From a virus, in IMG/VR virus record IMGVR_UViG_3300045988_139610: a DNA stretch of 64,000 nt. The stretch is one strand, 5' to 3'. Both the position numbers and the translations under genes were made by a program. Within the stretch, counting starts at the first letter, position 1. Each line of letters starts with the position of its first letter. Shown here one piece after another: positions 1 through 64,000 of the stretch. The notes under the pieces were generated by a model. That model worked only from the letters and a program-made list of their open reading frames with translations. It made no database searches and was not told the DNA's origin.

Positions 1-43
1 ATGATATCTCCTTAAGCTACTAACTCAAATCTATATTCTAGTT

Positions 44-298
44 TTATTCCTTATAATTTTTAGGGTATCTATAAAATACCATCTTGGTTATAGCGTGGAA
101 GGTACAAGGCGCTCCCTTATCAACTGTTATAATATTCAATAATGGCACTTCTTTTTTATGATAATTTACTGGGTATAAATGTATATCATTATTTATTTCC
201 ATAAGAACAGATGTGTTAAATTCTACATATTTTATATTATCATTATAATAAAAACTAGGATTTAAAATATCTCCCTTTTTAAATACTTTATATTTCAT
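44..298 (-). CDS. hypothetical protein (84 aa)
   Basis: ORF-track ORF; AGGAGG 5 nt upstream of ATG at 298; no recognisable motif. Confidence 0.6.
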   Translation of the reverse strand: MKYKVFKKGDILNPSFYYNDNIKYVEFNTSVLMEINNDIHLYPVNYHKKEVPLLNIITVDKGAPCTFHAITKMVFYRYPKNYKE

Positions 299-443
299 AA
301 TAACCTCCTAAATAATATGTTTTACTAAATTATATCACAGTTCTAGTTGCAATTTCCACAGTTAAAGTTATTTTGAATAATAAATTTTATATTCACTTTT
401 CAATGTACGTTTTCTTACTAATCCACAGTTATAGTTTCATACC

Positions 444-554
444 CTATTTTTCTAAGTATTCTAAAACTTCCTCATTCTCATCTATTTTATATAATTGAAT
501 CAAATATAAATCTTTTGTATTGATATAATCAACATATAACTTCAACTCTTCCAC
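444..554 (-). CDS. possible small ORF (36 aa, GTG start)
   Basis: hand-translated; AGGAAGGAG 8 nt upstream of GTG at 554; below ORF-track cutoff. Confidence 0.2.
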   Translation of the reverse strand: MEELKLYVDYINTKDLYLIQLYKIDENEEVLEYLEK

Positions 555-571
555 ATTACCAACTCCTTCCT

Positions 572-591
572 AGAGGGAATTAATTCCCTCT
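572..591 (-). other. palindromic hairpin AGAGGGAAT/ATTCCCTCT ending exactly where the next SD begins
   Basis: perfect inverted repeat read in sequence; no U-tract on the transcribed strand, so not a canonical terminator. Confidence 0.5.
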
Positions 592-617
592 TTATAATTT
601 TATTAATTATTTTCAAT

Positions 618-1748
618 CTAAAAATCGAATAATTCGTCCTCGTCATCATCACCATCTGATAATATATCTAAATCTCCGTCCTCATCTAATAATTCTGGTT
701 TAGGTTCATTACCTTTACTTAATAACTCGTTTAATGTTAAAGGTACTGGTATTGCTCCTTTACTATATCCTCTACCTATTGAAGATATTTCCATTCTTCT
801 TTGCATAGACCCCATTCCTGCACCATATTGTTGTTTCAAATCTTCAATATCCATTAATCCGTACTTAACAAGTTCTTTTTCTTCATCGCTTAACATATCT
901 TCATTAAATGGCACTTCTTCATGTCTATTTATTAATCTAACTCTATACCCCATTTTACATAATTCATTATCGTCAAAGTTATCTAATAGCATTTTATCTA
1001 TTAATTTAGCCATTTTCTTAGCTTTCTCACTATCCTCACCTAATGGGTATTCAAATGATTGATAAAATCCTATATCAGCCTTTTTCTTAGAATTATACTC
1101 TGGTATATATCCATTTATAACTAATAGATTCTCTTCTTCTAATCTGCTATCGTCTAAACAATCTTCTGTTATATAAAATTCTACGTTTGCTAATGCTTTT
1201 TCTTCCGCCTCGTCATTTATAACATATATTCTTTGCACATTGTAATTTGTATAAATCTTTTCTTCGTGTGTTTTAGGATTAGTATAACTTGAATATTCTA
1301 TATTACCTTGTACTTTAAATTTTTTGTCTTTATAAGCATCTGATTTTAATATTGAGTGTACTGCCATTGAATAATCAAATTCATTACTGCACTCTACTCT
1401 TTCTTCGTTTTCGTCTACGAATACCAGTTTACGGAAGTTTGCGATTCTATCTTCATATTTTTCTCTGTCTTTATATTTAAAGTTAGTTGATTCAAATTTA
1501 CCGTCATTATCTAATATGGTATATATAGTTGAATCATTAACATTAAGTGTCCCATCTGAAGTTCTTTTGACATTATTCATGAAAGATTTTATTTGAAGAT
1601 TAAAGTTATCTTTATCACATTTCATATTCAAATTTAATTGTCTAATATTACAACCAGAATCTAATAGTTTATCACTAAAAGCTTTTCTATTTTCTCTATC
1701 TGGTGCTATTGATAATTTTCCAATCATAACAAAATTTAAATTACTCAT
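618..1748 (-). CDS. putative ssDNA-binding-type protein with acidic SSB-like C-terminal tip (…DDDEDELFDF)
   Basis: 376-aa ORF with SD AAGGAGAG; the CDS is solid, the function rests only on the C-terminal tail resembling the bacterial SSB tip DDDIPF. Confidence 0.45.
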   Translation of the reverse strand: MSNLNFVMIGKLSIAPDRENRKAFSDKLLDSGCNIRQLNLNMKCDKDNFNLQIKSFMNNVKRTSDGTLNVNDSTIYTILDNDGKFESTNFKYKDREKYEDRIANFRKLVFVDENEERVECSNEFDYSMAVHSILKSDAYKDKKFKVQGNIEYSSYTNPKTHEEKIYTNYNVQRIYVINDEAEEKALANVEFYITEDCLDDSRLEEENLLVINGYIPEYNSKKKADIGFYQSFEYPLGEDSEKAKKMAKLIDKMLLDNFDDNELCKMGYRVRLINRHEEVPFNEDMLSDEEKELVKYGLMDIEDLKQQYGAGMGSMQRRMEISSIGRGYSKGAIPVPLTLNELLSKGNEPKPELLDEDGDLDILSDGDDDEDELFDF

Positions 1749-1830
1749 ATATACATCTCTCCTTTATTAATCATTTTTATTAATATTTTATTTTGGCACT
1801 TCATATATTTTACATTTTAATCACCTCTTA

Positions 1831-1874
1831 TATTAGTATATTAACATAACCATATATAAAATTACCTATGAATT
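1831..1874 (-). promoter_or_regulatory. class-2 promoter-like two-box motif, copy a (ATAGGTAAT-N15-GTTAATA)
   Basis: minus strand reads TTCATAGGTAATTTTATATATGGTTATGTTAATATACTAATATAAGAGGTG; one of 8 copies with identical 15-nt spacing. Confidence 0.55.
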
Positions 1875-1875
1875 A

Positions 1876-2025
1876 TTATTTTTTATATCTTAAACTATAT
1901 ATTATTTCTCCTATTATTAATGACACTAAAACTACTACATAAGGAGTTACAAATTCTACTCGAAAAATTAATACTAGAGATAAGATTATAATAATACATC
2001 TTATAATCAAATCTTTTAAATTCAT
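1876..2025 (-). CDS. small hydrophobic protein (49 aa)
   Basis: hand-translated MNLKDLIIRCIIIILSLVLIF…; SD GGAGGTGAAGAG upstream; start overlaps the stop of the upstream small ORF (ATGA). Confidence 0.4.
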   Translation of the reverse strand: MNLKDLIIRCIIIILSLVLIFRVEFVTPYVVVLVSLIIGEIIYSLRYKK

Positions 2026-2198
2026 TTCTCTTCACCTCCTTCTATTAACTCAAAAAATTTACCGATACTATATATTCTATCACAATATTCAACTAAGTAT
2101 TTTTCTCTATCTCTTTGTCTTAAATCCATTCTTGCAGAATATATTGTGTTATAAACTTTCACTACTTTTAAACTACCATTAGTTATTAATTTTATCAT
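2022..2198 (-). CDS. small hypothetical protein (58 aa)
   Basis: hand-translated MIKLITNGSLKVVKVYN…; SD AAAGGAGAG upstream; below ORF-track cutoff. Confidence 0.4.
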   Translation of the reverse strand: MIKLITNGSLKVVKVYNTIYSARMDLRQRDREKYLVEYCDRIYSIGKFFELIEGGEEK

Positions 2199-2262
2199 AT
2201 TAACATCTCTCCTTTTTTTTATTAATTATTTTTATTTACTTCCTATTTCATATTAATTTCTT

Positions 2263-2427
2263 CTATTCTAACTCTTCCAATGTTCCTTCTACGAATACTG
2301 TCTTGACGCACTCTTTAGTGTCTTTATAATAAAAGAAACATTTCTCGCATTGTTTGTTAGATAACAACTCACACACTTCATTTGAATCAAGCTTTTTCAA
2401 TATATCTTTTAATTCTTCTATTGTCAT
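2263..2427 (-). CDS. small Cys-containing protein (54 aa)
   Basis: hand-translated MTIEELKDILKKLDSNEVCELLSNKQCEKCFFYY…; SD AAGGAGTGAG; TTGACG-N-TATACT promoter-like sequence upstream. Confidence 0.45.
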   Translation of the reverse strand: MTIEELKDILKKLDSNEVCELLSNKQCEKCFFYYKDTKECVKTVFVEGTLEELE

Positions 2428-2491
2428 ATTAAATCTCACTCCTTAACATAAATAAGTATATCATATTGTAAATATTCGTCAATACTTTTTA

Positions 2492-3265
2492 TTAATTATT
2501 TTCGGCTTTTTCTATTCTATTTTTAGCTATATTAAAGTAATTCTCATCTAGTTCAATTCCTATAAATTTACGATTAGTATTCATACAAGCAACCCCTGTA
2601 CTACCACTGCCCATAGTAAAATCTAATACTAAATCATTTTCATTAGTATATGTCTTAATCCAATATTCAAGTAATTTAATAGGTTTTTGTGTAGGATGTA
2701 TCCTATTTAAATTATTACATTCTCCTATAATTTTACTTAAACTATATAAATTTGTAGGATATCTTTTTGTATTATCATAATTTTTACTAAGTTTTGTAAT
2801 ATGTTTCCCATAATTATTGCTCGAATAACCTTCTTTGCTAATTGGTCTAATATTTTTTTGTTCTGCGTCAGTCATTTGAGGATTGTATATTGGTAATTTT
2901 TTATAAAAGACGCATATATCTTCTGTTCTTTTTAAAGGCATTCGTTTAGCATTAAGAAAACCACTTGGTAATTGTTTGTCCCATGTTATCCTATATTTAA
3001 ATTCTTTTAAATTACTACATATTAATTTACTTGTAAACGGCTCATCTGAAAATAATAATATAGGTGTATTTTTATTAATTAGTTTATGTATTTTTCCCCA
3101 CATACAATTAAAAGGAATTATTTCATCCCATTTATTTCTCGATGTTATTCCATATGGAATATCTGTAAATATCATATCAACTTTCATACCTTTTTCGATT
3201 AACATATCCATCACTTCTAAGCAATCGCCTTGATATAATTTATATCTTTCATTTTCTATACCCAT
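2492..3265 (-). CDS. DNA methyltransferase (N6/N4 type, DPPY-like motif)
   Basis: FTDIPYG (D/N-PP-Y/F-type motif) and LDFTMGSGSTGVA…IGIELD AdoMet-binding motif; paralog of 49537..50313. Confidence 0.9.
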   Translation of the reverse strand: MGIENERYKLYQGDCLEVMDMLIEKGMKVDMIFTDIPYGITSRNKWDEIIPFNCMWGKIHKLINKNTPILLFSDEPFTSKLICSNLKEFKYRITWDKQLPSGFLNAKRMPLKRTEDICVFYKKLPIYNPQMTDAEQKNIRPISKEGYSSNNYGKHITKLSKNYDNTKRYPTNLYSLSKIIGECNNLNRIHPTQKPIKLLEYWIKTYTNENDLVLDFTMGSGSTGVACMNTNRKFIGIELDENYFNIAKNRIEKAENN

Positions 3266-3277
3266 ATTAATACCTCC

Positions 3278-3439
3278 TTAATATAATCTCCTTTTATGTT
3301 TATCTTTTCTAGTATAAGTCTTTTTACTTTTCTTTATCCCAGTGCCTCTTTTAACTTCTTGTAGATGTTCATGTATGTTTTCTATTTTACCAACATGATT
3401 GAAATCCTTACCTTTTAATGTAAATTTTATCTTTTTCAT
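3278..3439 (-). CDS. small basic protein (53 aa)
   Basis: hand-translated MKKIKFTLKGKDFNHVGKIEN…; SD GGAAGGTGA upstream. Confidence 0.4.
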   Translation of the reverse strand: MKKIKFTLKGKDFNHVGKIENIHEHLQEVKRGTGIKKSKKTYTRKDKHKRRLY

Positions 3440-3510
3440 TCTTATCACCTTCCTATAAATACATTATATCACATTGAAATATAATATCGATACCTTTTAT
3501 TAATTATTTT

Positions 3511-4776
3511 CTATATTACAAACACATTATTTTTCTTATCTATTATAGTAACCTTTTTACTCATATCAGAGAATAAAAATGATTCTTCAGCTTTAAATTT
3601 TAATTGTTCTTTAGCTTCATTACTACCATGATGAATTAAAATTTTTTGGCAATTCAATCCTTTCATATAATTAATTAATTCATCTTGTTGAATATGTCCA
3701 CTGAAGGTTTTACAAATAACTATTTCACATCTTATATTCACTCTTTTGTTTTCAATAGTAACACTTTTAGCTCCTTGTTGTATTTTTCCTGCTAACGTTG
3801 CAGGTGAAGAATACCCAACAAATATGATGCAATCTTTGCTTTTACCTGCTATTTCTTTTAAATATTCAACGGAATGCCCACCACAAAACATTCCCGATGA
3901 AGATATAATCACACATGGTTCTTTTTGTTTGGCTAAAACTTGAGTTTTTTTATAATTGTCAACAAATATAAAGTTTTCCCAACTTAATACTCTTTTCCAA
4001 CGTTCAAGTAAATCTCCTTCTAATATATTCTCATACACTTTATTTATTTCATTAGTTAATCTACTATCCACTATAACTTTTACATTTTTAAATTCTTTCT
4101 CATCTTTAAACATATGATATAATAAATCCATTATAGACTGACTTCTATCGTAACTGAAACAAGGAATCAGTACTCTATTCCCATTATAGACAACTTCTCT
4201 TATTTTAGCCAATAAATTAAAGATTTCTTGTTTATGCTCTTTCTTTGTAAATCCATCACTTCTATCTCCATAAGTAGATTCTAAAATTGCTATATTACAT
4301 TTAGATACTTGCTTTCTATCAAAAGAATACGGTTTGGATAATTGATTATTATTACTACCTAAATCACTCGAATATAATAATTTAACCACTCTTCCACTAG
4401 GTTTTTTAATGTAAAGTATTATACTTGTACTTCCACAACAATGGTTATTATCTATAAATTGTACGGATAAATTACTATCTATTTTGTGAGTTTTATTTCT
4501 CTCTACAACTTTTATACGGTCTATAGCTTTATATGTGTCTGATTCATCGTATAACAATTCATACTTTTTACCTTTATTATTCATACTTATTACATTTCTT
4601 TGATGAATAAAAGCAGAATCTAATAACATAGGTTTCATTATTTCTGAATTTTCATAAGTTGTTATTATATCACCTTGAAAACCTCTACTTATTCCAGCTG
4701 GTATATTTGCTATATGGTCAGGCATGGCAGTGTGCAACAAGCACACAACTTGCAAGGTTAAATGGTATATTGTCAA
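3511..4776 (-). CDS. metallo-beta-lactamase / beta-CASP nuclease, C-terminal part of a frame-split gene
   Basis: contains …DHIANIPAG, ESTYG and HHGS motifs; the real reading frame enters at GAC (4717-4719), continuing HCHA from ORF 4718..5395. Confidence 0.75.
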   Translation of the reverse strand: MTIYHLTLQVVCLLHTAMPDHIANIPAGISRGFQGDIITTYENSEIMKPMLLDSAFIHQRNVISMNNKGKKYELLYDESDTYKAIDRIKVVERNKTHKIDSNLSVQFIDNNHCCGSTSIILYIKKPSGRVVKLLYSSDLGSNNNQLSKPYSFDRKQVSKCNIAILESTYGDRSDGFTKKEHKQEIFNLLAKIREVVYNGNRVLIPCFSYDRSQSIMDLLYHMFKDEKEFKNVKVIVDSRLTNEINKVYENILEGDLLERWKRVLSWENFIFVDNYKKTQVLAKQKEPCVIISSSGMFCGGHSVEYLKEIAGKSKDCIIFVGYSSPATLAGKIQQGAKSVTIENKRVNIRCEIVICKTFSGHIQQDELINYMKGLNCQKILIHHGSNEAKEQLKFKAEESFLFSDMSKKVTIIDKKNNVFVI

Positions 4777-5395
4777 TCATTTTTTTATTACTATTATAAT
4801 CTTCTACCATGTTATTAGTTTGAATTCCTCCAGATTCAAGTAATATTAAATTCCTATTACCATTGTCTAAAGGATATTCCACAGCTATACAACTACCAGT
4901 GACATCCTCTGTAGACCCACCAACACTCGTTATAATTATTTTATTTTTAAACTTTTTATTGTTAGCAAAATGATGCTTAAATTTTTTCTTTTCTATTATA
5001 TTTAAATTTTCTTTTCTATTATCTAATATATCACCATTCAGATATTCTATTTTATTATCTGAATTGGTTAAAAGGTTAGGTAAATCATAAGTATAATGCT
5101 CATCTTGTCCCACTATGTATTTACCACATCTTTTCCATATTTTATCTTTGACTAAATCTATGTCTTCAATATCTATTAAAATTGTTTCTCCTGTTTCTTC
5201 TGTGGTTAAATCGTCATACAGTACTATTTCAGCATAATTTTCATGTTTTATTATTTCATTAGCTTCATTTGAATCATGCTGATTATTTGATATACATATT
5301 CCAAATTCTCTATATTCATTCAAATGTTTATTACATAACATTTCTTTATTTTTATGTAATAGTTTTTTGCCACAAATTTTGCAGTGTCTATCCAT
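4718..5395 (-). CDS. Zn-ribbon / degenerate HNH-like N-terminal region plus start of the MBL fold (frame-split gene, N-terminal part)
   Basis: CKICGKK…C Zn-ribbon; IEYLNGDILDNRKENL resembles an HNH motif; ends …LVAHCHA then TGA inside the HxHxDH motif. Confidence 0.7.
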   Translation of the reverse strand: MDRHCKICGKKLLHKNKEMLCNKHLNEYREFGICISNNQHDSNEANEIIKHENYAEIVLYDDLTTEETGETILIDIEDIDLVKDKIWKRCGKYIVGQDEHYTYDLPNLLTNSDNKIEYLNGDILDNRKENLNIIEKKKFKHHFANNKKFKNKIIITSVGGSTEDVTGSCIAVEYPLDNGNRNLILLESGGIQTNNMVEDYNSNKKMIDNIPFNLASCVLVAHCHA

Positions 5396-5467
5396 ATCTT
5401 ATCTCTCCTTTATAGTTTTGTATGCTATTAATAAATCTTTTTGACACTTTATCTTTATAGTACACAA

Positions 5468-5599
5468 CTACTTCTTTGATATTTTTTCTTTTTCAGTTGT
5501 AAACATTCCTTTAGTTCTTAATTCATTATAACAACTTTCACAATAGCTAACTTCTCCATTTTTTAATTTCTTTCCACAATGAATACAATGTTTGCTCAT
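5468..5599 (-). CDS. small zinc-ribbon protein (43 aa)
   Basis: hand-translated MSKHCIHCGKKLKNGEVSYCESCYNEL…; SD AGAAAGGAG; N-terminus resembles that of ORF 4718..5395. Confidence 0.45.
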   Translation of the reverse strand: MSKHCIHCGKKLKNGEVSYCESCYNELRTKGMFTTEKEKISKK

Positions 5600-5617
5600 A
5601 TCTTTATTCTCCTTTCT

Positions 5618-5635
5618 AGGGAGGAATCCCTCCCT
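5618..5635 (-). other. hairpin AGGGAGG/CCTCCCT directly abutting the SD of 5468..5599
   Basis: inverted repeat read in sequence; no U-tract. Confidence 0.4.
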
Positions 5636-5664
5636 CTTCGTATTATAAAATTTATTAATTATTT

Positions 5665-6825
5665 TTAGTCATCCAAAGGTTCTTTTAAATATTCACAATC
5701 AAAGACGTCATCAGTGAATGCACATTTATGAAAGTCTGTACATTCATTAAAGTCTGGACAGAAATGGCAACAAATATTAGTTCCACGATGTAACCCACAT
5801 TCAGTTGGTTCCTCACATTCTTTTATATCTTCTTGTTTATTTTCTTTACAAGTGCAATCTTCACAAGGTACTTCACATTTACATTCATTATCTAATTCAT
5901 CTAATTTATTCTCCATATATTCACATATATCTGCTTTTTCTGCATATTCACATAATTTATCACATTTATCAAAGTTCTCACACGTATAACAACATCTATT
6001 TTCAAACTCGTCACATTTAACCTCTTCATTACATTTAAAGTCTTCACCTAATACTTCTTTGACAGCTTCTCCTAATGTCATATCTGGTTCTGTATTACCT
6101 TCTATTTCTTTTATTTTATCTTGTATTTCTTTTTCTGAAGGTTTATCTTCGTCTGGTATGATATTTACATAGGATTTCATCTCTTCGATAAAAGCGTTCC
6201 ATTCTGATTCTGTCATTTCTTCTTTTTCCATATCTTCTAATGCTTTTGCTAATCGCTCTTCTTCGCTAGGTTCTTCCTTTATTATTTTATATTCTAAAGC
6301 TTTATCAAAATCTATCCAAAAATCACGTCCTTTATATTTATCCAAAATTTCTTGAGTTAGACCAGTATCTCGAGTAACTATATCATCTAATATTTTTTGT
6401 ATTTTATTCATTCTTTTTGTTTCACTTTCTAAGTCGCTTAATTTATCCATCCTCATCATTGAAAGTTCATGATACATTAAACTACCAAATTTACTCATTG
6501 TTCTATAATCACAAGCACAAAACAAATACATACCTGCTGAAAATGCATGACTACTTACTCTTCCTTTAAATATTATACCTTGTTCCTCCTTCATTCTTTC
6601 CATTAGGTCATATATCTCTAAATATTTATATAAACTACCGCCGTTACTATTAATTCTAAATTCCACTTCATCACAATATAAAGGTAAATAATCAGATTGA
6701 TATTTTAATCTTTCATTTGTTTCAATTATAGCTTTATTTTTATCATATATATCTAATAGTTCATTAACTACATAATTTCCTAATTCATCATCAAGTTCCC
6801 CAGTAAAGTTTATTATTCTTTCCAT
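5665..6825 (-). CDS. ClpP/S14-like serine protease with long acidic Cys-rich C-terminal extension
   Basis: INSNGGSLY…IYDLM…FSAGMYLF…SLMYHEL pattern typical of ClpP-family proteases; about 21 Cys in the last ~115 aa by my count. Confidence 0.75.
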   Translation of the reverse strand: MERIINFTGELDDELGNYVVNELLDIYDKNKAIIETNERLKYQSDYLPLYCDEVEFRINSNGGSLYKYLEIYDLMERMKEEQGIIFKGRVSSHAFSAGMYLFCACDYRTMSKFGSLMYHELSMMRMDKLSDLESETKRMNKIQKILDDIVTRDTGLTQEILDKYKGRDFWIDFDKALEYKIIKEEPSEEERLAKALEDMEKEEMTESEWNAFIEEMKSYVNIIPDEDKPSEKEIQDKIKEIEGNTEPDMTLGEAVKEVLGEDFKCNEEVKCDEFENRCCYTCENFDKCDKLCEYAEKADICEYMENKLDELDNECKCEVPCEDCTCKENKQEDIKECEEPTECGLHRGTNICCHFCPDFNECTDFHKCAFTDDVFDCEYLKEPLDD

Positions 6826-6862
6826 AATATCTATCCTCCTAAATTTTATTAATTATTTTTAA

Positions 6863-7690
6863 TTACATATTTATTGTTAAATCATTTTCTTCATATAAAC
6901 CGTATTTAATTGCTAAATCTTTTATTACAATTAATATTGCCTCAATTAATAACTTGTCTTCGTTTATTATGTCTAATTTATTTATTTTATCTGCTTTTGT
7001 TTTACTTACACCATTTTTAATAGCATTATTTTTTCTATTTTTTAATCTAGTATTTAAATTAACTCCAAATCTGTTATCTATTTCTTTATATATTTCATCA
7101 TATACAACCTTATGATTTATACCAGTTTTATATGTTATCTTATTTACCATATTTTTCACATCTGCTCTCCAATTATCTTTCGATAATGATATTAAGTCTT
7201 GTATATTATCTAATGAATTTTGAAGTCCTTTTATATCTTTTTCCATTTGTTTCTGTTTTAATTCTTGTTCAACCATACTATCAAATAATATTTTGAATGA
7301 CTGAAGATTAGGTGATAATTCTGTTGTGTCTATTGCTTGCATTTGTGCTAATTCCATTTCGTTGAAACGTTTAACATATTTTGCTGTAAATATTATACCT
7401 TTTTCACCTGTCATTTTGTTTGCTAACATTTCACAACCCATTTTAGTACATTCATAAAACGGTTTTTTTCTATTCATACTATCTTTGTAACTTGATTTTA
7501 TAAAGTAATCAGATAGGTGTAATTCTGCACTTATCTCTATAGTCGGTTTTATACCAACTATCCCACGTTTTTCATTTCCTTCTATCATCCACATTATTTC
7601 CTTATGTTCTTTTCCCATCATCTTAGCTACTTCATAACTAGGAATTGTTTCAACTTTCTTTCCTTTATTTATATCAATTATATTACTCAT
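6863..7690 (-). CDS. Rha-family phage regulatory protein / antirepressor
   Basis: IPSYEVAKMMGKEHKEIMWMIEG resembles the Rha N-terminal domain; start moved to the ATG 8 nt after AGGGAGAG (track start 7699 is GTG). Confidence 0.7.
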   Translation of the reverse strand: MSNIIDINKGKKVETIPSYEVAKMMGKEHKEIMWMIEGNEKRGIVGIKPTIEISAELHLSDYFIKSSYKDSMNRKKPFYECTKMGCEMLANKMTGEKGIIFTAKYVKRFNEMELAQMQAIDTTELSPNLQSFKILFDSMVEQELKQKQMEKDIKGLQNSLDNIQDLISLSKDNWRADVKNMVNKITYKTGINHKVVYDEIYKEIDNRFGVNLNTRLKNRKNNAIKNGVSKTKADKINKLDIINEDKLLIEAILIVIKDLAIKYGLYEENDLTINM

Positions 7691-7777
7691 ATTTCTCACT
7701 CTCCCTTATTAATTATTTTTAATCCTTTACTATTTTTGTCGAGGTATTTCAATAAATTTACATTTTAATCACCTTCT

Positions 7778-7820
7778 TATTATAGTATTATCAAAACTGT
7801 TATTGAAATTACCTATAATT
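7778..7820 (-). promoter_or_regulatory. class-2 promoter-like two-box motif, copy b
   Basis: minus strand TTATAGGTAATTTCAATAACAGTTTTGATAATACTATAATAAGAAGGTG. Confidence 0.5.
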
Positions 7821-7860
7821 TAAAATTTATATTTCATATTATCTCCTCCTTATAGTAATA

Positions 7861-7888
7861 ATTATATCATACCTATATTATTTGTCAA
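7861..7888 (-). promoter_or_regulatory. sigma-A-type promoter (TTGACA-16-TATAAT)
   Basis: minus strand TTGACAAATAATATAGGTATGATATAAT, preceded by the 15-mer at 7895-7909. Confidence 0.6.
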
Positions 7889-7894
7889 TACATT

Positions 7895-7909
7895 TTATTA
7901 ATTATTTTT
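7895..7909 (-). repeat. representative copy of the gene-boundary 15-mer AAAAATAATTAATAA (UP-element position)
   Basis: exact copy; contains the stop codon of 7902..8441 and sits just 5' of TTGACA. Confidence 0.8.
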
Positions 7910-8441
7910 GCATTAAATCTAAAATAGTACATATATCAATATCGTTATTATTTTTTCGTAATTTATCACAATCTGGCTTATAGCAACAATTGTTACAACT
8001 GTCTATTACAAAATCTTGATACAATATGTTCAATATTCTATCTGCTTTATTAGCACACTGTGCTTTCATTCTTTTCATCATATTTTCTTCATTAATGCTA
8101 ATACTAATTTCATTCCAGCTAATTACATGACTTATTTGACAATAATTATTAAAATCTGTTCCCTTCCAATAAGGCTGTACTGAATGTTCTGTACCATCTA
8201 TAAGTTCTAATTCAATTTTCACTATATCATCAGACATAGACAATCTATTAAAAGGACTCAAGTCATTTGTAAATGAATGATATTCAATATTGTCCATCTT
8301 CTCAATAACACATTCAAAATTATAATATTCATTATCTACTTTTGATATATTCAATTTTGTAAAATTTTCAATCGGTATTTCAACATACTCACAATTTTCA
8401 CAAACGAATGTTACCGATTTTATTTCTTTTATATTATTCAT
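7902..8441 (-). CDS. hypothetical protein with Cys-rich C-terminus
   Basis: 179-aa ORF with SD AGGAGGGG; CNNCCYKPDCDKL motif. Confidence 0.7.
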   Translation of the reverse strand: MNNIKEIKSVTFVCENCEYVEIPIENFTKLNISKVDNEYYNFECVIEKMDNIEYHSFTNDLSPFNRLSMSDDIVKIELELIDGTEHSVQPYWKGTDFNNYCQISHVISWNEISISINEENMMKRMKAQCANKADRILNILYQDFVIDSCNNCCYKPDCDKLRKNNNDIDICTILDLMQK

Positions 8442-8453
8442 AAAAACCCCTCC

Positions 8454-9713
8454 TTAATTATAACTAACTTCTTTACCTGATTCTCTAATACATTTAAAAA
8501 CTGGAAACCTTAAAGATAATCCTCCTTTATCGTTATAGGTTTCTTCAAAGTATTGTATTTCAGCTATACGATTTAAATATTCTTCTTGATTATTCCAAAT
8601 TTGTTCTCTTTGTTTATCATCAAATCCACTACCTACACCAAGCTGATAACCTTTATAATCACATATGAGATTACCTAATGTACCTTTATATTTACCGTCA
8701 CCCTCTTCAAAACCTATGATTTTTAAATCACAAGAGTTCATTACTTTTAATTTTAATAATGTTTTACTTCTTTTAAATTCATATGATTTGTCAAGATTAA
8801 TCATACATCCTTCAGCACCATTTTGTCTACATTTATTTAAAATTTCTAAAACTTTATCGTTGTCATTACCATGATATAAAATTGGAGTTACTTTTAAAAA
8901 TTCAGTTTCTTTAATGTTCTCTAATACACTTCTTCTGATTGAATAAATATCAGTCTTTTTCTTATTTTCAAATTCGTCTAATGTAATAATATCAAACACC
9001 ATATACTTAACACCTGTTTTAACTTCACTTTTAGTAGATATTATTTTCATAGTGTCTTTATATACACTCTCATAATCACTATTTATTGCTAATAATTCAC
9101 CGTCTAAACAAACATTATTTAAACCTGTTTGTTTTATTGATTTTAATACTTCAATCAATCCTGTTATTTCCTTGTTTTGTCTACTCTTCATAGTTATTTT
9201 TCCATTTTTAATAATTGTAAAGCATCTTTGACCATCAAATTTCTCTGTTACAAATTTATCACCTTTAGGTAATTTATTTAAATCAGCTTTACTGCCAAGC
9301 ATTATTTCAAATGTAAAAATCAATCCAGGTATAACTTTATTAACCGTCTTAGCATCAGCACCTATTTTTAAACTCTTAGTAAGTAATCCTCTCACAAAAT
9401 CCTGTAAATCTTCATCTAATGAATTTATATATCCTTGCACAACACCTATATTTACATCTGTTCCCGAGTTATGTAGACTTAAATAAATAAACATATCTCT
9501 TATATCATCGCAAGTATTTTCATATACTTTTACTTTTTTATTTATTTTCTTTTTACTTAATCCAGTTGTTATATTACTATCTAATAAAAATTTCAGACAT
9601 TCTAAGAATAATTCATTATCCTTATTTTGTTTAATTATTGTTTCTTTACTTTTTTTACCACTTGTATTTGAAATTTTATCAAATATTTCTTTTACCCTTT
9701 TTAATTCATTCAT
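8454..9713 (-). CDS. ATP-dependent DNA ligase
   Basis: adenylation motif I KFDGQR (KxDGxR) at about residue 159; 419 aa; SD AGGAGGAA. Confidence 0.85.
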   Translation of the reverse strand: MNELKRVKEIFDKISNTSGKKSKETIIKQNKDNELFLECLKFLLDSNITTGLSKKKINKKVKVYENTCDDIRDMFIYLSLHNSGTDVNIGVVQGYINSLDEDLQDFVRGLLTKSLKIGADAKTVNKVIPGLIFTFEIMLGSKADLNKLPKGDKFVTEKFDGQRCFTIIKNGKITMKSRQNKEITGLIEVLKSIKQTGLNNVCLDGELLAINSDYESVYKDTMKIISTKSEVKTGVKYMVFDIITLDEFENKKKTDIYSIRRSVLENIKETEFLKVTPILYHGNDNDKVLEILNKCRQNGAEGCMINLDKSYEFKRSKTLLKLKVMNSCDLKIIGFEEGDGKYKGTLGNLICDYKGYQLGVGSGFDDKQREQIWNNQEEYLNRIAEIQYFEETYNDKGGLSLRFPVFKCIRESGKEVSYN

Positions 9714-9727
9714 ATATTAATTCCTCC

Positions 9728-10192
9728 TTAATTATATAAAAAAGAATACTTTACTTTATTGTCACTATATATTCCTATTTTTACAAACTCTCTATAAAAA
9801 TCCTCATCTTTTATATTTTTTATATCCTCTTTCTTATCTAAATCAATAACCCATGAATTATCTCTGTTTCCTCTTTCACATTTCCAATTATTATCTTTCT
9901 CTATATTAATTCCAGTTAGTACAATTTTCTTTTCTTCGTTATTAAGTGAAACATTATAAGTAATATATATTCTATCTCCGTATTTTTTAAATTTTATTTT
10001 TATAATTTTTTCATTTTCTATATTATGATATGCATTTTTTATTAATCTATCAAGGTTATTTGTCAAAACTCTTATACTAGCATATGGGTGTTTAACTGTA
10101 TAAGCTAAGTCTAAAATTAAATCTTCATAAAAATTTCCTTTATAGAATTCTCTATTGATTTTCATATCAAGATATTTATTAATTTTATTCAT
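9728..10192 (-). CDS. hypothetical protein
   Basis: 154-aa ORF with SD AAGGAGG. Confidence 0.7.
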   Translation of the reverse strand: MNKINKYLDMKINREFYKGNFYEDLILDLAYTVKHPYASIRVLTNNLDRLIKNAYHNIENEKIIKIKFKKYGDRIYITYNVSLNNEEKKIVLTGINIEKDNNWKCERGNRDNSWVIDLDKKEDIKNIKDEDFYREFVKIGIYSDNKVKYSFLYN

Positions 10193-10204
10193 ATTTATAC
10201 CTCC

Positions 10205-10279
10205 TTATTTATCACTTAATCTTACATCCAATATAGTTAATATAATAATCACTGCTAACAATATTAATAACCCATTCAT
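10205..10279 (-). CDS. possible 24-aa hydrophobic peptide
   Basis: hand-translated MNGLLILLAVIIILTILDVRLSDK after SD AAGGGGTGA. Confidence 0.3.
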   Translation of the reverse strand: MNGLLILLAVIIILTILDVRLSDK

Positions 10280-10356
10280 ATTATCACCCCTTATTAATCA
10301 TTCATCTATTCTATCTAAAAGTTTTTTCCATTTTTATATTCTTCCCTTTATTAATA

Positions 10357-10384
10357 ATTATATTATAAATATGTTATTTGTCAA
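10357..10384 (-). promoter_or_regulatory. sigma-A-type promoter (TTGACA-16-TATAAT)
   Basis: minus strand TTGACAAATAACATATTTATAATATAAT; the -35 overlaps the last codons of 10374..10619. Confidence 0.5.
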
Positions 10385-10619
10385 TACTTTTATTAATTAT
10401 TTTTATTTTATCTACTAAACAACTCAATTCATCCCAATTATGTAAATAAAACACATAATCATTTACATATACTTCAATTATTCCTTTTGAGAAAAAACTT
10501 CTCTCTCTAAAAATTATTCTTACTCTTAGTTGTTCATTTGCGAATATAGATATAAAATAGTTATCTTCAACTAATTTTAAATTTAGTTCTTTTTTCAGAT
10601 ATTCTATTTCTTTAATCAT
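10374..10619 (-). CDS. hypothetical protein
   Basis: 81-aa ORF, tightly packed behind 10623..11093. Confidence 0.6.
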   Translation of the reverse strand: MIKEIEYLKKELNLKLVEDNYFISIFANEQLRVRIIFRERSFFSKGIIEVYVNDYVFYLHNWDELSCLVDKIKIINKSIDK

Positions 10620-10622
10620 AAT

Positions 10623-11093
10623 TTAACACCACACCCTATGTTTCTCATGTATTTCTTCTAGCCCATCATAATCACTTATCTCCCATTCAACATCTTCTGG
10701 TATTTCTACTATTTTTAATGAGGCACAACGACCACTAGCTTTTTTACTTCCCATTTCTTCAAACAATTTTATTAAGTCTTTGTCATCTCTATCATATAAT
10801 TCATCACTTAGAAATGTACAATTCATTAACTCCTCGGGATTTTTACCTTGATATTCATATGTAACATAAATCATGTTCCAACTAGGGTTTTGATTCTCTA
10901 CAATTAAATCTCCATTTTCTTTAAATTTAAAATCTTGTATAAATTTAAAGGTATCATTGCAATCTTCGTCATACCCTCCACTATAGAAATATAATTTGTC
11001 GCATTCTCTATTTTTTATTTTACATAATTTTATTTTAAATTTATCTGATAGAGTATATCCTCCGAAACATCTATTTATTAATATTTTTCTCAT
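10623..11093 (-). CDS. hypothetical protein
   Basis: 156-aa ORF with SD AAGGAGGAA. Confidence 0.7.
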   Translation of the reverse strand: MRKILINRCFGGYTLSDKFKIKLCKIKNRECDKLYFYSGGYDEDCNDTFKFIQDFKFKENGDLIVENQNPSWNMIYVTYEYQGKNPEELMNCTFLSDELYDRDDKDLIKLFEEMGSKKASGRCASLKIVEIPEDVEWEISDYDGLEEIHEKHRVWC

Positions 11094-11193
11094 AATTATT
11101 CCTCCTTATAAATTAATTTTTTTATTTTTATAATAATTTACTTTTATTTTATTATTAGCATTTATATCAATAATTAAAACAAAATCACTTAGC

Positions 11194-11646
11194 TTAATCA
11201 TAATTTAACACTGAATCCTCCTTTGGTAATTCGCAATAATTCCATTTTTCAATGTCATTTTTCCCATTTTTAGACCATGATGTTCTACCAGTAAAATATG
11301 TATAAAAATTTCCATTTTCATATTTAAAAAAATGTCTCTTATACCATATTAATTGATTATCACTTACCCAAACTTTTGTATCTACGAGTACTTTGTCCCA
11401 ATCTGTTTCAATTCTTTCATATATGATTTTGCCATCAGCATCAATAACTTTCATTATATCTAATCCATAGTTAACAGCTTTATATCTCATATTTGATAAA
11501 TATAAATCTTTCATTCCTTCTAAGCTATAATCAAATTTTAACTGTCTCGCACTTTCTTTATGATATACTCCATTATCAATTATATATTTTTTCTCATTAT
11601 TTTTAAGTACTAAACACATACCATTTTTTAAATCATTTATATTCAT
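11194..11646 (-). CDS. hypothetical protein
   Basis: start moved to the ATG (MNINDLKNG…) 8 nt after AAGGAGG; the track start 11688 has no SD. Confidence 0.65.
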   Translation of the reverse strand: MNINDLKNGMCLVLKNNEKKYIIDNGVYHKESARQLKFDYSLEGMKDLYLSNMRYKAVNYGLDIMKVIDADGKIIYERIETDWDKVLVDTKVWVSDNQLIWYKRHFFKYENGNFYTYFTGRTSWSKNGKNDIEKWNYCELPKEDSVLNYD

Positions 11647-11711
11647 ATTATATTCCTCCTTTATTAATTTATACTTATATATTAACATAAACTAATTAAA
11701 AATAACCCTTA

Positions 11712-12206
11712 TTAATTATTTTTATCATCTAACAAATTAACTTCTTCAATATCATAATACTCGCAATCAGCACAACATGGAGATTCGCAACTTAATAAGC
11801 TATTCAATTCAGAAAGTTCAGATGGGTCTAAACTTTCTTTTCCATGAAGTTTACATTTATGAATTGTAAATTCAACTGAAGGTGTATTACTTTGTTGTAA
11901 AACACATATTCTTAAAAGAGTATAAACATCTATTATACCTTCATTACCTTCTGTAGTCATAGCTTGTATAATCTTATTTTTGTAATAATACGATATTGAT
12001 ATATTATAATTTCCATCTATTTTAGCTAATAATGTGAAATGTTTAGCATCTCCTATATTCGTATCTATATATTCGTATAAATCTTTAGATGTTAATTTTA
12101 TTGTCACCTCCAATACATTAAGTCCTTTTAATTTTTCAACCTTTTCCTCTACCTCGCTTATTATTAATTCTTCCAATTTATTTGCGAATAACTCATTTTT
12201 GTTCAT
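11712..12206 (-). CDS. hypothetical protein with C-terminal Cys cluster
   Basis: 164-aa ORF with SD AAGGGGG; CESPCCADCEYYD. Confidence 0.7.
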   Translation of the reverse strand: MNKNELFANKLEELIISEVEEKVEKLKGLNVLEVTIKLTSKDLYEYIDTNIGDAKHFTLLAKIDGNYNISISYYYKNKIIQAMTTEGNEGIIDVYTLLRICVLQQSNTPSVEFTIHKCKLHGKESLDPSELSELNSLLSCESPCCADCEYYDIEEVNLLDDKNN

Positions 12207-12230
12207 ATTATCTACCCCCTTATATTAATA

Positions 12231-12260
12231 ATTATACTATTTTTTTATTTATATTGTCAA
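12231..12260 (-). promoter_or_regulatory. sigma-A-type promoter (TTGACA-18-TATAAT)
   Basis: minus strand TTGACAATATAAATAAAAAAATAGTATAAT, 15-mer immediately upstream. Confidence 0.55.
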
Positions 12261-12355
12261 TACTTTTTATTAATTATTTTTATTAACTTTTCTTAATTTT
12301 TAACAATTAATTAGTGTGCTGTATGCACCTCCTCTATAGAAATGTATTTAATCCT

Positions 12356-12640
12356 TTAATTTTCTTCTATATCTATGTCAGTTATTGTTTTAAATATGTC
12401 TTTATTGAAGTTAGGTAATGAAGTAAATGCATTTTTTTCTTTATCATTTATATAATTCCACATATTTCTCCATGCCTCTTTATAATTTAATTCTTTTAAA
12501 TAACCTCTAGCAATTTTATAATTGGGATGTTTTTCTTTTTCTTCATCTGTCATTTCATATTCATTAACCCATAGAGTTAATTTAAAATAGTTATTTATTA
12601 TTTCAAATACACAACTTTTTTCCATGTGTCTAATGTCCAA
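12356..12640 (-). CDS. C-terminal part of a frame-split repeat protein (…MTDEEKEKHP…LPNFNKDIF…)
   Basis: no SD of its own; the frame joins 12598..13185 through a -1 shift at the A6 tract (T-run 12616-12621 on +). Confidence 0.6.
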   Translation of the reverse strand: MDIRHMEKSCVFEIINNYFKLTLWVNEYEMTDEEKEKHPNYKIARGYLKELNYKEAWRNMWNYINDKEKNAFTSLPNFNKDIFKTITDIDIEEN

Positions 12641-13185
12641 TCACTTTCTTTATTAAATAGTTTAATCGTTTCATGTTTATCATTATCGTCAGTGCAAAAG
12701 CATCCTAATTTTTTATTGCCTAAATTACAGTCTCCAATGTTATAATTACCTTTATTATAATTACCACTATTCCAATTTCCAGTATTCCAATCTCCAGTAT
12801 TCCAATCTCCAGGATTATAATCTCCAGTATTATAATTTCCAGTATTATAACTACCTGTGTTTTTAATACCTGTGTTACCTTCACCAGTATTAACCATATC
12901 TAATACTTCATGCCAGCTTAATTCTTTTATTATTTTTATTTCATTTGTTACACATTTATTATTTGAACAATCACTTTTTTCTATAATTTCACCAGTAGCT
13001 TCTATTATAGCTACTTTGTTTTCTGGGTCAAAAGTGTAATAATTAAAACAATCAACTAGCTTTTTACAAAAATGAAATCCTGCTTCACATATATCTATTT
13101 TCCCTTCATGTCTATATGTTTCTCCTACCTTATATTGAAAACCTCTGCAAGTCCAATCTGAATTAAATACTTTATATCCTTTCAT
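12598..13185 (-). CDS. repeat protein (N-terminal GFHFC domain plus NTGxxN hexapeptide-type repeats), N-terminal part of a frame-split gene
   Basis: YKVFNSDWTCRGFQY…AGFHFC domain shared with the C-terminus of 17793..18524; run of NTG(D/N)(Y/W)N repeats. Confidence 0.75.
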   Translation of the reverse strand: MKGYKVFNSDWTCRGFQYKVGETYRHEGKIDICEAGFHFCKKLVDCFNYYTFDPENKVAIIEATGEIIEKSDCSNNKCVTNEIKIIKELSWHEVLDMVNTGEGNTGIKNTGSYNTGNYNTGDYNPGDWNTGDWNTGNWNSGNYNKGNYNIGDCNLGNKKLGCFCTDDNDKHETIKLFNKESDWTLDTWKKVVYLK

Positions 13186-13203
13186 ATCTTTCTCTCCTTT
13201 TCA

Positions 13204-13272
13204 TTAATAATTTTCTTGCTCTATCCATTCTTTTTCTTCTTTATCCCATACCCTAAACTTTAAGTTTTTCAT
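13204..13272 (-). pseudogene. 22-codon remnant resembling the N-terminus of YopX-family proteins (MKNLKFRVWDKEEKEW…)
   Basis: hand-translated; strong SD AAGGAGGGTGG; KFRxWD is the usual YopX start; stops after 22 codons. Confidence 0.3.
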
Positions 13273-13285
13273 ATTACCACCCTCC

Positions 13286-13330
13286 TTATATTACTATATT
13301 AACATTAGCGTCATAAAAATTACCTATGAT
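13286..13330 (-). promoter_or_regulatory. class-2 promoter-like two-box motif, copy c
   Basis: minus strand CATAGGTAATTTTTATGACGCTAATGTTAATATAGTAATATAAGGAGG, nearly identical over ~50 nt to copy h at 48944-48995. Confidence 0.6.
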
Positions 13331-13360
13331 TATTATTTTATATTATTTTCATCCTCCTTT

Positions 13361-13388
13361 AAAAAATTAGAGGGAAATTAATCCCTCT
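13361..13388 (-). terminator. rho-independent terminator after the ParR-like gene
   Basis: minus strand AGAGGGATTAATTTCCCTCT followed by AATTTTTT. Confidence 0.7.
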
Positions 13389-13637
13389 TTATAAATTTAG
13401 GTCATCTAATGAAAAGTCAAATTCATCTTGTTTCCTTTCTTCTACCTTTACAGTTTCACGTGAAACGTCTGTTATTACTGTCGCTCCATTAGCTAAATAG
13501 CTTTGTTCAATCTGCATGTGTAATCTTAACAAATCTTTTATATATCCCGTTTTGCTAGTTTTCCCATTTAAAAATTCTATAATATCTTTATCTTTTTCAT
13601 TGAAGGTCAATCTAACCTCTTTAATAGTCTTCTTCAT
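13389..13637 (-). CDS. ParR-like / ribbon-helix-helix partition adaptor (82 aa)
   Basis: small ORF directly downstream of the actin-like ATPase; N-terminal KEVRLTFNEKDKDIIEFL fits an RHH beta-strand/helix; positional inference. Confidence 0.5.
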   Translation of the reverse strand: MKKTIKEVRLTFNEKDKDIIEFLNGKTSKTGYIKDLLRLHMQIEQSYLANGATVITDVSRETVKVEERKQDEFDFSLDDLNL

Positions 13638-13645
13638 AATATCAC

Positions 13646-14560
13646 CTACTTATATATTTTATTAGCTATATTTAATAAACCTTGTGCTTGTAAAGTTATA
13701 TCTTCAGATGATATTGTTTGTTGATATATCTTTTTCATTGTAGGTGATATAATTTTAGCTCCACCACCAATAATGAGAATATTTGAATTCTTGATGTTAT
13801 TTGCTTGCCCTTTTATTTCATTTACTAAATTAACTATAAATTTCTTAACTAACTCTTCTTTGTATTTGAAATCACCTACTAATAAAGATTCTTCATTATC
13901 AAATATTCTTTTTGTTTGTTCTAATGATAATGATAAATCATATGTTAAGTTAAGATATTCTCTACAAGAATTGTATAAATCAAACAATCCTAATCTTATA
14001 CTAAATCCATCTTTTAATTGCATTTTATTATCGTAGATTGTAATATCGCATGTATTCCCACCTATATCCACAACCATCGTGTCTACATTTTTATTTAATT
14101 TATTCATTATACCTTGTATAGATTTGATTGAATAAGACTCTGGAAGTATTGTAACATTCTCAATTACTATGCTTCTTTTAATCCCATTTATAATTATAGT
14201 CTTTTTATTATTCTTTTTAATATAATCTTCCATTTTATCTTTCTTTTTATATTGATTAACAGGACAACAAGTTACCAAATTGATATTGTTTTCCGTATCT
14301 TTTGTAGCATTTGCTATACAATAATAAAGTAATATTAAATAATTGTCTTTTTTATATTTTAAAAGTTCATTTTCATACTTTCCTTCACCAATTAAATAAC
14401 CCTCATCATCTATAGTGAATTTTTGATTTTGTGAAAAGTCATCTAAACCATTTTCGCATTGTTTAATTCTCGATTCACAAATACAACTCCCATTATTAGA
14501 TATAGCTATTGATGTTAAATTACCGATGTCTACTCCTATATTGATAATATTTTTACTCAT
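13646..14560 (-). CDS. ParM/Alp-type actin-like segregation ATPase
   Basis: GVDIGN (phosphate 1), VVDIGGNTCDI (phosphate 2), ILIIGGGAKI (adenosine) motifs; start moved to ATG (MSKNII…) after GGAGAGTG. Confidence 0.8.
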   Translation of the reverse strand: MSKNIINIGVDIGNLTSIAISNNGSCICESRIKQCENGLDDFSQNQKFTIDDEGYLIGEGKYENELLKYKKDNYLILLYYCIANATKDTENNINLVTCCPVNQYKKKDKMEDYIKKNNKKTIIINGIKRSIVIENVTILPESYSIKSIQGIMNKLNKNVDTMVVDIGGNTCDITIYDNKMQLKDGFSIRLGLFDLYNSCREYLNLTYDLSLSLEQTKRIFDNEESLLVGDFKYKEELVKKFIVNLVNEIKGQANNIKNSNILIIGGGAKIISPTMKKIYQQTISSEDITLQAQGLLNIANKIYK

Positions 14561-14845
14561 AATATCACTCTCCAAAATATTGATTATTATACACCTCTAC
14601 CCTATAGGTTATATAATAAAAAATACGACATAAATTAATAATGATTTTCAATTAATACATTACAATAATTTTATATCGTATTTACCTCCTTTACTTTAAT
14701 ATATGCTCTAATTACAAAAATGTTGACTATATATTCATATATTTTGTAAAAATATTTATCACAATCTCTTTCCCTGTTCTCTCTAGGATGTCCAAAATCC
14801 TTGTTAAATGCCATTCTAAGGGTTCTGCATTAGTTAAAGGAGTAA

Positions 14846-15520
14846 TTAATCCTCAAACATATTGATTTGAATACTTGGTTTGTAATCATTACAAATATCA
14901 ATTAATAATTTCACGTTATTTCTGGAATAATTTAAATCTTCCCATTTGGATACTCCGACCTCATAGAAAAACATTTCTTTTATAATATTATAATCTTTAT
15001 TAACTTTACTAATACCTAAATGTTCTTTAATTATTTTACCGTAATCAAATACATCTTTTGCTCTTATACCAACTAAATGTTTTATTTCTTCTATTTGTTT
15101 ATCTTGTTCCTCAATCTTATATTTCATATCTTCAACTAATTGATTCATATCGTTTAATAATTCTGGAAACTCATTAAAATCTTGTATTTCATATTTACCT
15201 GTTTTTCTTATTTGTGGTAATACTTCATCCATAACCCACTCTTCAAATTTTTGTGCTGAAGGTAATTTACTACCTATTATTAATCTGTATAAATCACCTT
15301 CATTGATTAAAGTTGTTTGAGTTTTAACCACCTTGCCATTTTGGCAATGTGATATCATTTCTTTTCTTTTATGTTTACACTTTTTAGATATAGTAGCACT
15401 TGGGTCTGAATATCCTAAAATCGACGCTATATCTTTACCTACAAACCAAGGTTCATTACTTATATTTATCACTCTTATTTTCCCAAATTCATCATTGTTA
15501 AATAACATTAATTCGTTCAT
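14846..15520 (-). CDS. Bro-N domain antirepressor
   Basis: FNNDEFGKIRVI…EPWFVGKDIASILGY is the classic BRO-N signature. Confidence 0.8.
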   Translation of the reverse strand: MNELMLFNNDEFGKIRVINISNEPWFVGKDIASILGYSDPSATISKKCKHKRKEMISHCQNGKVVKTQTTLINEGDLYRLIIGSKLPSAQKFEEWVMDEVLPQIRKTGKYEIQDFNEFPELLNDMNQLVEDMKYKIEEQDKQIEEIKHLVGIRAKDVFDYGKIIKEHLGISKVNKDYNIIKEMFFYEVGVSKWEDLNYSRNNVKLLIDICNDYKPSIQINMFED

Positions 15521-15626
15521 AATATCTCCTCCTATTTTATTAATTATTTTTACTTAAACTTTCTAAATCTCCATAAAATTCCATCATATCATCCTCTCAA
15601 ACCTAGTAATATCAATTGTTCGTATA

Positions 15627-15689
15627 AAAGTGTACCCGCTTTGCATGAAAGTGTACCTGCTTTACATAAAAGTGTACCCTAATAAATAG
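15627..15689. repeat. three tandem 21-bp repeats AAAGTGTACC(C/T)GCTTT(G/A)CAT…
   Basis: units start at 15627, 15648 and 15669 (exact 21-bp phase); flanked by the TTGATATTACTAG 13-mer at 15603-15615 (-). Confidence 0.7.
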
Positions 15690-15720
15690 ATAAATATATA
15701 AATAGATAAAAAAATAAATA

Positions 15721-16587
15721 TTAATCTCTTTTTTCTCTTTCTTCTTTTTCTCTTCTTCTTTCTATATATTCTTCATACGATATAAGTCGAATGTAAGTTA
15801 CAGAAGTATAAACTATCTTCCCATTTTTATTTTGTATTTTTTCTGTTTTCGTATATTTTTCAATTAAATCAATATCCCTTAATAAATCAAGAGTTTTATT
15901 AAGTTCTTTTTTATTTTTCCCACTATCTGAATTCAATCCAATATTATTGTTTATGCTTTCTTTTATTATTCTTGTAAAAGTTTTAGTGTTGCATCTATAT
16001 TTCAACAACATATAAACTTTTATAGTTGACGATTTTAAATCATTAAGTAATGTTTTTAATATTTCTTCTTCTATAGTAACATATTTACGTCCGTCTTTAT
16101 TCTTATAATTAATTATATATGTAGTTTTTCCATTTATAATTTTCGCAACAACTAAGCTACTTTCTAATTTGGCTAATTTCTTTATATTCCTTTTAACAGT
16201 GTCAAATTTATTTTTACTATACTCTTCAATTTTAGATTGGTTAAGTATTAAATCATCTTCTGTGATATATCTATGGTCTTCACCTTTAGTATATTTACTA
16301 AATAAGGTCATCAAACCATATGTGTTATAATCGCATTTCTTATCCTTCATGTTCTTTTCATCTGTACTTATTGGGAATCTAATAATATTGTCTTTAGACA
16401 TACCGATAGCAACTGTGTCTTTATCTATTATTAAATCTTTTATATCATCGTCTACACCAATCATTTCACCTATTAAATCATAATCTAATTCTCTTTGAGA
16501 TTCAGTATCATCTATATCTGGAATCTCATTAAACTGATTTCCTATTAAATCATAATTTAATTGTTTTTGATAATCTAATTCTTCCAA
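15721..16587 (-). CDS. hypothetical protein (acidic repeats LxYDLIG; possible winged-helix C-terminus)
   Basis: AGGAGGTG 5 nt upstream of TTG at 16587; the track ATG at 16617 lacks an SD and overlaps the upstream gene. Confidence 0.6.
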   Translation of the reverse strand: MEELDYQKQLNYDLIGNQFNEIPDIDDTESQRELDYDLIGEMIGVDDDIKDLIIDKDTVAIGMSKDNIIRFPISTDEKNMKDKKCDYNTYGLMTLFSKYTKGEDHRYITEDDLILNQSKIEEYSKNKFDTVKRNIKKLAKLESSLVVAKIINGKTTYIINYKNKDGRKYVTIEEEILKTLLNDLKSSTIKVYMLLKYRCNTKTFTRIIKESINNNIGLNSDSGKNKKELNKTLDLLRDIDLIEKYTKTEKIQNKNGKIVYTSVTYIRLISYEEYIERRREKEEREKRD

Positions 16588-16600
16588 GTTATCACCTCCT

Positions 16601-17008
16601 TTACCACCATAACGCATATTTTATTAAATCATATATTTTCCATATAGATTCTATTTTATCTATCACTTCTTGTTCTTTTCTCTTTTTATCAAAAGGTTCT
16701 AATGTTAGTTCTAATCTTAATCCCTCAAGAATTTTATTTATACATTCTTCTTGTGTTAATTCTTCCTCATTATATTTAAATGTGTGGAAACTTAAATTTA
16801 CTATTCCTTTAGTTATTTCTTTATATTTGCATAAACGTTCATATAATAATAAATTCATAGTAAAATTTAAATCCCATGTTTCTCTTTCATCAAAACCATC
16901 TTCATATATTTCCTCTGTCCAATATTTTTCTCTTGAATCACCTTTATTCCATCCCCACGGAGTTTCTTTTAATTCTATTCCTATTTCTTTAAGATATCTT
17001 CTGCCCAT
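16601..17008 (-). CDS. hypothetical protein
   Basis: 135-aa ORF with SD AGGAGGTA. Confidence 0.7.
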   Translation of the reverse strand: MGRRYLKEIGIELKETPWGWNKGDSREKYWTEEIYEDGFDERETWDLNFTMNLLLYERLCKYKEITKGIVNLSFHTFKYNEEELTQEECINKILEGLRLELTLEPFDKKRKEQEVIDKIESIWKIYDLIKYALWW

Positions 17009-17115
17009 TTTTTATACCTCCTAATAAAAATTTCATTTTATTTGACTTTATCTCTTTTAAAAATTATAAAATTTTACCTCTTTGTTTAATAGTATTAAGT
17101 TATTGCTTTTTTGTC

Positions 17116-17295
17116 TCAAGATAGTCTCTTTCCCTTATAGTTTATAGCTACATTTAAATAATCTAATGTTGTTTCTAAACATACATATTCTTCATAGTCT
17201 GGATTTATATCATTTTTCACTTTTTCAATAATATCATATGCTTTTCTTAATTCTTCTCTTTTATCTTCTTTTAACAAAATATAATTTTCATTCAT
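17116..17295 (-). CDS. small hypothetical protein (59 aa)
   Basis: hand-translated MNENYILLKEDKREELRKAYD…; SD AAGGGGTGG; one codon below the ORF-track cutoff. Confidence 0.5.
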   Translation of the reverse strand: MNENYILLKEDKREELRKAYDIIEKVKNDINPDYEEYVCLETTLDYLNVAINYKGKRLS

Positions 17296-17322
17296 GTCTT
17301 ACCACCCCTTTATTAATTATTT

Positions 17323-17508
17323 TCACATATCTGACTTTTCCATAAGTTGTTTAAAATCCTCAAATTCATCGAGTATTTTATTTATATCTTTATTTAATTC
17401 ACAATCATTACAGGAATGATTGCATATACTTTGACTATCACATATTGTTGCTATGACTAATTCTTTTATTTCTTCTAATTTATCTAACATTTCTTCTATA
17501 TACATCAT
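17323..17508 (-). CDS. small Cys-containing protein (61 aa)
   Basis: ORF-track ORF with SD AAAGGAGAA; CDSQSICNHSCNDC. Confidence 0.6.
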   Translation of the reverse strand: MMYIEEMLDKLEEIKELVIATICDSQSICNHSCNDCELNKDINKILDEFEDFKQLMEKSDM

Positions 17509-17536
17509 ATTATTATTCTCCTTTTATTAATTATTT

Positions 17537-17707
17537 TTATCTATCGCTTAATTGAGTAACAGATACATTTTCGATAACTCTTTCGTCTTTAGTTTCTAGT
17601 ATATATTTAAAGTTAACCAAGTCGTATGTTACCCCTGTAACTCTACATTTTATTTTCTTAGTTCCTTTCTTTGGTCGGTAATAAATCCAATCATTAATAT
17701 TAAACAT
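17537..17707 (-). CDS. small hypothetical protein (56 aa)
   Basis: hand-translated MFNINDWIYYRPKKGTKKIKCRV…; SD AAGGGGG; stop lies inside the 15-mer. Confidence 0.5.
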   Translation of the reverse strand: MFNINDWIYYRPKKGTKKIKCRVTGVTYDLVNFKYILETKDERVIENVSVTQLSDR

Positions 17708-17731
17708 AATATTTACCCCCTTATACTTATA

Positions 17732-17759
17732 ATTATAATACTTTTATTTATATTGTCAA
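17732..17759 (-). promoter_or_regulatory. sigma-A-type promoter (TTGACA-16-TATAAT)
   Basis: minus strand TTGACAATATAAATAAAAGTATTATAAT, 15-mer immediately upstream. Confidence 0.6.
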
Positions 17760-17792
17760 TGCTTTATTAATTATTTTTACTTCAATGTCTTA

Positions 17793-18524
17793 TTAATAAT
17801 TTATTGCATTTTCTTTATTCACAAAGAAATGTATTCCAGTACTGCATTCATTCCATCTATTATTATCAAAATTATCCACACTTACTATTTCTCCAACTTT
17901 GTATATGAAATTGCTGTCATAACTACTTCTTATTTCTTTTACTTTATCTCCCGTTTCAATGTTTTCTATATCTAATACTTTAGCTTTATCACATCTACAT
18001 TTTGCAGTAGTCGCACTACTTCTTTTAGAATCTTCTAATATCAATAACTTAACTATACATCCATTAGCTTTCTTATATCCTATAAAACTACCAGTTTCTG
18101 GACAAGCTAAATTATAACCAATAGTATGAATATTTGTTTTTATATCTTTTAAATTAGCACTACTTAAATCAGCACATCTCAAATTAGTATCTTTTAAATT
18201 AGAATAGCTTAAATTAGAATAGCTTAAATCTGCATTACTTAAATTAGTATATCTTAAATCAGCATATCTTAAATCTGCACATCTTAAATTGACACATCTT
18301 AAATCAGTATATCTTAAATTAGTATATCTTAAATCTGCATATTTTAAATTAACACATCTTAAATTAGTATTACTTAAATTAGCATTTTTTAAATTAGCGT
18401 TTTTTAAATTAGCACCACTTAAATCAACATTACTTAAATTAGCACGTTTTCCTCCTTCTCTTTTTAACCACAATTCATGTTCCTTTAATATTTTATTTAA
18501 TTCTTCTTGATTTATATTTTTCAT
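17793..18524 (-). CDS. pentapeptide-repeat protein with C-terminal GIHFF domain
   Basis: about 20 consecutive A(D/N)LxX pentapeptides (ANLKNANLSNTNLRCVNLKYADLRYTNL…). Confidence 0.85.
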   Translation of the reverse strand: MKNINQEELNKILKEHELWLKREGGKRANLSNVDLSGANLKNANLKNANLSNTNLRCVNLKYADLRYTNLRYTDLRCVNLRCADLRYADLRYTNLSNADLSYSNLSYSNLKDTNLRCADLSSANLKDIKTNIHTIGYNLACPETGSFIGYKKANGCIVKLLILEDSKRSSATTAKCRCDKAKVLDIENIETGDKVKEIRSSYDSNFIYKVGEIVSVDNFDNNRWNECSTGIHFFVNKENAINY

Positions 18525-18540
18525 ATTTATTTCTCCTTTA

Positions 18541-19113
18541 TTAATTATTTTTAATTTCTTTTATTATATCTTTAATTAAATTGATTTTTCTATTAATTGT
18601 CACACTACTTACATTTAATTTTTTAGATATATTTTTTTGCTTGTATCCATCCATTAACATATCCATAATTATATGTAATTCTTCTGCATTAATCTTATTA
18701 AATTTATTAATATTTCTTTTTTTTATTATACTATCAAATTCATTCATTAATTCTATATATTCGATATTTTGATATTCTAAATCTATTTTTCCTATAGTAT
18801 CTAATAGAGTAGTCTGTTCTTTATCATCGTCAGATATATTAACATCCATAGATATAAGCATATCTTTGTCTCTATAATAAGTGTTTCTTAAATAGACATT
18901 GTATGAATTGTATATAATTGCACAAATAAATTTTTTAATATCCCCTTTAGACTCATCAAATTTATTTCTAGATTCCCAAAGTTGTAGTAACGAATATTGA
19001 ATCATATCTTCTTTAATTTTGAAAAATCCATTATAATTTTTATTATATATCTTACCAGCTAATTCTAAAGATAAATTTACATATTCTGTATCACTTATCA
19101 TTGTTTTACTCAT
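18541..19113 (-). CDS. sigma-70-family (ECF-like) sigma factor
   Basis: C-terminal region-4 HTH GYKQKNISKKLNVSSVTINRKINLIKDII; paralog of 19194..19784; start set to the ATG after AGGGGG. Confidence 0.65.
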   Translation of the reverse strand: MSKTMISDTEYVNLSLELAGKIYNKNYNGFFKIKEDMIQYSLLQLWESRNKFDESKGDIKKFICAIIYNSYNVYLRNTYYRDKDMLISMDVNISDDDKEQTTLLDTIGKIDLEYQNIEYIELMNEFDSIIKKRNINKFNKINAEELHIIMDMLMDGYKQKNISKKLNVSSVTINRKINLIKDIIKEIKNN

Positions 19114-19193
19114 CACTTTACCCCCTATAGTTTATTAATTATTTTTATCTATACATAGATTGTATGATATTGTAATGATATTTGCCACCTCCT

Positions 19194-19784
19194 TTATTCA
19201 TTATTTTTTATTTCTGTAATTATATCTTTTATTCTATTGACTTTCTTATTAACATTCGTACTGCTTACTCCTAACATTTTGCTGATTTCGCATTTATTAT
19301 AGCCTTCATATAGTTTATTAATTATAAAATGTAACTCATCCAAATCTATTTTTCTACTTGTATGTTTATTTCTCTCTTCAACTATATTATTAAATTTATT
19401 TATAAACTCTTGTTTTTCAATATTTTTATAGTTGATATCTTCTTTAAGAAAATGACTAATTAATTTATTATATTCCTTTCTACAATCCAGTAATGTATCA
19501 TTCATTGTATATATTCCTTCAGCAGAAATAACTTTACCTTTATTTTTATATACAAAGTCTCTCACATATTTTGTCATGCTCTTCCATGCAATAGCATTAA
19601 GATAAGTATTTAATGAAACATTTTTGCTTTCATCATATCTTTTTATGGCACTACACATTTGCATATAAGCATATGATTGCATATCGTCTTTAAATAGAGA
19701 GAATGTTTTAAATCGTTTATTCCATATTCCCTTTGTTATTTTTATCATCAATCTTCCTTGTTCTTCTGAAATTTTTTCTTTCAT
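19194..19784 (-). CDS. sigma-70-family (ECF-like) sigma factor
   Basis: GYNKCEISKMLGVSSTNVNKKVNRIKDII region-4-like HTH; same architecture as 18541..19113. Confidence 0.65.
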   Translation of the reverse strand: MKEKISEEQGRLMIKITKGIWNKRFKTFSLFKDDMQSYAYMQMCSAIKRYDESKNVSLNTYLNAIAWKSMTKYVRDFVYKNKGKVISAEGIYTMNDTLLDCRKEYNKLISHFLKEDINYKNIEKQEFINKFNNIVEERNKHTSRKIDLDELHFIINKLYEGYNKCEISKMLGVSSTNVNKKVNRIKDIITEIKNNE

Positions 19785-19874
19785 GTTTTCTTCCCCTTGT
19801 TTATCTTATACTATATATCATATGAACTTACTTGCCAAAAGTCAATACCTTTGACAAGATTTTATTAATTATTT

Positions 19875-20486
19875 TTAATTATCTTCTTCCCTACACCATT
19901 TTCTAAATACAATATGATATTCATCTTCCCACAAATCTAAAACAAATCCTTTATTTACATCAGTTACATCGACAAGACTTTCGTTACAACAATACATCCA
20001 ATCTTTTATATCTTTTTTATCAACTAAATTTACGTCAAAATAATATTCCTTATTTTTATTAAATATAAGCTCTTTTGAATGATTATTTATAGGTTTATCT
20101 TCTAAATTATCTAATAATGAAAATCCTGCATCTGTCCAATGGTCATTTTTATCTATACCAAAAAATATTTTTCCTTCAAATTCTTTAGGTTTACTGCCTT
20201 TTAGACTTGATTTTGTTTGTATTGTTCCTATAACATCATTTATAATGTCATTCCCATATACATTTTCTGTTTCTGTGGATTTAACATCTACTTCTATTTT
20301 ATTGCAACTATAAGGAAATACAACGTATTCCTCACCTTCTACTTTAACAATGCCTATATATTCAGTTTCTGGCTCTACAATTAATCCATCACATACACTT
20401 GTCCAAGTAAATTTCTCACCATTATAAAGATAATACTTATTTTCACTAAAGACATATAATGCTTTTAAATCAAATTTATCTAACAT
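19875..20486 (-). CDS. hypothetical protein
   Basis: 203-aa ORF with SD AAGGAGGAG; N- and C-terminal motifs shared with 22196..22540. Confidence 0.7.
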   Translation of the reverse strand: MLDKFDLKALYVFSENKYYLYNGEKFTWTSVCDGLIVEPETEYIGIVKVEGEEYVVFPYSCNKIEVDVKSTETENVYGNDIINDVIGTIQTKSSLKGSKPKEFEGKIFFGIDKNDHWTDAGFSLLDNLEDKPINNHSKELIFNKNKEYYFDVNLVDKKDIKDWMYCCNESLVDVTDVNKGFVLDLWEDEYHIVFRKWCREEDN

Positions 20487-20540
20487 ATTTTCTCCTCCTT
20501 ATATTCGATTTTAAGACTTTCCACGTTGATACTTAACTAA

Positions 20541-20804
20541 TTAATCCTCGTATTTCCAATTGTCGCTTAAAAACTTTACTGATTCGTCACAACATAATTC
20601 AGCCTTAATCATATTCCAGCTTAATAAATTACATTCACTTAAATACATCATATTATTTGTATAATTATTTATTTGTTCCTCACTCATTCCTAATGTTTTT
20701 ATAATATATTTTTTTGAATACCATACTTCACCGTGATTAGATACATCTTCTGTTACATAATCTATTAAATTTAATATCTGTTTTAAACTTAATATTTCAT
20801 TCAT
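20541..20804 (-). CDS. hypothetical protein
   Basis: 87-aa ORF with SD AAAGGAGG. Confidence 0.65.
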   Translation of the reverse strand: MNEILSLKQILNLIDYVTEDVSNHGEVWYSKKYIIKTLGMSEEQINNYTNNMMYLSECNLLSWNMIKAELCCDESVKFLSDNWKYED

Positions 20805-20821
20805 ATTAAAACCTCCTTTTA

Positions 20822-21250
20822 TTAATTATTTTCTTCTACTTCTTTTGTTATACCTAAATAACTTCCTCCAATGCTTTCCACCCATGTTATAAATTCTTCA
20901 ATAAATCTTTCTTCGTCCATTTCAGATATAACAATTCCGTTTATTTCCACGCTGTGAGGTTTTCTTTCTTTGACAAAATCTTTCCAATCAATAATAGGTA
21001 AATGACTATAATTTTTCTTATAAAAATTAACGGTTCCATAAACTAAAGTTTTATGTTCTTCTTTATATTGATATCGTAAACAAGAGTTATATCCATATTC
21101 ATTATACATTGTGTATAATAATGAAAATAGATTTTCTTCTTCTGGTAAACAAACTTTACTTTGTTCATAAAAATCTCTTACATCATTAATTTCTTCAAAA
21201 TGGATTATTAATTCCCCATCTTTAAATTTTTTCCAATTTGCTTTGTTCAT
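20822..21250 (-). CDS. hypothetical protein
   Basis: 142-aa ORF with SD AGGGAGG. Confidence 0.7.
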   Translation of the reverse strand: MNKANWKKFKDGELIIHFEEINDVRDFYEQSKVCLPEEENLFSLLYTMYNEYGYNSCLRYQYKEEHKTLVYGTVNFYKKNYSHLPIIDWKDFVKERKPHSVEINGIVISEMDEERFIEEFITWVESIGGSYLGITKEVEENN

Positions 21251-21274
21251 AATATCTACCTCCCTATACTTATA

Positions 21275-21303
21275 ATTATATAACCTTCAATATCATTTGT
21301 CAA
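21275..21303 (-). promoter_or_regulatory. sigma-A-type promoter (TTGACA-17-TATAAT)
   Basis: minus strand TTGACAAATGATATTGAAGGTTATATAAT, 15-mer upstream. Confidence 0.65.
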
Positions 21304-21315
21304 TAAGTTTATTAA

Positions 21316-21900
21316 TTATTTTAGCTTTAAATTATGTAATTTTTTAATTTTTTCTTTTTTCTCACCATTGCTTTCAGTATAATACTTTTCATTATATCGT
21401 TTAATACTTGCCTCATCTTTTATAGGTTTTTCTTTTTGTATATAATTACTTAAAGCATCCAATATCGTATTGTAAGCTTTATCAAATCCGTATAATTTAC
21501 GATTTTCATTTTCTGTAATTCTACGCTTAGTTAATTGATTTTTCATATTATTTAAAAATTCTAATTGTTTTGTTTCTTCTAATTCTCCTAAGTCTAATTC
21601 TTCAAGTTGATGATATAATTTATTTTTAACATTACCATAATTATGTTCTTCTCTTGTTACTTCTACTTGGTATTTACCAAGCTCTATTAAGTCATCTATA
21701 AGATTATTATATAACTTTTCAAAAGACTTTTTACCTGTATGTTTTACGAATTGCACTTTATCATCTTTATAAACTGTTATTTCAGCAGGTATATTTGAAT
21801 ATTCTTGTTTAATTTCATTATATTTTTCCATACACTCTTTATAACTATCTGCTTTCAAAGAGAAACTGCCATATTTTAATCCAATTTTTATTTTATACAT
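21316..21900 (-). CDS. hypothetical protein
   Basis: 194-aa ORF with SD AAGGGGGAA. Confidence 0.7.
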   Translation of the reverse strand: MYKIKIGLKYGSFSLKADSYKECMEKYNEIKQEYSNIPAEITVYKDDKVQFVKHTGKKSFEKLYNNLIDDLIELGKYQVEVTREEHNYGNVKNKLYHQLEELDLGELEETKQLEFLNNMKNQLTKRRITENENRKLYGFDKAYNTILDALSNYIQKEKPIKDEASIKRYNEKYYTESNGEKKEKIKKLHNLKLK

Positions 21901-21937
21901 CTTCTTTCCCCCTTATACATTATTTTATTAATTATTT

Positions 21938-22156
21938 TTATACTTCTAAATCAAATCCCCTTAAATGATTATAATAACTTTCTCTTTTATCTGCTCTGTC
22001 TAACACATCCACTCTACATTGAAGAAAATCTATAACCTTTTCTAAAAAATCATCATCAAAATCTTGATTAATTTCTTTACAATATATAGCGTCTTCTTCT
22101 ACGCTATTTGCTACTATTTCGTACGCTTCTTTAACATTCATAGTACCTAATCTCAT
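21938..22156 (-). CDS. hypothetical protein
   Basis: 72-aa ORF with SD AAGGGGGAA. Confidence 0.6.
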   Translation of the reverse strand: MRLGTMNVKEAYEIVANSVEEDAIYCKEINQDFDDDFLEKVIDFLQCRVDVLDRADKRESYYNHLRGFDLEV

Positions 22157-22195
22157 ATTAATTTCCCCCTTTTATTTTATCTTTTGTATATTATA

Positions 22196-22540
22196 TTATA
22201 CTTCTTTGCACCAATTCACAAATACTATGTAGGCTTCACCTTTATCATTGAAACAATAACCATTTTTTTTATTTTCAACTTTAACAGGTTTACCATCTAT
22301 TTCTATTTGCCATCCACTCAACTCTCCTAGATGTTTTGATATTAATCTCTTATCAAATACATATTGTTTTCCTACTTCAAACTCTTCTACTTTGTTTCCT
22401 AAGCACATACATTGACTAGGTAAAATTATTTTTTCTTCACCGTTTTCTGGTATAATCCCAGTAAATTCATCCACAAGTGTTACAAGCTCTCCTTTGTATA
22501 TATAATTTTTGCTTGAATCAAATAAATCAACTTTCTTCAT
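22196..22540 (-). CDS. hypothetical protein (paralog of 19875..20486 termini)
   Basis: start moved to the ATG after AAAGGAG; the C-terminal …YIVFVNWCKEV matches …YHIVFRKWCREE. Confidence 0.65.
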   Translation of the reverse strand: MKKVDLFDSSKNYIYKGELVTLVDEFTGIIPENGEEKIILPSQCMCLGNKVEEFEVGKQYVFDKRLISKHLGELSGWQIEIDGKPVKVENKKNGYCFNDKGEAYIVFVNWCKEV

Positions 22541-22576
22541 ATTTACCAACTCCTTTTTATTTATTATTATGTATTA

Positions 22577-22606
22577 AGTATATCATAACCAAATTATCTT
22601 TGTCAA
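22577..22606 (-). promoter_or_regulatory. sigma-A-type promoter (TTGACA-18-TATACT)
   Basis: minus strand TTGACAAAGATAATTTGGTTATGATATACT. Confidence 0.5.
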
Positions 22607-22632
22607 TACTTTTTATTAATTATTTATAAAGT

Positions 22633-23409
22633 TTAATCATCTATTTCTACTTCATATTCATACATTGCATCATATAGCTTTTGTGGTATATGCTCTTTGT
22701 AATAATCTGCTACTTCTTTAATGTTACGTTCTTTATAATATTTATATACTTCAAATCCTTTTTCCTGTGTATCATATAATCCCAGGTATTTTAGTTTAGA
22801 TTTACCAGTGCTAGGGTTAAGTAATCTACAATGCACTATATATTTACCATTTACAGGAGTTGTACCTATAACTGATTCACCTCTTATATTATCGTTTTTG
22901 ATAAATAACTTGTTTATTGTTTGTGGTACATAAATACAAGTCTCTGGTGAATATATTTTGTTATGTTTAACTAAAATATCTTTATCAAGACACATTTGTT
23001 GCCCTTCTATTTGATAAAAATTATCTTTATTCCACATTCCGAAATTTTGAAAATTATGAAATTCTTCTGAAACGGTACAATTGATATAAGTAGGGTGTTT
23101 TTCATGGTATTTTCTATCATAACATCTTTGCATCATATTGTGCCAAACATTATAGATTCTAGTATTTTTACCATTTTCTCTTGCTTTATATTCCCCTTCT
23201 CCCAGATAACCAACTCCATATACGTTTCTCTCATAAGGGCAACTAATTTTACCATTTTTAAAATGGTCATATGTTACCCCTTTAGCAATCCAATCATACT
23301 CTGGAAAATATACATCAATATTCATACATCCATTATAGTCTACAATTACCATTTTGCTACCAAAATTATTTGTTCCCTCTTCTCTTGTTCTATTAATTTT
23401 AGTCGCCAT
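22633..23409 (-). CDS. AP2-domain / homing-endonuclease-like DNA-binding protein
   Basis: YxxWxxMxxRCYD… block and C-terminal GKY…YLGLYDTQEKGFEVY AP2-like motif; paralog of 46689..47465. Confidence 0.55.
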   Translation of the reverse strand: MATKINRTREEGTNNFGSKMVIVDYNGCMNIDVYFPEYDWIAKGVTYDHFKNGKISCPYERNVYGVGYLGEGEYKARENGKNTRIYNVWHNMMQRCYDRKYHEKHPTYINCTVSEEFHNFQNFGMWNKDNFYQIEGQQMCLDKDILVKHNKIYSPETCIYVPQTINKLFIKNDNIRGESVIGTTPVNGKYIVHCRLLNPSTGKSKLKYLGLYDTQEKGFEVYKYYKERNIKEVADYYKEHIPQKLYDAMYEYEVEIDD

Positions 23410-23430
23410 AATATATCATCCCCTTATTAA

Positions 23431-23742
23431 TTATTTATAAATTTTATAATATGTAAGAAGGTCGTACATTCCCTTTGTTCCTCTTATAATAAACCACTTT
23501 TTAAATTGCTTCTTACTTATATGAGTATATATCTTTACACATTCTGAATCTGGTACATCCTCAAATATAACATTATTGAATAAGAAGTTTTTAAATGTTT
23601 CATAATCTGATTGATTATAAAGTGTATCTATTATCTTGCAATTTCTTTGTTGTTGAATTTTTATATTTCTAATTCTTTCTTTATTTTTTTCAATTATATT
23701 CCCACCTGCACAATTAATAGGTTCTATTATCATATTTATCAT
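23431..23742 (-). CDS. hypothetical protein
   Basis: 103-aa ORF with SD AAGGGGGA. Confidence 0.65.
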   Translation of the reverse strand: MINMIIEPINCAGGNIIEKNKERIRNIKIQQQRNCKIIDTLYNQSDYETFKNFLFNNVIFEDVPDSECVKIYTHISKKQFKKWFIIRGTKGMYDLLTYYKIYK

Positions 23743-23809
23743 TCATCCCCCTTGTTTTTATTTTATATATATATTATATGATGTTTATTATAATTTATCA
23801 ACTGTTTTA

Positions 23810-23899
23810 TTAATTATTTTTATAATTAATTATGAATAATAAAAAGCCCATTGCCCCACCAACTAAACTTATAAACATAAATGCTAATACATATTTCAT
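23810..23899 (-). CDS. possible 29-aa membrane peptide
   Basis: hand-translated MKYVLAFMFISLVGGAMGFLLFIINYKNN; SD AAAGGGGTGA; stop inside the 15-mer. Confidence 0.35.
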   Translation of the reverse strand: MKYVLAFMFISLVGGAMGFLLFIINYKNN

Positions 23900-23920
23900 A
23901 TTTATCACCCCTTTTATATA

Positions 23921-23949
23921 ATAATAGTACATTTGGATATATTTGTCAA
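23921..23949 (-). promoter_or_regulatory. sigma-A-type promoter (TTGACA-17-TATTAT)
   Basis: minus strand TTGACAAATATATCCAAATGTACTATTAT. Confidence 0.5.
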
Positions 23950-23960
23950 TAAGAATGAGC

Positions 23961-23988
23961 AAAAAAATAGACTAGATAATTCTAGTCT
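23961..23988 (-). terminator. rho-independent terminator
   Basis: minus strand AGACTAGAATTATCTAGTCT followed by ATTTTTTTG, just after the stop of 24015..24755. Confidence 0.7.
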
Positions 23989-24014
23989 TTATATTATTAT
24001 TAATTATTTTTAGA

Positions 24015-24755
24015 TTATGCCAATTTCTTTAAATCCTCTTCTTCAAATTCTATTTCTAATAATTTACTTATCTCATACACACCTTTAGGTGAAAATTTTA
24101 ATTGTGAATAATTATGTTCATTATTACTTCCTACAATAAGTTTATACCATGATTTATCTACATCACTATAAGGTAACCAACTCGTTCCCTTTTTATATAT
24201 TATTTTATTTTCATTTAATATCTTGTTTAATTTTTGTGCTGATGACAATTTAAATAATTTAGCTACTTGCGTACTCGAATAACAACCATTTGAATTAAGA
24301 AAATCGTCAAACCAACTTGCCTTCTCGTCTCTTTGTTTTGACAGTTCGGCTCTTCGTCTTTCAATTTCAATTCTTTCTTCTTTAGTTAAATTTGGGTCTA
24401 ATGATTTCAATATCAATCTATCTAATTCAGAAACCTGCTCTTCTAGCGTATTTATATATTCAATCATTTTGGCTCTAACATAAACCGATTCACTAGCACA
24501 CATTTGCAATATACCATCTTTATTCATTTCATATGTAGGATATTCTTTACCTCTAGTATTTATATAAGTTGACTCCTTAAAATTTAGGAGTGAATCTTTT
24601 AACTTTAATTCTTGCAGAATATTAACTTCTTTTCTTATTTTAGTTAAGAAGTTATCTTCTCTCAACTCTTTTCTATTACCTTCCATTTTTCTTAATTCAT
24701 TAATTTTAGCACATAATTCTACGTGATTCATTTTACATTCTTTTAATTCTAACAT
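24015..24755 (-). CDS. antirepressor (KilAC/ANT-like C-terminal domain)
   Basis: C-terminal …YSSTQVAKLFKLSSAQKLNKILNENKIIYKKGTSWLPY… resembles the KilAC domain; coiled-coil middle. Confidence 0.55.
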   Translation of the reverse strand: MLELKECKMNHVELCAKINELRKMEGNRKELREDNFLTKIRKEVNILQELKLKDSLLNFKESTYINTRGKEYPTYEMNKDGILQMCASESVYVRAKMIEYINTLEEQVSELDRLILKSLDPNLTKEERIEIERRRAELSKQRDEKASWFDDFLNSNGCYSSTQVAKLFKLSSAQKLNKILNENKIIYKKGTSWLPYSDVDKSWYKLIVGSNNEHNYSQLKFSPKGVYEISKLLEIEFEEEDLKKLA

Positions 24756-24850
24756 ATTATCATTCTCCTTTTTATTTATTATTTTTATTGATATTTCATT
24801 AACTTTATTAATTATTTTTTATCAACACTCAATTTACATCAACTCCTTTC

Positions 24851-24893
24851 TTATATTACTATATTAACAATTAGTATTGAAAAATTACCTATA
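24851..24893 (-). promoter_or_regulatory. class-2 promoter-like two-box motif, copy d
   Basis: minus strand TTATAGGTAATTTTTCAATACTAATTGTTAATATAGTAATATAAGAAAGGAG. Confidence 0.5.
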
Positions 24894-24928
24894 AAAACAA
24901 AAAAAGAAACCAGAGATTTTCTAGTTTC
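24893..24928 (-). terminator. rho-independent terminator overlapping the stop of 24921..25793
   Basis: minus strand GAAACTAGAAAATCTCTGGTTTC (one G.U pair) followed by TTTTTTTGTTTTT. Confidence 0.65.
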
Positions 24929-25793
24929 TTGAAGAGTTCATACCATAATATAAACGATGATACTTTAAGCTTAGTTCGTTAGCGTTCATATTGTATCCAT
25001 TTATATCAAGATAACTCTTTGTATTTTGTATAGTCCATACAATATTATCTAATACTTGTAATACAAACATGTCATACATGATGCCTGATTGGTATATTCC
25101 TGTAGCTGTTAATGTAACATTTAATCCTCCATGTTGTAATTCTTTTGTTAAAACAGTCAATTTTCCACTCAAATTGCTACGTTTCATTGGTTCTAAACCA
25201 TTGTTAGTATATCTATTACATAATGTCTTGAATAAATACTCACTGCTCATGTTCAAGTCATAATACATAACATTTCGACTTCTTGTTGTATTAACATATA
25301 CTTCTTGTTCTATCGTGTCTTTAACTAACTCTTTCATTATATCGTCGCATAGTATTTTATTTCCATTTACATTAATATAACTGTAGTCTTCAGCTACGTC
25401 AGAAACCTTAATCTCTAATAGGTCTTTAAATCCTTTACCTAATACTTTATTAAATATCATGTATATTAATAATTTATCTTGTGCATTTATAAGTGAATTA
25501 ATTACATCTAATATTTGAGTTTTTGTGAAGTATTTAGATTCGTCAAAATATAAACATTTTTGCATTAATTCATCTTCTTTTAAATCGTATTTAATTCCCT
25601 TTGTATCTAATACTTCTTTTAAAATTCTAAATCCATCGTAGAAACTACTTCTATTAATTGTCTTTAGATTTTTTATAGCGAAATCTTTTATCACTTCTTC
25701 ATTTATATTTTTTTCACCTATTTCATTAATTAAATCGTTCACCTTATTTTCCATTCTATTCATTTTAATTTGTTTATCACACATCTTAGTCAT
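24921..25793 (-). CDS. hypothetical protein
   Basis: 290-aa ORF with SD AAGGAAGGAG; no motif I can name. Confidence 0.7.
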   Translation of the reverse strand: MTKMCDKQIKMNRMENKVNDLINEIGEKNINEEVIKDFAIKNLKTINRSSFYDGFRILKEVLDTKGIKYDLKEDELMQKCLYFDESKYFTKTQILDVINSLINAQDKLLIYMIFNKVLGKGFKDLLEIKVSDVAEDYSYINVNGNKILCDDIMKELVKDTIEQEVYVNTTRSRNVMYYDLNMSSEYLFKTLCNRYTNNGLEPMKRSNLSGKLTVLTKELQHGGLNVTLTATGIYQSGIMYDMFVLQVLDNIVWTIQNTKSYLDINGYNMNANELSLKYHRLYYGMNSSRN

Positions 25794-25935
25794 TTTAACT
25801 CCTTCCTTAGTTGTCTTGCTTAGTATATCATAAAATATATTTTAAGACAACTAACTTTATTAATTTTCTTTATATATTATACACAGATTGGAGTTTAAAT
25901 ATACCAACTTTTATTAATTATTTTTTAAAATAAGC

Positions 25936-25963
25936 AAAAAAAATAAGAGGTATAAAACCTCTT
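25936..25963 (-). terminator. rho-independent terminator
   Basis: minus strand AAGAGGTTTTATACCTCTT followed by ATTTTTTTTG. Confidence 0.7.
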
Positions 25964-25974
25964 GAAAGCAATAG

Positions 25975-26775
25975 TTATTTAATTCTGTTTTCAATTCCCT
26001 TCTCTCTTATTTGTAATTCTTCTTTATTAATTATTTTCAATATATTAAGGATGTCTTTGTTTTTATTTACTTGTTCTGCAAATTCACTAAAGAATATTAT
26101 ATTATTGTTTACTCCAATTCTGGCTACACCTAAATCAGCACATTTGTTAACAAAATTATCATTAGGTCTAAATCTTCTATTTTTGTTTATTATTGTATAA
26201 TCTCCTAAATTCAAATATTCATCTAGGTATCTAAATAATGTACTTGGCAACAAATTATCTATATTTATCTTTTTAACTATCTGAGTGACTCCATAAGCCT
26301 TTCTACGTCTTTCATAATGTAATCTATCCTTTAATTTATTAAGTTTATTTTGAAGTGAATCTAATTGTTCTTTAGATATATTGTTATCTATATAAAATCC
26401 ATTTCTTCTTATTTCATCTAAAAGATATATCATTTCTATTTTATATTCTGCACCAAGTCTACTGTTCATGATTATATAATTTATCATTGTAAAGTTTCCG
26501 AATATTTCACCTGCATTATTAACTTTGTCAAAGTTTCGGATTACATTTAATTTTACCTCTGAATTTGTTACCAATTTCGTGTTTTGTTCTAAGAAATTCG
26601 GAGTACATTTAGAATGTACGCTAAAATCCTCAAGTTTCTTTCTTGTGTTTGATAAAGTTTGTCTACTTAATGGTAAATCATTCATTGCATACCATGTTTC
26701 ATCACCTATTTTTATTGCTCTCAAATTATATTTTTCTATTAATTCATCAAATAAATTTTGTACTTTATTGCTCAT
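25975..26775 (-). CDS. hypothetical protein (possible DNA-binding/antirepressor-like)
   Basis: 266-aa ORF with SD AAGGGGTGA; sits in the antirepressor cluster; no firm motif. Confidence 0.65.
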   Translation of the reverse strand: MSNKVQNLFDELIEKYNLRAIKIGDETWYAMNDLPLSRQTLSNTRKKLEDFSVHSKCTPNFLEQNTKLVTNSEVKLNVIRNFDKVNNAGEIFGNFTMINYIIMNSRLGAEYKIEMIYLLDEIRRNGFYIDNNISKEQLDSLQNKLNKLKDRLHYERRRKAYGVTQIVKKINIDNLLPSTLFRYLDEYLNLGDYTIINKNRRFRPNDNFVNKCADLGVARIGVNNNIIFFSEFAEQVNKNKDILNILKIINKEELQIREKGIENRIK

Positions 26776-26793
26776 AATATCACCCCTTCTTTA

Positions 26794-27051
26794 TTAATTA
26801 TTTTTATCTATATAATTGAATACTAGAAAATCATTATCCTTTTTATTATACAGTAATTGTAGATGATGCCAGGTAAGTTGAGTGTTATAATATAAATCTT
26901 GAAAAGCCAATACTATCAATTCTTCATTATTTGGAATGTTCAGTATTTCAGAAAACTCTTCTAGAGTATAATTAACAATCAGAGTATCTTCCAATCTTTT
27001 TCTACTGTGTTCTATAAAGTCATTGACTTGTTTTTGTTTTAATATATACAT
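26794..27051 (-). CDS. hypothetical protein
   Basis: 85-aa ORF with SD AAAGGAGGAG. Confidence 0.65.
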   Translation of the reverse strand: MYILKQKQVNDFIEHSRKRLEDTLIVNYTLEEFSEILNIPNNEELIVLAFQDLYYNTQLTWHHLQLLYNKKDNDFLVFNYIDKNN

Positions 27052-27070
27052 AATATCTCCTCCTTTATTA

Positions 27071-27099
27071 ATTATATTATAATTTACAAATTAAGTCAA
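27071..27099 (-). promoter_or_regulatory. sigma-A-type promoter (TTGACT-17-TATAAT)
   Basis: minus strand TTGACTTAATTTGTAAATTATAATATAAT, 15-mer upstream. Confidence 0.6.
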
Positions 27100-27169
27100 T
27101 AAATTTATTAATTATTTTTATAGTCAATTTTGAATTATGAACTTGTGAATAATGAAAAAATTGTGACGA

Positions 27170-27198
27170 ATGAACTAATTGATTTTTGATTAGTTCAT
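27170..27198 (-). other. 10-bp perfect hairpin ATGAACTAAT/ATTAGTTCAT in a 240-nt ORF-free gap
   Basis: read in sequence; on the - strand a T6 tract follows 9 nt later; ATGAACT occurs a third time at 27138. Confidence 0.4.
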
Positions 27199-27361
27199 GA
27201 GGAATAGCTCACTGCAAGTGCAATTATAATTAATTATTTTATACTATTACTTTTTAATACCTCTACTATAAGAGATTGTAATTTTTACCTTTAAAATGTG
27301 CTATATTTATCGTATTATTTTAACTATGTATTTTTAAATTTATCACTTTTAAAGTACTATG

Positions 27362-28537
27362 TTATTGGTTTAACCAAGATTCTAATAATTTTCTCATTCT
27401 AATTGAAGGTATATAAATATTAATCTTTTGATTATCTCTAATTCTACTTCTAAACATCCATTGAATTAACATTGATAATGCATAGTCATTTTCTTCTATT
27501 GTCACTCCCTTACCTTTAAAGAATTTATTAATCATTGGGTTATTATAGATATTAATCAAATAAGCTAAATTTTCTTTATGTTTATAATCATTTGTTGCTC
27601 TTATATTTAAGGATACAAACCCTTTAGTATATCCTTTACCTTTGATTTGACTCTCAAAATCTTTAAATGTCGTATACATATTATCTGATGATTTTCCTTT
27701 ACATATATTTCTAAAATAATTTACAGTATTATTTTTAAGTTCCTTCATTATTTCTTTTTTATCTGCTTTCATATACCATGATTTAGATAACGCTGTTGTT
27801 TTATCTCCTATATTATTTAATTTTCCATCATAAATATTTATTAAATCTTTATATTTGTTTCCACCTTCCTCTTTGTAATTTTTTAATCTATATTGTCTAT
27901 CTCCTATATCTATAACTGACTTATATTCATATTCTACTTGATTCATATCATAGTAATAAGCTTGAATTTGACTTTTAAATTTATAAGTTAATATATAAAT
28001 ATGTTTAAATGCTTTAAATATGTTGACGGGAAATGTCCATAGAATCATCGTATTTTCAAATAAATATACATCTCCATTTTCGCAACTATTTTTTAAACTG
28101 GTAAATTTACCAACATAACCAGAATCTATCCAATGTACTTTATCTTCTTCGTCAACTTCTATTGTTCCATGCTCTAATAACATACTTATGTCAGATTTAG
28201 AGATTTTTAAATCTTCTATCACATCAAAGACTTCGTCGAGAAATAAAATATATTCTCCCTTTTCTATTTCATCTATAACCTCTTTTGATATTCCTTTAAA
28301 TAAACTATGCGTAGATACAATGTTATACCCTTCTTTTAATAATTCATAAAAATGATTCTTTTTACTTCCTTTCCCTAATCTTTCATTAGGTTTCTTAAAT
28401 TCTCTATTATCACATTCTTTTTCAATCCTATCTAGCTCTGTAAGAAATGGAGTTATAAAAATAAATCTATCAAATATTTCCTCCTTCATATATTGTATTG
28501 CGTAACTTGTTTTACCAGCTCCAGGTGGGACAATCAA
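27362..28537 (-). CDS. SF2-like P-loop NTPase/helicase-like protein, frame-broken at the N-terminus
   Basis: PPGAGKTS Walker A, ILFLDEV Walker B, QWMFRSRIR motif-VI-like; paralog of 47498..48697; the true ATG (28565, MNEQCKITVVD) is in another frame. Confidence 0.7.
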   Translation of the reverse strand: MIVPPGAGKTSYAIQYMKEEIFDRFIFITPFLTELDRIEKECDNREFKKPNERLGKGSKKNHFYELLKEGYNIVSTHSLFKGISKEVIDEIEKGEYILFLDEVFDVIEDLKISKSDISMLLEHGTIEVDEEDKVHWIDSGYVGKFTSLKNSCENGDVYLFENTMILWTFPVNIFKAFKHIYILTYKFKSQIQAYYYDMNQVEYEYKSVIDIGDRQYRLKNYKEEGGNKYKDLINIYDGKLNNIGDKTTALSKSWYMKADKKEIMKELKNNTVNYFRNICKGKSSDNMYTTFKDFESQIKGKGYTKGFVSLNIRATNDYKHKENLAYLINIYNNPMINKFFKGKGVTIEENDYALSMLIQWMFRSRIRDNQKINIYIPSIRMRKLLESWLNQ

Positions 28538-28660
28538 CCACCGTTATTTTACATTGTTCATTCATAATATCATCTCCTTTATATTATAATTTAATAAAGA
28601 GGATAAGTAACGTTGTTTTTAATTGTGACACAACAAAACCTTATCCACTTTATTAATTGT

Positions 28661-28704
28661 TATTATTGTATTAACATAACTTTAAGTAAAATTACTTATG
28701 AATT
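28661..28704 (-). promoter_or_regulatory. class-2 promoter-like two-box motif, copy e (ATAAGTAAT variant)
   Basis: minus strand TTCATAAGTAATTTTACTTAAAGTTATGTTAATACAATAATAAC. Confidence 0.45.
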
Positions 28705-28708
28705 AAAA

Positions 28709-29614
28709 TTAATCCCAAACATTATTTACCATTTTCTTTTTAGTATCTGTATTAGGATGGTAATAAAAAGAGTAGGTTGTTTGTGGATTACTATGTCCAG
28801 CTAGCTTTGCTGTTTCTGTAACATTAAATCCATTCTCCATATATGCCGTTAAACTTGTATGGCGTGCCGTATGAGGCGTAAAATTTGTAATTCCTACACT
28901 TTTAGTTATGTTTGATATTATTTTTTCAAGTCCACTTGAAGACAAACGTTGTTTATAACTTGATATAAATAGTGAATTATCTTTTGCATTTATTTTTAAT
29001 CTTTCATCAAGATATTTATTATATAAATCTAAAGCTTTATCGCTTAATACACATTGCTTTTTACTGCCACCTTTTTGAGTAATAGTATATTCTCCTGTTT
29101 CTCTATCTATTGTATCAACGTTTAAACTTCTTATTTCAAAATTTCTAAGTGCATTTTGGAATAAAATTTCTACAATTAAAATATTTCTTAAATTGTTAAA
29201 ATTCTTTTTCAAATTATATTCTGATTTTACATAATTTCTAATCTTTGTTATGTTTTTTGTATCTTCTGCGTGACCTTTAGATTCAATTCTTAATTGTTTA
29301 AGTTCCTTACTAGCATTAAAATCAATAATCCTAAATGCACATAGATAACCATAAAATGATTTACAACTAGCTATCCTTCTGTTAAGACTTTGATTAGATA
29401 ATCCTTCATTTCTTTTTTTGTTTAACCAATTTTGTAATTGGATTATAGTAGAATTTTGTATATCATCTATTCTTTTAAATCCACAATACTCAATCATTTC
29501 CTTTACTACTGGAATATATGATTTAATACTTTTAGGTGATAAGTTTTTTATATCCTTCAAGTATGCTATATAATTATTTATTAATCTTTCCATATTATTA
29601 ACTTTTTCCATCAT
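28709..29614 (-). CDS. tyrosine recombinase (XerC/D / phage integrase family)
   Basis: N-terminal SAM-like YLKDIKNLSPKSIKSY; catalytic …TPHTARHT… and …GHSNPQTTYSFYYH…. Confidence 0.85.
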   Translation of the reverse strand: MMEKVNNMERLINNYIAYLKDIKNLSPKSIKSYIPVVKEMIEYCGFKRIDDIQNSTIIQLQNWLNKKRNEGLSNQSLNRRIASCKSFYGYLCAFRIIDFNASKELKQLRIESKGHAEDTKNITKIRNYVKSEYNLKKNFNNLRNILIVEILFQNALRNFEIRSLNVDTIDRETGEYTITQKGGSKKQCVLSDKALDLYNKYLDERLKINAKDNSLFISSYKQRLSSSGLEKIISNITKSVGITNFTPHTARHTSLTAYMENGFNVTETAKLAGHSNPQTTYSFYYHPNTDTKKKMVNNVWD

Positions 29615-29647
29615 CTTTTCCTCCCTTTAATATCTTATATATGTATA

Positions 29648-29676
29648 AGTATATATCATATGGTATATTTTGTCAA
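29648..29676 (-). promoter_or_regulatory. sigma-A-type promoter (TTGACA-17-TATACT)
   Basis: minus strand TTGACAAAATATACCATATGATATATACT upstream of the recombinase. Confidence 0.6.
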
Positions 29677-29711
29677 TAGATTTATTAATAATTTTTACAA
29701 TCTTTTTGAAC

Positions 29712-29746
29712 TATAAAAGAATAGACTAGAATAAAATCTAGCCTAT
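29712..29746 (-). terminator. rho-independent terminator
   Basis: minus strand ATAGGCTAGATTTTATTCTAGTCTAT followed by TCTTTTAT. Confidence 0.6.
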
Positions 29747-29779
29747 CAATTAATATTATTTGTCATCATTTTAGTTCTT

Positions 29780-30262
29780 TTATTGATTCATGTTATCTGC
29801 TATGTTAAATACAATTTCACCATCTTTTATTATCAAATAACAAGTTCCCTCCCTATCCTTTGCGTCACAAATTTGAATTGTAAAGCTAACATTAGTGTAA
29901 CCTTTGTCGTTTAAGTATTCTTTTAAGGTACTAGATGTTTCTTTTAATGTATCTAACAGATTATCCCATTTACCAGTATATATAGCATTAGATACCTCAT
30001 CATATTGGAAATAGTTAGTTAATACTAAACCATCTTTTTCCATTTTATAAACGTAATCTTTTCCATAGAATATTTCATCCACCTTATTTTCGGTTAAATA
30101 ATATGCTATTTCTACCAGTTGTTGTTTTTGTTTATCTTTTGCTTCCTCATCCATTTGTTGAGTTGTATTTTCTGGCACAGAATCAAGTTCAACATCTTTG
30201 CATCCTATCATAGATATTGATAACATCCCTGTTAATATTAGTACTGATAATTTTTTATTCAT
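29780..30262 (-). CDS. lipoprotein
   Basis: MNKKLSVLILTGMLSISMIGC signal peptide with lipobox; start moved to the ATG after AAGGAGG. Confidence 0.75.
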   Translation of the reverse strand: MNKKLSVLILTGMLSISMIGCKDVELDSVPENTTQQMDEEAKDKQKQQLVEIAYYLTENKVDEIFYGKDYVYKMEKDGLVLTNYFQYDEVSNAIYTGKWDNLLDTLKETSSTLKEYLNDKGYTNVSFTIQICDAKDREGTCYLIIKDGEIVFNIADNMNQ

Positions 30263-30294
30263 AATTACCAACCTCCTTATGTTTTATATCATTA

Positions 30295-30324
30295 ATTATA
30301 TCATATTTCACTATCATTTGTCAA
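30295..30324 (-). promoter_or_regulatory. sigma-A-type promoter (TTGACA-18-TATAAT)
   Basis: minus strand TTGACAAATGATAGTGAAATATGATATAAT. Confidence 0.6.
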
Positions 30325-30332
30325 CAGTTTTA

Positions 30333-30944
30333 TTAATTATTTTCACCATCATTTACCATTATATTGTTTAATTTAATATATCCTTTTTCTTTATTATCAT
30401 ATATTCTTAATTTACCATAATCATCTTGATGTCTTCCATATAATAACAATTGAATTATTTTCTCTTTTGATAATCTATCTCTAGTGCCAACTAATTTTCC
30501 ACATTCATTACAATATATATGATAACGGTGATAATCTTTTTCTAATTCTAGATTAGGTGTAAAAAATTCATCATCATTCACTTTGTATTTACAGCAAAGT
30601 TCTTTCCATTCTTTATAATGACTTGTATTTCTACCATGTTTCTTGTCAGACAATAAATGGATTAATTCATGTTGGATAATATGTTTAACCGTATCATTAT
30701 CATATGAGTTAATACGTTTACTAAATTTAAATTTCACTGGTGATATAAACTCACCACTTCTCTTATATTTGCCACTAAAATAGCCCATGCTTGATTTAAG
30801 TCTACCGTCTATTGATATTGGAATAATATCAATTACATCACCAATTGTTTCTCTATCATCTTTATCCATTTTTAATACAAAATCCTTCATGTAATTTCTT
30901 ATTTCGTCTGATGTCCAGGTCTTATTAACACTTTTCCCCATCAT
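30333..30944 (-). CDS. SprT-like zinc metalloprotease
   Basis: HIIQHELIHLL (HExxH) plus Zn-ribbon YCNECGK; paralog of 32038..32607. Confidence 0.75.
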   Translation of the reverse strand: MMGKSVNKTWTSDEIRNYMKDFVLKMDKDDRETIGDVIDIIPISIDGRLKSSMGYFSGKYKRSGEFISPVKFKFSKRINSYDNDTVKHIIQHELIHLLSDKKHGRNTSHYKEWKELCCKYKVNDDEFFTPNLELEKDYHRYHIYCNECGKLVGTRDRLSKEKIIQLLLYGRHQDDYGKLRIYDNKEKGYIKLNNIMVNDGENN

Positions 30945-31006
30945 TCAATCCCCCAATATTATTTATTAATTATTTTTACTATCATTGCCAAGAGCTTTTA
31001 AAAAAT

Positions 31007-31033
31007 TTATTAATTATTTTTATTAATTATTTT
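31007..31033 (-). repeat. two overlapping tandem copies of the 15-mer
   Basis: + strand ttattaattatttttattaattatttt. Confidence 0.8.
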
Positions 31034-31046
31034 GATAATCTTTTTA

Positions 31047-31075
31047 GCAGGTTTTAAAGGATTACCTGCAAACCT
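31047..31075 (-). other. conserved-loop hairpin, copy C (GCAGGT-AATCCTTTAAA-ACCTGC)
   Basis: same loop and 5' flank AAAGGTTT as copies at 33988 and 35319, but a different, still complementary stem. Confidence 0.55.
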
Positions 31076-31081
31076 TTTATA

Positions 31082-31519
31082 TTATGGTAGTAATGTATAC
31101 ATACCACTTTTTAGCATCTTTATTAAACCAGTTAATGTTGTTGTGCTAGTGTATGGAAATACATGTACTGGATAATGTGCATAACCACCACTGTAGCTCA
31201 TACCTGTATAAGTAATAATACCAGTTGATGTTGTTGATACTATCAACAAAGATGTAGGAATTTTAGCACTATGCACACATACGTATTTGTGGTGAGTACC
31301 ACGCAATGCTATTTTATAACCTACAAGGTAAGGCAACATTGTTGCTGGAGTACTAGACGCTTTTAGAGTGCAAATTACTTTGCTTATGTGTGGTTTTACA
31401 GTTGCTGGAGTAATGTATGTTATTACTGGTGATGTTGATACTGGTTTACTTGATAAACTTTTTGCTAATGCTAAAGTAGTCATTGTTACTGTGCTTGGTA
31501 ATGTTATATATTTGCTCAT
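31082..31519 (-). CDS. compositionally aberrant T/S/P/Y/H-rich basic protein (145 aa, no D/E/N/Q)
   Basis: SD GAAAGGGG plus ATG and a consensus promoter upstream; visibly higher GC than the flanks; internal repeats. Confidence 0.55.
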   Translation of the reverse strand: MSKYITLPSTVTMTTLALAKSLSSKPVSTSPVITYITPATVKPHISKVICTLKASSTPATMLPYLVGYKIALRGTHHKYVCVHSAKIPTSLLIVSTTSTGIITYTGMSYSGGYAHYPVHVFPYTSTTTLTGLIKMLKSGMYTLLP

Positions 31520-31557
31520 ATTATAAAACCCCTTTCAATTATCTTAATCTTAATATT

Positions 31558-31586
31558 ATCATATATGATTTTAACTAAGATGTCAA
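31558..31586 (-). promoter_or_regulatory. sigma-A-type promoter (TTGACA-17-TATGAT)
   Basis: minus strand TTGACATCTTAGTTAAAATCATATATGAT. Confidence 0.6.
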
Positions 31587-31657
31587 GAGCTTTTTAAAAA
31601 ATTTATTAATTATTTTTACTATCATTTCAAGAGCTGGAAGGTTATTTAAAACCCTCC

Positions 31658-31969
31658 TTAATTACCATTCTTTTTCATATATTCAAAATCTCTAATTCTA
31701 TATTTTATTTCATATTCCATACCACACAATGCATCTGAAATCTTATCTGTTAAATCTTCAATTGTATTTTCTTTGTCAATTTCGACTATATCCTCTAATA
31801 AATAATCTATCATAATTAATTTTTTTTCTATTTTATTACGTTCATCATGAGTCAAATATCTAGCAGTAGCATATATGCATTTTTCTTCTTGTTCGTATTC
31901 ACAATTACCTCCCCACATCTTATTATAATCACAATTTACACATACATTTTTATCCATAATAATTATCAT
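31658..31969 (-). CDS. hypothetical Cys-containing protein
   Basis: 103-aa ORF; start ambiguous between two ATGs after AAGGAG. Confidence 0.6.
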   Translation of the reverse strand: MIIIMDKNVCVNCDYNKMWGGNCEYEQEEKCIYATARYLTHDERNKIEKKLIMIDYLLEDIVEIDKENTIEDLTDKISDALCGMEYEIKYRIRDFEYMKKNGN

Positions 31970-32037
31970 CTCCTTATATAAACAATATCATATTTAGCCA
32001 TCATTGACAAGAGTTTTATTAATTATTTTTCAACTAA

Positions 32038-32607
32038 TTATAAAGAAAACTTAAATTCAATATCTTTGCCTAATTTGTTATCATATATTCTTATATTTCC
32101 ATCATCAGTTCCATGTTTACTCATGTATATTAATTTCATCACTTGATTTTGTGATAATCTTGAATATCCTCCTAGATATTTACCACATAGCTTACAATAT
32201 ACATGATATCTATAAGCATCCTTTTCAATATCAATATCATTTTCAAAATACTGATTATCTGGAATACCATATTTATTACAATAAATTTTCCATATTTTAT
32301 TATGTTCCATATCTTTTTTATATTTTAAATTAACAAGTAAATGCATTAATTCATGCCCTATAACATGTTTAATTTCATCATCATTATAATAGAATAATCT
32401 TTTACTGAATTTGAATTGCACAGCATTAATTACCTCTTTTGTTTCAATATCTATACTCATCGATACATAAGCCATATTTTTAGTCAATCTACCATCTATT
32501 TTTATAGGTAATGTTTCTACATCTTTTAACACTATATCCCTATCTCTAGCAGTCATCTTATTAGCAACTTCTAACATATAATCTCTTATTTTATTTTCAT
32601 CCCACAT
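32038..32607 (-). CDS. SprT-like zinc metalloprotease
   Basis: HVIGHELMHLL (HExxH) plus YCKLCGK Zn-ribbon. Confidence 0.75.
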   Translation of the reverse strand: MWDENKIRDYMLEVANKMTARDRDIVLKDVETLPIKIDGRLTKNMAYVSMSIDIETKEVINAVQFKFSKRLFYYNDDEIKHVIGHELMHLLVNLKYKKDMEHNKIWKIYCNKYGIPDNQYFENDIDIEKDAYRYHVYCKLCGKYLGGYSRLSQNQVMKLIYMSKHGTDDGNIRIYDNKLGKDIEFKFSL

Positions 32608-32698
32608 AGTAACACCTCCAATTAATATATTTTATTATCATTCCAAGAGCTTAAGAGGATTAATTAACCCTCTTATTAATTATTTCTTACTTAAAATA

Positions 32699-33223
32699 TT
32701 ATATGATGTCCTTTAAATTTTCCATGACTGCATATATTTTGTATTCTATTACTTCTAAATCGTATTGTTCACACAGAGATTCCCAGACTTCCAATTGACA
32801 TTCTTGATATGTTTCATAATCGAATTCTGAATATTTTTGCCAATCATCATAATAGTCTTCTGCATATTCTTGTATTTCTTCTTCTGTTTCACAATCATAT
32901 TCATCTATAACTTCATCATGTAACCATTCAATGTATTCGTCATAATTCCAGACTTCTACTAATTCTCCTAAATCCTCATCTGTCACATCTGGATATTCAT
33001 CTATTGTTATTATAACTATGCTATCTCCATTATATACATCCATTCGTGTTTCATTGCCAACATAAGTTGTATAATCTACTGTGCCATCTTTAGATAAGAT
33101 TATATCATGTTTTACATAACCGTCAGTCCAAAGGTTTTTATGAAGTTCACAATACAATTCTTTAATTTCTTCTTGTATCTTTTCTTCTCTTAATAAATTT
33201 AAGAATCTTTCAGATTTTTTCAT
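32699..33223 (-). CDS. acidic hypothetical protein (paralog of 33368..33856)
   Basis: start moved to ATG (MKKSERFLNLL…) after AAAGGGGTGG; strongly D/E-rich. Confidence 0.65.
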   Translation of the reverse strand: MKKSERFLNLLREEKIQEEIKELYCELHKNLWTDGYVKHDIILSKDGTVDYTTYVGNETRMDVYNGDSIVIITIDEYPDVTDEDLGELVEVWNYDEYIEWLHDEVIDEYDCETEEEIQEYAEDYYDDWQKYSEFDYETYQECQLEVWESLCEQYDLEVIEYKIYAVMENLKDII

Positions 33224-33367
33224 ATTTACCACCCCTTTATTTTTATTATACTTAAAGTATAACATATTTAATTTTAAATTACAATAACTTTTTAATAATT
33301 TTATTAATTATTTTTATTATCTTTTCTATATGATAGTATAGATATATCTATACTATCATATAATGGT

Positions 33368-33856
33368 TTATATCATCATTTCTAGTTGATTTATCTTTCT
33401 TGATATAACATTATATATGAAATCTGCGTCTTCCATATCACAAATATAATTCCAAGCACATTGTTCTTCGTCTTCATAACCTAATTCATTGAAATCCTTA
33501 TATTCACTCCATGTCGCATTATCCCAAATATACTGTTGTTTATCTATATTGCTTTCAAATATTTCTTCACATTCTTCCATTAGATAGTCCACGAATTCTT
33601 GATAATCATCTTGTAATTCAATGTTACCAAATTCTGTCTCTGGTACTTCTACATATTCATTGAGTTCTATTATTAGTAATTGATTATCTTTTACTTCATT
33701 TGTAGCTGTTATTACTCCATTTAAATCTAGTACTATTTTAGTTTTTATTTTTCCATCATACCATGCTTGTTTATGAAGAGTGCAATAGCAGTCTATTATT
33801 TTGCCTTCTATTGTTTCGTCATTTAATAATTTTAAGAATCTTTTAATATTATTCAT
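33368..33856 (-). CDS. acidic hypothetical protein
   Basis: 162-aa ORF with SD GAAAGGGGA; KRFLKLLNDETIEGKI…CTLHKQAWYDG parallels 32699..33223. Confidence 0.7.
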   Translation of the reverse strand: MNNIKRFLKLLNDETIEGKIIDCYCTLHKQAWYDGKIKTKIVLDLNGVITATNEVKDNQLLIIELNEYVEVPETEFGNIELQDDYQEFVDYLMEECEEIFESNIDKQQYIWDNATWSEYKDFNELGYEDEEQCAWNYICDMEDADFIYNVISRKINQLEMMI

Positions 33857-33888
33857 ATCATTTATCCCCTTTCAATTATCTTGCTTAT

Positions 33889-33918
33889 ATTATAGCACTC
33901 AACTTATATAAAAGTCAA
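33889..33918 (-). promoter_or_regulatory. sigma-A-type promoter (TTGACT-18-TATAAT)
   Basis: minus strand TTGACTTTTATATAAGTTGAGTGCTATAAT. Confidence 0.55.
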
Positions 33919-33987
33919 GCGCTATCTTATTAATTATTTTTACTATCATTGTCAAGAATTTTTAAAAAATTTATTAATTATTTTTAT

Positions 33988-34018
33988 GCTGGTTTTTAAA
34001 GGATAAACCAATAAACCT
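33988..34018 (-). other. conserved-loop hairpin, copy A (TGGTTT-ATCCTTTAA-AAACCA)
   Basis: read in sequence, immediately after the stop of 34025..34879. Confidence 0.55.
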
Positions 34019-34024
34019 ATAATA

Positions 34025-34879
34025 TTATCCTATTAATTTATATTGATTTTGTAAATTTTCAAATACTATTAAAATATCTGAATCTCTTTTAGCATACCAA
34101 CATTTTTTATTTCTATTCCATCTAAATCCAAATTGTTTCAACATATTTCTAAAATCTTCTGATGGTTTACCTTCAAAATATAATTCTATTCCATTTTTTT
34201 CAAGGTTTTCTATTATATCAAATTTATTATTATTTTTATTATTTTTTTCTTGTCTTTTAGATTTTTTAACTTTTTCAACCACTTTGACTGTTTCATCATA
34301 ATTACCAAGGTTTAAAGATGGATAAAAATTAACGTCAAAATAATCTATTTGATAGTCACAATCAGAATATCTATATTGATTTATTATTTCCCAAACTCTT
34401 ATAACTAATTCTTTGCCATATATTGATAATTCTGGATATTCGATATATGGTGATATATCATAATTGATTATATTTTTATCATCATTTGCATAAACACTTT
34501 TAGGAGTTTCTTTTACAATTACAGTTAAACTACAACCTCCAGAAAATTCATGTTTTGTAACACTAAATTTACAATCTGGAAATTCTTCTTTTAATTGTTT
34601 TCTAACTAATTTTGCTATTGTTTTAATATCTAAATCTCTATTATATTTGTCACCCTTCCAACCATTTGCAGTATAAAATTCATTTCTTGTGCTTTCTGCT
34701 GTTTCCTCTGTTTTTATATTATCTCTATTTTTCCAAATAGGAAATAACATATCATATTCATTATTGACAGCTTTCATTGTTTCAGCGTCTCCACCTCTAT
34801 CTGGATGATGTTTAAAAGCTAATTTTTTAAATTGTTTTTTTAAGTCTTCTAAAGAGTTTACATTTTTAAAATATTTCAT
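34025..34879 (-). CDS. J-domain (DnaJ-like) protein
   Basis: LKKQFKKLAFKHHPDRGGDAETMKAVNNEYDML contains the HPD tripeptide in J-domain context. Confidence 0.8.
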   Translation of the reverse strand: MKYFKNVNSLEDLKKQFKKLAFKHHPDRGGDAETMKAVNNEYDMLFPIWKNRDNIKTEETAESTRNEFYTANGWKGDKYNRDLDIKTIAKLVRKQLKEEFPDCKFSVTKHEFSGGCSLTVIVKETPKSVYANDDKNIINYDISPYIEYPELSIYGKELVIRVWEIINQYRYSDCDYQIDYFDVNFYPSLNLGNYDETVKVVEKVKKSKRQEKNNKNNNKFDIIENLEKNGIELYFEGKPSEDFRNMLKQFGFRWNRNKKCWYAKRDSDILIVFENLQNQYKLIG

Positions 34880-34942
34880 ATCATTTGTCCCCTTTCAATT
34901 ATCTTATTAATTATTTTTAAGAGCTGGAAGGGATTAATTCCC

Positions 34943-35218
34943 TTACCATTTTTCATAATATTCATCATCTCCATATCTATCTAAATAAGTGTTTTTAGCA
35001 GTCATTTTAAAATCATATTCATTGTCTACATCACTTATTTCTATTATATATTTTTTTCTGTTTAAAGATACTTGTACGTCGGTAGCTCCAAAACATAAGT
35101 TGTCTAATACTTTTTTAATGTTGTTATAATTTAATTTATCCAATTGTTTATCCCAACAACCTATTATAAAACCTTCTTTATTTAATTTTTCTTCAATTCT
35201 TTGTTTATTTGTTTTCAT
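34943..35218 (-). CDS. hypothetical protein
   Basis: 91-aa ORF with SD AAAGGGGTTGA. Confidence 0.65.
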   Translation of the reverse strand: MKTNKQRIEEKLNKEGFIIGCWDKQLDKLNYNNIKKVLDNLCFGATDVQVSLNRKKYIIEISDVDNEYDFKMTAKNTYLDRYGDDEYYEKW

Positions 35219-35252
35219 AATATCAACCCCTTTTATTTATTATTATGCTTTA

Positions 35253-35282
35253 ATTGTATCACACTTTATTTTAATTTGTCAA
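35253..35282 (-). promoter_or_regulatory. sigma-A-type promoter (TTGACA-18-TACAAT, TGTG extended)
   Basis: minus strand TTGACAAATTAAAATAAAGTGTGATACAAT. Confidence 0.6.
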
Positions 35283-35318
35283 GAGCTTTTTTAAAAAAAA
35301 TTATTAATTATTTTTACG

Positions 35319-35349
35319 ACTGGTTTTTAAAGGATAAACCAGTAAACCT
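35319..35349 (-). other. conserved-loop hairpin, copy B (ACTGGTTT-ATCCTTTA-AAACCAGT)
   Basis: read in sequence. Confidence 0.55.
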
Positions 35350-35463
35350 TTTTATATTTATATAATATATGATTTTCTCATAACTTAATCACTCCTTAAA
35401 TTTATTAATTATTTTTATATTTCCCTAATTAATAGGGCTTGAGCTAGAGGACTTTAAGTCCTC

Positions 35464-35688
35464 TTATTTCCAATAACCTATAAAATACATATTATTATTT
35501 TCTAAAAAGTCTATAAAGTCTAAGATAAATTTATCTTTGTCTTTTACTTGCACTCCTCCTACTATATACAACTCCTTACCTTCATAGTCATCATATAATA
35601 ATATACCCTCATAATCTAGTAAATAGTCTACAACTAAATTATCATCTAATGTATCTAAAACATAACCATTAAAATTTAGCCATTCCAT
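35464..35688 (-). CDS. hypothetical protein
   Basis: start moved to the ATG (MEWLNF…) after AAAGGAGTGG. Confidence 0.65.
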   Translation of the reverse strand: MEWLNFNGYVLDTLDDNLVVDYLLDYEGILLYDDYEGKELYIVGGVQVKDKDKFILDFIDFLENNNMYFIGYWK

Positions 35689-35720
35689 AATTACCACTCC
35701 TTTATTTACTTATACTTAAT

Positions 35721-35749
35721 ATTATATACTATCATTTAAGATAAGTCAA
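35721..35749 (-). promoter_or_regulatory. sigma-A-type promoter (TTGACT-17-TATAAT) with ATGATAGTA half-operator in the spacer
   Basis: minus strand TTGACTTATCTTAAATGATAGTATATAAT. Confidence 0.6.
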
Positions 35750-35804
35750 TAATTTTATTAATATTATTCACTATCATTTTGATAGTATTGAGCAAAGGAG
35801 AAAA

Positions 35805-36317
35805 TTATTCCCCTAATTTACTTCTTATTTCTCTACAGTCTTGACAAATACCGTCGTTGTTGTTTAATTGTTTTCCACAAAAACCACAATAACTGGTATT
35901 TGTATATTCAACTGTATAATTATTATTAGTATCATTTTCATTGCTATTGTTAGTATTATTAGTATTGCCATTGTTAGTATTAGTATTACTATTACTATAA
36001 TTTTTATTATCATTACTATAATTTTTATTACTATTATTATAATTTTTATTACTATTATTGTATGTAGATTTTATTGTAGTTGTTTTTACAACATAATTGT
36101 TTTTACTATCATTATTGTTGTCTTCTTGTTGTCGTTCTTCTGGGTCTACTTCTTTTTCTTCTTTTACTGTTGTTTTTTCCATATAAACATATTGTTTTTT
36201 ACTATCATTTACAGTATTATCTTTTATGCTATCAAGTGTAAAAGCATGTACAAGCAATCCCGTAATTAACATACAATTAACCATTGCAACGCCTATAAAC
36301 CCTATATATTTTTTCAT
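35805..36317 (-). CDS. membrane-anchored Asn-rich low-complexity protein with C-terminal Zn-ribbon
   Basis: N-terminal TM helix; NNSNKNY repeats encoded by 3 x 21-bp DNA repeats (35994-36056); CGFCGK…CQDC. Confidence 0.7.
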   Translation of the reverse strand: MKKYIGFIGVAMVNCMLITGLLVHAFTLDSIKDNTVNDSKKQYVYMEKTTVKEEKEVDPEERQQEDNNNDSKNNYVVKTTTIKSTYNNSNKNYNNSNKNYSNDNKNYSNSNTNTNNGNTNNTNNSNENDTNNNYTVEYTNTSYCGFCGKQLNNNDGICQDCREIRSKLGE

Positions 36318-36378
36318 AATCTTATCACTCCTAATTAATATAATTTACTATCATTCTGATAGCTATGAGCTAAAGGGT

Positions 36379-36609
36379 TTAAAATAAACCCTTGTTGTAT
36401 TCTTCTAGTGTATGAGGGAAGTCGTATGCATACGGTCTATCTAATATATCATTTAATATTTCTTGTTTTATGCTATCGGTATCTACCCCTAATAAATCTC
36501 CTTCACTGTCATATACTAATTGATACTCTTGTTCTCCAGAAGTCCATTCATAAGTTTCTGTACTATCATTTAATTTAACTATTCTTCCATCAAATTTTTG
36601 TATTTTCAT
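36379..36609 (-). CDS. hypothetical protein
   Basis: 76-aa ORF with SD TAGGAGTGA. Confidence 0.65.
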   Translation of the reverse strand: MKIQKFDGRIVKLNDSTETYEWTSGEQEYQLVYDSEGDLLGVDTDSIKQEILNDILDRPYAYDFPHTLEEYNKGLF

Positions 36610-36673
36610 AACTTAATCACTCCTATTTAATATTATTTACTATCATTCTGATAGTTTTGAGCAAAGGAGAAAA

Positions 36674-37021
36674 TTATTCTCCTAATATAATTTTTTTACT
36701 GTTTTCTATATATTTTTTATCATCATTAGTGGCTTGATATTTTATTTCTTCTAAATAAACTTCCATAACTTCAACATTAACTCTTTTACCATCATTGTAT
36801 TTTTGAATTATATCGTTAATATTTTCATAAGTACTTGATTTTACACTACTTAATTCATTCTTCATATAATAAACTTCATTTTCTATATTTATCCTATCGT
36901 TGTAAAGTCCTAATTTGTCCAATAGATTTTTATAAAATCTAATATCCTTATCCATTAGTTGTTCTATTTGATATTGATATCCATATTCTTCTAATAATAT
37001 ATTTTTTTCTTTTTTAGTCAT
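36674..37021 (-). CDS. hypothetical protein
   Basis: 115-aa ORF with SD AAAGGAGTGG. Confidence 0.65.
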   Translation of the reverse strand: MTKKEKNILLEEYGYQYQIEQLMDKDIRFYKNLLDKLGLYNDRINIENEVYYMKNELSSVKSSTYENINDIIQKYNDGKRVNVEVMEVYLEEIKYQATNDDKKYIENSKKIILGE

Positions 37022-37110
37022 TTAAATCCACTCCTTTAATTCATTATATTTAATATTATATACTATCATTTAAGATAGTCTTGAGCTTAGAGGGATTATT
37101 TCCCTCTTAT

Positions 37111-37434
37111 TTATGCATCAATACCATTTTCAATTGTATTTTGTAATTCTAAAATATATTCTAATATTGTATTTCTGTTCACTCTTTTACTATCTTTTAT
37201 ATAATCCTTTAATTCTTCTATTACTCTTTGTGCATTATATAATTGACTTTTTGCATCATCAAATCTTAATTCATAATGTTCTTTTTCATATTTATAATAT
37301 TGCATATCTTTTTTAACTTCATTTACTTCTTCATTATGAAGCCCTTCCATAGCTTCGTATACATCATCAGTAACATTACCTTGTAAAGATTCCATATTAT
37401 TAATTATATTCCCGTTGTTTAAATAATACATCAT
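37111..37434 (-). CDS. hypothetical protein
   Basis: 107-aa ORF with SD TAGGAGTGA. Confidence 0.65.
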   Translation of the reverse strand: MMYYLNNGNIINNMESLQGNVTDDVYEAMEGLHNEEVNEVKKDMQYYKYEKEHYELRFDDAKSQLYNAQRVIEELKDYIKDSKRVNRNTILEYILELQNTIENGIDA

Positions 37435-37540
37435 AACTTAATCACTCCTATTTATTAATTATTTTTATGATTATATAATATCATGTTTTATTATTATTGT
37501 CAATAGTTTTATTAATTATTTTCGCCATCATTGCTTAATA

Positions 37541-37705
37541 CTATAAGTAGTATATTGTATTAAGCAAATCAATAATATCAACTACATTAACGTTGAATGC
37601 ATAACCTATACAGTCAACTACATACATCAATGCTATGGATATTTGATTTTTAAATATAACAATTCCTAATACTAACACTAATACAAATAACATTTTATTT
37701 TTCAT
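37541..37705 (-). CDS. small membrane protein (54 aa)
   Basis: hand-translated MKNKMLFVLVLVLGIVIFKNQ…; SD AAAGGAGATA. Confidence 0.4.
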   Translation of the reverse strand: MKNKMLFVLVLVLGIVIFKNQISIALMYVVDCIGYAFNVNVVDIIDLLNTIYYL

Positions 37706-37776
37706 AATCTTATATCTCCTTTTTATTAATATAATTTGCTATCATTCGATAGCTTGAGCTAGAGGAATAAATTCCT

Positions 37777-37923
37777 CTATTTAATAATTATTTTTCCTTT
37801 GCCTTCATATATTTTGTTATATAACATTTTAGTTCTTATTGCAAGACCTTTTGACTTTACTTTTGCTAAAAATTCTTCGCCTTCTTCTGTTACTAAATAT
37901 AAGCTATAATATACTTTCTTCAT
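37777..37923 (-). CDS. small hypothetical protein (48 aa)
   Basis: hand-translated MKKVYYSLYLVTEEGEEFLAKVK…; SD AAGGAGTGATGA. Confidence 0.4.
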   Translation of the reverse strand: MKKVYYSLYLVTEEGEEFLAKVKSKGLAIRTKMLYNKIYEGKGKIIIK

Positions 37924-37998
37924 AACTCATCACTCCTTAAATTTATTAATATTATATGCTATCTTTTTGATAGTCTTGAGCTAGAGGACTTTAATCCT

Positions 37999-38268
37999 CT
38001 ATTTATAATTTTCTATTAATTCTTTTTTATATTCTTCGGTGATATAGTAATTTAAATGTTCACCTAATTCAATGTTACAATTATAATACATATATTTACT
38101 ACATTCATTTTGAAACTTGTCGTATGAATTAGCTACTATCTTATAGGGACTTATCCATATATTATTTGTTCTTACTTTACAAGGTAATACATATATTTCA
38201 AAGTCTTTACTGTTTTTAACTTCTCTTCTTATTATTGCCTTCGCTTGATTAAATTTAATTTTTAACAT
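37999..38268 (-). CDS. hypothetical protein
   Basis: start moved to the ATG (MLKIKF…) after TAGGAGTGA. Confidence 0.65.
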   Translation of the reverse strand: MLKIKFNQAKAIIRREVKNSKDFEIYVLPCKVRTNNIWISPYKIVANSYDKFQNECSKYMYYNCNIELGEHLNYYITEEYKKELIENYK

Positions 38269-38332
38269 ATTTATCACTCCTAAGTTTTATTAATTATTTT
38301 TACTATCATTGGATAGCATTGAGCTGGAAGGA

Positions 38333-38776
38333 CTAGAATATAACTTCTAAGTCCTTGTTATATCTTTTCATATTCAAAGTTGCGTGAGTGTCGTCAACGC
38401 TATTGTAGTAAACTGTTATTATTTTCCCTGTTTTTGGTTCAACGACAACCTTCATGACACAATTAACTGTTTTTCCGTCAATATCTACTGGAAATGTTTC
38501 CCAACTTTCTAATAATATTCTTCCATTCCTTCTAGTGTAATTATACTCTATGATATCGTATGCTCCATCTTTTAACATTGAGCAAATAACCTTCATATTG
38601 TAGCTAACACTTGATTTTTTTCTTAAATGATAGCTTGCATATATTTTTGTATGTAGCATGTTGTTTATTGCTATAATGCATTTTTGATAGTCATCACCCT
38701 TGAATTGGCTCATATATTTTTTTTCTTGTCCTTCTGTTTTTCTTACTATACCTTTTTTTATTTCACCTTTTAACAT
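38333..38776 (-). CDS. hypothetical protein
   Basis: 147-aa ORF with SD GGGGAGGA. Confidence 0.7.
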   Translation of the reverse strand: MLKGEIKKGIVRKTEGQEKKYMSQFKGDDYQKCIIAINNMLHTKIYASYHLRKKSSVSYNMKVICSMLKDGAYDIIEYNYTRRNGRILLESWETFPVDIDGKTVNCVMKVVVEPKTGKIITVYYNSVDDTHATLNMKRYNKDLEVIF

Positions 38777-38817
38777 TTTTATATCCTCCCCTGTTTATTA
38801 ATTATATTTGTTAATTA

Positions 38818-39252
38818 TTAAATAAATCTTTTTATATAATTTATAACTCCTTTACTTGTTTTTCTTGTTATTCTGTTTTTATATTTATTTTCATCATTAT
38901 TATATTTATCAGCCATGTTTTTATTGTATGTATCCAATAAATATCCCTCACCGTCTATAAGTACGTTCACTATATAATTATTTCCTTCTATGTATACATA
39001 TGTATACTCGTCATAATTATCTACATCTATTTCAGCATTTACTTTTTCATTTATTAAATTTATTAATTCTTTAGTTTTTATTTCTATTTCTGTTAATTCT
39101 TCTGTTATTAAGTCTTCTTCTGAAACTATTGCTCCACATCTTGTTATACCTTTATACATGAAAAATACTTCAGTTTTTCCTTCTTCATATGGTTTTGATT
39201 CTATTACTTTTACTATTTTGTTATCTATTTTGGCTTTTGTTATTTTTAACAT
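38818..39252 (-). CDS. hypothetical protein (first gene of the leftward arm)
   Basis: start moved to the ATG (MLKITKAK…) after AAGGAGTGG. Confidence 0.7.
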   Translation of the reverse strand: MLKITKAKIDNKIVKVIESKPYEEGKTEVFFMYKGITRCGAIVSEEDLITEELTEIEIKTKELINLINEKVNAEIDVDNYDEYTYVYIEGNNYIVNVLIDGEGYLLDTYNKNMADKYNNDENKYKNRITRKTSKGVINYIKRFI

Positions 39253-39296
39253 AATCACCACTCCTTTAATTTATTAATTATTTTTATTATGTTATA

Positions 39297-39325
39297 ATAA
39301 TAGCATATATTTTTTATTTTGTCAA
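39297..39325 (-). promoter_or_regulatory. sigma-A-type promoter (TTGACA-17-TATTAT)
   Basis: minus strand TTGACAAAATAAAAAATATATGCTATTAT. Confidence 0.55.
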
Positions 39326-39441
39326 ATATTTTTATTAATTTTTTTTAAATACTCAATAGAGGATACCAGGTATTTAATTTTATGAAGTGACTTTATTTCT
39401 TATGATTTTACAAGGTTGCTAATTGATTTGATTATGCTTTA

Positions 39442-39471
39442 ATTATAATATAGGTAAGTGCTATTTGTCAA
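39442..39471 (-). promoter_or_regulatory. sigma-A-type promoter (TTGACA-18-TATAAT)
   Basis: minus strand TTGACAAATAGCACTTACCTATATTATAAT; about 120 nt ORF-free transcript before the next promoter. Confidence 0.5.
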
Positions 39472-39490
39472 GTACTTTTTATTAATTATT

Positions 39491-39584
39491 TTTTTTGTTA
39501 CTTAATGAACGATTGGGCGTTCTCCCTTGTCTAATATATTTTTTTGTTGCTTGATGGTTGATGGGCAACCTCCCTTGTCTAATA
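39491..39584 (-). repeat. two tandem ~46-bp repeats, each a small hairpin with covarying stem (candidate structured RNA)
   Basis: R1 …ATG-GAACG-ATTGGG-CGTTC-TCCCTTGTCTAATA; R2 …ATG-GGTTG-ATGGG-CAACC-TCCCTTGTCTAATA. Confidence 0.6.
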
Positions 39585-39595
39585 CTTATATTTTA

Positions 39596-39624
39596 ATGTT
39601 ATCACTTGTTGTTTATTTTGTCAA
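39596..39624 (-). promoter_or_regulatory. sigma-A-type promoter (TTGACA-17-TAACAT, TG-extended), outermost leftward promoter
   Basis: minus strand TTGACAAAATAAACAACAAGTGATAACAT. Confidence 0.5.
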
Positions 39625-39824
39625 CAACTTTTTTAAATTTATTTTTTCTAAAAAAATATATAGATAGAAAAATGATAAATAAAAACGCTACAAGTTATTA
39701 ATATCAACGGTTTAAGCTATATTTTAGATAGTTACAATAAAAATAAAAGTTTATATATAAATAAATTTTTATAGCTAAATACTTTAATATTTTAAGTAAA
39801 AGATAGATTCCACGTGCAATTATT

Positions 39825-40078
39825 AAAGTATTCGGCAAGTTTTACTTTAAAAAGTGATAGTAGAAAAAAGGGTCACTTTATTTATTTAAGTTTACGCCCT
39901 CTAAATAATTAATTCTTTACATAAAAAATAATTTATATATTAAAATATATTTGTATCATATTAGATAATTCTTACATAAAAAATAATTTATATGGTGAAA
40001 GCAAGTGTCGAATACTTTATATAAGTAAAGTGCATTGTGTCGAATACTTTACTTATTGATAGTAGAAAATAGGGTCAC
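39825..40078. repeat. cluster of short repeats (GTGTCGAATACTTT x3, GATAGTAGAAAAnAGGGTCAC x2, AATTCTT(T)ACATAAAAAATAATTTATAT x2)
   Basis: copies at 40005-40018, 40037-40050 and inverted 39825-39837; 39854-39876 and 40058-40078; 39911-39939 and 39967-39993. Confidence 0.7.
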
Positions 40079-40849
40079 AAATTTTATTAAAGTGGATAGT
40101 ACAATTTACTTATTTTAGTAAAGTCATAAAAAAGTATTTTATCGTACAAAATTATTTTTATGGAATACTCCATTTTAAAATTGATTTTAAAGTTTAATAA
40201 TTAAAGTTGGCATTAAATTAACAAGTTTAACTTAATTAAATAAAGCAGAATGATAATATCCCCTTTAAAATGATAAGGTAAATCAAGGATTAGCTTTATT
40301 TAATTAGGGAAAATATAAAGATTGTTTTATATTGTAAAGTTATTATAAAATACTGTAATCGTTGATATTACTAGCTTTAGAGTAATTCGACAAATATATG
40401 CATGGTTTATATAATAAAGAGAACAAAAGAGAATAGCTTAATTAGTTAATATAAATTAACATTATGCTTTATTATCTTAATTATCATAGGTATATTTATC
40501 AACTATCTAGCATTATCAAGCATTACAGGACTTGGGAAAATATATGGGAAAACAATAGAAGTGTTGATATAACTAGGATTGAATACCATACATAGGTATA
40601 CACAAATAGAAGAAATAGAAGAATGTAGCAGTTTCAACGGTTTCACGCTTTACAATATACCCACTATAGGTATAGGATACAGTTATTGCAACGGTTGTAT
40701 GGTATTGGGTAATAAAGGTAAACTGTGAAACAATTATAGGTAAACACTTTAGGAAAATAAAGGAAAATAGATAAATTACTTTAGATTATTAGGAAGAATT
40801 GAATAGATGGTAAAAAATGTAAAATGAAGGAATTTAGAAAAATTTTCCT

Positions 40850-41069
40850 TGTGGATAACTTAGATTAAGAAAAAAAGTGTATAAGTGTATGAAAGCGTTG
40901 ATATTACTAGATTATATAGACTTATAGGTTGTTAGCTTGAGATGTAGTCGGAAATGTAATTGTAAGTATTGGTAATACTTGCTTTCGTATATATATTTAT
41001 ATACTATTAATAGGCTTGTGGATAACTAGCAAAATATTTGTGGATAACTAGGGAATATAGTGTTGATAA
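40850..41069 (+). promoter_or_regulatory. DnaA-box cluster (3 perfect TGTGGATAA plus 1 TGTTGATAA, same orientation): candidate origin
   Basis: TGTGGATAA (reverse complement of TTATCCACA) at 40850-40858, 41017-41025 and 41039-41047; TGTTGATAA at 41061-41069. Confidence 0.65.
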
Positions 41070-41629
41070 CCACGTCACCTGGACAAGTTGTCAACTTTAA
41101 AAAATTAAGAATGTACGATTAATTAATACTTAATCGCACTTTTTGGAGAAGGAATTTTTTTTCAAGAGGCAAGAAATGTTGATATTCCAACATCTAGGGG
41201 GTGGTATCATATTCGGAGGGGCTTGACAAAAATTTTATTCTGTGTAGTAGTTTACCAACTATGTGTCGTAAAAAATACCGAATTAGATTTTTAGCAATTC
41301 CTACAAGCTCCTATATTTGCAACATAGCCATATTTGCAAATCAAGAATACTAGGAAATTAATACGTTTTTGTTATACTTCATTTTGCCTAATTTAAAAGT
41401 ATTAAAATTAAATGTTTCTATGTTGTGCTTATTCTCGGGAAATGGTATCATAAATATGTTATTTTACGTTTATAAATTAGTACTTGATTTAATGGGAATT
41501 TAATAGTATATTTAATATATTGGAAATAAATGGGAAAATATGGGTTTAATCAGATATAATACACCGCCATTACGCATTAATTTACCTATATAAACCCATT
41601 AGTTTTACCGTATCAAACCATTGAAATAC

Positions 41630-41675
41630 CAAATAAAAGAGTGTGTAGTACAAGCAATAGTTGTATCACACACTC
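41630..41675 (-). terminator. rho-independent terminator after the Replic_Relax-like gene
   Basis: minus strand GAGTGTGTGATACAA-loop-TTGTACTACACACTC followed by TTTTATTTGG. Confidence 0.75.
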
Positions 41676-41684
41676 AATTTTACA

Positions 41685-42278
41685 TTATAATATACACTTG
41701 TCTAAACACTCTAAGTTACAGTTTACACACATAGTTTTAAGAATTTTATTTCTAATCTTACCCTGTAAGTCGCTTATAATAAGTAGAGAAGGAAGAGTCT
41801 GCATACCTTGTTCTATAACATATTCTTTAATGGGATTAATATCTGTGTATTTATCTATACAATCTGATAATCTACCATGCAATTGAACTTCTATTAATAA
41901 GCCTTTCTTAATTATAGTATTGTCTTTTTTATATCTAATTATAATATAACCATCTGCTATAACATTACCTAATTGAACATTTCTATCTACGTATATTATT
42001 TCCACGCCTAGTAATAATAAATTATATACCAATTCAGTTATATACATATCATGCCTAAGTAATCTTTCATTAGGTTTATTTTCAATATAATAAATATATT
42101 CTCTATTATATATTCCACTTCTAAAGCGTTTTAATTGCTTATATTCTACTAATTTATTAGCTCTTCTATCCCAAGTGGTATTAGTTAATCCTGCAAAGAA
42201 TAAATTTCTTATATGTTCTGTTCTACACATAGTAACTAGATTAATAAAGTTTAATACTTGGATATCTCTTTCAGTCAT
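41685..42278 (-). CDS. replication-relaxation (Replic_Relax)-family-like protein
   Basis: N-terminal wHTH-like TERDIQVLNFINLVTMCRTEHIRNLFF…; divergent partner of an FtsK-like ATPase, as in small Firmicute plasmids/ICEs; recognition from memory. Confidence 0.5.
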   Translation of the reverse strand: MTERDIQVLNFINLVTMCRTEHIRNLFFAGLTNTTWDRRANKLVEYKQLKRFRSGIYNREYIYYIENKPNERLLRHDMYITELVYNLLLLGVEIIYVDRNVQLGNVIADGYIIIRYKKDNTIIKKGLLIEVQLHGRLSDCIDKYTDINPIKEYVIEQGMQTLPSLLIISDLQGKIRNKILKTMCVNCNLECLDKCIL

Positions 42279-42396
42279 ATTATCACCTCAATATAATATA
42301 TGTATATATTTAAATAATGTTACTAAAATATTTTTTTAATATTTAGGAAACATTTACTACACACTTGCATATAGTTAAGTAAAAGGAGATGATAAT

Positions 42397-43515
42397 ATGA
42401 GTAATGTGATAGAACCTTTAACAAATACTATTTGGGATACAATAACATTATTATGTAAATCAGCTTTAGATGTATTTAATATTAAACATATTGATTTTAC
42501 TGATTTCTTTAATAATATCAATATGAAGAATGCTTCTGGAGATATACCTAAGTTAAGAAATAAATGGGAAGACGAAAACTATAAAATATATGAGTTTATA
42601 ATACCTACAGGAATGACTATAGATGATTTTAATAATAATAAGAATAAGTTTTGTCATTTATTAAATAAAGAAAAAGAAGATGTTAGTTTTAAAAAGAATG
42701 GATATTATATTCAATTAAGAATTAAAAAAGAAGAGATAGTATGTGCTGACTTTGATTTAGAAAAACATAAAGCTAAAGGATACAAAATCCCTATAGGAAT
42801 CAATTTAGAAGATTGTAGCATTAGATATATTGACTTTAGCGAACCTTCTAATGCACATATGTATTTAGCAGGAGCTACTAGATGTGGGAAATCTAATTGT
42901 TTGAGAGTTATTATATCTCAATTAGTAATGAAAAGAAAATGTGATGTTGTGTTAGATTTAATCAATGAAAAGAGAGTAGATTTATTTGAATTTAGAAACT
43001 GTAAAAATGTAATTCATTATACGGAAAATAGAGATGAAGCTGAAGATATATTATTTGATGCTATACAAGATATAGATAAAAGATATGAACTGTTTACTTA
43101 TAGAAATTGCACTGATATATGGCAATATAGGAAGTTTAAAAAAATGCCTATTAGATTTATAGTGATAGAAGAGTTATCTTCTTATATGAAGAATAAGGAT
43201 TTTCATAATATGTTAGCTTTAATAGCTAGTAGAGGTGCAGGAGCAGGGGTGTTTCTAATACTAACTACCCAATTACCTTCTAAAGATATATTACCTAATA
43301 TAACTAAACAGAATATAAATATCGTTATAGGTGGTAAATGTAAAGATGAAATTAGGTCTAATATGATAATTAACTATGGATATTTGCATTTATTAAGAGG
43401 AGCAGGGAATATGAGAGTATTTGACTATGAAGAATATGGTACAGAAATACAAACTTTCTATATTGATAGAGAGACTGTACTTAAAATATGTGAAAAATAT
43501 AGTAAAAAGAAATAA
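42397..43515 (+). CDS. FtsK/SpoIIIE-family DNA translocase-like ATPase
   Basis: Walker A LAGATRCGKSN, Walker B RFIVIEELS, and LTTQLPS downstream. Confidence 0.75.
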   Translation: MSNVIEPLTNTIWDTITLLCKSALDVFNIKHIDFTDFFNNINMKNASGDIPKLRNKWEDENYKIYEFIIPTGMTIDDFNNNKNKFCHLLNKEKEDVSFKKNGYYIQLRIKKEEIVCADFDLEKHKAKGYKIPIGINLEDCSIRYIDFSEPSNAHMYLAGATRCGKSNCLRVIISQLVMKRKCDVVLDLINEKRVDLFEFRNCKNVIHYTENRDEAEDILFDAIQDIDKRYELFTYRNCTDIWQYRKFKKMPIRFIVIEELSSYMKNKDFHNMLALIASRGAGAGVFLILTTQLPSKDILPNITKQNINIVIGGKCKDEIRSNMIINYGYLHLLRGAGNMRVFDYEEYGTEIQTFYIDRETVLKICEKYSKKK

Positions 43516-43527
43516 GGAGGGGTAATT

Positions 43528-43710
43528 ATGAAATATGAATTATACGGATATATATATGATATAGATAATTGTTGTGAAACATTTTATAGAAAGAGAGCAA
43601 AACTTAAAAATAAAGAGGAACTCAAGGAAGAAATTGAAGAGTTAAAAGAACTATGTAATAAAAAACCACATTATGGATGTGAATATAATATAGTCAAAAA
43701 ATTATTTTAG
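43528..43710 (+). CDS. hypothetical protein
   Basis: 60-aa ORF with SD AAGGAGGGG. Confidence 0.55.
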   Translation: MKYELYGYIYDIDNCCETFYRKRAKLKNKEELKEEIEELKELCNKKPHYGCEYNIVKKLF

Positions 43711-43722
43711 GAGGTTGATGGT

Positions 43723-43917
43723 ATGAGAGAAATTTGGGAAGTAGAATGGGAAATGAAATCAAGAGATGGAAGAGAAATAGTTGGTGGAATAATCAGAGAA
43801 AACTCATTGAAAGAGTTAGAATCATTGATGGAAATTTATAAAGATAGGTCAATACGTGAGAAAATTTTAATGAAAGCTCCTAAATTTGGTGAAATTATTA
43901 AGAAAAAATACGAATAA
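43723..43917 (+). CDS. hypothetical protein
   Basis: 64-aa ORF with SD TAGGAGG. Confidence 0.55.
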   Translation: MREIWEVEWEMKSRDGREIVGGIIRENSLKELESLMEIYKDRSIREKILMKAPKFGEIIKKKYE

Positions 43918-43996
43918 AATGCTAAATTTTTAGCAAAAAAATGAGTAAAAATGCATAAAAAACATTAAAAAATTAAGAAAAATTGCTTATTTTTAT

Positions 43997-44028
43997 AAAA
44001 AACAAAAGAAAAAGCCCTAAAAAGGGCT
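43997..44028 (-). terminator. rho-independent terminator after rep (hairpin shared by convergent genes)
   Basis: minus strand AGCCCTTTTTAGGGCT followed by TTTTTCTTTTGTTTTTT. Confidence 0.75.
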
Positions 44029-44150
44029 GATTATTACATTTTGGAAATAAAATATAATAATTTAATTAAAGTTATATGCGATATTTGCAATTCTTATGAG
44101 AATGTACTATATCATGATAACATGGAAAATATATTTTGTCAATAGATTAA

Positions 44151-45107
44151 TTAAAAAATACTTGTCTTTATAAATAAGTCAGTATAATACTTAATTTTAT
44201 TATTTAACACAGCTTTAAAGTAAGGATATATATTATAATCTATTTTATCTACATTAAATTTAGATAATGTTATATTGACTGATTCAATAAAAGACTGTTT
44301 CATATCTTCATACGTGAAATCTATTAACTCAAAATCTTTTTGAAGAGACGACATACAATTATTTGATATTAAACTCTTATTAGGAATGTATGACAATGGT
44401 GAAATTTGTTCAGTTTGTTTCTTTTTAAAATATACTCTTTTATCTAAATCTTTCACATGAAATGTTATAGATTTTACACTTCGTCCCTTTTTATTTTCAG
44501 TATATGATAATTCAAACATTCCAGTATTATTTAATTCCTTTTTAGCTCGTTGAAGAACATTTCTTTTAAAATCAGCATACAAATTATATTTGTTGTTTAA
44601 CATTAATAAATCTTTTAATTCGTCTAGTTCATATGTTATATTTTCTTTTGTATTACTCCATAATCTAAGAAGGTCATATAATCTTTGGCTATATATTGAT
44701 TTTAAAGTTAAAAATATTTTCATATTAATAGGTGTATAAGCTTTGTAATTCATAAGAAGATGATAAACTTTATCAATGACAACTATTTTAAATAAATCTT
44801 CTTTTTTATTATATTCATACCCAGCTATAATACTATATTTACAGCTCCACTCACCATCTTCTCTAAAATATATTTTTTCATCTAGCATATTATCTAATAC
44901 TTTTTTAATACCTGGAACTGTTTTCTGTGTTTTATTTGAAATAAGATTTTGAAATTCTTGTTTGCTTATATAGCAATATGCATTGCCAGACTTAGCCTTC
45001 TGAAGTTTATACAATATGAAAATAAATATATTATTATGCATGAGAGATATGTTATATCTAGCACTAACTATCGTATTATTTTTCATAAGTATTTGATTTT
45101 TACTCAT
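44151..45107 (-). CDS. Rep_3-family-like plasmid replication initiator
   Basis: N-terminal …NTIVSARYNISLMHNNIFIFILYKLQK matches the Rep_3 signature (NxLIxARYxLSLxExRLxL); iterons directly upstream. Confidence 0.7.
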   Translation of the reverse strand: MSKNQILMKNNTIVSARYNISLMHNNIFIFILYKLQKAKSGNAYCYISKQEFQNLISNKTQKTVPGIKKVLDNMLDEKIYFREDGEWSCKYSIIAGYEYNKKEDLFKIVVIDKVYHLLMNYKAYTPINMKIFLTLKSIYSQRLYDLLRLWSNTKENITYELDELKDLLMLNNKYNLYADFKRNVLQRAKKELNNTGMFELSYTENKKGRSVKSITFHVKDLDKRVYFKKKQTEQISPLSYIPNKSLISNNCMSSLQKDFELIDFTYEDMKQSFIESVNITLSKFNVDKIDYNIYPYFKAVLNNKIKYYTDLFIKTSIF

Positions 45108-45143
45108 ATTAAACCTCCTTAATTTCTCATAGTTATATTATAA

Positions 45144-45312
45144 CCCTTAATATCTCGTATTAATAGCCCCTTATTTTAACATATTTAAAGTTATTATGAG
45201 TAATTAAGGAAATAAAATGCCCTTAAAAACACATATTTATAAACGAAATGATACTTAATTTAACATATATATCCCTTAAAAACACATATTAAGACCTTTA
45301 AAACTCATATAT
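45144..45312. repeat. iteron array upstream of rep (5 copies of CCCTTAnnnnnnC(A/G)TAT-like 18-mers)
   Basis: copies start at 45144, 45168, 45220, 45273 and 45295; 45220 and 45273 are identical (CCCTTAAAAACACATATT). Confidence 0.7.
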
Positions 45313-45403
45313 AATATGATGGACACAAGAAATATCAATAGAAGTAGCTTTCTTAAATACTATTAAATACTAAATTAAATACTATATATATTAAAAATAA
45401 TAT

Positions 45404-45452
45404 AATTCATAGGTAATTTTTCATTATTAGTTGTTAATTATATAAATATAAT
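45404..45452 (+). promoter_or_regulatory. class-2 promoter-like two-box motif, copy f
   Basis: ttcataggtaatttttcattattagttgttaattatataaatataat. Confidence 0.45.
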
Positions 45453-45526
45453 ACATATATTTGGAGTGTTTTTGTAATGGTGTCAAAGAAACTTAATAAA
45501 AAATAAGATGGACAAACATTTTTTTG

Positions 45527-45570
45527 TAATTCATAGGTAATTTTTTATACAGTTATGTTAATACATAAAT
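45527..45570 (+). promoter_or_regulatory. class-2 promoter-like two-box motif, copy g
   Basis: ttcataggtaattttttatacagttatgttaatacataaataag, 30 nt upstream of the SD of 45599..45829. Confidence 0.5.
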
Positions 45571-45598
45571 AAGAAATAAATAAAAAGGAGTTGATATT

Positions 45599-45829
45599 AT
45601 GTGGAGATATGCTGGTAAAAATAGTGCGACATTATCAGGAGCTGTGATAACTGCATTTGTATTATTTAAAGCTTTAAAATATTCAGTTATAGTTGGTGAA
45701 GCATTTGGAGAGGTGGCTTTCATAATAACATTAACAGGAATTATGTTTCTCCCTATGATTACATTACTACTAATGGTAGTAATTCACGATACTATAATTA
45801 AAAAGAGAAAAGATAAAAATCATAAGTAA
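45599..45829 (+). CDS. small membrane protein (2 predicted TM helices)
   Basis: 76-aa hydrophobic ORF with SD AAAGGAG. Confidence 0.65.
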   Translation: MWRYAGKNSATLSGAVITAFVLFKALKYSVIVGEAFGEVAFIITLTGIMFLPMITLLLMVVIHDTIIKKRKDKNHK

Positions 45830-45881
45830 TTTTTAAATAACTAATGTTAATATAATAATATAAGAAAGGAGGTGGTAGACC

Positions 45882-46100
45882 ATGAATGTCTTACAAAAGA
45901 TGAAAAAGATATTACTTAAGACATTCTTAAGTTTCGCTGATATTATATGCATATTGAGTGTAATATATGTTTTGTTATATATGATATACATTATAGGTGT
46001 ATCTCTTGCAACTGAAAACTTAACAGATGTTGCCATTGATTGTATTCTGCTTTTTGGAGCGTTAATGATTTTTTATATTTTTAGTGATATGATATCATAA
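45882..46100 (+). CDS. small membrane protein
   Basis: 72-aa hydrophobic ORF with SD AAGGAGGTGG. Confidence 0.65.
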   Translation: MNVLQKMKKILLKTFLSFADIICILSVIYVLLYMIYIIGVSLATENLTDVAIDCILLFGALMIFYIFSDMIS

Positions 46101-46116
46101 AAGGAGGATTAATAAT

Positions 46117-46398
46117 ATGAAGAGAAAATTTTTAGATGTTATTGAAAGTATAGTTTTAGGTGCTGTAGTATTATTAATAAGTTTTGCTGTAGGTATTACG
46201 ATACCATATATAGTGTATATCTTAATATCAAGTATTCATATATCTTGGAATATAAATTTAGAACCTATATTTAGATATGTAATTTTATTTTTAATTAGTT
46301 TAGTAACTATTTATGGGGCTTATGAAATAGGTAGTGATTTATTATGGGGTTATAAAAGAAAAAGAAATAATAAAGATTTTGGAAAAGATAATGAATAG
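46117..46398 (+). CDS. small membrane protein
   Basis: 93-aa hydrophobic ORF with SD AAAGGAGGA. Confidence 0.65.
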   Translation: MKRKFLDVIESIVLGAVVLLISFAVGITIPYIVYILISSIHISWNINLEPIFRYVILFLISLVTIYGAYEIGSDLLWGYKRKRNNKDFGKDNE

Positions 46399-46458
46399 AA
46401 AATGGATTGTATAAAAAATATAAGTATTATCAAAAATAATTAATAAGGAGAGGATAAT

Positions 46459-46671
46459 ATGAAAAAATGGAACTTAGAAAGTGCCAAAAAAGATTATTGT
46501 AAAACACATCATAAAAAATATAAAAAAGAAAAAATAGATTGCATGTATTGTGAATTTGCAGAATGGACTTATGATTGTGACATATATTGTCCTATAAAAG
46601 AAAAGGTGATTATTTTCTTTACAAATATACACGCAAAAAGATGTAAGTATTATCAACGTAGAAATAATTAA
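46459..46671 (+). CDS. small Cys-rich basic protein
   Basis: 70-aa ORF with SD AAGGAGAGG; ends RRNN inside the 15-mer. Confidence 0.6.
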   Translation: MKKWNLESAKKDYCKTHHKKYKKEKIDCMYCEFAEWTYDCDIYCPIKEKVIIFFTNIHAKRCKYYQRRNN

Positions 46672-46688
46672 TAAAAGGAGGTGATAAT

Positions 46689-47465
46689 ATGAAGAAAATA
46701 GATAGAACAGGTGAAATAAGTTATAACACTTTTGGTAGTAAGATAATTATAGTTAAATATAGAAATGCAAAAGATATAGATGTATATTTTCCAGAATACG
46801 ATTGGACTGCCAAAAATGTCCAATATAATAATTTTCAAATAGGTAAAATTGGATGTCCCTATGAAAGAAGAGTTTGTGATGTTGGTTATATTGGTGAGGG
46901 AGAATATGAGAGTAGAGAAAATGGCAAAAAGACAAAAGTTCATAACACTTGGAGTCATATGATAAAAAGATGTTATGATAAAAAATATAAAGAAAAACAT
47001 CCTACATATGTTGATTGCAAAGTTTGTGAGGAATGGTTAAATTTTCAAAACTTTGCTAAATGGTATTATGATAACTATTATGAGATAGAAGGACAACAAA
47101 TGCAACTTGATAAGGATATTTTGGTTAAAGGAAATAAAGTTTATTCACCAGATACTTGCATATTTGTACCACAAGCAATAAATAAATTATTTGTTAAAAG
47201 TAATAGCAGTAGGGGTGAATCGGTTATAGGGACACATCATGATAAAAATGATAGATATCAAGTAAATTGTCATATGATTAATCCTAAAACAGGAAAATCA
47301 AAAGGTAAATATTTAGGGATTTACGATACAGAACTAGAGGCATTTAAAGTATATAAATATTATAAAGAAGAGAATATTAAGGAAGTGGCAGATTATTACA
47401 AAAATTTAATTCCACAGAAACTATATCAAGTATTATATAATTATGAAGTAGAAATTGATGATTAA
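46689..47465 (+). CDS. AP2-domain / homing-endonuclease-like DNA-binding protein
   Basis: collinear paralog of 22633..23409 (FPEYDW, CPYER, GEGEY, RCYDKKY, EGQQM…LDKDILVK, EVADYYK…IPQKLY shared). Confidence 0.55.
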   Translation: MKKIDRTGEISYNTFGSKIIIVKYRNAKDIDVYFPEYDWTAKNVQYNNFQIGKIGCPYERRVCDVGYIGEGEYESRENGKKTKVHNTWSHMIKRCYDKKYKEKHPTYVDCKVCEEWLNFQNFAKWYYDNYYEIEGQQMQLDKDILVKGNKVYSPDTCIFVPQAINKLFVKSNSSRGESVIGTHHDKNDRYQVNCHMINPKTGKSKGKYLGIYDTELEAFKVYKYYKEENIKEVADYYKNLIPQKLYQVLYNYEVEIDD

Positions 47466-47467
47466 AT

Positions 47468-47482
47468 AAAAATAATTAATAA
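47468..47482 (+). repeat. representative + orientation copy of the 15-mer, 3 nt upstream of the SD
   Basis: aaaaataattaataaAAAGGAGG-N8-ATG. Confidence 0.8.
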
Positions 47483-47497
47483 AAAGGAGGAGATAAT

Positions 47498-48697
47498 ATG
47501 GAGAACCAATGTAAAATAACTGTAGTAGATGCACCATGTGGGTACGGCAAGACTTCGTTTGCAATACAATACATGAATAATGAGCTATTTGAAAGATTTA
47601 TGTATATAACACCGTTTTTATCTGAAATAAATAGAGTAATTAAAACTTGTGACCAAAGAGAGTTTAGAAAGCCAAATGAGAAACTAGGGAAAGGAAGTAA
47701 GACAAATCACTTCTATGAACTTGTAAAAGAAGGTTATAACGTAATTTCAACACATTCTTTATTTAGAGGGTTAAGTCAAGAAGTAATAAATGATATTCGA
47801 GAAGGTGAGTATATACTCATATTAGATGAAGTATGTGATGTTGTCGAACAAATTTCAATATCCAAGAGAGATATTGAAATATTAATAAATGAAAAAATAA
47901 TTGAAATAGACGAAGAAAATAAAGCCCATTGGATAGATGATACATATGAAGGTAAATTTAGTAGTATGAAAAATCCAATTAAAAATGGCGATGTATATTT
48001 CTTTAATAATTCACTAATGTTATGGACATTTCCAATTAATATATTTACAGCTTTTAAAGAGGTTTACATATTAACATATATGTTTAAAGGTCAAGTACAA
48101 AGATATTATTACGATTTAAATAACGTAGAATATGAATATAAATCAATAGATAAAATTGATAGCAAATATAATTTATGTGAATATCAAGAAATCAACGGTA
48201 GTAAATATAAAGACTTAATACATATATATGAAGGTAAATTAAATTCTATAGGAGATAAGACTACTGCACTGTCTAAAAGTTGGTATGATAAATCTAGCAA
48301 GAAGGAATTGATGAAAAAATTAAAGAATAATACAGCAAACTATTTTACACATATAGTTAAAGGAAAGGGTAAATTTAATATGTGGACTTGTTTTGAGGAT
48401 TATAAACAACAATGTAAAGGTAAAGGTTATACAAATGGATTTGTACCTTGTAATAGCAGAGCAACTAATGAATATAAAGATAAAACTAATTGTGCTTATT
48501 TAATAAATAGATATTATAAACCCACAATTAATAATTTCTTTGTTGATAAAGGAGTTAAAATAGACGAAGATATTTGGAGTTTATCTGAATTAATTCAATG
48601 GTTATTTAGAAGTGCAATAAGAGAAGAAAAAGAAATTAATTTATATATACCATCTAAGAGAATGAGAAATTTATTAATTATTTGGTTAGATAAGTAA
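47498..48697 (+). CDS. SF2-like P-loop NTPase/helicase-like protein (intact paralog)
   Basis: DAPCGYGKTS Walker A, ILILDEV Walker B, QWLFRSAIR motif-VI-like. Confidence 0.7.
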   Translation: MENQCKITVVDAPCGYGKTSFAIQYMNNELFERFMYITPFLSEINRVIKTCDQREFRKPNEKLGKGSKTNHFYELVKEGYNVISTHSLFRGLSQEVINDIREGEYILILDEVCDVVEQISISKRDIEILINEKIIEIDEENKAHWIDDTYEGKFSSMKNPIKNGDVYFFNNSLMLWTFPINIFTAFKEVYILTYMFKGQVQRYYYDLNNVEYEYKSIDKIDSKYNLCEYQEINGSKYKDLIHIYEGKLNSIGDKTTALSKSWYDKSSKKELMKKLKNNTANYFTHIVKGKGKFNMWTCFEDYKQQCKGKGYTNGFVPCNSRATNEYKDKTNCAYLINRYYKPTINNFFVDKGVKIDEDIWSLSELIQWLFRSAIREEKEINLYIPSKRMRNLLIIWLDK

Positions 48698-48834
48698 TTT
48701 TGTTACCTCTAAGGTTGCAAAATCAAAAATCGCACTTTAAAATAACATAGTTTTATCGCAATATTTTAAAGACAAAAAATTCATTTTCTTAAAAGAATAA
48801 AAGAAGAGTAAAAATAATTAATAAAGAGATAATT

Positions 48835-48854
48835 CCCCTTATTGAGATAAGGGG
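48835..48854 (+). other. hairpin CCCCTTAT/ATAAGGGG abutting an SD that leads only an 8-codon ORF
   Basis: read in sequence; followed by AAGGAGG and then TTG GTT TTT AAT TAT TAT GAC GAC TAG. Confidence 0.4.
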
Positions 48855-48943
48855 AAGGAGGAATAATAATTTGGTTTTTAATTATTATGACGACTAGGGG
48901 ATGAAGAATTATATTTATTCAAAGTGATAATAAAAATAATTTT

Positions 48944-48995
48944 AACTCATAGGTAATTTATATGACGCTAATGTTAATATAGTAATATAAGGAGG
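48944..48995 (+). promoter_or_regulatory. class-2 promoter-like two-box motif, copy h
   Basis: ctcataggtaatttatatgacgctaatgttaatatagtaatataaggagg, near-identical to copy c on the other arm. Confidence 0.6.
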
Positions 48996-49104
48996 TGGTG
49001 AAAATATCTAACGAAAGCTTTTGTAAGAGTTTTTAATTGAAAATAGGATTAGTTATTCAAGAAAGAGATAGAATTGCTTAAAATTGAATTTAGGAGGTAT
49101 AGAC

Positions 49105-49347
49105 ATGAAAGTATATATTGTCACAGAAATATATTTTAGTGAAGAAGGAGTTCATAGGGAAGTTAAATGTATTTGTAAAGATAAGAATACAGCTAGAGAT
49201 AAAATGAAAGAATATGCAAAGAAACAACTAGAGGAACAATTTGAATATGAAGATTGGGCAATAACAACGATAGAAGACGATAAATGTATTTTAGAGGGTT
49301 TATATGAAACACTTGTATTTAAAGTTAAAGAATGGGAGGTGATATAG
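49105..49347 (+). CDS. hypothetical protein
   Basis: start moved to the ATG (MKVYIV…) after TAGGAGG; the track start 49084 is TTG. Confidence 0.65.
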   Translation: MKVYIVTEIYFSEEGVHREVKCICKDKNTARDKMKEYAKKQLEEQFEYEDWAITTIEDDKCILEGLYETLVFKVKEWEVI

Positions 49348-49348
49348 A

Positions 49349-49507
49349 ATGAGTAGAGTTGTTAATACGGACAGGGTTATAAAAATAGAAGAAAAAATTA
49401 AACAAGCAATTGAAGAAGGTAAAAATAAAGAACATATAGAAAGATTGTTCTGGAGTTTAGAACGTATAGAGTATAAAATAGATAGAATAGATGATTATTC
49501 AAAGTAG
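49349..49507 (+). CDS. small hypothetical protein (52 aa)
   Basis: hand-translated MSRVVNTDRVIKIEEKIKQAIEEG…; SD GGGAGGTGA. Confidence 0.5.
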   Translation: MSRVVNTDRVIKIEEKIKQAIEEGKNKEHIERLFWSLERIEYKIDRIDDYSK

Positions 49508-49536
49508 AAAATAATTAATAAAAAGGAGGAAATGTT

Positions 49537-50313
49537 ATGAATATAAATTATAAATTATATCAAGGGGATTGTTTAGAAGTAATGGATGGATTAATTGAAG
49601 AAGGTATAAAATTTGATGCTATAATTGCAGACCCGCCTTATGGAACAACTGCATGTAAATGGGATTCAGTTATACCATTTGATGCAATGTGGGAGAGATT
49701 GAATAAATTAATAAAAGATAATGGAGCAATAGTATTATTTGGTAGTCAACCTTTTACAAGTGAGTTAGTCCATAGTAACATTAATAACTATAAACACTAT
49801 TGGATTTGGGATAAAGAAATATGTGGTGCTTTTGCATTGGCAAAGAAAAGACCAATGATTGTGACAGAAGAAATATTAGTATTTTCAAAAAATAATAATA
49901 GAATTAATTATTATCCTATAATGGAAGATGCAATTTCTAAAAATATTAGACCTGTAAATTTAGGAAGTTCAGTTAGTGAAGCAACCCCTGTTTCAAGTGG
50001 AATTGCTAAAAGTGATAAAAACTATAATCCAAAAAAAAGATACCCTAAAAACATAATTAAATATTCAAAGTATAATAAAGAGTGTAACCAATTAAATAGA
50101 GTACACCCAACACAAAAACCTGTGGAGATATTAGAATATTTAATAAAAACATATACTAATGAAGGAGATTTAGTATTAGATTTTACAATGGGTAGTGGTT
50201 CAACTGGAGTTGCATGCTTAAATACAAATAGAAAATTTATTGGCATTGAATTGGATGAGAAATACTTTAATATAGCTAAGGATAGAATAGAAGAATTAGA
50301 TAAAAATAATTAA
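49537..50313 (+). CDS. DNA methyltransferase (N6/N4 type, DPPY motif)
   Basis: IADPPYG and LDFTMGSGSTGVA…IGIELD; paralog of 2492..3265. Confidence 0.9.
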   Translation: MNINYKLYQGDCLEVMDGLIEEGIKFDAIIADPPYGTTACKWDSVIPFDAMWERLNKLIKDNGAIVLFGSQPFTSELVHSNINNYKHYWIWDKEICGAFALAKKRPMIVTEEILVFSKNNNRINYYPIMEDAISKNIRPVNLGSSVSEATPVSSGIAKSDKNYNPKKRYPKNIIKYSKYNKECNQLNRVHPTQKPVEILEYLIKTYTNEGDLVLDFTMGSGSTGVACLNTNRKFIGIELDEKYFNIAKDRIEELDKNN

Positions 50314-50332
50314 TAAAATAGGGGTGGATAAA

Positions 50333-51514
50333 ATGTCAAGAGTATATTTCAATAGATTTTTTAGTAAAATAGATAAAAAGGGTATATATGATTATGCAAA
50401 ATTAGATACAAATATAAATGATTTAGAAGAGAGAATACAATATGTATATGATTTATTAAATGTAGTGAAAGATGAAAATGGAACAGAATTTAGTAACGAT
50501 GAATTTTGGAATGAAATATTCGTTCAACGTATTAATAAAACAAGTTATATTGATTTAATGCCTAATTCAGAAACAGAATTATATTCTGAATCAAATATAG
50601 CAAAGACTTTAGAGGCTATAGCAAATTATATAATGTGGTGTGACCCTAATAAAAAAAAGAAAGAACATATTAAAATATATGACAATGAAAAGAAGTTTCA
50701 AGATGCTATATCTAAAGATAGAAAATATTTTGATACATATGGAGAATCGGTAGATGATGGTGTTATTATATTAAGGAGAAAAGAAAATTACAAGAAAGCT
50801 AAAGATGAAAAAGTTACAGCTGAAGATTTAAAAAATTATCCAGAGTTAAGAGAATATAAAAAAGAAATAGATAGATTGAGTTCTTACATAAGAGAAGATA
50901 GATTGGATGAGTTTATGGAGTACATGCAAAACAAAGGACACACTAAGATTAAAACGGAAAGACAGGCTAAATCATTTTTAGTAAATCACATAGGAGAACT
51001 TAAAAAAGACATGTTACAAGCAAAAATAGAATTAGCAAGACCTATTGTTTGGAAAGCTCCATTAAAAGATGCAGGAGAGGCTGATTGGGATGAACTTGAT
51101 GAATTGGATTCTACTCATATGAAAGCTTTATTACAATTATATAGAGAATTAGAAGTATATGATTTTCAAAGCGATTTAGGATGTATATTTAAAGATTTAG
51201 AAGATGTACTCAGTGAGGTTAAACTGACTGAAAAACAAGAAGAATTATTAAATTTATGGATGAAAGGTATGACGGTTAGTAAAATAGCTAAAGAGTTAAA
51301 TAAAAGCGTAGGTACAGTAAGTAAATATTTAGACAGAATAGTTAATAAAATAGTTGAGGTATATGAAGAAAAATTGGAAAATTGGTATTATTTAAATATA
51401 AGAAAAGGAGAATATAAACGTTGTAATAAATGTGGTGAAATTAAATTAATTAATAAATTTTATAAAGAATCAAATGGTGGATATAAAACTAAGTGTAAAA
51501 AATGTATGAATTAA
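50333..51514 (+). CDS. sigma-like / late transcription regulator with C-terminal Zn-ribbon
   Basis: LTEKQEELLNLWMKGMTVSKIAKELNKSVGTVSKYLDRIVNKI is a sigma region-4/LuxR-type HTH; start set to the ATG after AGGGGTGG. Confidence 0.55.
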   Translation: MSRVYFNRFFSKIDKKGIYDYAKLDTNINDLEERIQYVYDLLNVVKDENGTEFSNDEFWNEIFVQRINKTSYIDLMPNSETELYSESNIAKTLEAIANYIMWCDPNKKKKEHIKIYDNEKKFQDAISKDRKYFDTYGESVDDGVIILRRKENYKKAKDEKVTAEDLKNYPELREYKKEIDRLSSYIREDRLDEFMEYMQNKGHTKIKTERQAKSFLVNHIGELKKDMLQAKIELARPIVWKAPLKDAGEADWDELDELDSTHMKALLQLYRELEVYDFQSDLGCIFKDLEDVLSEVKLTEKQEELLNLWMKGMTVSKIAKELNKSVGTVSKYLDRIVNKIVEVYEEKLENWYYLNIRKGEYKRCNKCGEIKLINKFYKESNGGYKTKCKKCMN

Positions 51515-51660
51515 TATATAAAAAATACACTATTTTTATTATCGAAAAAATATGCTACTTTTTTCGTAGTATAAATAGCGTATTTTGTGTAAGGCTAAAA
51601 AAGCCTACAATATTTGTTATTTTTATTAATATTTTATAATTTATTAAGGGGGTATGTTTT

Positions 51661-51963
51661 ATGGAAATAAACGTAGTAAAAGAATTACAAGGAGCTTTAG
51701 AAGAAAGAGGCTTAAAAGTATCTCAAGCAGAGGCTAGAGAAATATTAAAAGGATTAGAAGATACTGTTTCTTCAATATATCAACAAATGGAAGTAGGAGA
51801 CACAGTTAGTATGGGAATGTTCCTAGTTGATAAGAAGATACAAAAAGGTAGAGAGGGTGTATTAAAAACTAAAGAAGGACAAGCTACACCTTATAAAACA
51901 GATGATAAAGTTACTGTAAAAGTTAGACTTAAAAAATCTGTAAAAGAAAGAATAGAAGAATAA
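51661..51963 (+). CDS. HU/IHF-family (type II) DNA-binding protein
   Basis: length and pattern (…LKVSQAEAREILKGLEDTV…GDTVSMGMFLVDKK…G…TPYKTDDKVTVKVRL) fit the HU fold. Confidence 0.6.
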   Translation: MEINVVKELQGALEERGLKVSQAEAREILKGLEDTVSSIYQQMEVGDTVSMGMFLVDKKIQKGREGVLKTKEGQATPYKTDDKVTVKVRLKKSVKERIEE

Positions 51964-51983
51964 TTAATAAAGGGAGGATAAAT

Positions 51984-52286
51984 ATGAAAATTTTAAGAAT
52001 GGATAGAGGAAATGGTAAAACTTTCCACTTGATAAAATTATCTGCTATCCTTGATTCTCCCATAATATGCGCTACAGAACAAAGTAAAAAATACATATTA
52101 GATAAAGCAAGAGAAATGTGGTTAGAAATACCAGAACCGATAGTGGTGAATAGAAATAATTTTGAAATAGTTATGAGAGGAAGAAACACAGATTTATTAA
52201 TAGATGATTTAGAATTAGTATTGAAAGGTTTGTTTGGAAGCGATGTGGTTGTTGCTACAACAAGTGAATCTGTTTTAGAATTTTAA
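51984..52286 (+). CDS. hypothetical protein
   Basis: 100-aa ORF with SD AAGGGAGGA. Confidence 0.65.
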   Translation: MKILRMDRGNGKTFHLIKLSAILDSPIICATEQSKKYILDKAREMWLEIPEPIVVNRNNFEIVMRGRNTDLLIDDLELVLKGLFGSDVVVATTSESVLEF

Positions 52287-52303
52287 ATGGGAGGAAAAGA
52301 GTA

Positions 52304-52585
52304 ATGTTTAATAAATATTATATTTTCAATGAAGATACAGACAATAAATTAAAAGAGTTGGGATTTGAATTAAATAAGGATACATTAACGTATGAAATGG
52401 TATGTTATGATTGTAATAGAATAATAGCATATACGGTAAATGATAAGAGTGCAGGGGTTCAAAGAATATACCCTACAGGTGTACGTAGTAAAATATTTAA
52501 AACAGATATATATCGTTTTTATAATTTTGAAGAGATAAAATCGTCGTTAAAATATATGCTTGAACAATTGGTTTGTAACAATTAA
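52304..52585 (+). CDS. hypothetical protein
   Basis: 93-aa ORF with SD TGGGAGGAA. Confidence 0.65.
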   Translation: MFNKYYIFNEDTDNKLKELGFELNKDTLTYEMVCYDCNRIIAYTVNDKSAGVQRIYPTGVRSKIFKTDIYRFYNFEEIKSSLKYMLEQLVCNN

Positions 52586-52603
52586 TAAATGGGGAGTGGT
52601 TCG

Positions 52604-52795
52604 ATGATATTTAAAGAAGGAAAAACATTAGAAATAAAAGTATCAAGAGTTAAAGAAACTGATAATGGTATTATTATTGAAGAGCTAGATAAAGATGGCT
52701 ATGGTTTAGAAACATTTTCATTAGAAGATTTATTTAGTAATTTTATTGGAGAGGATAAAGTTAAAATTAAGATAGAAAATGTAAATGAAAGATAA
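52604..52795 (+). CDS. hypothetical protein
   Basis: start moved to the ATG (MIFKEGK…) after GGGGAGTGG. Confidence 0.55.
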   Translation: MIFKEGKTLEIKVSRVKETDNGIIIEELDKDGYGLETFSLEDLFSNFIGEDKVKIKIENVNER

Positions 52796-52852
52796 TTAAA
52801 TAAGGGAGGTACAAAACCTCCCAATTATTTTTTTGTTTATTTGGAGGGAATT

Positions 52853-53980
52853 ATGAATAAAAAAGGATTAATACAGGATTGTTTAAATAAACTTAATAAA
52901 TTAAATGATATGTCATGGGAAGATATAAATAGAAAATATGAAACAGATTATTCAGATGACCATTTAAGAAAATTAGCATATGGATTTAAATTATATTCTG
53001 AAACTATAAATGAAAATGATATAGACAGCAAAACATTAGCTGAAATAAAAAAGGAAAAAATAAAGTTAACCGATTTAAGAACAGAAGTGAATAGACAATT
53101 AAGAGGGTTATCTAGGATGGAAAATGTAATGAATTTAATAAGTGAAGAAATCAATAATTTAAATTCAAGAAATCCATTATTGAATCGCTATGTTCCAAAA
53201 GAAGATTCTAGTGGGAAAGACGGAATTTTGATATTAAGTGATTTACATATTTCTATGACTGTAGAAAATTCAATAAATAAATATAATAAAGATATAGCTA
53301 TAAAAAGGTTAGATAAAATAATTGATAAAACAATAGAACATTGTATTGATAATAATATAGATAAATTACATTTAGTATTGAACGGAGATTTAATATCTGG
53401 TGAATTACATAATAGTATTAAATTATCTAATCAAGAATCTTTGGTAAAACAAATAGTAAGTGTTAGTGAAATAATATCACAGGTAATAGAAAAACTATCA
53501 AATTATTTTTATTTAACTGTAACTCAAAATAATGGTAATCATGAAGCAGTAGAAATGATTAAAGACGATAGAAGTAATGGCAATAATTATTCCATGTTAT
53601 TAAATGAAATGATTAAAATGAGAGTATCAAATTTATCAAATGTTGTATTTTTAAATTCAATAAATAACGGTGAATTATCTATAATGAATGTAAAAGAAAA
53701 TACAGTTGTTTCATGTCATGGTGACCAAGTTAATTTAAATAAAGTAAGTGAAGAACTATCTATGGTTATAGGTGGTGAAAACATAGATTTAATTTTATTA
53801 GGACATTATCATCAACCTAAAATGTTTTCACAATATAATACAGATATATATGTGAACGGAAGTTTGATTTCAACAGATGATTATGCTATGAAGAAAAAAT
53901 TATATAACAAACCTTCTCAAACATTATTAATACTTGATGAAGATGGAGTAGTTGCAAGTTATGTAATGAAAGTTGAATAA
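52853..53980 (+). CDS. calcineurin-like metallophosphoesterase
   Basis: LSDLH, NGDLISG, NGNHE, HGD and GHYH motifs in canonical order; start set to the ATG after GGAGGG. Confidence 0.8.
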   Translation: MNKKGLIQDCLNKLNKLNDMSWEDINRKYETDYSDDHLRKLAYGFKLYSETINENDIDSKTLAEIKKEKIKLTDLRTEVNRQLRGLSRMENVMNLISEEINNLNSRNPLLNRYVPKEDSSGKDGILILSDLHISMTVENSINKYNKDIAIKRLDKIIDKTIEHCIDNNIDKLHLVLNGDLISGELHNSIKLSNQESLVKQIVSVSEIISQVIEKLSNYFYLTVTQNNGNHEAVEMIKDDRSNGNNYSMLLNEMIKMRVSNLSNVVFLNSINNGELSIMNVKENTVVSCHGDQVNLNKVSEELSMVIGGENIDLILLGHYHQPKMFSQYNTDIYVNGSLISTDDYAMKKKLYNKPSQTLLILDEDGVVASYVMKVE

Positions 53981-53989
53981 TTAATTAAA

Positions 53990-54020
53990 CCACTCGAATA
54001 AGAGTGGTATTTTTATTTTA
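53990..54020 (+). terminator. rho-independent terminator
   Basis: CCACTC-GAATAA-GAGTGG followed by TATTTTTATTTT. Confidence 0.75.
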
Positions 54021-54106
54021 AGGATTGAAATGATATTGATAATTATATCAGTATTTTTTGAGTCTTTAAAATAAGGCTCAAAATTCATAATAAATTCTCC
54101 CCTTTA

Positions 54107-54150
54107 GGTTACGGCTAAAAACTCCTTCCATTAGTCGTAACCATTTTTTT
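54107..54150 (+). terminator. terminator-like 11-bp hairpin plus U-tract 25 nt before the packaging genes
   Basis: GGTTACGGCTA-14 nt loop-TAGTCGTAACC (one G.U pair) followed by ATTTTTTT. Confidence 0.6.
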
Positions 54151-54175
54151 CATTTTTTAAAGGAGAGTGATAAAA

Positions 54176-55021
54176 ATGGCAGACACAAAACAATGTTCAG
54201 CTACAGGTAAATTTAAACCTACCGTTAGAGATTTCTACTCTACACAATCAATGCTTTATGAACATGATAAGAAATTGCCTATGAGTAAAGAAGTGGTTGA
54301 CAAGTATTTTAAAAAGTTATTAAAAAATTACAATAACGACCATAGGTTGGCTTTCATACATTTATGTATGGTTTTAGATATGTATTATGACGAAGAAACG
54401 TATTTAAAGTGTGTTGAGAAATATGGTAATAATTTTTTAGGTAATTATACTAGAATAATTAATAGAGATAAAGCATTTAAAGGATTGACATCATTAGACA
54501 ATATGCTTACTTATGATGGTGTAACCAATATTATTACTGGAGAAACAGTTACTTCAAGTGAAATTGTTGACTTTTGGGGTAAGGGATTTCAAGATGACGA
54601 ATATGAGCTACTTCAAAGAAAATATGAACAATACACAGATAATTACCCATCTAAAACTACCCAAGAAGTTAATCTTATCAAAACCATATGTATGTTAGAA
54701 GTGCTTAGGGAAAGAGCCGTAGTTAAGAATGACCCAAAGGCATTTGAAAATTTAACTAATCAAATTTCCAAACGTATGGAAGAACTTAATATATTACCTT
54801 CTAAAATGAGTAAATATGGCGAAGACGATAATTTAAGTTATGGGAATTTAATAGCAATAATAGAGAAAAATGAACCTATCCCAGATGTTCATTCAGAATA
54901 TAATGATGTTGATAGAATTAAATGGTGGCTAAATCGTTATTTCTTAAATCCTATCAAGAAATTAATGAATAATGATTCAACTCCTTATACAGAGGAGGAC
55001 GAGCGTGGATATGGAGAATAA
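54176..55021 (+). CDS. putative terminase small subunit
   Basis: position immediately upstream of and overlapping terL; no motif; start set to the ATG after AAGGAGAG. Confidence 0.4.
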   Translation: MADTKQCSATGKFKPTVRDFYSTQSMLYEHDKKLPMSKEVVDKYFKKLLKNYNNDHRLAFIHLCMVLDMYYDEETYLKCVEKYGNNFLGNYTRIINRDKAFKGLTSLDNMLTYDGVTNIITGETVTSSEIVDFWGKGFQDDEYELLQRKYEQYTDNYPSKTTQEVNLIKTICMLEVLRERAVVKNDPKAFENLTNQISKRMEELNILPSKMSKYGEDDNLSYGNLIAIIEKNEPIPDVHSEYNDVDRIKWWLNRYFLNPIKKLMNNDSTPYTEEDERGYGE

Positions 55022-55484
55022 ATTAAAATGTAAACAAAGAAAAAACTTAAAAAAGGATTCATATGAAAATTTATTAGATGGTGTAAAAATATGGACTGAA
55101 TATTTTAGAAAGAATCCACATAGATTTTGTATGGATTTTTTAGGAATTAATCTATATTGGTTTCAACAAGTATTGCTTTATATGATGAATATATGCACTA
55201 ATTTCTGCTTCACAGCATCAAGAGGTCTTGGAAAGACATTCTTAACGGCTATATTTGTATGTTGTAGAGCAATATTATATCCAGGTTCTAAAATAATAGT
55301 TGCATCTGGTAATAAAGACCAAGCAGGATTAATTATAACCGAGAAAATTGAAGATTTACAAAGGAATTATCCCGCATTGGCAAAAGAGATTAAAAAAATT
55401 CAAAACAATAAAGATAATGTTAAATGTATATTTAAAAATGGTTCTGTAATAACTGCAATAGCATCTAATGATGGAGCTAGAGGT
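55011..55484 (+). CDS. terL: terminase large subunit, exon 1 (ATPase Walker A)
   Basis: FTASRGLGKT Walker A; frame runs …ASNDGARG and then hits TAA at 55485; start ATG 55011 (GTG 55005 also possible). Confidence 0.75.
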
Positions 55485-56738
55485 TAAAAATTTATTTTAA
55501 AGTCAAATTTTTACAAGGAATTTAAAGGAGTGTAAGCCTTTGTTCCTTCTCTTAAATAAATAAGAGAGAAGGTGTTTATAATGTCAAGATGGACTGATGA
55601 AGAAGAAAAGAAATTAGAAGAAATACATGACAAATATACAGTTAAGGAAATTGCAAAAATACTAAATAAAAGTGAAGCGTCTATTGATTGTAAGAAAAGA
55701 AGAATGGGATTGACTGTAAATATAAATTCTAAAGATAGGGGAGACCAATACTTTTTTGACAGTATAGATACTGAAGAAAAAGCATATTGGCTAGGGTTTA
55801 TATATGCCGACGGTTACATAATCTCTTCTGATAGAAATTATGAATTAGGTATCGAATTAAATTATAAAGATGTAGAACATTTGGAAAAGTTTAATAAAAT
55901 ATTCAATAACTATTATAAAATATCTGAGAAAATAGGAGCTTATAACTCAATAGAAAGATTTAATGGAAAAGAAGAGACAAATAGAAAGTCTGAAACTTGC
56001 TTAATAAGAGTATATAGCAAAACTATTTATGAAGGCTTAGCTAAAAATGGCATAGTCCAAAATAAGACATATTCAACTATTTTTCCTAAAATAGAAGATA
56101 AAGTTTTATTTCTTCATTTTTTGAGAGGGTATATTGATGGTGACGGGTCTTATTGCATTAAAAAAGTTAAAGGACATAAATATCCTAGAATATCAATACA
56201 GGCAAAGAATAAATTAGCACTTCAATACATAGTTGATAAATTAAATGAAGATTTTGGCATAAAAGCTTACATACACAAAGATAGAGAATGTTTTAAATTT
56301 GAAATAAGTAGAAAACATGATTGTTTAAAATTAATGGATTTAATGTATGATAATGCCACTGTATATTTAGATAGAAAATTTGACAAAGTTAATGAAATAA
56401 AAAGTATAGCCTAGTATTATGCAAATTCTCAAGTGCATAATACCGTAAACGGGATGTATCGGTCTAGCTGAAAGTACGTAAAAATTATAACCTTACTAAG
56501 TTAAGGAGGAATAAGCTGAGAAGAAAGGCTAAGTCCTAAAGGATAGTGCTGATACCGAGGGTAATAATATCTAATATTACCTGTAACGAATAGGAGATGA
56601 GCGTTAAGATGAAAGTAATAATTCTCCCACGAGCTTCCGTCACTCATTGAGAATTAATTATGAGAGTGAAAATTTATTCTGAGCTTGCAGGAAACTGTAA
56701 GAACTATAAGATAAAAAGCTTATAGGATAACAAAACTG
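55485..56738 (+). mobile_element. group I intron in terL carrying a LAGLIDADG homing endonuclease ORF
   Basis: exon 1 ends in T (55484) and the intron ends in G (56738); joining gives …GARG|QRCNILVADEY… (Walker B); the 3' 320 nt are GC-richer and hairpin-rich. Confidence 0.7.
55581..56414 (+). CDS. LAGLIDADG homing endonuclease (double-motif)
   Basis: WLGFIYADGYI and FLRGYIDGDGSY motifs; N-terminal HTH-like region. Confidence 0.85.
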   Translation: MSRWTDEEEKKLEEIHDKYTVKEIAKILNKSEASIDCKKRRMGLTVNINSKDRGDQYFFDSIDTEEKAYWLGFIYADGYIISSDRNYELGIELNYKDVEHLEKFNKIFNNYYKISEKIGAYNSIERFNGKEETNRKSETCLIRVYSKTIYEGLAKNGIVQNKTYSTIFPKIEDKVLFLHFLRGYIDGDGSYCIKKVKGHKYPRISIQAKNKLALQYIVDKLNEDFGIKAYIHKDRECFKFEISRKHDCLKLMDLMYDNATVYLDRKFDKVNEIKSIA

Positions 56739-58013
56739 CAAAGATGCAATATATTAGTTGCAGACGAGTATCGTCTTATAAAATTAGATGTAATTAATTC
56801 GGTTTTAAAGCAATTCTTAACTAATCCAAGAAAACCACCATTCTTAGAAAAAGAAGAATATAAAGATTATCCTCTTGAAAGCAACATGGAACTATATTTA
56901 AGTTCGAGTTGGCTGAAATCACATTGGAGTTATGAGAAATTCACCGGAATATTAACTAGAATGCTTGAAGGTGGTAAGGCATTTGCTTGTGCTATTCCTT
57001 ATTTAGCTTCTTTAGACCACAAACTTGTACTGAAAGATAAAATTGAAGAAGACAAAGAGGATATGGGTGAATTCGTATTTAATATGGAATATGGTTGTAT
57101 ATGGCATGGACAAAGTGGAGATTGCTTCTTTAATACATCTGATATGTTAAATGCTAGAGTTTTAAAGAATTGTTATTATCCATTAACGGATGACGATTAT
57201 AGAAATCCAGATAAAAAGAAAAAGGAATTAAAACAAATGCCTAAAAAGAAAGATGAAATAAGGATAATTTCAGTCGACGTAGCTACAGCAAAAGCTAACA
57301 AATCAAATAAAAATGATAACTCTATTTTTACTTTATGGAGATTACTTCCTAGTGGAAATAATATTATTAGAGAAGTTGTTTATATGGAATCACATAATGG
57401 TATGAAGTTTGAAAAACAAGCCACTAGAATTAAGAGATTATATACAGAGTTTAAAGCAGACAAAATTATCATAGACGGTGGTGGTTTAGGTATAGCTGTA
57501 ATACAAGAAATGGAAAAATCATCTTATGACGAAAATATTGATGAACATTACGAACCTTTTGGCATTTATGATATGAGTACGCAATCAAAAGATTTTCAAC
57601 CTTTAAAAAATGGTATAAATTGTATATATGTAATTAAAGGGAATCAAAAAATAAATAATGATTGTGCAGTATATCTTAAAAATGCTTTTAGTAGTAAAAA
57701 AATAAGATTATTAATAGAAGAAAATGAAAAAAGAGGAGATTTTAGTAAAGACTTAAAATATCATCAAGACGCAGAATATCATGCTAATAAAATAGCACCA
57801 TTTATTCAAACATCTAATTTTATATTTGAATCAATAAACTTAGATTATGAAACTATGGGGAATGGTGATATAGTTCTTAAAGAAAAAGGAAGAAATCGTA
57901 AGGATAGATATTCTTCTATTACTTATGGTAATTATTTAGCAGAATTGATAGAAAGAGATATAAGAAAGAAAAATAGGAATAAGAAAAAGAGACATATTTT
58001 CTTGGCTAATTAA
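56739..58013 (+). CDS. terL: terminase large subunit, exon 2 (Walker B plus nuclease domain)
   Basis: frame open from 56715; NILVADEYRLI Walker B; the track ORF 56886..58013 is the ATG-limited part. Confidence 0.7.
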   Translation, partial: QRCNILVADEYRLIKLDVINSVLKQFLTNPRKPPFLEKEEYKDYPLESNMELYLSSSWLKSHWSYEKFTGILTRMLEGGKAFACAIPYLASLDHKLVLKDKIEEDKEDMGEFVFNMEYGCIWHGQSGDCFFNTSDMLNARVLKNCYYPLTDDDYRNPDKKKKELKQMPKKKDEIRIISVDVATAKANKSNKNDNSIFTLWRLLPSGNNIIREVVYMESHNGMKFEKQATRIKRLYTEFKADKIIIDGGGLGIAVIQEMEKSSYDENIDEHYEPFGIYDMSTQSKDFQPLKNGINCIYVIKGNQKINNDCAVYLKNAFSSKKIRLLIEENEKRGDFSKDLKYHQDAEYHANKIAPFIQTSNFIFESINLDYETMGNGDIVLKEKGRNRKDRYSSITYGNYLAELIERDIRKKNRNKKKRHIFLAN

Positions 58014-58030
58014 AAAGGTGGTGAAAATGT

Positions 58031-59497
58031 TTGAACGAAGGGAAAGATAATAGAAAGAATAATTTAGAATTTGCACAGAAATCTTCTATGATTGATATAA
58101 ATAGTATAGATAAGGTAGCTAGTAGTAGAAAGAGAAGTAAAGTTGATACGGATACAATAGCTAGTGCCTTAGAAAATCCTTATTCTAATGTTACTACACT
58201 ACAACAACAATCTGAATTAATGAGGGTTATTAATGGTAATTTAAAAGAAATAATAAATTATAAATCGAATTTATTAACTTACGACCATTATTTAGTCCCA
58301 TTAGATGCGAGTAAATTTATAACTAAAGGACAAGATAACTTTTTTAAATCTTACAGAAAAGCCTGTTTAGAGTTAGAAAAATATAATTTAAAAACTCTTT
58401 GTCCCTGGATTTTAGAAAGCGAATTTAGAAAAGGAGAAATATATTTATATAAACAAGAAACAAGTGATAATATTACATTTGTTTCTTTACCAGAAGATTT
58501 ATGCAAAGTTACTTATACCGAATCTTTTATGTTAGGTTATAGTATAAAACTTAGTGGTATTAATACTAAACAATTAGGATATTACCCAATAGATATTCAA
58601 AATTTATACGCTGATTATAAAGCAGGTAAATTGAAAAATGATGAAAATTTCATAGACAACTATTACATGTTACCACTTGAAAATGCAATAGCTTTTCTTC
58701 CAGAAGTAATAGATAGTAAAGGTATTCCATATTATTCTGGATTACTTTTAGATTTAAGTAGAATAAAAGATTTATCAGACGCTAGTATGGAAAATATTGA
58801 AGCTAATAACTTCAAATTAATTCACCAATTATTACCTTCAGATGAAGATGGAGAATTAAGTATAGAACCAGAAACAGCAATATTTTATCATAAATCATTA
58901 GTCAAGAATGTTAGAGATGGTATAGGAGTTGTAAGTTCACCTTACCCAATAGATTCTGTTTCATTACAAACTAATAAAATTTCTGATTATGGAGAAATAA
59001 ATAATTTAACTAATAATGTATACGATACAGCTGGTATAGATAGCAATTTATTTAATGGAGATAACAAGTCTGGTACACAAATGACAATTTATAGTGGTAT
59101 CGTTGATAGTTTAATGCCATTAAATCTATTAGATAGAATTAAAATATGGTTGAATTATGCTTTTAGTAAAAATTCAGCATTAAAGAATTTCAAATTATGT
59201 TTTTGTGATACCACTAAATATAATAAAGAGGAAAAAATACAATCTAGTTGTAATAGATTGGCTACTTGGACTTCTAAATTTGAGTATTTAGCAATATGTG
59301 GATATTCTCCATTAGAAGCATTAAATATACTTCAAATAGAAAGTATATTAGACTTTGGTAACTTAATGTCTCCATTATTAAATGCACATACGATGAGTGG
59401 AACTGATGTTGGAGATGTGGGTGGCAGACCTACAGCTGGGGAAGAGTCTGGAAATCCAAATAAAGCACCAGAGGCAGATAACGCAGGTGATTATTAA
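58031..59497 (+). CDS. putative portal protein
   Basis: 488 aa, directly after terL; TTG start 8 nt after GGTGGTG; positional/size inference. Confidence 0.55.
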   Translation: MNEGKDNRKNNLEFAQKSSMIDINSIDKVASSRKRSKVDTDTIASALENPYSNVTTLQQQSELMRVINGNLKEIINYKSNLLTYDHYLVPLDASKFITKGQDNFFKSYRKACLELEKYNLKTLCPWILESEFRKGEIYLYKQETSDNITFVSLPEDLCKVTYTESFMLGYSIKLSGINTKQLGYYPIDIQNLYADYKAGKLKNDENFIDNYYMLPLENAIAFLPEVIDSKGIPYYSGLLLDLSRIKDLSDASMENIEANNFKLIHQLLPSDEDGELSIEPETAIFYHKSLVKNVRDGIGVVSSPYPIDSVSLQTNKISDYGEINNLTNNVYDTAGIDSNLFNGDNKSGTQMTIYSGIVDSLMPLNLLDRIKIWLNYAFSKNSALKNFKLCFCDTTKYNKEEKIQSSCNRLATWTSKFEYLAICGYSPLEALNILQIESILDFGNLMSPLLNAHTMSGTDVGDVGGRPTAGEESGNPNKAPEADNAGDY

Positions 59498-59518
59498 AAA
59501 AAATAAGGAGGTGATATA

Positions 59519-60370
59519 ATGGATTATAATATTTTATCAACAAATCCTTATGAAAATTATATATGTAAAGGAATACAACTTTCTAATATACAAGTTTTAC
59601 ATGAACAAGGATATAACGGAAAAAGACAAAGAGTTTGTATTATTGATACAGGTTCACATTCTCATTCATTTATAGTTAATAATATTGTATCAGGCAAAAA
59701 TTTTACAAATGAAGGAACTTCAGAAGATTATACTGATAAAAATAATCATGGTAGTTTCTGTATAGGTGAGGTAATACAAATAGCACCAGAGTGTGAAGTA
59801 GTAGTTGCTAAAGTACTAAACTCTAAAGGTGAAGGTGATATGAAAAGTATTATAAATGCTTTTAAATATGCCTTAGAACAAAATGTTCATGTAATATCTA
59901 TGAGTTTAGGAAGTACCAAAAGTGATGAAGAATTACATGAATTAGTAAAAGAAGCTAATACACGTGGTATTCTTGTTGTTACTTCAGCAGGTAATGACGG
60001 TGATGGAAATGCAAATACAGATGAATATGGATATCCTGCTAGTTATCAAGAATGTGTAAACGTTGGTGCAGTAAATCAAGATTTATCTATTGCAAAATAT
60101 AGTAATTCAAATGAATGGGTAGATATAGTAGCTTGTGGAACAAATATTGTTTCATGTTATTTTAATAATAAATGGTGTTTATCAAGTGGAACTTCAATGA
60201 GCGCACCTATAGTCGCAGGGACAGCATTATTATTAAGAGAAAAATTTATAAATAAATATGGTAGAACTCCTTCAGAAGAAGAATTATATGCAAGACTTAT
60301 TAAGCATACTAAAGACTTGGGTATAAGTTCAAAACTTCAAGGTGAGGGATTTTTATATATAAATGAGTAG
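59519..60370 (+). CDS. subtilisin-like (S8) serine protease
   Basis: triad contexts IIDTGS (Asp), NHGSFC (His), GTSMSAP (Ser) plus SAGNDG oxyanion Asn. Confidence 0.85.
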   Translation: MDYNILSTNPYENYICKGIQLSNIQVLHEQGYNGKRQRVCIIDTGSHSHSFIVNNIVSGKNFTNEGTSEDYTDKNNHGSFCIGEVIQIAPECEVVVAKVLNSKGEGDMKSIINAFKYALEQNVHVISMSLGSTKSDEELHELVKEANTRGILVVTSAGNDGDGNANTDEYGYPASYQECVNVGAVNQDLSIAKYSNSNEWVDIVACGTNIVSCYFNNKWCLSSGTSMSAPIVAGTALLLREKFINKYGRTPSEEELYARLIKHTKDLGISSKLQGEGFLYINE

Positions 60371-60380
60371 GTGATATATT

Positions 60381-60566
60381 ATGAATAAATTCATATATGC
60401 ATTTAATAAAGAAGATAAACATGAACTTTTAAATCGAGGATTAGTGTTTTTATCTGAAGGTATTATAGATAATAAAACTGTTTATATTTTTCTTAATAGT
60501 ACTAAAGTTAAATTCAGTAATGAAGATAAAAGAAAATTCATGTTTTCTAATAAATTATTTTTCTAA
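60381..60566 (+). CDS. hypothetical protein
   Basis: 61-aa ORF with SD TAGGTGA. Confidence 0.5.
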   Translation: MNKFIYAFNKEDKHELLNRGLVFLSEGIIDNKTVYIFLNSTKVKFSNEDKRKFMFSNKLFF

Positions 60567-60586
60567 GAAGAAAGGGGGTGTGAATT

Positions 60587-61579
60587 ATGTATTACAATGA
60601 GAATCATAATCAAAAAGTCTTAAAACGTAAGGATAATTATAAATATATAGGAAGTTATCGTGCTAATGAGATAACTATAGATGGTAAATGTAATAAAAGA
60701 AAAGTATTTATCCGAGTTAAATGTCCTTACTGTGGTAAAGAATATGATATAAGGTTAGATGGTTTCCAAAACGGTAATAAATGTACTAATTGTTGTAATG
60801 AATATGAAAATAGTTTTGCTTATTATATACAACAAGAATTACAAGAGCCTTTAAATAAATATTGGGATTGGGAAGAGAATAATAAGTTAGGTATTAACCC
60901 ATATTTAATTTATAAAACATCTCGAAAACAAATTTGGATAAAGTGTGATAAAATTGATTATCACGACAATTACAAAACAACTCCTGCCGGTTTTACTATA
61001 GGAAACAGATGCCCATATTGTTCACATAATTCTGGTAAAGTACACCCCAAAGATAGTTTTGGAGCTTTATACCCAGACAAGACAAAATGTTGGTCTCCTA
61101 ACAATAAAAAGTCACCTTATGAAACAACAGCTAAAAGTGGCAAAAAATATAAATTTATATGTGAAAAATGTGGAAAAGAATTTAAAATTAGTCCACATGA
61201 ATTAAATAGAAGAGGTTTAGGTGTATTGTGTAACGATTGCAATTCTTATAAAGGAGAATTTTATATTAAAAAATGGTTAAATAAAAATAATATTTACTAC
61301 ATTTATAATAGATGTTATTTCGATGACTTAACAGGTGTGAATGGAGGAAAATTAAAACCAGATTTTATATTACCAGACTATAAGATTTGGATAGAGTATG
61401 ATGGAGAGCAACATTTTGAATGGCAAGAAACTTGGATGAGTAAAGAAAAATTTGAAACATTACAAAAACATGACAGAATTAAAGATGAATATGCTAAAAA
61501 GCATAATTGGAAGATTATAAGAATCCCATATTGGGATTTTAATAATATAAATATCATTTTAGAAGGAGGTGTAAGTTAG
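60587..61579 (+). CDS. multi-Zn-ribbon protein with C-terminal PD-(D/E)xK (Vsr/DUF559-like) nuclease domain; homing-endonuclease-like
   Basis: repeated CPYC/CxxC ribbons and W-x-W…CPYCS blocks; C-terminal KPDFILPDYKIWIEYDGEQHF…HDRIKDEY…IRIPY. Confidence 0.6.
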   Translation: MYYNENHNQKVLKRKDNYKYIGSYRANEITIDGKCNKRKVFIRVKCPYCGKEYDIRLDGFQNGNKCTNCCNEYENSFAYYIQQELQEPLNKYWDWEENNKLGINPYLIYKTSRKQIWIKCDKIDYHDNYKTTPAGFTIGNRCPYCSHNSGKVHPKDSFGALYPDKTKCWSPNNKKSPYETTAKSGKKYKFICEKCGKEFKISPHELNRRGLGVLCNDCNSYKGEFYIKKWLNKNNIYYIYNRCYFDDLTGVNGGKLKPDFILPDYKIWIEYDGEQHFEWQETWMSKEKFETLQKHDRIKDEYAKKHNWKIIRIPYWDFNNINIILEGGVS

Positions 61580-61581
61580 AA

Positions 61582-62856
61582 TTGGGAGATAAACATTTAA
61601 AATTAAAAAGCAATTTAGAAGTTTTTAAATCTTCAAAAGATTCTCGTTTTGTAGGATGCAGAATACTTGTATGTCACGACCAAGATAATTTAAATGGTTC
61701 TTGGTTTGATTCAGAAACACAAATGAAATGTGCTGAAAAAAGTATTAGAGGTATACCCTTATTAGCTCATGTTTATAAAAATGAAGATGACAAATGGGTT
61801 TTAGGTGGACATGATACTAAAGTGGAGGCTACTGATACTACAGATGGTTACGATTATCAGTTAATATATCTTGAAAAAGCTTATGGATTCGTTCCAGAAG
61901 ATACTATAATTACACAAGTAGAAAAAGACGGTAAGAAATATTTATCTTGCACAGCATTAATATGGAGGGAGTATTCCCAACAATTACTTGATATATTAGA
62001 TTCTAACGATGGTGCATTAGAGGTATCTATGGAAATAGATGTTGACGATTTCAGCTTTAGAGAAGATGGATTCTTTGAAATAACTGATTTTACTTTTTTA
62101 GGTATAACAATGCTTGGTGTAGGTGTTAAACCTGCTATGGCAGGAGCTAACTTATCTCTGTTCACTTGTGGAGATGTTAAAACTGAATTAGAAGAAATGA
62201 AGAAAATTTATTCTTTAGAAAAGGGAGGTGAAACAATGGACAAAGAGTTTGAAAATCAAGAAGTTCAAGAAACTGAAGAATTTGAAAATCAAGAGGAAAC
62301 TCAACAAGAAGATTTCACTCCAGATGAAGAAGAACAAAAAGAAGAATGTTCTCAAGATAATTCTGAAGAAAAGAAAGAAGATTGTTCAGAAGAGGAAGAA
62401 GATAAAGATAAGGAAAATCATTCTGTTGAAGATAACACAGAAGATGAAAAATATGCACAATTAAAAACTGCTTTTGACCAATTAAAAGTTGAATATGAAG
62501 AATTAAAAACTCAATTAGAAAACATGAGTGATTATGAAGAATTAAAACAATTTAAAGCTGATAGCGATGCTAAACAATTTAAATTAGAAATTGATTCTAT
62601 AACTGAAAAATATTCTTTAGATACAGAAGATGCTAAAGCACTTCAAGACACAGTATTAAAACATGAAATATCTAAAGAAGAATATGAAGGGAAATTAGCT
62701 ATAATGTGGGCTAAACAAGTTAAAGAAGCTCAATCATTTAGTAAAACTAAAACTGGAAAGGCTAATTCAATAGGTATAATAAATCCAAATGAAGAATTTA
62801 TAGATTCTAATGCACCTTACGGTGGTAGATTAGAAAAATGGAGAACTAAAAAATAA
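61582..62856 (+). CDS. scaffolding protein with N-terminal XkdF/prohead-protease-like domain
   Basis: about 200-aa N-domain, then a very acidic low-complexity region and coiled coil; position before the capsid gene; TTG start. Confidence 0.5.
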   Translation: MGDKHLKLKSNLEVFKSSKDSRFVGCRILVCHDQDNLNGSWFDSETQMKCAEKSIRGIPLLAHVYKNEDDKWVLGGHDTKVEATDTTDGYDYQLIYLEKAYGFVPEDTIITQVEKDGKKYLSCTALIWREYSQQLLDILDSNDGALEVSMEIDVDDFSFREDGFFEITDFTFLGITMLGVGVKPAMAGANLSLFTCGDVKTELEEMKKIYSLEKGGETMDKEFENQEVQETEEFENQEETQQEDFTPDEEEQKEECSQDNSEEKKEDCSEEEEDKDKENHSVEDNTEDEKYAQLKTAFDQLKVEYEELKTQLENMSDYEELKQFKADSDAKQFKLEIDSITEKYSLDTEDAKALQDTVLKHEISKEEYEGKLAIMWAKQVKEAQSFSKTKTGKANSIGIINPNEEFIDSNAPYGGRLEKWRTKK

Positions 62857-62876
62857 TAAAACAGGAGGTAAAATTT

Positions 62877-63383
62877 ATGTATCAAATATTAACTTATGTA
62901 GAAGATAATTTTGCTAAATCAGCAATATGCTCTACTGAATTAAAAAATGGTGAAGTAGTATTAGTAAAAGGACTAGCTGATTCAACTCTAGCTAAAATAG
63001 ATAATATAGGAGTTGAAGGTGAATGTTATGAAGTGACAGACTTAGAAGATGACGCTAATAAAATATTAGCTATGGTAGCATCTGACGGTCATAGATATGA
63101 AAAAGAAACATCTTATAATTTTGGTGATTATGCAAACACACCAGCTGGAGAAGCAGTGAGAATTTATTTCTTACACAAAGGTATGGTTGTTGATATAGAA
63201 AAAATACTTATAGATGGAACTGTTGCTAAAGGAGACCAATTAACTGTTAAAGCTGGTTCACATAATCTTAAAAAATACACTGCTCCAACTGGTGATGAAG
63301 CAGATGCTAAAAGAATAGTAGGTGAAGTTATAGGTACTTCAAATTTAATGGGTAAAGATATGGTGCAAATATTATTCTATTAA
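62877..63383 (+). CDS. head-associated protein (possible decoration protein)
   Basis: 168-aa ORF between the scaffold and capsid genes (SPP1-like order); positional inference only. Confidence 0.35.
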   Translation: MYQILTYVEDNFAKSAICSTELKNGEVVLVKGLADSTLAKIDNIGVEGECYEVTDLEDDANKILAMVASDGHRYEKETSYNFGDYANTPAGEAVRIYFLHKGMVVDIEKILIDGTVAKGDQLTVKAGSHNLKKYTAPTGDEADAKRIVGEVIGTSNLMGKDMVQILFY

Positions 63384-63417
63384 GAATAAAATAATTAATA
63401 AAATGGAGGTTAAAAGA

Positions 63418-64000
63418 ATGATAGATAACGATGTTAGACAAATGGTAATAGACTTACATAACGGTGTGTGTTCTTATTCAAGAAAAGAAGCTTCAGATGT
63501 TATAAGAAATATGATATTTGAAAAAGTAGAACCACTTCCAGAAAAGAAATCTAATTATAGAAGATGGTTGAAAAGAAATGGTAATACAGTATTTGAATTA
63601 TTAGAAGAATTAATAACTGTAACTCATAACGAAATAACTGTTGAATCTTTTGGAGATTTAGTAGATGTTGAAACTTTCGATATAGGAGATAAAAAAGAAT
63701 TCTTAATTCAAAATGACGAATTGTTTAAAGTTGGTTTAATGGCTACTGGTGTTAAAACAGTTCATAGACAAAGAATCTATGATAAAAAGGTAGATACTAA
63801 AGCTTTCAGATTAGGCGTTAAAATCTATGCTGAAATGTTTGATTTCTTAAAAGGAAATATAGACTGGACTTTATTTGTAGATAGAGTATCTAAATCTTTT
63901 GATAAAAAAGTATGTACTTTAGTTACAAAAACTATATTTGGAGCTTATGATGCTTCTGGAAATCCAAATTTATGTAAAGCATCTAATGACAATGCTTTAT
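63418..64000 (+). CDS. putative major capsid protein (5' part, runs off the window)
   Basis: open frame from ATG 63418 (SD TGGAGG) to the window end, hand-translated MIDNDVRQMVIDLHNG…; position after the scaffold. Confidence 0.5.
   Translation, partial: MIDNDVRQMVIDLHNGVCSYSRKEASDVIRNMIFEKVEPLPEKKSNYRRWLKRNGNTVFELLEELITVTHNEITVESFGDLVDVETFDIGDKKEFLIQNDELFKVGLMATGVKTVHRQRIYDKKVDTKAFRLGVKIYAEMFDFLKGNIDWTLFVDRVSKSFDKKVCTLVTKTIFGAYDASGNPNLCKASNDNAL

Follow-up and report, generated by a model that had tools for sequence, protein, structure and literature searches.

Between 30.3 and 38.4 kb of the viral DNA stretch analysed here (64,000 nt; the window) lies a hyperplastic array of small accessory genes, most of which lack a known function and which are linked to one another by portable junction cassettes. 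We propose that these cassettes are probably mobile junctions akin to the promoter-early stem-loops (PeSLs) of T4-type phages, which would punctuate the presumably early transcripts of the array and supply homology for gene shuffling, and that they are not repressor operators. The array apparently adjoins a plasmid-type origin. The genome (~135 kb, 25% GC, siphovirus-like, from human-gut Clostridia) carries RepE-like, ParM-like and Xer-like plasmid-type genes and is a candidate phage-plasmid.

Architecture of the junction cassettes

In related ~135-kb human-gut phage genomes, the full unit consists of a hairpin (H1), an AG(C/T)TC box, a second stem-loop (H2), the 15-mer AAAATAATTAATAAA, a promoter and a ribosome-binding site; the promoter is canonical, TTGACA-N17-TATAAT, with a spacer ending in AATGATAGTA. 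As we model it, the full cassette would begin with a stop codon inside or beside a G+C-rich H1 of kept structure and free sequence. There would follow an AG(C/T)TC(W)(W) box, a small A/U-rich H2 (usually ACTATCA-N3-TGATAGT), the 15-mer in its exact or a -10-like form, an optional sigma-A promoter of canonical type (TTGACA-N7-AATGATAGTA-TATAAT), and a conserved strong Shine-Dalgarno (SD) sequence. The window palindromes that abut TATAAT appear to be a short, collapsed form without the 15-mer and -35 box. Alignment shows that the W06>W07 cassette matches the full cassette found in relative L001 except for 41 missing nt, which comprise the right inverted-repeat arm, a 15-mer-like stretch, the -35 box (TTGACT) and the 5' portion of the spacer. 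In such a collapse, the left arm of H2 would be joined straight to the ATGATAGTA element of the promoter spacer.

Every palindrome has a GCTC box upstream of it and an H1 hairpin 0–3 nt upstream of the box. The H1 hairpins that precede palindromes (-7.8 to -11.8 kcal/mol) overlap or follow the stop codon and lack a U-tract, as a first, sequence-only reading of this DNA had described, and therefore are not canonical intrinsic terminators; both of its examples, 35446-35464 and 34928-34944, are correct. Canonical terminators with U-tracts are present elsewhere in the window, at about 24.0 and 25.9 kb. The AGCTC[AT][AT]G box occurs nine times on the - strand, always inside 30.9-38.0 kb. Across the phage family, a hairpin of at least -5 kcal/mol strength lies just upstream in 65% of 106 unique GCTC contexts, compared with 7% of shuffles and 6% of positional controls. 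The H1 stems of the family comprise more than 15 unrelated sequences, and compensatory changes occur in 4 of 12 pairs within one homologous set; the W04>W05 hairpin reads GAGGAA/TTCCTC in some relatives and GAGGGA/TCCCTC in others. H1 is a selected structure with a free sequence.

H2 is the palindrome of the sequence-only reading. Inverted repeats of 5 bp or more are present within 8 nt in 72 of 111 H1-plus-box contexts, as against 29% of shuffles, and each of the eight window cassettes folds into H1 and H2 (z-scores -2.0 to -2.9), H2 itself being weak (5–7 pairs, mostly A-U). Within a gap-free alignment of 15 sequences, three of the seven pairs change on both sides, 93% of cells pair, and the covariation score is reached by 0 of 500 shuffles; the outermost pair on the sense strand is A-U in six sequences, G-U in six and G-C in three, never unpaired. 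Compensating arm variants (GTCATCA/TGATGAC, AGTATC/GATACT, ATTATCA/TGATAAT, ATCCT/AGGAT and CCCTA/TAGGG) sit beside the main type in the same genomes. Conservation thus concerns a small stem-loop and not one recognition sequence: H2 is a selected dyad or stem-loop.

Distribution of cassettes in the window

A regex scan and DNA search recovered exactly seven CTATC-N4-6-GATAG palindromes in 64 kb, all at the positions first reported; the regex scan found no other copy across the rest of the 64 kb, and 100 dinucleotide shuffles contained 0.08 on average and never more than 1. The hairpins, box and 15-mer likewise lie where they were reported and greatly exceed chance expectation. The claim that the unit precedes at least eight genes stands for seven with perfect palindromes; an eighth needs the half-mutated copy or the alternative palindrome described below, both present as reported.

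All cassettes lie on the - strand. The short form is seen in W02>W03 (38269..38356; H1 38328-38356, GCTC box 38321-38324, palindrome/H2 38303-38316, 15-mer 38286-38300, SD GGAGTGA 38274-38280) and W03>W04 (37924..38001; H1 37982-38001, GCTC 37978-37981, palindrome/H2 37959-37973, TATAAT 37951-37956, SD 37930-37936). It recurs in W04>W05 (37706..37779; H1 37760-37779, GCTC 37756-37759, palindrome/H2 GCTATC-GAAT-GATAGC 37739-37752, -10-like hexamer AATTAT) and W06>W07 (37022..37107; H1 37089-37107, GCTC 37083-37086, palindrome/H2 37063-37078, TATAAT 37055-37060), as well as in W07>W08 (36610..36683; H1 36665-36683, TTGCTC box 36659-36662, palindrome/H2 ACTATCA-GAA-TGATAGT 36640-36654, SD 36617-36623) and W08>W09 (36318..36393; H1 36373-36393, GCTC 36367-36370, palindrome/H2 36348-36362, SD 36325-36331).

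W09>W10 is near-full (35689..35814; H1 35796-35814, GCTC 35790-35793, palindrome/H2 35771-35785) and continues with the 15-mer-like AATAATATTAATAAA and a canonical TTGACT-N17-TATAAT promoter (35721-35749), the spacer of which holds the half-mutated copy TTATC-TTAAAT-GATAG (35729-35744) and a 9-mer half-site (35727-35735). The next cassette (35382..35464; H1 35446-35464, GCTC 35441-35444, 15-mer 35401-35415, SD 35389-35395) leads from W10 to a remnant ORF of seven codons (35358-35381, - strand) and carries in its H2 slot the alternative palindrome CCCTATTAATTAGGG, CCCTA-TTAAT-TAGGG (35423-35437). W11>W12 (34880..34948; H1 34925-34948, which includes the second quoted hairpin, and GCTC 34921-34924) has no palindrome; a 15-mer variant (...AAG, 34903-34917) and the leader box ATAATTGAAAGGGG (34889-34902) follow the box directly. 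W13'>W14 (32608..32698) contains a 15-mer variant, H1 (32652-32675), GCTC (32647-32650), TTGG-AATGATAATA and an SD. In W15>W16 (31520..31657), H1 (31636-31657) and GCTC (31631-31634) are followed by TTGAA and the 9-mer (31617-31625), a 15-mer (31602-31616), T6A5-GCTC (31584-31601) and a canonical promoter (31558-31586).

W05>W06 (37435..37540) is a promoter cassette without a hairpin, its canonical TTGACA-N17-TATTAT promoter (37475-37503) flanked by two direct 15-mers (37508-37522 and 37451-37465). The promoter cassette upstream of W11 (35219..35357) combines an interleaved double-stem module (35316-35349), a 15-mer (35300-35314), a T/A run and GCTC (35283-35286) abutting a canonical TTGACA-N18-TACAAT promoter (35253-35282). 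W12>W13 (33857..34024) has the same kind of module (33985-34018), a 15-mer (33970-33984), TTGACA plus the 9-mer (33941-33949), a second 15-mer (33926-33940) and a canonical TTGACT-N18-TATAAT promoter (33889-33918). In W13>W13' (33224..33367), a 36-nt perfect palindrome with ATGATAGTA in both arms (33327-33362) replaces H1, followed by a 15-mer (33300-33314) and a weaker promoter, TTGTAA-N17-TATACT. W16>W14' (30945..31081) carries a double-stem module (31043-31075), overlapping tandem 15-mers (31006-31033), GCTC (30992-30995), TTGGCA plus the 9-mer (30977-30985) and a 15-mer (30962-30976). In W14'>W17 (30263..30343), a 15-mer (30329-30343) precedes a canonical promoter, TTGACA-N18-TATAAT (30295-30324), whose -35 box is immediately followed by the 9-mer variant ATGATAGTG (30309-30317).

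Gene shuffling among relatives

Six complete arrays contain 29 gene families, only 7 of them common to all, and 64 distinct gene adjacencies, none common to all six. Relatives differ in which single small genes they have and in the order of these genes, and their homology blocks break inside intergenic cassettes: 187 of 229 block edges (82%) fall in junction zones, which account for 26% of the region (p = 3e-69), with modal edges at 15-mers, palindromes, the GCTC box, the SD and first codons. W03 is missing from all relatives examined, with a break inside the W03>W04 palindrome (37967, n=9); the commonest block start is in the promoter cassette upstream of W11 (35317, n=19); blocks both start and end at 34904-34917 in W11>W12; and W12 and W13 are swapped in L004, L005 and L006. 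Across 13 relatives the structural gene module remains collinear, and it is free of palindromes. The suggestion that these are modular, PeSL-like cassettes is thus borne out by gene replacement delimited by cassette borders, and the comparison supports the view that relatives swap small early genes at portable junction modules. PeSLs consist of a sigma-70 promoter, an AT-rich upstream region that contains the stop codon, an SD, and a stem-loop that in many cases is located between -35 and -10. In hyperplastic regions they border ORFans and undergo recombination, at times within the loop (PMC2839356). The window cassettes resemble them in their role in cassette shuffling.

Such arrays, with true permutations and not indels alone, might also suggest an integron-like platform, in which the hairpins, box or 15-mer serve as sites for the adjacent Xer-like recombinase. 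Small same-orientation ORFs are each followed by a structure-conserved, sequence-variable hairpin and a short conserved box, and a tyrosine recombinase gene (28709..29614, - strand) lies just past the array end in all relatives reaching that point, here separated from the array by one non-array gene, W17 (29780-30262). We regard this explanation as very improbable. Breakpoints are scattered over the 15-mer, box, H2 loop, SD and first or last codons instead of one fixed point, and the hairpins are perfect stems of 15–29 nt, unlike attC sites, which are imperfect repeats of 57–141 nt with R/L boxes. The recombinase scores as XerC/XerD/XerA-like, with integron-integrase matches far below cut-off, and is co-oriented at the distal end without an attI/Pc arrangement; Xer-like enzymes are in any case expected in plasmid prophages for dimer resolution.

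Promoters and the 9-mer half-site

The array area is unusually dense in sigma-A-type promoters, with nine strong ones in 10 kb. The - strand carries 20 (19 in the left arm and one upstream of the Rep gene at 44142), 13 of them with the 15-mer just upstream; in the right arm (46-64 kb) the scan found none on the + strand. The sequence-only reading placed the palindrome, in its clearest copies, in the operator position between a TTGACT or AAGACT -35 box and TATAAT. TATAAT does follow in three of nine cassettes, the others having AATAAT, AATTAT or the 15-mer, and only one copy has a real -35 hexamer (TTGACT at 35749); the criteria of the promoter scan do not admit AAGACT, AAAACT or AATACT as -35 boxes. 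The seven palindrome cassettes offer no -35 box to repress. The distance separating the two 5-nt cores of the inverted repeat varies from 3 to 10 nt, which a single rigid dimer could not accommodate. Where the cassette is full, this repeat precedes the 15-mer and is thus placed clearly beyond the core promoter, and there its right arm is frequently degenerate (GATAAT, GATTAT, GATACT). The operator reading of the palindrome is not supported, given this position, the variable spacing, the compensating arm variants and the missing -35 box, which in W06>W07 belongs to the 41-nt difference.

An operator could still reside in the asymmetric 9-mer itself, ATGATAGTA, found in the spacers of many canonical promoters. 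Its 14 exact copies all lie within 30977-38309, 13 of them in the sense orientation on the - strand, with none elsewhere in the 64 kb. Three of the four sites said to abut -35-like boxes are exact (TTGGCA at 30977, TTGAAA at 31617, TTGACA at 33941); the fourth is the one-mismatch ATGATAGTG at 30309, directly 3' of TTGACA. It occupies two spacer registers: in relatives it directly abuts TATAAT in 12 different canonical promoters and in others directly follows TTGACA, and either position would occlude RNA polymerase. Its sequence is kept family-wide, including in the divergent L185. This confinement, orientation and register would be expected of an operator half-site and count against our preferred explanation.

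A phage-encoded regulator that binds the 9-mer, singly or as an inverted pair depending on the promoter, might then shut down the entire early array in concert, either in the plasmid-prophage state or at a late stage of infection. Phage P1 has single and paired C1 operators, and the mycobacteriophage L5 repressor has promoter and intergenic sites; the arrangement would be like both. L5-type repressors do bind over 20 asymmetric, oriented sites, which lie in promoters and in intergenic spaces (PMC9283540). Given the plasmid-type genes, the genome may need a lysogeny repressor, and Rha-type and Bro-N DNA-binding proteins are encoded. We nevertheless consider this regulator model unlikely. The core spacing, the position of the inverted repeat in full cassettes and the missing -35 boxes speak against it, as they do against the earlier proposal of coordinately repressed promoters, and so do the compensating arm variants that reside side by side in one genome and the failure to find a CI/Cro/Xre-type HTH repressor among about 90 ORFs. 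In addition, 3 of the 14 copies of the 9-mer lie inside coding sequence.

Proposed mechanism

We favor PeSL-like junctions that act at two levels. At the RNA level, H1, box and H2 would punctuate read-through transcripts from the many sigma-A promoters, either by attenuating transcription or by directing endonucleolytic cleavage in the single-stranded box; in both cases the upstream mRNA would end in H1 and the downstream mRNA would start with H2. In a Clostridium-group bacterium, intergenic stem-loop pairs, each made of a G+C-rich SL1 linked to a small SL2 by a linker, guide the cleavage of mRNA and shield the two ends that result (PMC10311766). The lack of a U-tract in H1 and the weakness of H2 count against this explanation.

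Alternatively, box and hairpin, AG(C/T)UC(W)(W) plus a 15-nt H2, could form a dedicated, protein-recognised RNA site, whether a nut-like antitermination site of boxA/boxB type, by which polymerase would pass the next H1, or a specific cleavage site for the phage's own aCPSF1/RNase J-like beta-CASP ribonuclease (3511-4776). The linear box followed by a hairpin of ~5 bp with a purine-rich loop of 3–6 nt (14–16 nt) resembles the lambda nut site, which consists of boxA CGCTCTTA and a 15-nt boxB. Box variants GCTCTTA and GTTCTTA exist, the outer H2 pair always pairs on the sense strand, and box and H2 come right after a terminator-like hairpin in each cassette. Most window copies, however, read GCTCAAG and not GCTCTTA, and GCTC directly abuts TTGACA in canonical promoters, from which it would not be transcribed. 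An N-like or Q-like protein was not identified, Rfam gave no match, and one nut-like site for each gene has no known precedent; we regard such a site as improbable.

At the DNA level, as the comparison of relatives shows, the repeated modules of these PeSL-like cassettes serve as short homologies for recombination among related phages, which deletes, inserts and permutes gene cassettes and promoter cassettes. That 15 nt is short for homologous recombination counts against this explanation. So does the finding that neither the main H2 sequence nor the 15-mer deviates in a member with a W02 protein of only 62% identity, a conservation that exceeds the needs of bare structure or bare homology and hints at a sequence-specific factor.

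Gene exchange in the array ends at cassette borders

The sequence-only reading had likened the intergenic gaps of the small-gene array (genes W02 to W17, ~30.3-38.4 kb, - strand) to the modular promoter-early stem-loop (PeSL) cassettes of T4-type phages, and this half of its claim is supported by the comparison with related phages that it had itself called for, because gene changes among relatives are bounded by cassettes. When ORF families were clustered across loci, the order of the window array was W02-W03-...-W13, and that of the related viral locus L001 was W02 W05 x03 x04 W06 x05 W04 W08 x06 x07 W11, where x03 to x07 are gene families seen in the arrays of relatives. Permutations occur as well, with W13 preceding W12 in a second relative (L004) and W08 preceding W02 in a third (L014). 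Six arrays are complete from W02 to W17; each holds 15-22 genes, and together they comprise 29 families, 7 of them common to all. No gene adjacency, out of 64 distinct ones in these six arrays, is common to all six, and 39 were found in one genome only.

The edges of homology blocks between the window and 14 related loci concentrate between genes. Junction zones, each running from 12 nt before the end of one gene to 15 nt into its neighbour, make up 26% of the region yet contain 187 of 229 edges (82%; p = 3e-69) and 97 of the 127 unique edge positions. Modal block starts fall at 15-mers (35317, 33941, 34906 and 32028), in palindromes (37967, 37075, 36638 and 36355) and at a GCTC box (30996), and modal block ends (34904, 38285, 37444, 33214, 35213 and 30255) fall at the end of a 15-mer, within the SD or several codons inside the gene. 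One promoter sits between two direct 15-mers (37508-37522 and 37451-37465); recombination between such flanking repeats would leave the common "15-mer + SD" junction. Around the portal gene, 16-21 kb are collinear in 13 relatives, homing-endonuclease insertions aside, and carry no palindrome. Judged from sequence comparison, the array is hyperplastic, and its repeated modules are the breakpoints of gene exchange.

No Pfam or PHROG family was assigned to 16 of 20 array proteins. Two pairs of paralogues are found in the array, one SprT-like (30333-30944 and 32038-32607, - strand; 42% identity) and one of unknown family (32699-33223 and 33368-33856, - strand; 26% identity), and both are consistent with duplication through cassette recombination.

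A selected hairpin and a conserved box at gene ends

Seven copies of the palindrome CTATC-N4-6-GATAG (hereafter H2) had been reported at 35771-35785, 36348-36362, 36640-36654, 37063-37078, 37739-37752, 37959-37973 and 38303-38316. All seven are confirmed, against 0.08 expected by chance, and none occurs elsewhere in the window. Each has GCTC upstream and, 0-3 nt further, the hairpin that had been described (H1; -7.8 to -11.8 kcal/mol), which overlaps the stop codon and, as had been noted, lacks a U-tract. A half-mutated copy (35729-35744) and a different palindrome (35423-35437) were also correctly placed. Searching all viral contigs with the palindrome pattern returned, among the matches listed, unrelated single matches only.

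H1 hairpins are perfect stems of 15-29 nt. Across the family, 65% of 106 unique GCTC contexts have a hairpin of -5 kcal/mol or below in the 34 nt upstream of GCTC, compared with 7% of shuffles and 6% of windows placed 66-100 nt further upstream. These contexts draw on more than 15 unrelated stems, and among nine homologous hairpins 4 of 12 pairs have changed on both sides with the pair kept. The hairpin of W04 is retained, with compensatory differences, whether the next gene is W05 or W08. On this comparative evidence, H1 is a selected structure of free sequence that moves together with the upstream gene.

After H1 comes (T/C)(T/A)AGCTC, with no T-run. We considered H1 as an intrinsic (Rho-independent) terminator and rejected it: the G+C-rich hairpin is present, the U-tract absent. 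In a terminator scan the single cassette element listed on the sense strand was the H2 palindrome 37738-37753, and several H1 hairpins scored on the antisense strand only.

Several features of individual junctions deserve description. An ORF of just 7 codons (35358-35381, - strand) comes after a cassette that has all its parts (H1, box, palindrome, 15-mer and SD GGAGTGA) and before a gene-end module; it resembles what would be left of a cassette gene after a deletion. In 5 of 8 minimum-free-energy folds the GCUC box pairs with GAGU at or just after the downstream SD (GGAGUGA) and encloses H2, as in the cassettes at 38269-38356, 37022-37107 and 36610-36683. This helix, of only 4-6 pairs, may couple access to the SD to the state of the junction, or the pairing may be fortuitous. 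A second gene-end module, AGGTTT-ACTGGTTT-ATCCTTT-AAAACCAGT, is found at 35316-35349, 33985-34018 and 31043-31075 (- strand), and downstream of all three copies lie a 15-mer and then a canonical promoter. Its interleaved pairs AAGG/CCTT and ACTGGTTT/AAACCAGT give an H-type pseudoknot topology, and the longer stem varies with its pairing kept (ACTGGTTT/AAACCAGT versus GCAGGT/ACCTGC).

The H2 palindrome as a stem-loop

The other half of the sequence-only reading, in which the palindromes are operators in a bank of co-repressed early promoters, is unsupported: spacing varies, the arms compensate each other and the -35 box is missing. The operator of a dimeric repressor should show fixed half-site spacing and one sequence. 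Neither is seen here: the 5-nt cores stand 4, 5 or 6 nt apart in 15, 23 and 21 unique contexts, respectively, and also 3 and 8-10 nt apart, and compensating arms coexist within genomes. Beside the main type, ACTATCA/TGATAGT, the slot holds GTCATCA/TGATGAC (five loci), TTTAGTATC/GATACTAAA, ATTATCA/TGATAAT, GCTATCT/AGATAGC, ATCCT/AGGAT and, in the window, CCCTA/TAGGG, and these alternatives coexist with the main type in the same genomes. In full cassettes the inverted repeat sits upstream of the 15-mer. No CI/Cro/Xre-type HTH protein was found by Pfam, PHROG or NCBIfam among the ~90 ORFs of the window, which spans less than half of the genome; these ORFs do include Rha+ANT, Bro-N and three of sigma-like type.

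In 72 of 111 H1+box contexts the box is followed by an inverted repeat of 5 bp or more, as against 29% of shuffles. Covariation was assessed in a gap-free alignment of 15 distinct 7-3-7 instances chosen on their inner four pairs, so that only the outer three pairs are informative. All three of these change on both sides, and the score was reached by 0 of 500 shuffles, a result that is suggestive rather than a probability because the sequences are related. The outermost pair is A-U in six instances, G-U in six and G-C in three, and is never unpaired on the sense strand. In a first, mixed set of cassettes the sixth position of the arms showed no covariation. Each of the eight window cassettes has a minimum-free-energy fold with H1 on one side of the box and H2 on the other (z-scores -2.0 to -2.9). 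That the box and H2 together form a nut-like or nuclease-specific RNA signal we regard as improbable. Given that compensating variants coexist, one repressor cannot explain the slot and a stem-loop can. H2, like H1, is a selected structure, a dyad or stem-loop and not a single recognition sequence.

Cassette grammar, promoters and the short form

From the intergenic regions of 14 related loci we deduced the order of a full cassette: stop codon and H1; an (A)G(C/T)TC(W)(W) box; an inverted repeat with the core TATCA-N3-4-TGATA; the 15-mer AAAATAATTAATAAA; a promoter; and finally SD and ATG. The promoter is canonical, with TTGAC(A/T) followed after 6-7 nt by AATGATAGTA-TATAAT-ATTAAATATAAG, and twelve different promoters of this type occur in the family. 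Pairwise alignment shows that the window junction between W06 and W07 equals the W06-x05 junction of L001 minus 41 nt, which comprise the repeat's right arm, a sequence resembling the 15-mer, the -35 TTGACT and the 5' spacer. Because these 41 nt are lacking, what looks like a palindrome in the spacer consists of the upstream repeat's left arm joined to the ATGATAGTA of the promoter itself. The perfect palindromes that abut TATAAT in the window are a short, collapsed form of the full cassette, and a caution follows for similar cases: a perfect palindrome beside TATAAT may be a collapsed junction module and not an operator.

At the -35 position all seven palindromic cassettes of the window read AAGACT, AAAACT or AATACT, and they fail a consensus scan. 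From 29.6 to 39.7 kb that scan lists ten strong - strand promoters of the sigma-A type, none of them a palindromic cassette. In the whole window there are 20 on the - strand, and in 13 of these the 15-mer occupies the position of an UP element. The right arm (46-64 kb) has no strong sigma-A-type promoter on its + strand. The phage also carries three sigma-like genes, two tandem ECF-like paralogues that are 37% identical (18541-19116 and 19194-19784, - strand) and one encoding 393 aa (50333-51514, + strand). Taken together, these genes and the lack of strong right-arm promoters suggest a phage-sigma cascade for the late genes.

Other readings of the module as a promoter or operator were tried and rejected. 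With T(T/A)GCTC as a -35 and TG-n-TAGTAT as an extended -10, spacing ranges over 14-17 nt and many copies end the -10 in A; with GCTC...GATAGTA as an ECF-sigma promoter, spacing varies over 12-15 nt. The half-sites are one mismatch off a Fur/PerR-type box and have the wrong order and spacing for one, and a MerR-type spacer operator lacks its -35 box.

Oriented short repeats

The 15-mer has 44 exact copies in the window, all co-oriented with genes, and no antisense copy (0.03 expected); with one mismatch there are 21 sense copies and 1 antisense. Examples are 600-613, 17310-17323, 31603-31616 and 38287-38300 on the - strand and 46433-46446 and 63388-63401 on the + strand. It is dense across the left arm and rare in the late/structural arm, and stands either 3-5 nt before a TTGACA box or immediately before the SD, often with the upstream stop codon inside it. 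Possible readings include an UP element or AT-rich linker, a phage-sigma promoter and a stoperator-like site; a literature search on the 15-mer returned nothing relevant. The 9-mer ATGATAGTA has 14 exact copies between 30977 and 38309, 13 of them in the sense orientation. It occupies the spacer of at least 15 canonical promoters in two registers, abutting the -10 in the main promoter family and abutting the -35 at 30309 and 33941.

These repeats are compatible with the operator idea in another form, as sites of a sequence-specific factor. Operators of phage P1 C1 are dispersed, short, asymmetric repressor sites. Operators and stoperators of the mycobacteriophage L5 type are likewise many short asymmetric sites, co-oriented with transcription, in promoters and intergenic spaces (PMC9283540). 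The 15-mer and the 9-mer resemble both in being asymmetric, numerous, co-oriented and located in promoters and intergenic spaces; the 9-mer is specific to the array, oriented and in promoter spacers, and both repeats are still exact in a family member whose W02 protein is just 62% identical. Unlike in those systems, no repressor was found in the window, the 15-mer is rare in the late/structural arm, often holds the upstream stop codon and marks recombination breakpoints, and the palindromic arrangement has variable spacing and compensating variants. We consider a factor of the L5 or P1 type unlikely.

Two further observations concern the 9-mer. A 36-nt perfect palindrome at 33327-33362, TATATGATAGTATAGATA|TATCTATACTATCATATA, directly follows the stop codon of W13 and contains the 9-mer in both arms, in a relative order opposite to that of the other palindromes. 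Every ATGATAGTA followed by A also yields aTGATAGTAA (for example 38301-38309 and the next bases), that is, TGA, TAG and TAA consecutively in one frame, and a 15-mer after it adds TAA in two frames, possibly a coincidence of AT-rich DNA.

Genome, relatives and origin region

The window has a G+C content of ~25%. Up to ~41.7 kb its genes lie on the - strand; beyond ~42.4 kb most are on the + strand. Products of the left arm include a beta-CASP nuclease, ClpP, DNA ligase, a ParM-like actin, two small ECF-like sigma factors, Rha/ANT, Bro-N and a Xer-like recombinase; those of the right arm include terminase-like, portal and protease proteins, the 393-aa sigma factor, homing endonucleases and a methylase. 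Between the arms are ~2 kb of non-coding DNA, a RepE/RepM-like initiator (44151-45107, - strand) and an FtsK-like protein. The non-coding stretch (39500-41680, between the array and the initiator gene) contains several short direct repeats and three DnaA boxes TTATCCACA (40850-40858, 41017-41025 and 41039-41047, - strand) and is probably a plasmid-type origin.

Among deposited phages, those of the ~131-kb C. difficile phiCD211 group come nearest by portal sequence (30-32% identity). Near relatives are uncultivated human-gut metagenome contigs of 126-141 kb, one labelled a Clostridia MAG. From gene content we infer that the source is a large siphovirus-like phage with plasmid-type genes (RepE-like, ParM-like and Xer-like), a candidate phage-plasmid. 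A near-identity search of deposited phages and plasmids with the array region gave no match, and the homologues of W02 that a search returned were all unannotated, coming from metagenome assemblies and a single Clostridia MAG, with at least 70 W02 variants among them. Neither W02 nor a 197-aa origin-side protein matched any PDB sequence, and Rfam (at gathering thresholds) and tRNA scans were both empty. The DnaJ/LPD29 protein had only two matches in the genome collection, fragmentary and unrelated, so no host was identified through it. None of the motifs is present in the distant relatives L007-L012 and L181-L183, and the system is therefore lineage-specific.

Some paralogues are divided between the two arms: HNH endonucleases (22633-23409 and 46689-47465; 66% identity), DNA methylases (2492-3265 and 49537-50313; 57%) and PHROG 2467-type proteins (27362-28537 and 47498-48697; 55% over the compared 47-residue stretch).

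Comparison with known systems

The closest parallel is the PeSL cassette of T4-type phages (Arbiol et al., 2010, PMC2839356; Comeau et al., 2014, PMC4122927), whose stem-loops attenuate read-through and whose parts include stem-loops between -35 and -10, stop codons in an AT-rich stretch and crossovers in the loop (PMC2839356). The cassettes described here are likewise intergenic composites of an AT-rich stretch with a stop codon, a sigma-70-type promoter, an SD and a stem-loop upstream of, between or over the promoter hexamers; all PeSL parts are found in the full cassettes of relatives and in the window at 35689-35814, 31520-31657 and 33857-34024. They too cluster in a hyperplastic region before small genes of unknown function, core modules being conserved, and indels, replacements and permutations among close relatives end at them, with crossovers anywhere in the shared ~100 nt, loop included. 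Unlike PeSL, they occur in a siphovirus-like candidate phage-plasmid of gut Clostridia and not in a T4-like myovirus of Gram-negatives; they have two stem-loops (variable H1 and semi-conserved H2) with an AG(C/T)TC box between; an exact, oriented 15-mer replaces the loose AT-rich region; and the -35 box is missing from many, including all seven palindromic ones of the window. As far as sequence can tell, the cassettes work like PeSL, yet they are not members by descent, because the nearest phages are of the phiCD211 group and the genome has RepE-, ParM- and Xer-like genes and is no T4-type myovirus.

In the cip-cel transcript of Ruminiclostridium, paired G+C-rich and small second stem-loops, "not composed of conserved sequences", direct cleavage in the linker and protect both new ends (PMC10311766). 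The predicted folds here share the G+C-rich stem-loop at the end of the upstream gene, the single-stranded linker and the small second stem-loop, and H1 shares the freedom of sequence. Unlike in cip-cel, the unit is mobile and repeated more than 15 times, its linker and H2 sequences are conserved, and it often has its own promoter.

The RNase III sites between early genes of T7 and Bacillus phage SP82 are long, irregular double-stranded stems cut within the stem. The present stem-loops would similarly punctuate a polycistronic early mRNA and leave a protective 3' hairpin; their stems, of 5-12 bp, are too short for RNase III.

An integron-like platform driven by the Xer-like recombinase would account for small ORFs in one orientation, each followed by a structure-conserved site, for cassette order that varies between relatives and for a tyrosine recombinase gene nearby. 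However, an IntI-type integrase and an attI/Pc arrangement are both absent, the hairpins have no R/L boxes and are only a fraction of the length of attC sites, many cassettes have their own promoters, and breakpoints are dispersed and not at one fixed position. The recombinase scores as XerC/XerD/XerA-like, reaching 27-34 bits against integron-integrase models with cut-offs of 265-435. We judge such a platform highly improbable.

Proposed function

We propose that transcription would start at the many sigma-A-type promoters and that H1, box and H2 would then punctuate the transcripts, for which PeSL and the cip-cel stem-loop pairs are fitting precedents. As H1 has no U-tract, we lean slightly toward processing and stabilisation or weak attenuation over outright termination. 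The array genes are probably accessory host-takeover or anti-defence genes, and the grammar of H1, box, H2, 15-mer, promoter and SD offers a concrete scheme by which they could be acquired and expressed. The PeSL idea of regulatory cassettes doubling as recombination linkers now reaches beyond T4-type phages of Gram-negatives, into candidate phage-plasmids of ~135 kb from human-gut Clostridia, a family both abundant and uncultivated. The natural evidence there is unusually clear, cassettes having been gained, lost and permuted dozens of times among close relatives.

The exact, oriented 15-mer, the AG(C/T)TC box and the two hairpins could, rather than being passive homology, be recognition elements of dedicated phage-encoded machinery. 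Candidates are the Xer-like recombinase, the beta-CASP ribonuclease and any of the phage's three sigma factors, and the array would then be a self-contained gene-cassette platform. We think this improbable; if true, a gut Clostridia phage-plasmid would have a new type of system, integron-like or stoperator-like. The beta-CASP/RMMBL nuclease (3511-4776, - strand) has the type VII CRISPR-associated Cas14 as its best model (E = 7e-62) and archaeal aCPSF1 ribonucleases as its next match (E = 2e-54), both with scores below the cut-off, and is a candidate mRNA-processing enzyme, unusual as a phage gene.

Follow-up and report, generated by a model that had tools for sequence, protein, structure and literature searches.

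In a viral DNA stretch of 64,000 nucleotides (IMG/VR record IMGVR_UViG_3300045988_139610; hereafter the window), the region from ~40.8 to 45.4 kb is, with a probability of about three in four, the native centre for plasmid-mode replication and maintenance in a temperate siphovirus-like gut clostridial phage of ~136 kb that is most likely kept as a circular plasmid. The window covers 64 of these ~136 kb. The phage is distantly related to phiCD211/phiCD5763, the 'big plasmidial' phages of C. difficile, and its host is an uncultured gut Firmicute of low GC. The gene families, the iteron array and the synteny of the locus are shown by the analysis, and the episomal state of the phage is what we infer. 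A phage-plasmid is the best reading because of a ParM/ParR-like pair, an Xer-like recombinase, circularly permuted relatives of ~136 kb and the 'big plasmidial' kinship. The phage-plasmid lifestyle is already known, and the stretch offers a well-built, fairly ordinary example of it. An earlier note, made from the sequence alone, had most of the observation and all three gene families right; its alternative of plasmid capture is not supported, its view of FtsK as a rarity did not hold, and the bracketing of the module and the lack of both motif classes are true only in a weak sense.

The Rep_3 initiator and its origin

The gene at 44151..45107 on the minus strand (rep) encodes a replication initiator of the Rep_3 family, 318 aa long and built of two winged-helix domains, WH1 and WH2. 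This assignment, proposed in the earlier note, is borne out by Pfam, with both Rep3_N (E 1.3e-17, 64.9 bits) and Rep3_C (E 1.2e-19, 70.7 bits) above the Pfam thresholds, by RepM/RepE-like profiles of NCBIfam and by PDB matches to the RepE structures 1rep and 7uxy (E ~2-4e-6). Initiators encoded by closed plasmids of Paraclostridium and Clostridium, and that of another phage-plasmid, L046, are homologues with ~40% identity; only five of 50,697 phage records have any homologue of this Rep, and two of these five are the C. difficile phages phiSemix9P1 and HGP05 (57-64 kb), which we take to be plasmid-like phages.

Upstream of rep, eight sites at 45117..45310 (-), seven direct and one inverted (45194-45209), match the iteron consensus ATATGWGWWWTTAAGG, written in the rep direction and with up to two mismatches allowed. 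The iteron nearest to rep (45117-45132) lies across the ribosome-binding site of that gene, and two copies of an identical 18-mer start at 45220 and 45273. At the same threshold the window contains 13 matches against 3.8 expected, eight of them within this array. The sites are kept in 12 close relatives and in lineage L042 (Rep 75% identical) while the spacers diverge, and L036 has related iterons ahead of its rep. The array is thus highly non-random and conserved; the iterons and their identical pair had been spotted previously, with five sites counted instead of eight.

Adjoining the iterons is an AT-rich triple repeat (45353..45383), in which three copies of TTAAATACT, reading AGTATTTAA in the rep direction, are spaced by 10 and 12 bp, placing three of the eight copies in the window inside 31 bp. 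This block is kept in L042 and L034 and, next to the iterons, in relatives with 42-75% Rep identity, and is a candidate DNA-unwinding element. A DnaA-box cluster at 40850..41069 (+), inside a 2.4 kb ORF-free region (39262-41684), comprises three perfect copies of TGTGGATAA and one near-perfect copy, the last three 22 bp apart; the whole window has four perfect boxes against 0.87 expected, of which these are three. Close relatives have 3-5 copies, and L036 displays the canonical order of DnaA boxes, AT-rich repeats, iterons and rep, with the boxes adjoining the iterons. Since the cluster here lies 4 kb from the iterons with the FtsK cassette in between, and the boxes are missing from L042 and L033-35, it may fall outside this origin, to which we presume it to be linked.

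In the mechanism that we propose, Rep_3 monomers would occupy the eight iterons that immediately precede rep, and this binding would melt the adjacent AT-rich triple repeat and recruit the host replisome for theta replication, probably with assistance from DnaA at the nearby box cluster. The position of the rep-proximal iteron over the ribosome-binding site and promoter region of rep, together with the inverted copy, suggests autorepression and handcuffing as usually seen in this family. Replication would proceed away from the origin, co-directionally with both of the divergent gene arms, which fits the switch in GC skew at ~40 kb. Partition by the ParM/ParR-like pair and multimer resolution by the Xer-like recombinase would be supplied from elsewhere in the genome. 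The former is encoded by a cassette on the left arm (13389..14575, -) comprising a ParM-like actin ATPase (13646-14575; ALP_N 60.3 bits, MreB-like_C, phrog_691), homologous to the ParM-like gene adjoining rep in L036, L045 and L034, and an 82-aa ORF (13389-13637) with no family match, which we read as ParR-like by its position and sequence. The pair had been named before; ALP_N upholds its ParM-like half. The tyrosine recombinase at 28709..29614 (-), also rightly noticed on that arm, has a Phage_integrase domain and a SAM-like N-terminal domain, finds its best NCBIfam matches in XerA, XerC and XerD, and is a candidate multimer resolvase. Further genes of the phage specify a Bro-N antirepressor, a ligase, an exonuclease and a sigma factor.

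The FtsK-like ATPase and its Replic_Relax partner

The gene at 42397..43515 (+) encodes a short, soluble P-loop ATPase of the FtsK/SpoIIIE type (372 aa), as the earlier note had proposed: PF01580 is matched above threshold (E 2.8e-8, 33.9 bits; threshold 24), phrog_1358 is matched too (E 8.7e-56), and both Walker A (GATRCGKS) and Walker B (IVIEE) motifs are present. Its PDB matches are the motor domains of FtsK, EssC and TcpA; it lacks hydrophobic segments outside the ATPase core, and thus a membrane anchor, and no gamma domain could be detected. The ribosome-binding context of the gene is the same as that of phage genes (families D5 and D7). Such translocases had been considered uncommon in virion-encoding elements, but FtsK-like genes are present in 220 phage records. 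The operon continues with two small ORFs of 60 and 64 aa (43528..43917, +), which have ribosome-binding sites, are missing in lineage L042 and have no family matches apart from a marginal PADLOC match of the 60-aa ORF to JetC (E 0.0045).

The divergent partner at 41685..42278 (-) encodes a 197-aa protein, a predicted Replic_Relax (MOB_C-like) member with a winged helix-turn-helix at the N terminus and a PD-(D/E)XK-like domain at the C terminus. It has no Pfam match of its own even at E<=10; 51 of its 65 homologues match PF13814 (Replic_Relax), and tblastn recovers the annotated replication-relaxation protein of plasmid pMU3262 (30% identity, E 2e-8). The family named in the earlier note is thus reached only indirectly, through the homologues, the tblastn match and the conserved FtsK linkage. 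In the AlphaFold2 model (pLDDT 96.4) the N-terminal domain is MarR-like, and residues 88-197 give weak nuclease-fold matches (E 0.02-0.3, TM <= 0.46); D109 and E130 are invariant. A probable control region separates the two genes (42279..42396), with an imperfect palindrome at 42302-42357 (inverted repeat I8), and falls within a 1.9 kb block 84% identical to L042. The Replic_Relax gene ends in a terminator hairpin at 41630..41675 (-), which has a free energy of -18.9 kcal/mol (z = -3.8) and, after it on the minus strand, UUUUAUUU. A second hairpin at 44013..44028 (-), with a G+C-rich stem of 6 bp and then UUUUUCUUUUGUUUUUU on the minus strand, is assigned as the intrinsic terminator of rep because of this U-tract, and may additionally stop the convergent FtsK operon. 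Both hairpins supposed to bracket the module exist, but this one separates the FtsK operon from rep within the module.

FtsK and Replic_Relax genes also adjoin in L040, L048, pMU3262 and Bacillus phages. In pMU3262 the pair stands beside ParM and a recombinase; in L049 the homologue adjoins ParM/ParR-like genes, the gene beyond being cut by the contig end. Relatives of the phage carry ParM/ParR-like genes in the slot that holds the pair here. The cassette is thus the variable part of the locus, and the pair recurs among plasmids and phages of Firmicutes. In Bacillus phage RBClin15, its operon lies upstream of a repA-like gene and the authors presume an extrachromosomal state (PMC11526630; PMC9658697).

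We suggest that the two genes form a conserved accessory unit in which the winged-helix/nuclease-fold protein would recognize, and perhaps nick, a specific site of the element, and would load the soluble hexameric motor or set its direction. Its purpose is most likely inheritance of the episome, by moving or clearing DNA across the division or sporulation septum or by handling multimers; conjugative mobilization is a less likely purpose. A segregation role is not required of the pair, because the phage keeps a ParM/ParR-like pair elsewhere.

Ancestry of the locus and competing readings

In L034, L036, L042 and L045, rep occupies the same backbone position between the same divergently transcribed genes, amid a sigma factor, a 100-aa protein, a Metallophos exonuclease and a methyltransferase. 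Distant relatives have a Rep that is 42-48% identical, against 32-59% for the flanking genes. This shared position and flank-like identity indicate that Rep_3 is ancestral to the phage backbone and not captured. The module's GC, GC3 and tetranucleotide composition is typical of the phage; its pooled codon usage departs modestly from the arms (p = 0.0045). Compared with L042, the three module genes are the top three in conservation among 13 shared ORFs. The module behaves as a unit, and the codon-usage shift along with this higher conservation leaves room for modular exchange. Both phage motif classes had been reported as lacking from it, and there are indeed no copies of the 12/15-mer motif between 39479 and 46432, with the class-2 box first occurring at 45404; this is weak evidence, because ~40% of arm genes carry the 12-mer and five genes without it have P ~0.08. 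Among 12 relatives of 126-140 kb, rep lies at very different distances from the contig ends, which implies a circular map. Headful-packaged, permuted virion DNA also produces such a map. The portal of the phage shares 30-32% identity with the portals of C. difficile phages of ~130 kb; among the relatives by portal, those of the Lactococcus 949 group are virulent. The C. difficile phages are listed as plasmids in PLSDB and are circular and extrachromosomal by experiment (PMC5786514).

The earlier note had offered either a phage maintained as a plasmid, which fits all the comparative evidence, or a small mobilizable plasmid captured by the phage, which is unsupported: rep synteny, flank-like divergence, phage-typical composition and the phage-like ribosome-binding context of FtsK speak against it. 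Such a capture, or a cassette still acting in mobilization, with Replic_Relax nicking an oriT and the ATPase coupling DNA to the conjugation pore of a helper, is quite unlikely. Replic_Relax does correspond to the MOB_C relaxase class, whose archetype, CloDF13 MobC, works with the ATPase MobB, and the FtsK-like protein weakly matches the pCW3 coupling protein TcpA and the TraB and TraD profiles. Yet it lacks the membrane anchor of TcpA, FtsK and TraB, the closest plasmid carrying the pair is typed as non-mobilizable, and neither an oriT nor type IV secretion genes were seen in the 64 kb examined. Further, the same pair occurs in many Bacillus phages (Andromeda-like siphoviruses, podophage Pony), in which conjugation is implausible. 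The module's conservation above its flanks between two phage lineages, its codon usage and the lack of the 12-mer in any of its genes would suit capture or mobilization, but Rep_3 is syntenic and has co-diverged with the backbone in distant relatives.

It is also unlikely that Rep_3 and its iterons serve as the lytic, or sole, origin of a phage with no plasmid prophage, with FtsK/Replic_Relax acting in DNA replication or processing during infection. The origin does sit exactly where the two transcription arms diverge and GC skew switches, the phage brings DNA-metabolism and sigma factor genes of its own, portal relatives include virulent phages, and in some of the many Bacillus phage pairs the partner carries the annotation 'replication initiation protein'. 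But replicons of the Rep_3/iteron type belong to plasmids and are under copy-number control, the closest Rep homologues come from plasmids and phage-plasmids with scarcely any in phage records, the partition genes, recombinase and antirepressor are present, and the closest characterized relatives are extrachromosomal prophages. That the ATPase and the PD-(D/E)XK-fold protein are anti-phage defence or exclusion cargo beside the origin is highly improbable: HerA/FtsK-class ATPase and nuclease pairs do exist as defence systems, and the ATPase domain weakly matches SspH, mad8 and HerA in PADLOC, as well as DUF87, but those PADLOC hits extend no further than the generic P-loop domain of proteins that are much larger, no PADLOC defence family matches the 197-aa protein, and the pair is consistently linked to rep/par genes rather than defence islands.

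Comparison with known systems

For the pair, the nearest counterparts are those of the Bacillus phages and phage-plasmids RBClin15, PfEFR-4, 268TH008 and Novomoskovsk and of the Thermoanaerobacterium plasmid pMU3262, in which an FtsK-like ATPase of ~370-430 aa accompanies an HTH + PD-(D/E)XK-family protein of ~190-215 aa, often beside rep, par or recombinase genes. In contrast to the RBClin15-type operon, where FtsK precedes Replic_Relax, the genes here are divergently transcribed, the caspase-like third gene is absent, and the Replic_Relax member has diverged beyond direct recognition by Pfam. CloDF13 MobB/MobC and the MOB_C relaxases (pAD1 TraX) share the Replic_Relax relationship and the adjacent ATPase, but here oriT, conjugation genes and the membrane anchor of the ATPase are missing, and nicking is putative.

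As phages, phiCD211/phiCDIF1296T, phiCD5763 and phiCD2955 resemble this one in their circular maps of ~130 kb, homologous portal, ParM-type partition, tyrosine recombinases and many DNA-metabolism genes, and their prophage is extrachromosomal (PMC5786514); the phage here is a very distant relative, from a 25% GC, uncultured gut Firmicute. No homologue of its Rep_3 was found in these phages, and FtsK goes unmentioned in the text of the paper describing them (PMC5786514), which suggests that their plasmid replicon differs. phiSemix9P1, HGP05 and the 36.8 kb P. sordellii element L046 likewise have a Rep_3 (22-43% identical) in a tailed-phage genome, but one of 37-64 kb with an unrelated backbone; the partition ATPase of L046 is ParA-type, not ParM, and the FtsK/Replic_Relax pair is absent from the stretch of it examined.

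As a replicon, the locus follows the iteron-controlled Rep_3 systems F RepE/ori2, pSC101 and R6K pi: Rep3_N and Rep3_C winged-helix domains, iterons that directly precede rep as direct repeats about two helical turns apart, one of them lying across the expression signals of rep, an adjoining AT-rich repeat block and, in L036, DnaA boxes beside the iterons. It departs from them in a Rep only ~20-25% identical to the solved proteins (E ~1e-6), in DnaA boxes set apart by the FtsK cassette, and in its residence within a virion-encoding genome of ~136 kb.

Setting of the module in the phage genome

The window has a G+C content of 25%. Up to position 39261 its genes are on the - strand, from about 45.6 kb they are on the + strand, and the sign of the GC skew switches at about 40 kb. 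The arms encode a portal, a prohead protease, a terminase-like protein, a phage sigma factor (50324-51514), a DNA ligase, exonucleases, methyltransferases and homing endonucleases. The left arm also has the gene for a ParM-like ATPase (ALP_N, 60 bits) and, after it, an 82-aa ORF considered ParR-like on the grounds of position and sequence only; it further encodes a Bro-N antirepressor and a Xer-like tyrosine recombinase of 301 aa. The phrog_2467 family, with a weak DEAD/ResIII-like N-terminus, has one gene in each arm (27362-28537, -; 47498-48697, +), and two genes encode DNA methyltransferases (2492-3265, -; 49537-50313, +). Just downstream of the ParM/ParR-like cassette, 12598-13185 (-) encodes a protein with a glycine/asparagine region of NTGxY/NTGDWN-type short repeats. 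Near ParM lies the gene for a 298-aa protein (15721-16617, -; ScpB-like phrog), whose 37% identical homologue in the related lineage L036 (5534-6232) is 1.8 kb from rep, and this placement suggests that maintenance genes changed position as a block between lineages.

Megablast searches of the region against phage and plasmid collections returned no matches, and relatives were therefore sought via their proteins. The region is present in 16 IMG/VR contigs at 90-100% protein identity; 12 of these are 126-140 kb in length and differ greatly in the distances from rep to the contig ends, which argues for a circular map of about 136 kb. In these circularly permuted relatives no host flanks were seen within 10 kb of rep, and the sole match in a single scan of reference genomes was a 3 kb contig from a human-gut 'uncultured Firmicutes' MAG. 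The portal shares 30-32% identity with its counterparts in the ~130 kb Clostridioides difficile phages phiCD211, phiCDIF1296T and LIBA2945/6276, which are also listed in a plasmid database as plasmids of about 130 kb.

The Rep_3 replicon and its place in the backbone

Rep_3 initiators are defined by PF01051 and PF21205, which comprise the WH1 and WH2 winged-helix domains. The product of 44151-45107 (-), placed in this family by the earlier note, is a bona fide Rep_3 initiator, with both domains scoring above the Pfam gathering thresholds (Rep3_N, 64.9 bits against 22.4; Rep3_C, 70.7 bits against 21.1) and with additional matches to RepE/RepM profiles and to solved RepE structures. The five iterons reported upstream of rep are real, including the identical 18-mer pair at 45220 and 45273, but the array is larger and comprises eight sites. 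With up to two mismatches, the consensus in the rep direction, ATATGWGWWWTTAAGG, has 13 matches in the window against 3.8 expected, of which eight (seven direct and one inverted) fall within the 194 bp of 45117-45310, the rep-nearest copy overlapping the rep ribosome-binding site. Across 12 close relatives and the related lineage L042 (Rep 75% identical) the sites are kept and the spacers have diverged.

Just past the iterons, three copies of TTAAATACT at 45353-45383 form an AT-rich element, conserved as far as lineage L034, which is a candidate unwinding element. The same element is found in L036 (Rep 42%), where at least seven copies of a related repeat, ATATGAGTAnnTGGTAC, are spaced at 21 bp upstream of rep. 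Going upstream from rep in L036, the iterons are followed by AGTATTTA repeats and then by three perfect and one near-perfect DnaA boxes, a predicted origin layout in textbook order. The DnaA boxes adjoin the iterons in L036, whereas in the window they lie 4 kb away. A separate, smaller phage-plasmid of the same Rep subfamily is seen in Paraclostridium sordellii (GCA_001373015.1), in which a 36.8 kb contig encodes a 43% identical Rep_3 homologue and a ParA-type ATPase together with a portal, TerL, a LexA-like repressor, a holin and an amidase.

Two readings of the module had been offered, namely that the phage is maintained as a plasmid or that it has captured a small mobilisable plasmid. In lineages L034 and L033 (Rep 44%), L036 (42%), L045 (48%) and L042 (75%), rep is flanked by the same two divergent arms, with a gene-free gap of 1.7-2.6 kb next to it. 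The arm upstream of rep in these relatives carries homologues of the sigma factor, a 100-aa protein, the Metallophos exonuclease and the methyltransferase in conserved order and at 32-59% identity. As the placement is the same and the Rep identities are comparable to those of the flanking genes, Rep has diverged in step with the backbone. In G+C, GC3 and tetranucleotide composition the module is typical of the phage, and the ribosome-binding context of its FtsK gene (AAGGAGnTGATAATATG) is that of arm genes. A mobilisable plasmid would be recognised by a relaxase and an oriT of foreign origin, with or without a coupling protein, a combination that the module lacks, no oriT having been found. 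Capture is therefore not borne out, at least for Rep.

What varies is the slot that separates rep from the gap. In L036 and L045 it holds a ParM-like gene with a small ORF, and in L034 a 285-aa ParM homologue with a small ORF; in the window and L042 it is occupied instead by the FtsK-like and Replic_Relax genes. The rep-adjacent ParMs of the relatives have a homologue in the ParM of the window, whose gene lies 27 kb away. Of the 13 ORFs shared with L042, those for FtsK (88%), Replic_Relax (81%) and Rep (75%) show the highest conservation, the flanking genes being 44-70% identical. When sets of arm genes of equal size are taken as the reference, the pooled codon usage of the module deviates by 3.3 SD (p = 0.0045), with NNT preferred over NNA; taken per gene, no module gene is an outlier (z = -0.3, 1.7 and 0.5). 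The conservation in L042 and the pooled codon usage favour movement of the module as a unit among related phages.

Maintenance of the phage as a plasmid is the favoured reading. Portal, protease and terminase-like genes share one replicon with a Rep_3 initiator and a ParM-like gene accompanied by the ParR-like ORF. Support for an extrachromosomal state during lysogeny is indirect: the relatives of 126-140 kb are circularly permuted, host flanks were not seen within 10 kb of rep, and the closest relatives that have been characterised are episomal. Judged on gene content and order, the module most likely belongs to a phage-plasmid as its native replicon and maintenance centre, rather than being a captured mobilisable plasmid.

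The gap between the arms and the flanking signals

Between the arms, 39262-41684 forms a stretch of 2.4 kb without ORFs in an otherwise densely coding genome; such a gap is common to the whole clade, with poor conservation of its sequence. Within it lies a phased cluster of four DnaA boxes, three perfect and one near-perfect (40850, 41017, 41039 and 41061), all in a single orientation and the last three spaced at 22 bp, where only 0.87 perfect boxes would be expected across the entire window; close relatives have three to five copies. The cluster may act in the Rep_3 origin over a distance of 4 kb, be the sign of a second origin or serve in titration of DnaA. Assemblies of close relatives break in the gap, and seven related contigs terminate inside it. 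The clustering of contig ends at 39.9-41.95 kb was considered as a sign of physical genome ends and rejected, as the positions vary among contigs; strain hypervariability is the more likely cause of the breaks.

The gap also has several repeat families (CGTTGATATTACTAG at 40360 and 40896; TGATAGTAGAAAAnAGGGTCAC at 39853 and 40055; GTGTCGAATACTTTA twice near 40006-40051) and a perfect sigma-70 promoter directed toward the left arm (39471-39442); on the + strand, a possible transcript would extend from about 40416 to a terminator at 41113-41139. Rfam gave no RNA family in 38.5-46.5 kb, and folding of the 2.4 kb gap was ambiguous (z = -1.3 and -3.1 with 20 shuffles), so no non-coding RNA is claimed. 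In this AT-rich DNA the sigma-70 scan was uninformative, with 70 sites found and 70 expected.

The module had also been described as bracketed by its own terminators and as free of the phage motifs. Both hairpins exist (41630-41675 and 44013-44028), but the latter is located within the module and, its U-tract being on the - strand, is the terminator of rep. The 12-mer core of the phage 15-mer, AATAATTAATAA, has 57 sites in the window, always co-oriented with genes (for example 46435, 46663 and 47471, +; 39271, 38287 and 37452, -). It lies directly 5' of a ribosome-binding site or, at a few sites, of a -35 TTGACA box, and may be a translation or insulation signal or an UP-like element. There is indeed no copy between 39479 and 46432, but this is weak evidence: only about 40% of arm genes carry the 12-mer, so the chance of five genes all lacking it is 0.08. 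Three small, strongly hydrophobic ORFs (76, 72 and 93 aa) just past the origin, at 45599-46398, are likewise without it. The class-2 box, AATTCATAGGTAATTTTT, has eight copies at up to three mismatches against 1.6 expected, co-oriented with genes (45404, 45528, 45817 and 48944, +; 1857, 13315, 24880 and 28687, -), and may be a promoter for the phage sigma factor.

The FtsK-like ATPase and the Replic_Relax protein

The identification of 42397-43515 (+) as an FtsK/SpoIIIE-type ATPase with Walker A GATRCGKS and Walker B IVIEE is upheld by PF01580 (33.9 bits, threshold 24, covering only model positions 34-136 of 221), by phrog_1358 (E 9e-56) and by matches to the FtsK, EssC and TcpA motor domains in PDB (FtsK, E 4e-10). 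Its supposed rarity in a virion-encoding element was mistaken, since FtsK-like proteins occur in 220 phage records. The 197-aa product of 41685-42278 (-) had been likened to replication-relaxation proteins, and this likeness holds through intermediates but not by direct profile match. It has no match in Pfam, PF13814 included, even at E<=10, no direct match in the other libraries, including NCBIfam, apart from one unannotated PHROG, and no BLASTP similarity to two Bacillus phage Replic_Relax members. An exhaustive phmmer search recovered 116 relatives, and 51 of the 65 aligned full-length ones match PF13814 (best E 5.7e-12); tblastn gave a match (30% identity, E 2e-8) to a protein of the Thermoanaerobacterium plasmid pMU3262 that is annotated as replication-relaxation.

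A confident AlphaFold2 model of this protein (pLDDT 96.4) combines a clear MarR-like winged helix with a beta-rich domain C-terminal to it. A profile search against PDB sequences gave nothing meaningful, and a full-length fold search recovered the winged-helix domain only; residues 88-197 modelled alone gave only weak matches, mostly to restriction-type PD-(D/E)XK nucleases. In the family alignment D109 and E130 are invariant and K143 is near-invariant. Replic_Relax has been placed in the PD-(D/E)XK superfamily, usually fused to an HTH (PMC3424549), and considered equivalent to MOB_C relaxases (PMC5357655); the modelled HTH and nuclease-like fold would agree with these assignments.

The two genes form a conserved unit, adjoining each other in L040 (a 5.5 kb contig with a 52% homologue), in L048 (36%), in pMU3262, where they are close to ParM and a tyrosine recombinase, and in the Bacillus phages PfEFR-4 and 268TH008. 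A 39% homologue in L049 is found beside ParM/ParR-like genes, followed by a gene cut by the contig end. A defence role was rejected, the PADLOC matches being to the generic P-loop domain only.

Our best inference is that the 197-aa protein would act as a site-specific adaptor and the FtsK-like protein as a DNA motor, together serving inheritance of the episome. The pair could thereby be an uncharacterised DNA-inheritance system of Firmicute phage-plasmids, in which the sequence-specific adaptor would load a DNA pump and the episome would thereby be moved or cleared across the septum of division or sporulation, and which in this lineage has taken over the rep-adjacent slot from the ParM/ParR-like pair of the relatives; this is a tentative proposal, to which we give about a one in five chance. 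The main alternative, modelled on CloDF13 MobB/MobC and less likely, is that the pair may make the phage conjugatively mobilisable; against it, the ATPase has no membrane anchor, neither an oriT nor secretion genes were identified, and the pair is found in many Bacillus phage genomes. Because the slot alternates between the ParM/ParR-like and FtsK/Replic_Relax pairs, the proposed maintenance function of the latter in phages becomes testable.

In its architecture the ATPase departs from true FtsK, SpoIIIE and TcpA, which have an N-terminal membrane anchor and a C-terminal, sequence-reading gamma domain: the window's protein has no hydrophobic or membrane segment beyond the ATPase core and no gamma-domain match at E<=0.1, the chain stopping directly after the motor domain. 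In Bacillus phage RBClin15, presumed by its authors to be extrachromosomal, the same operon is reported to precede a repA-like gene, and such genes are noted to occur often with plasmid segregation systems (PMC11526630, PMC9658697). These observations define a plasmid replicon, with a Rep_3 initiator, an eight-site iteron array and an AT-rich element, for a clade of large gut clostridial phages in which plasmid-mode replication is not known to have been described, and the predicted mini-replicon might provide a vector backbone or an incompatibility marker for uncultured, low-GC Firmicutes. All components of the module have precedents, and the picture of a phage kept as a plasmid by a plasmid-type replicon is already well established; experiments on phiCD5763, of the same C. 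difficile group as the portal relatives, showed an inducible prophage that is circular and extrachromosomal and carries ParM (PMC5786514).
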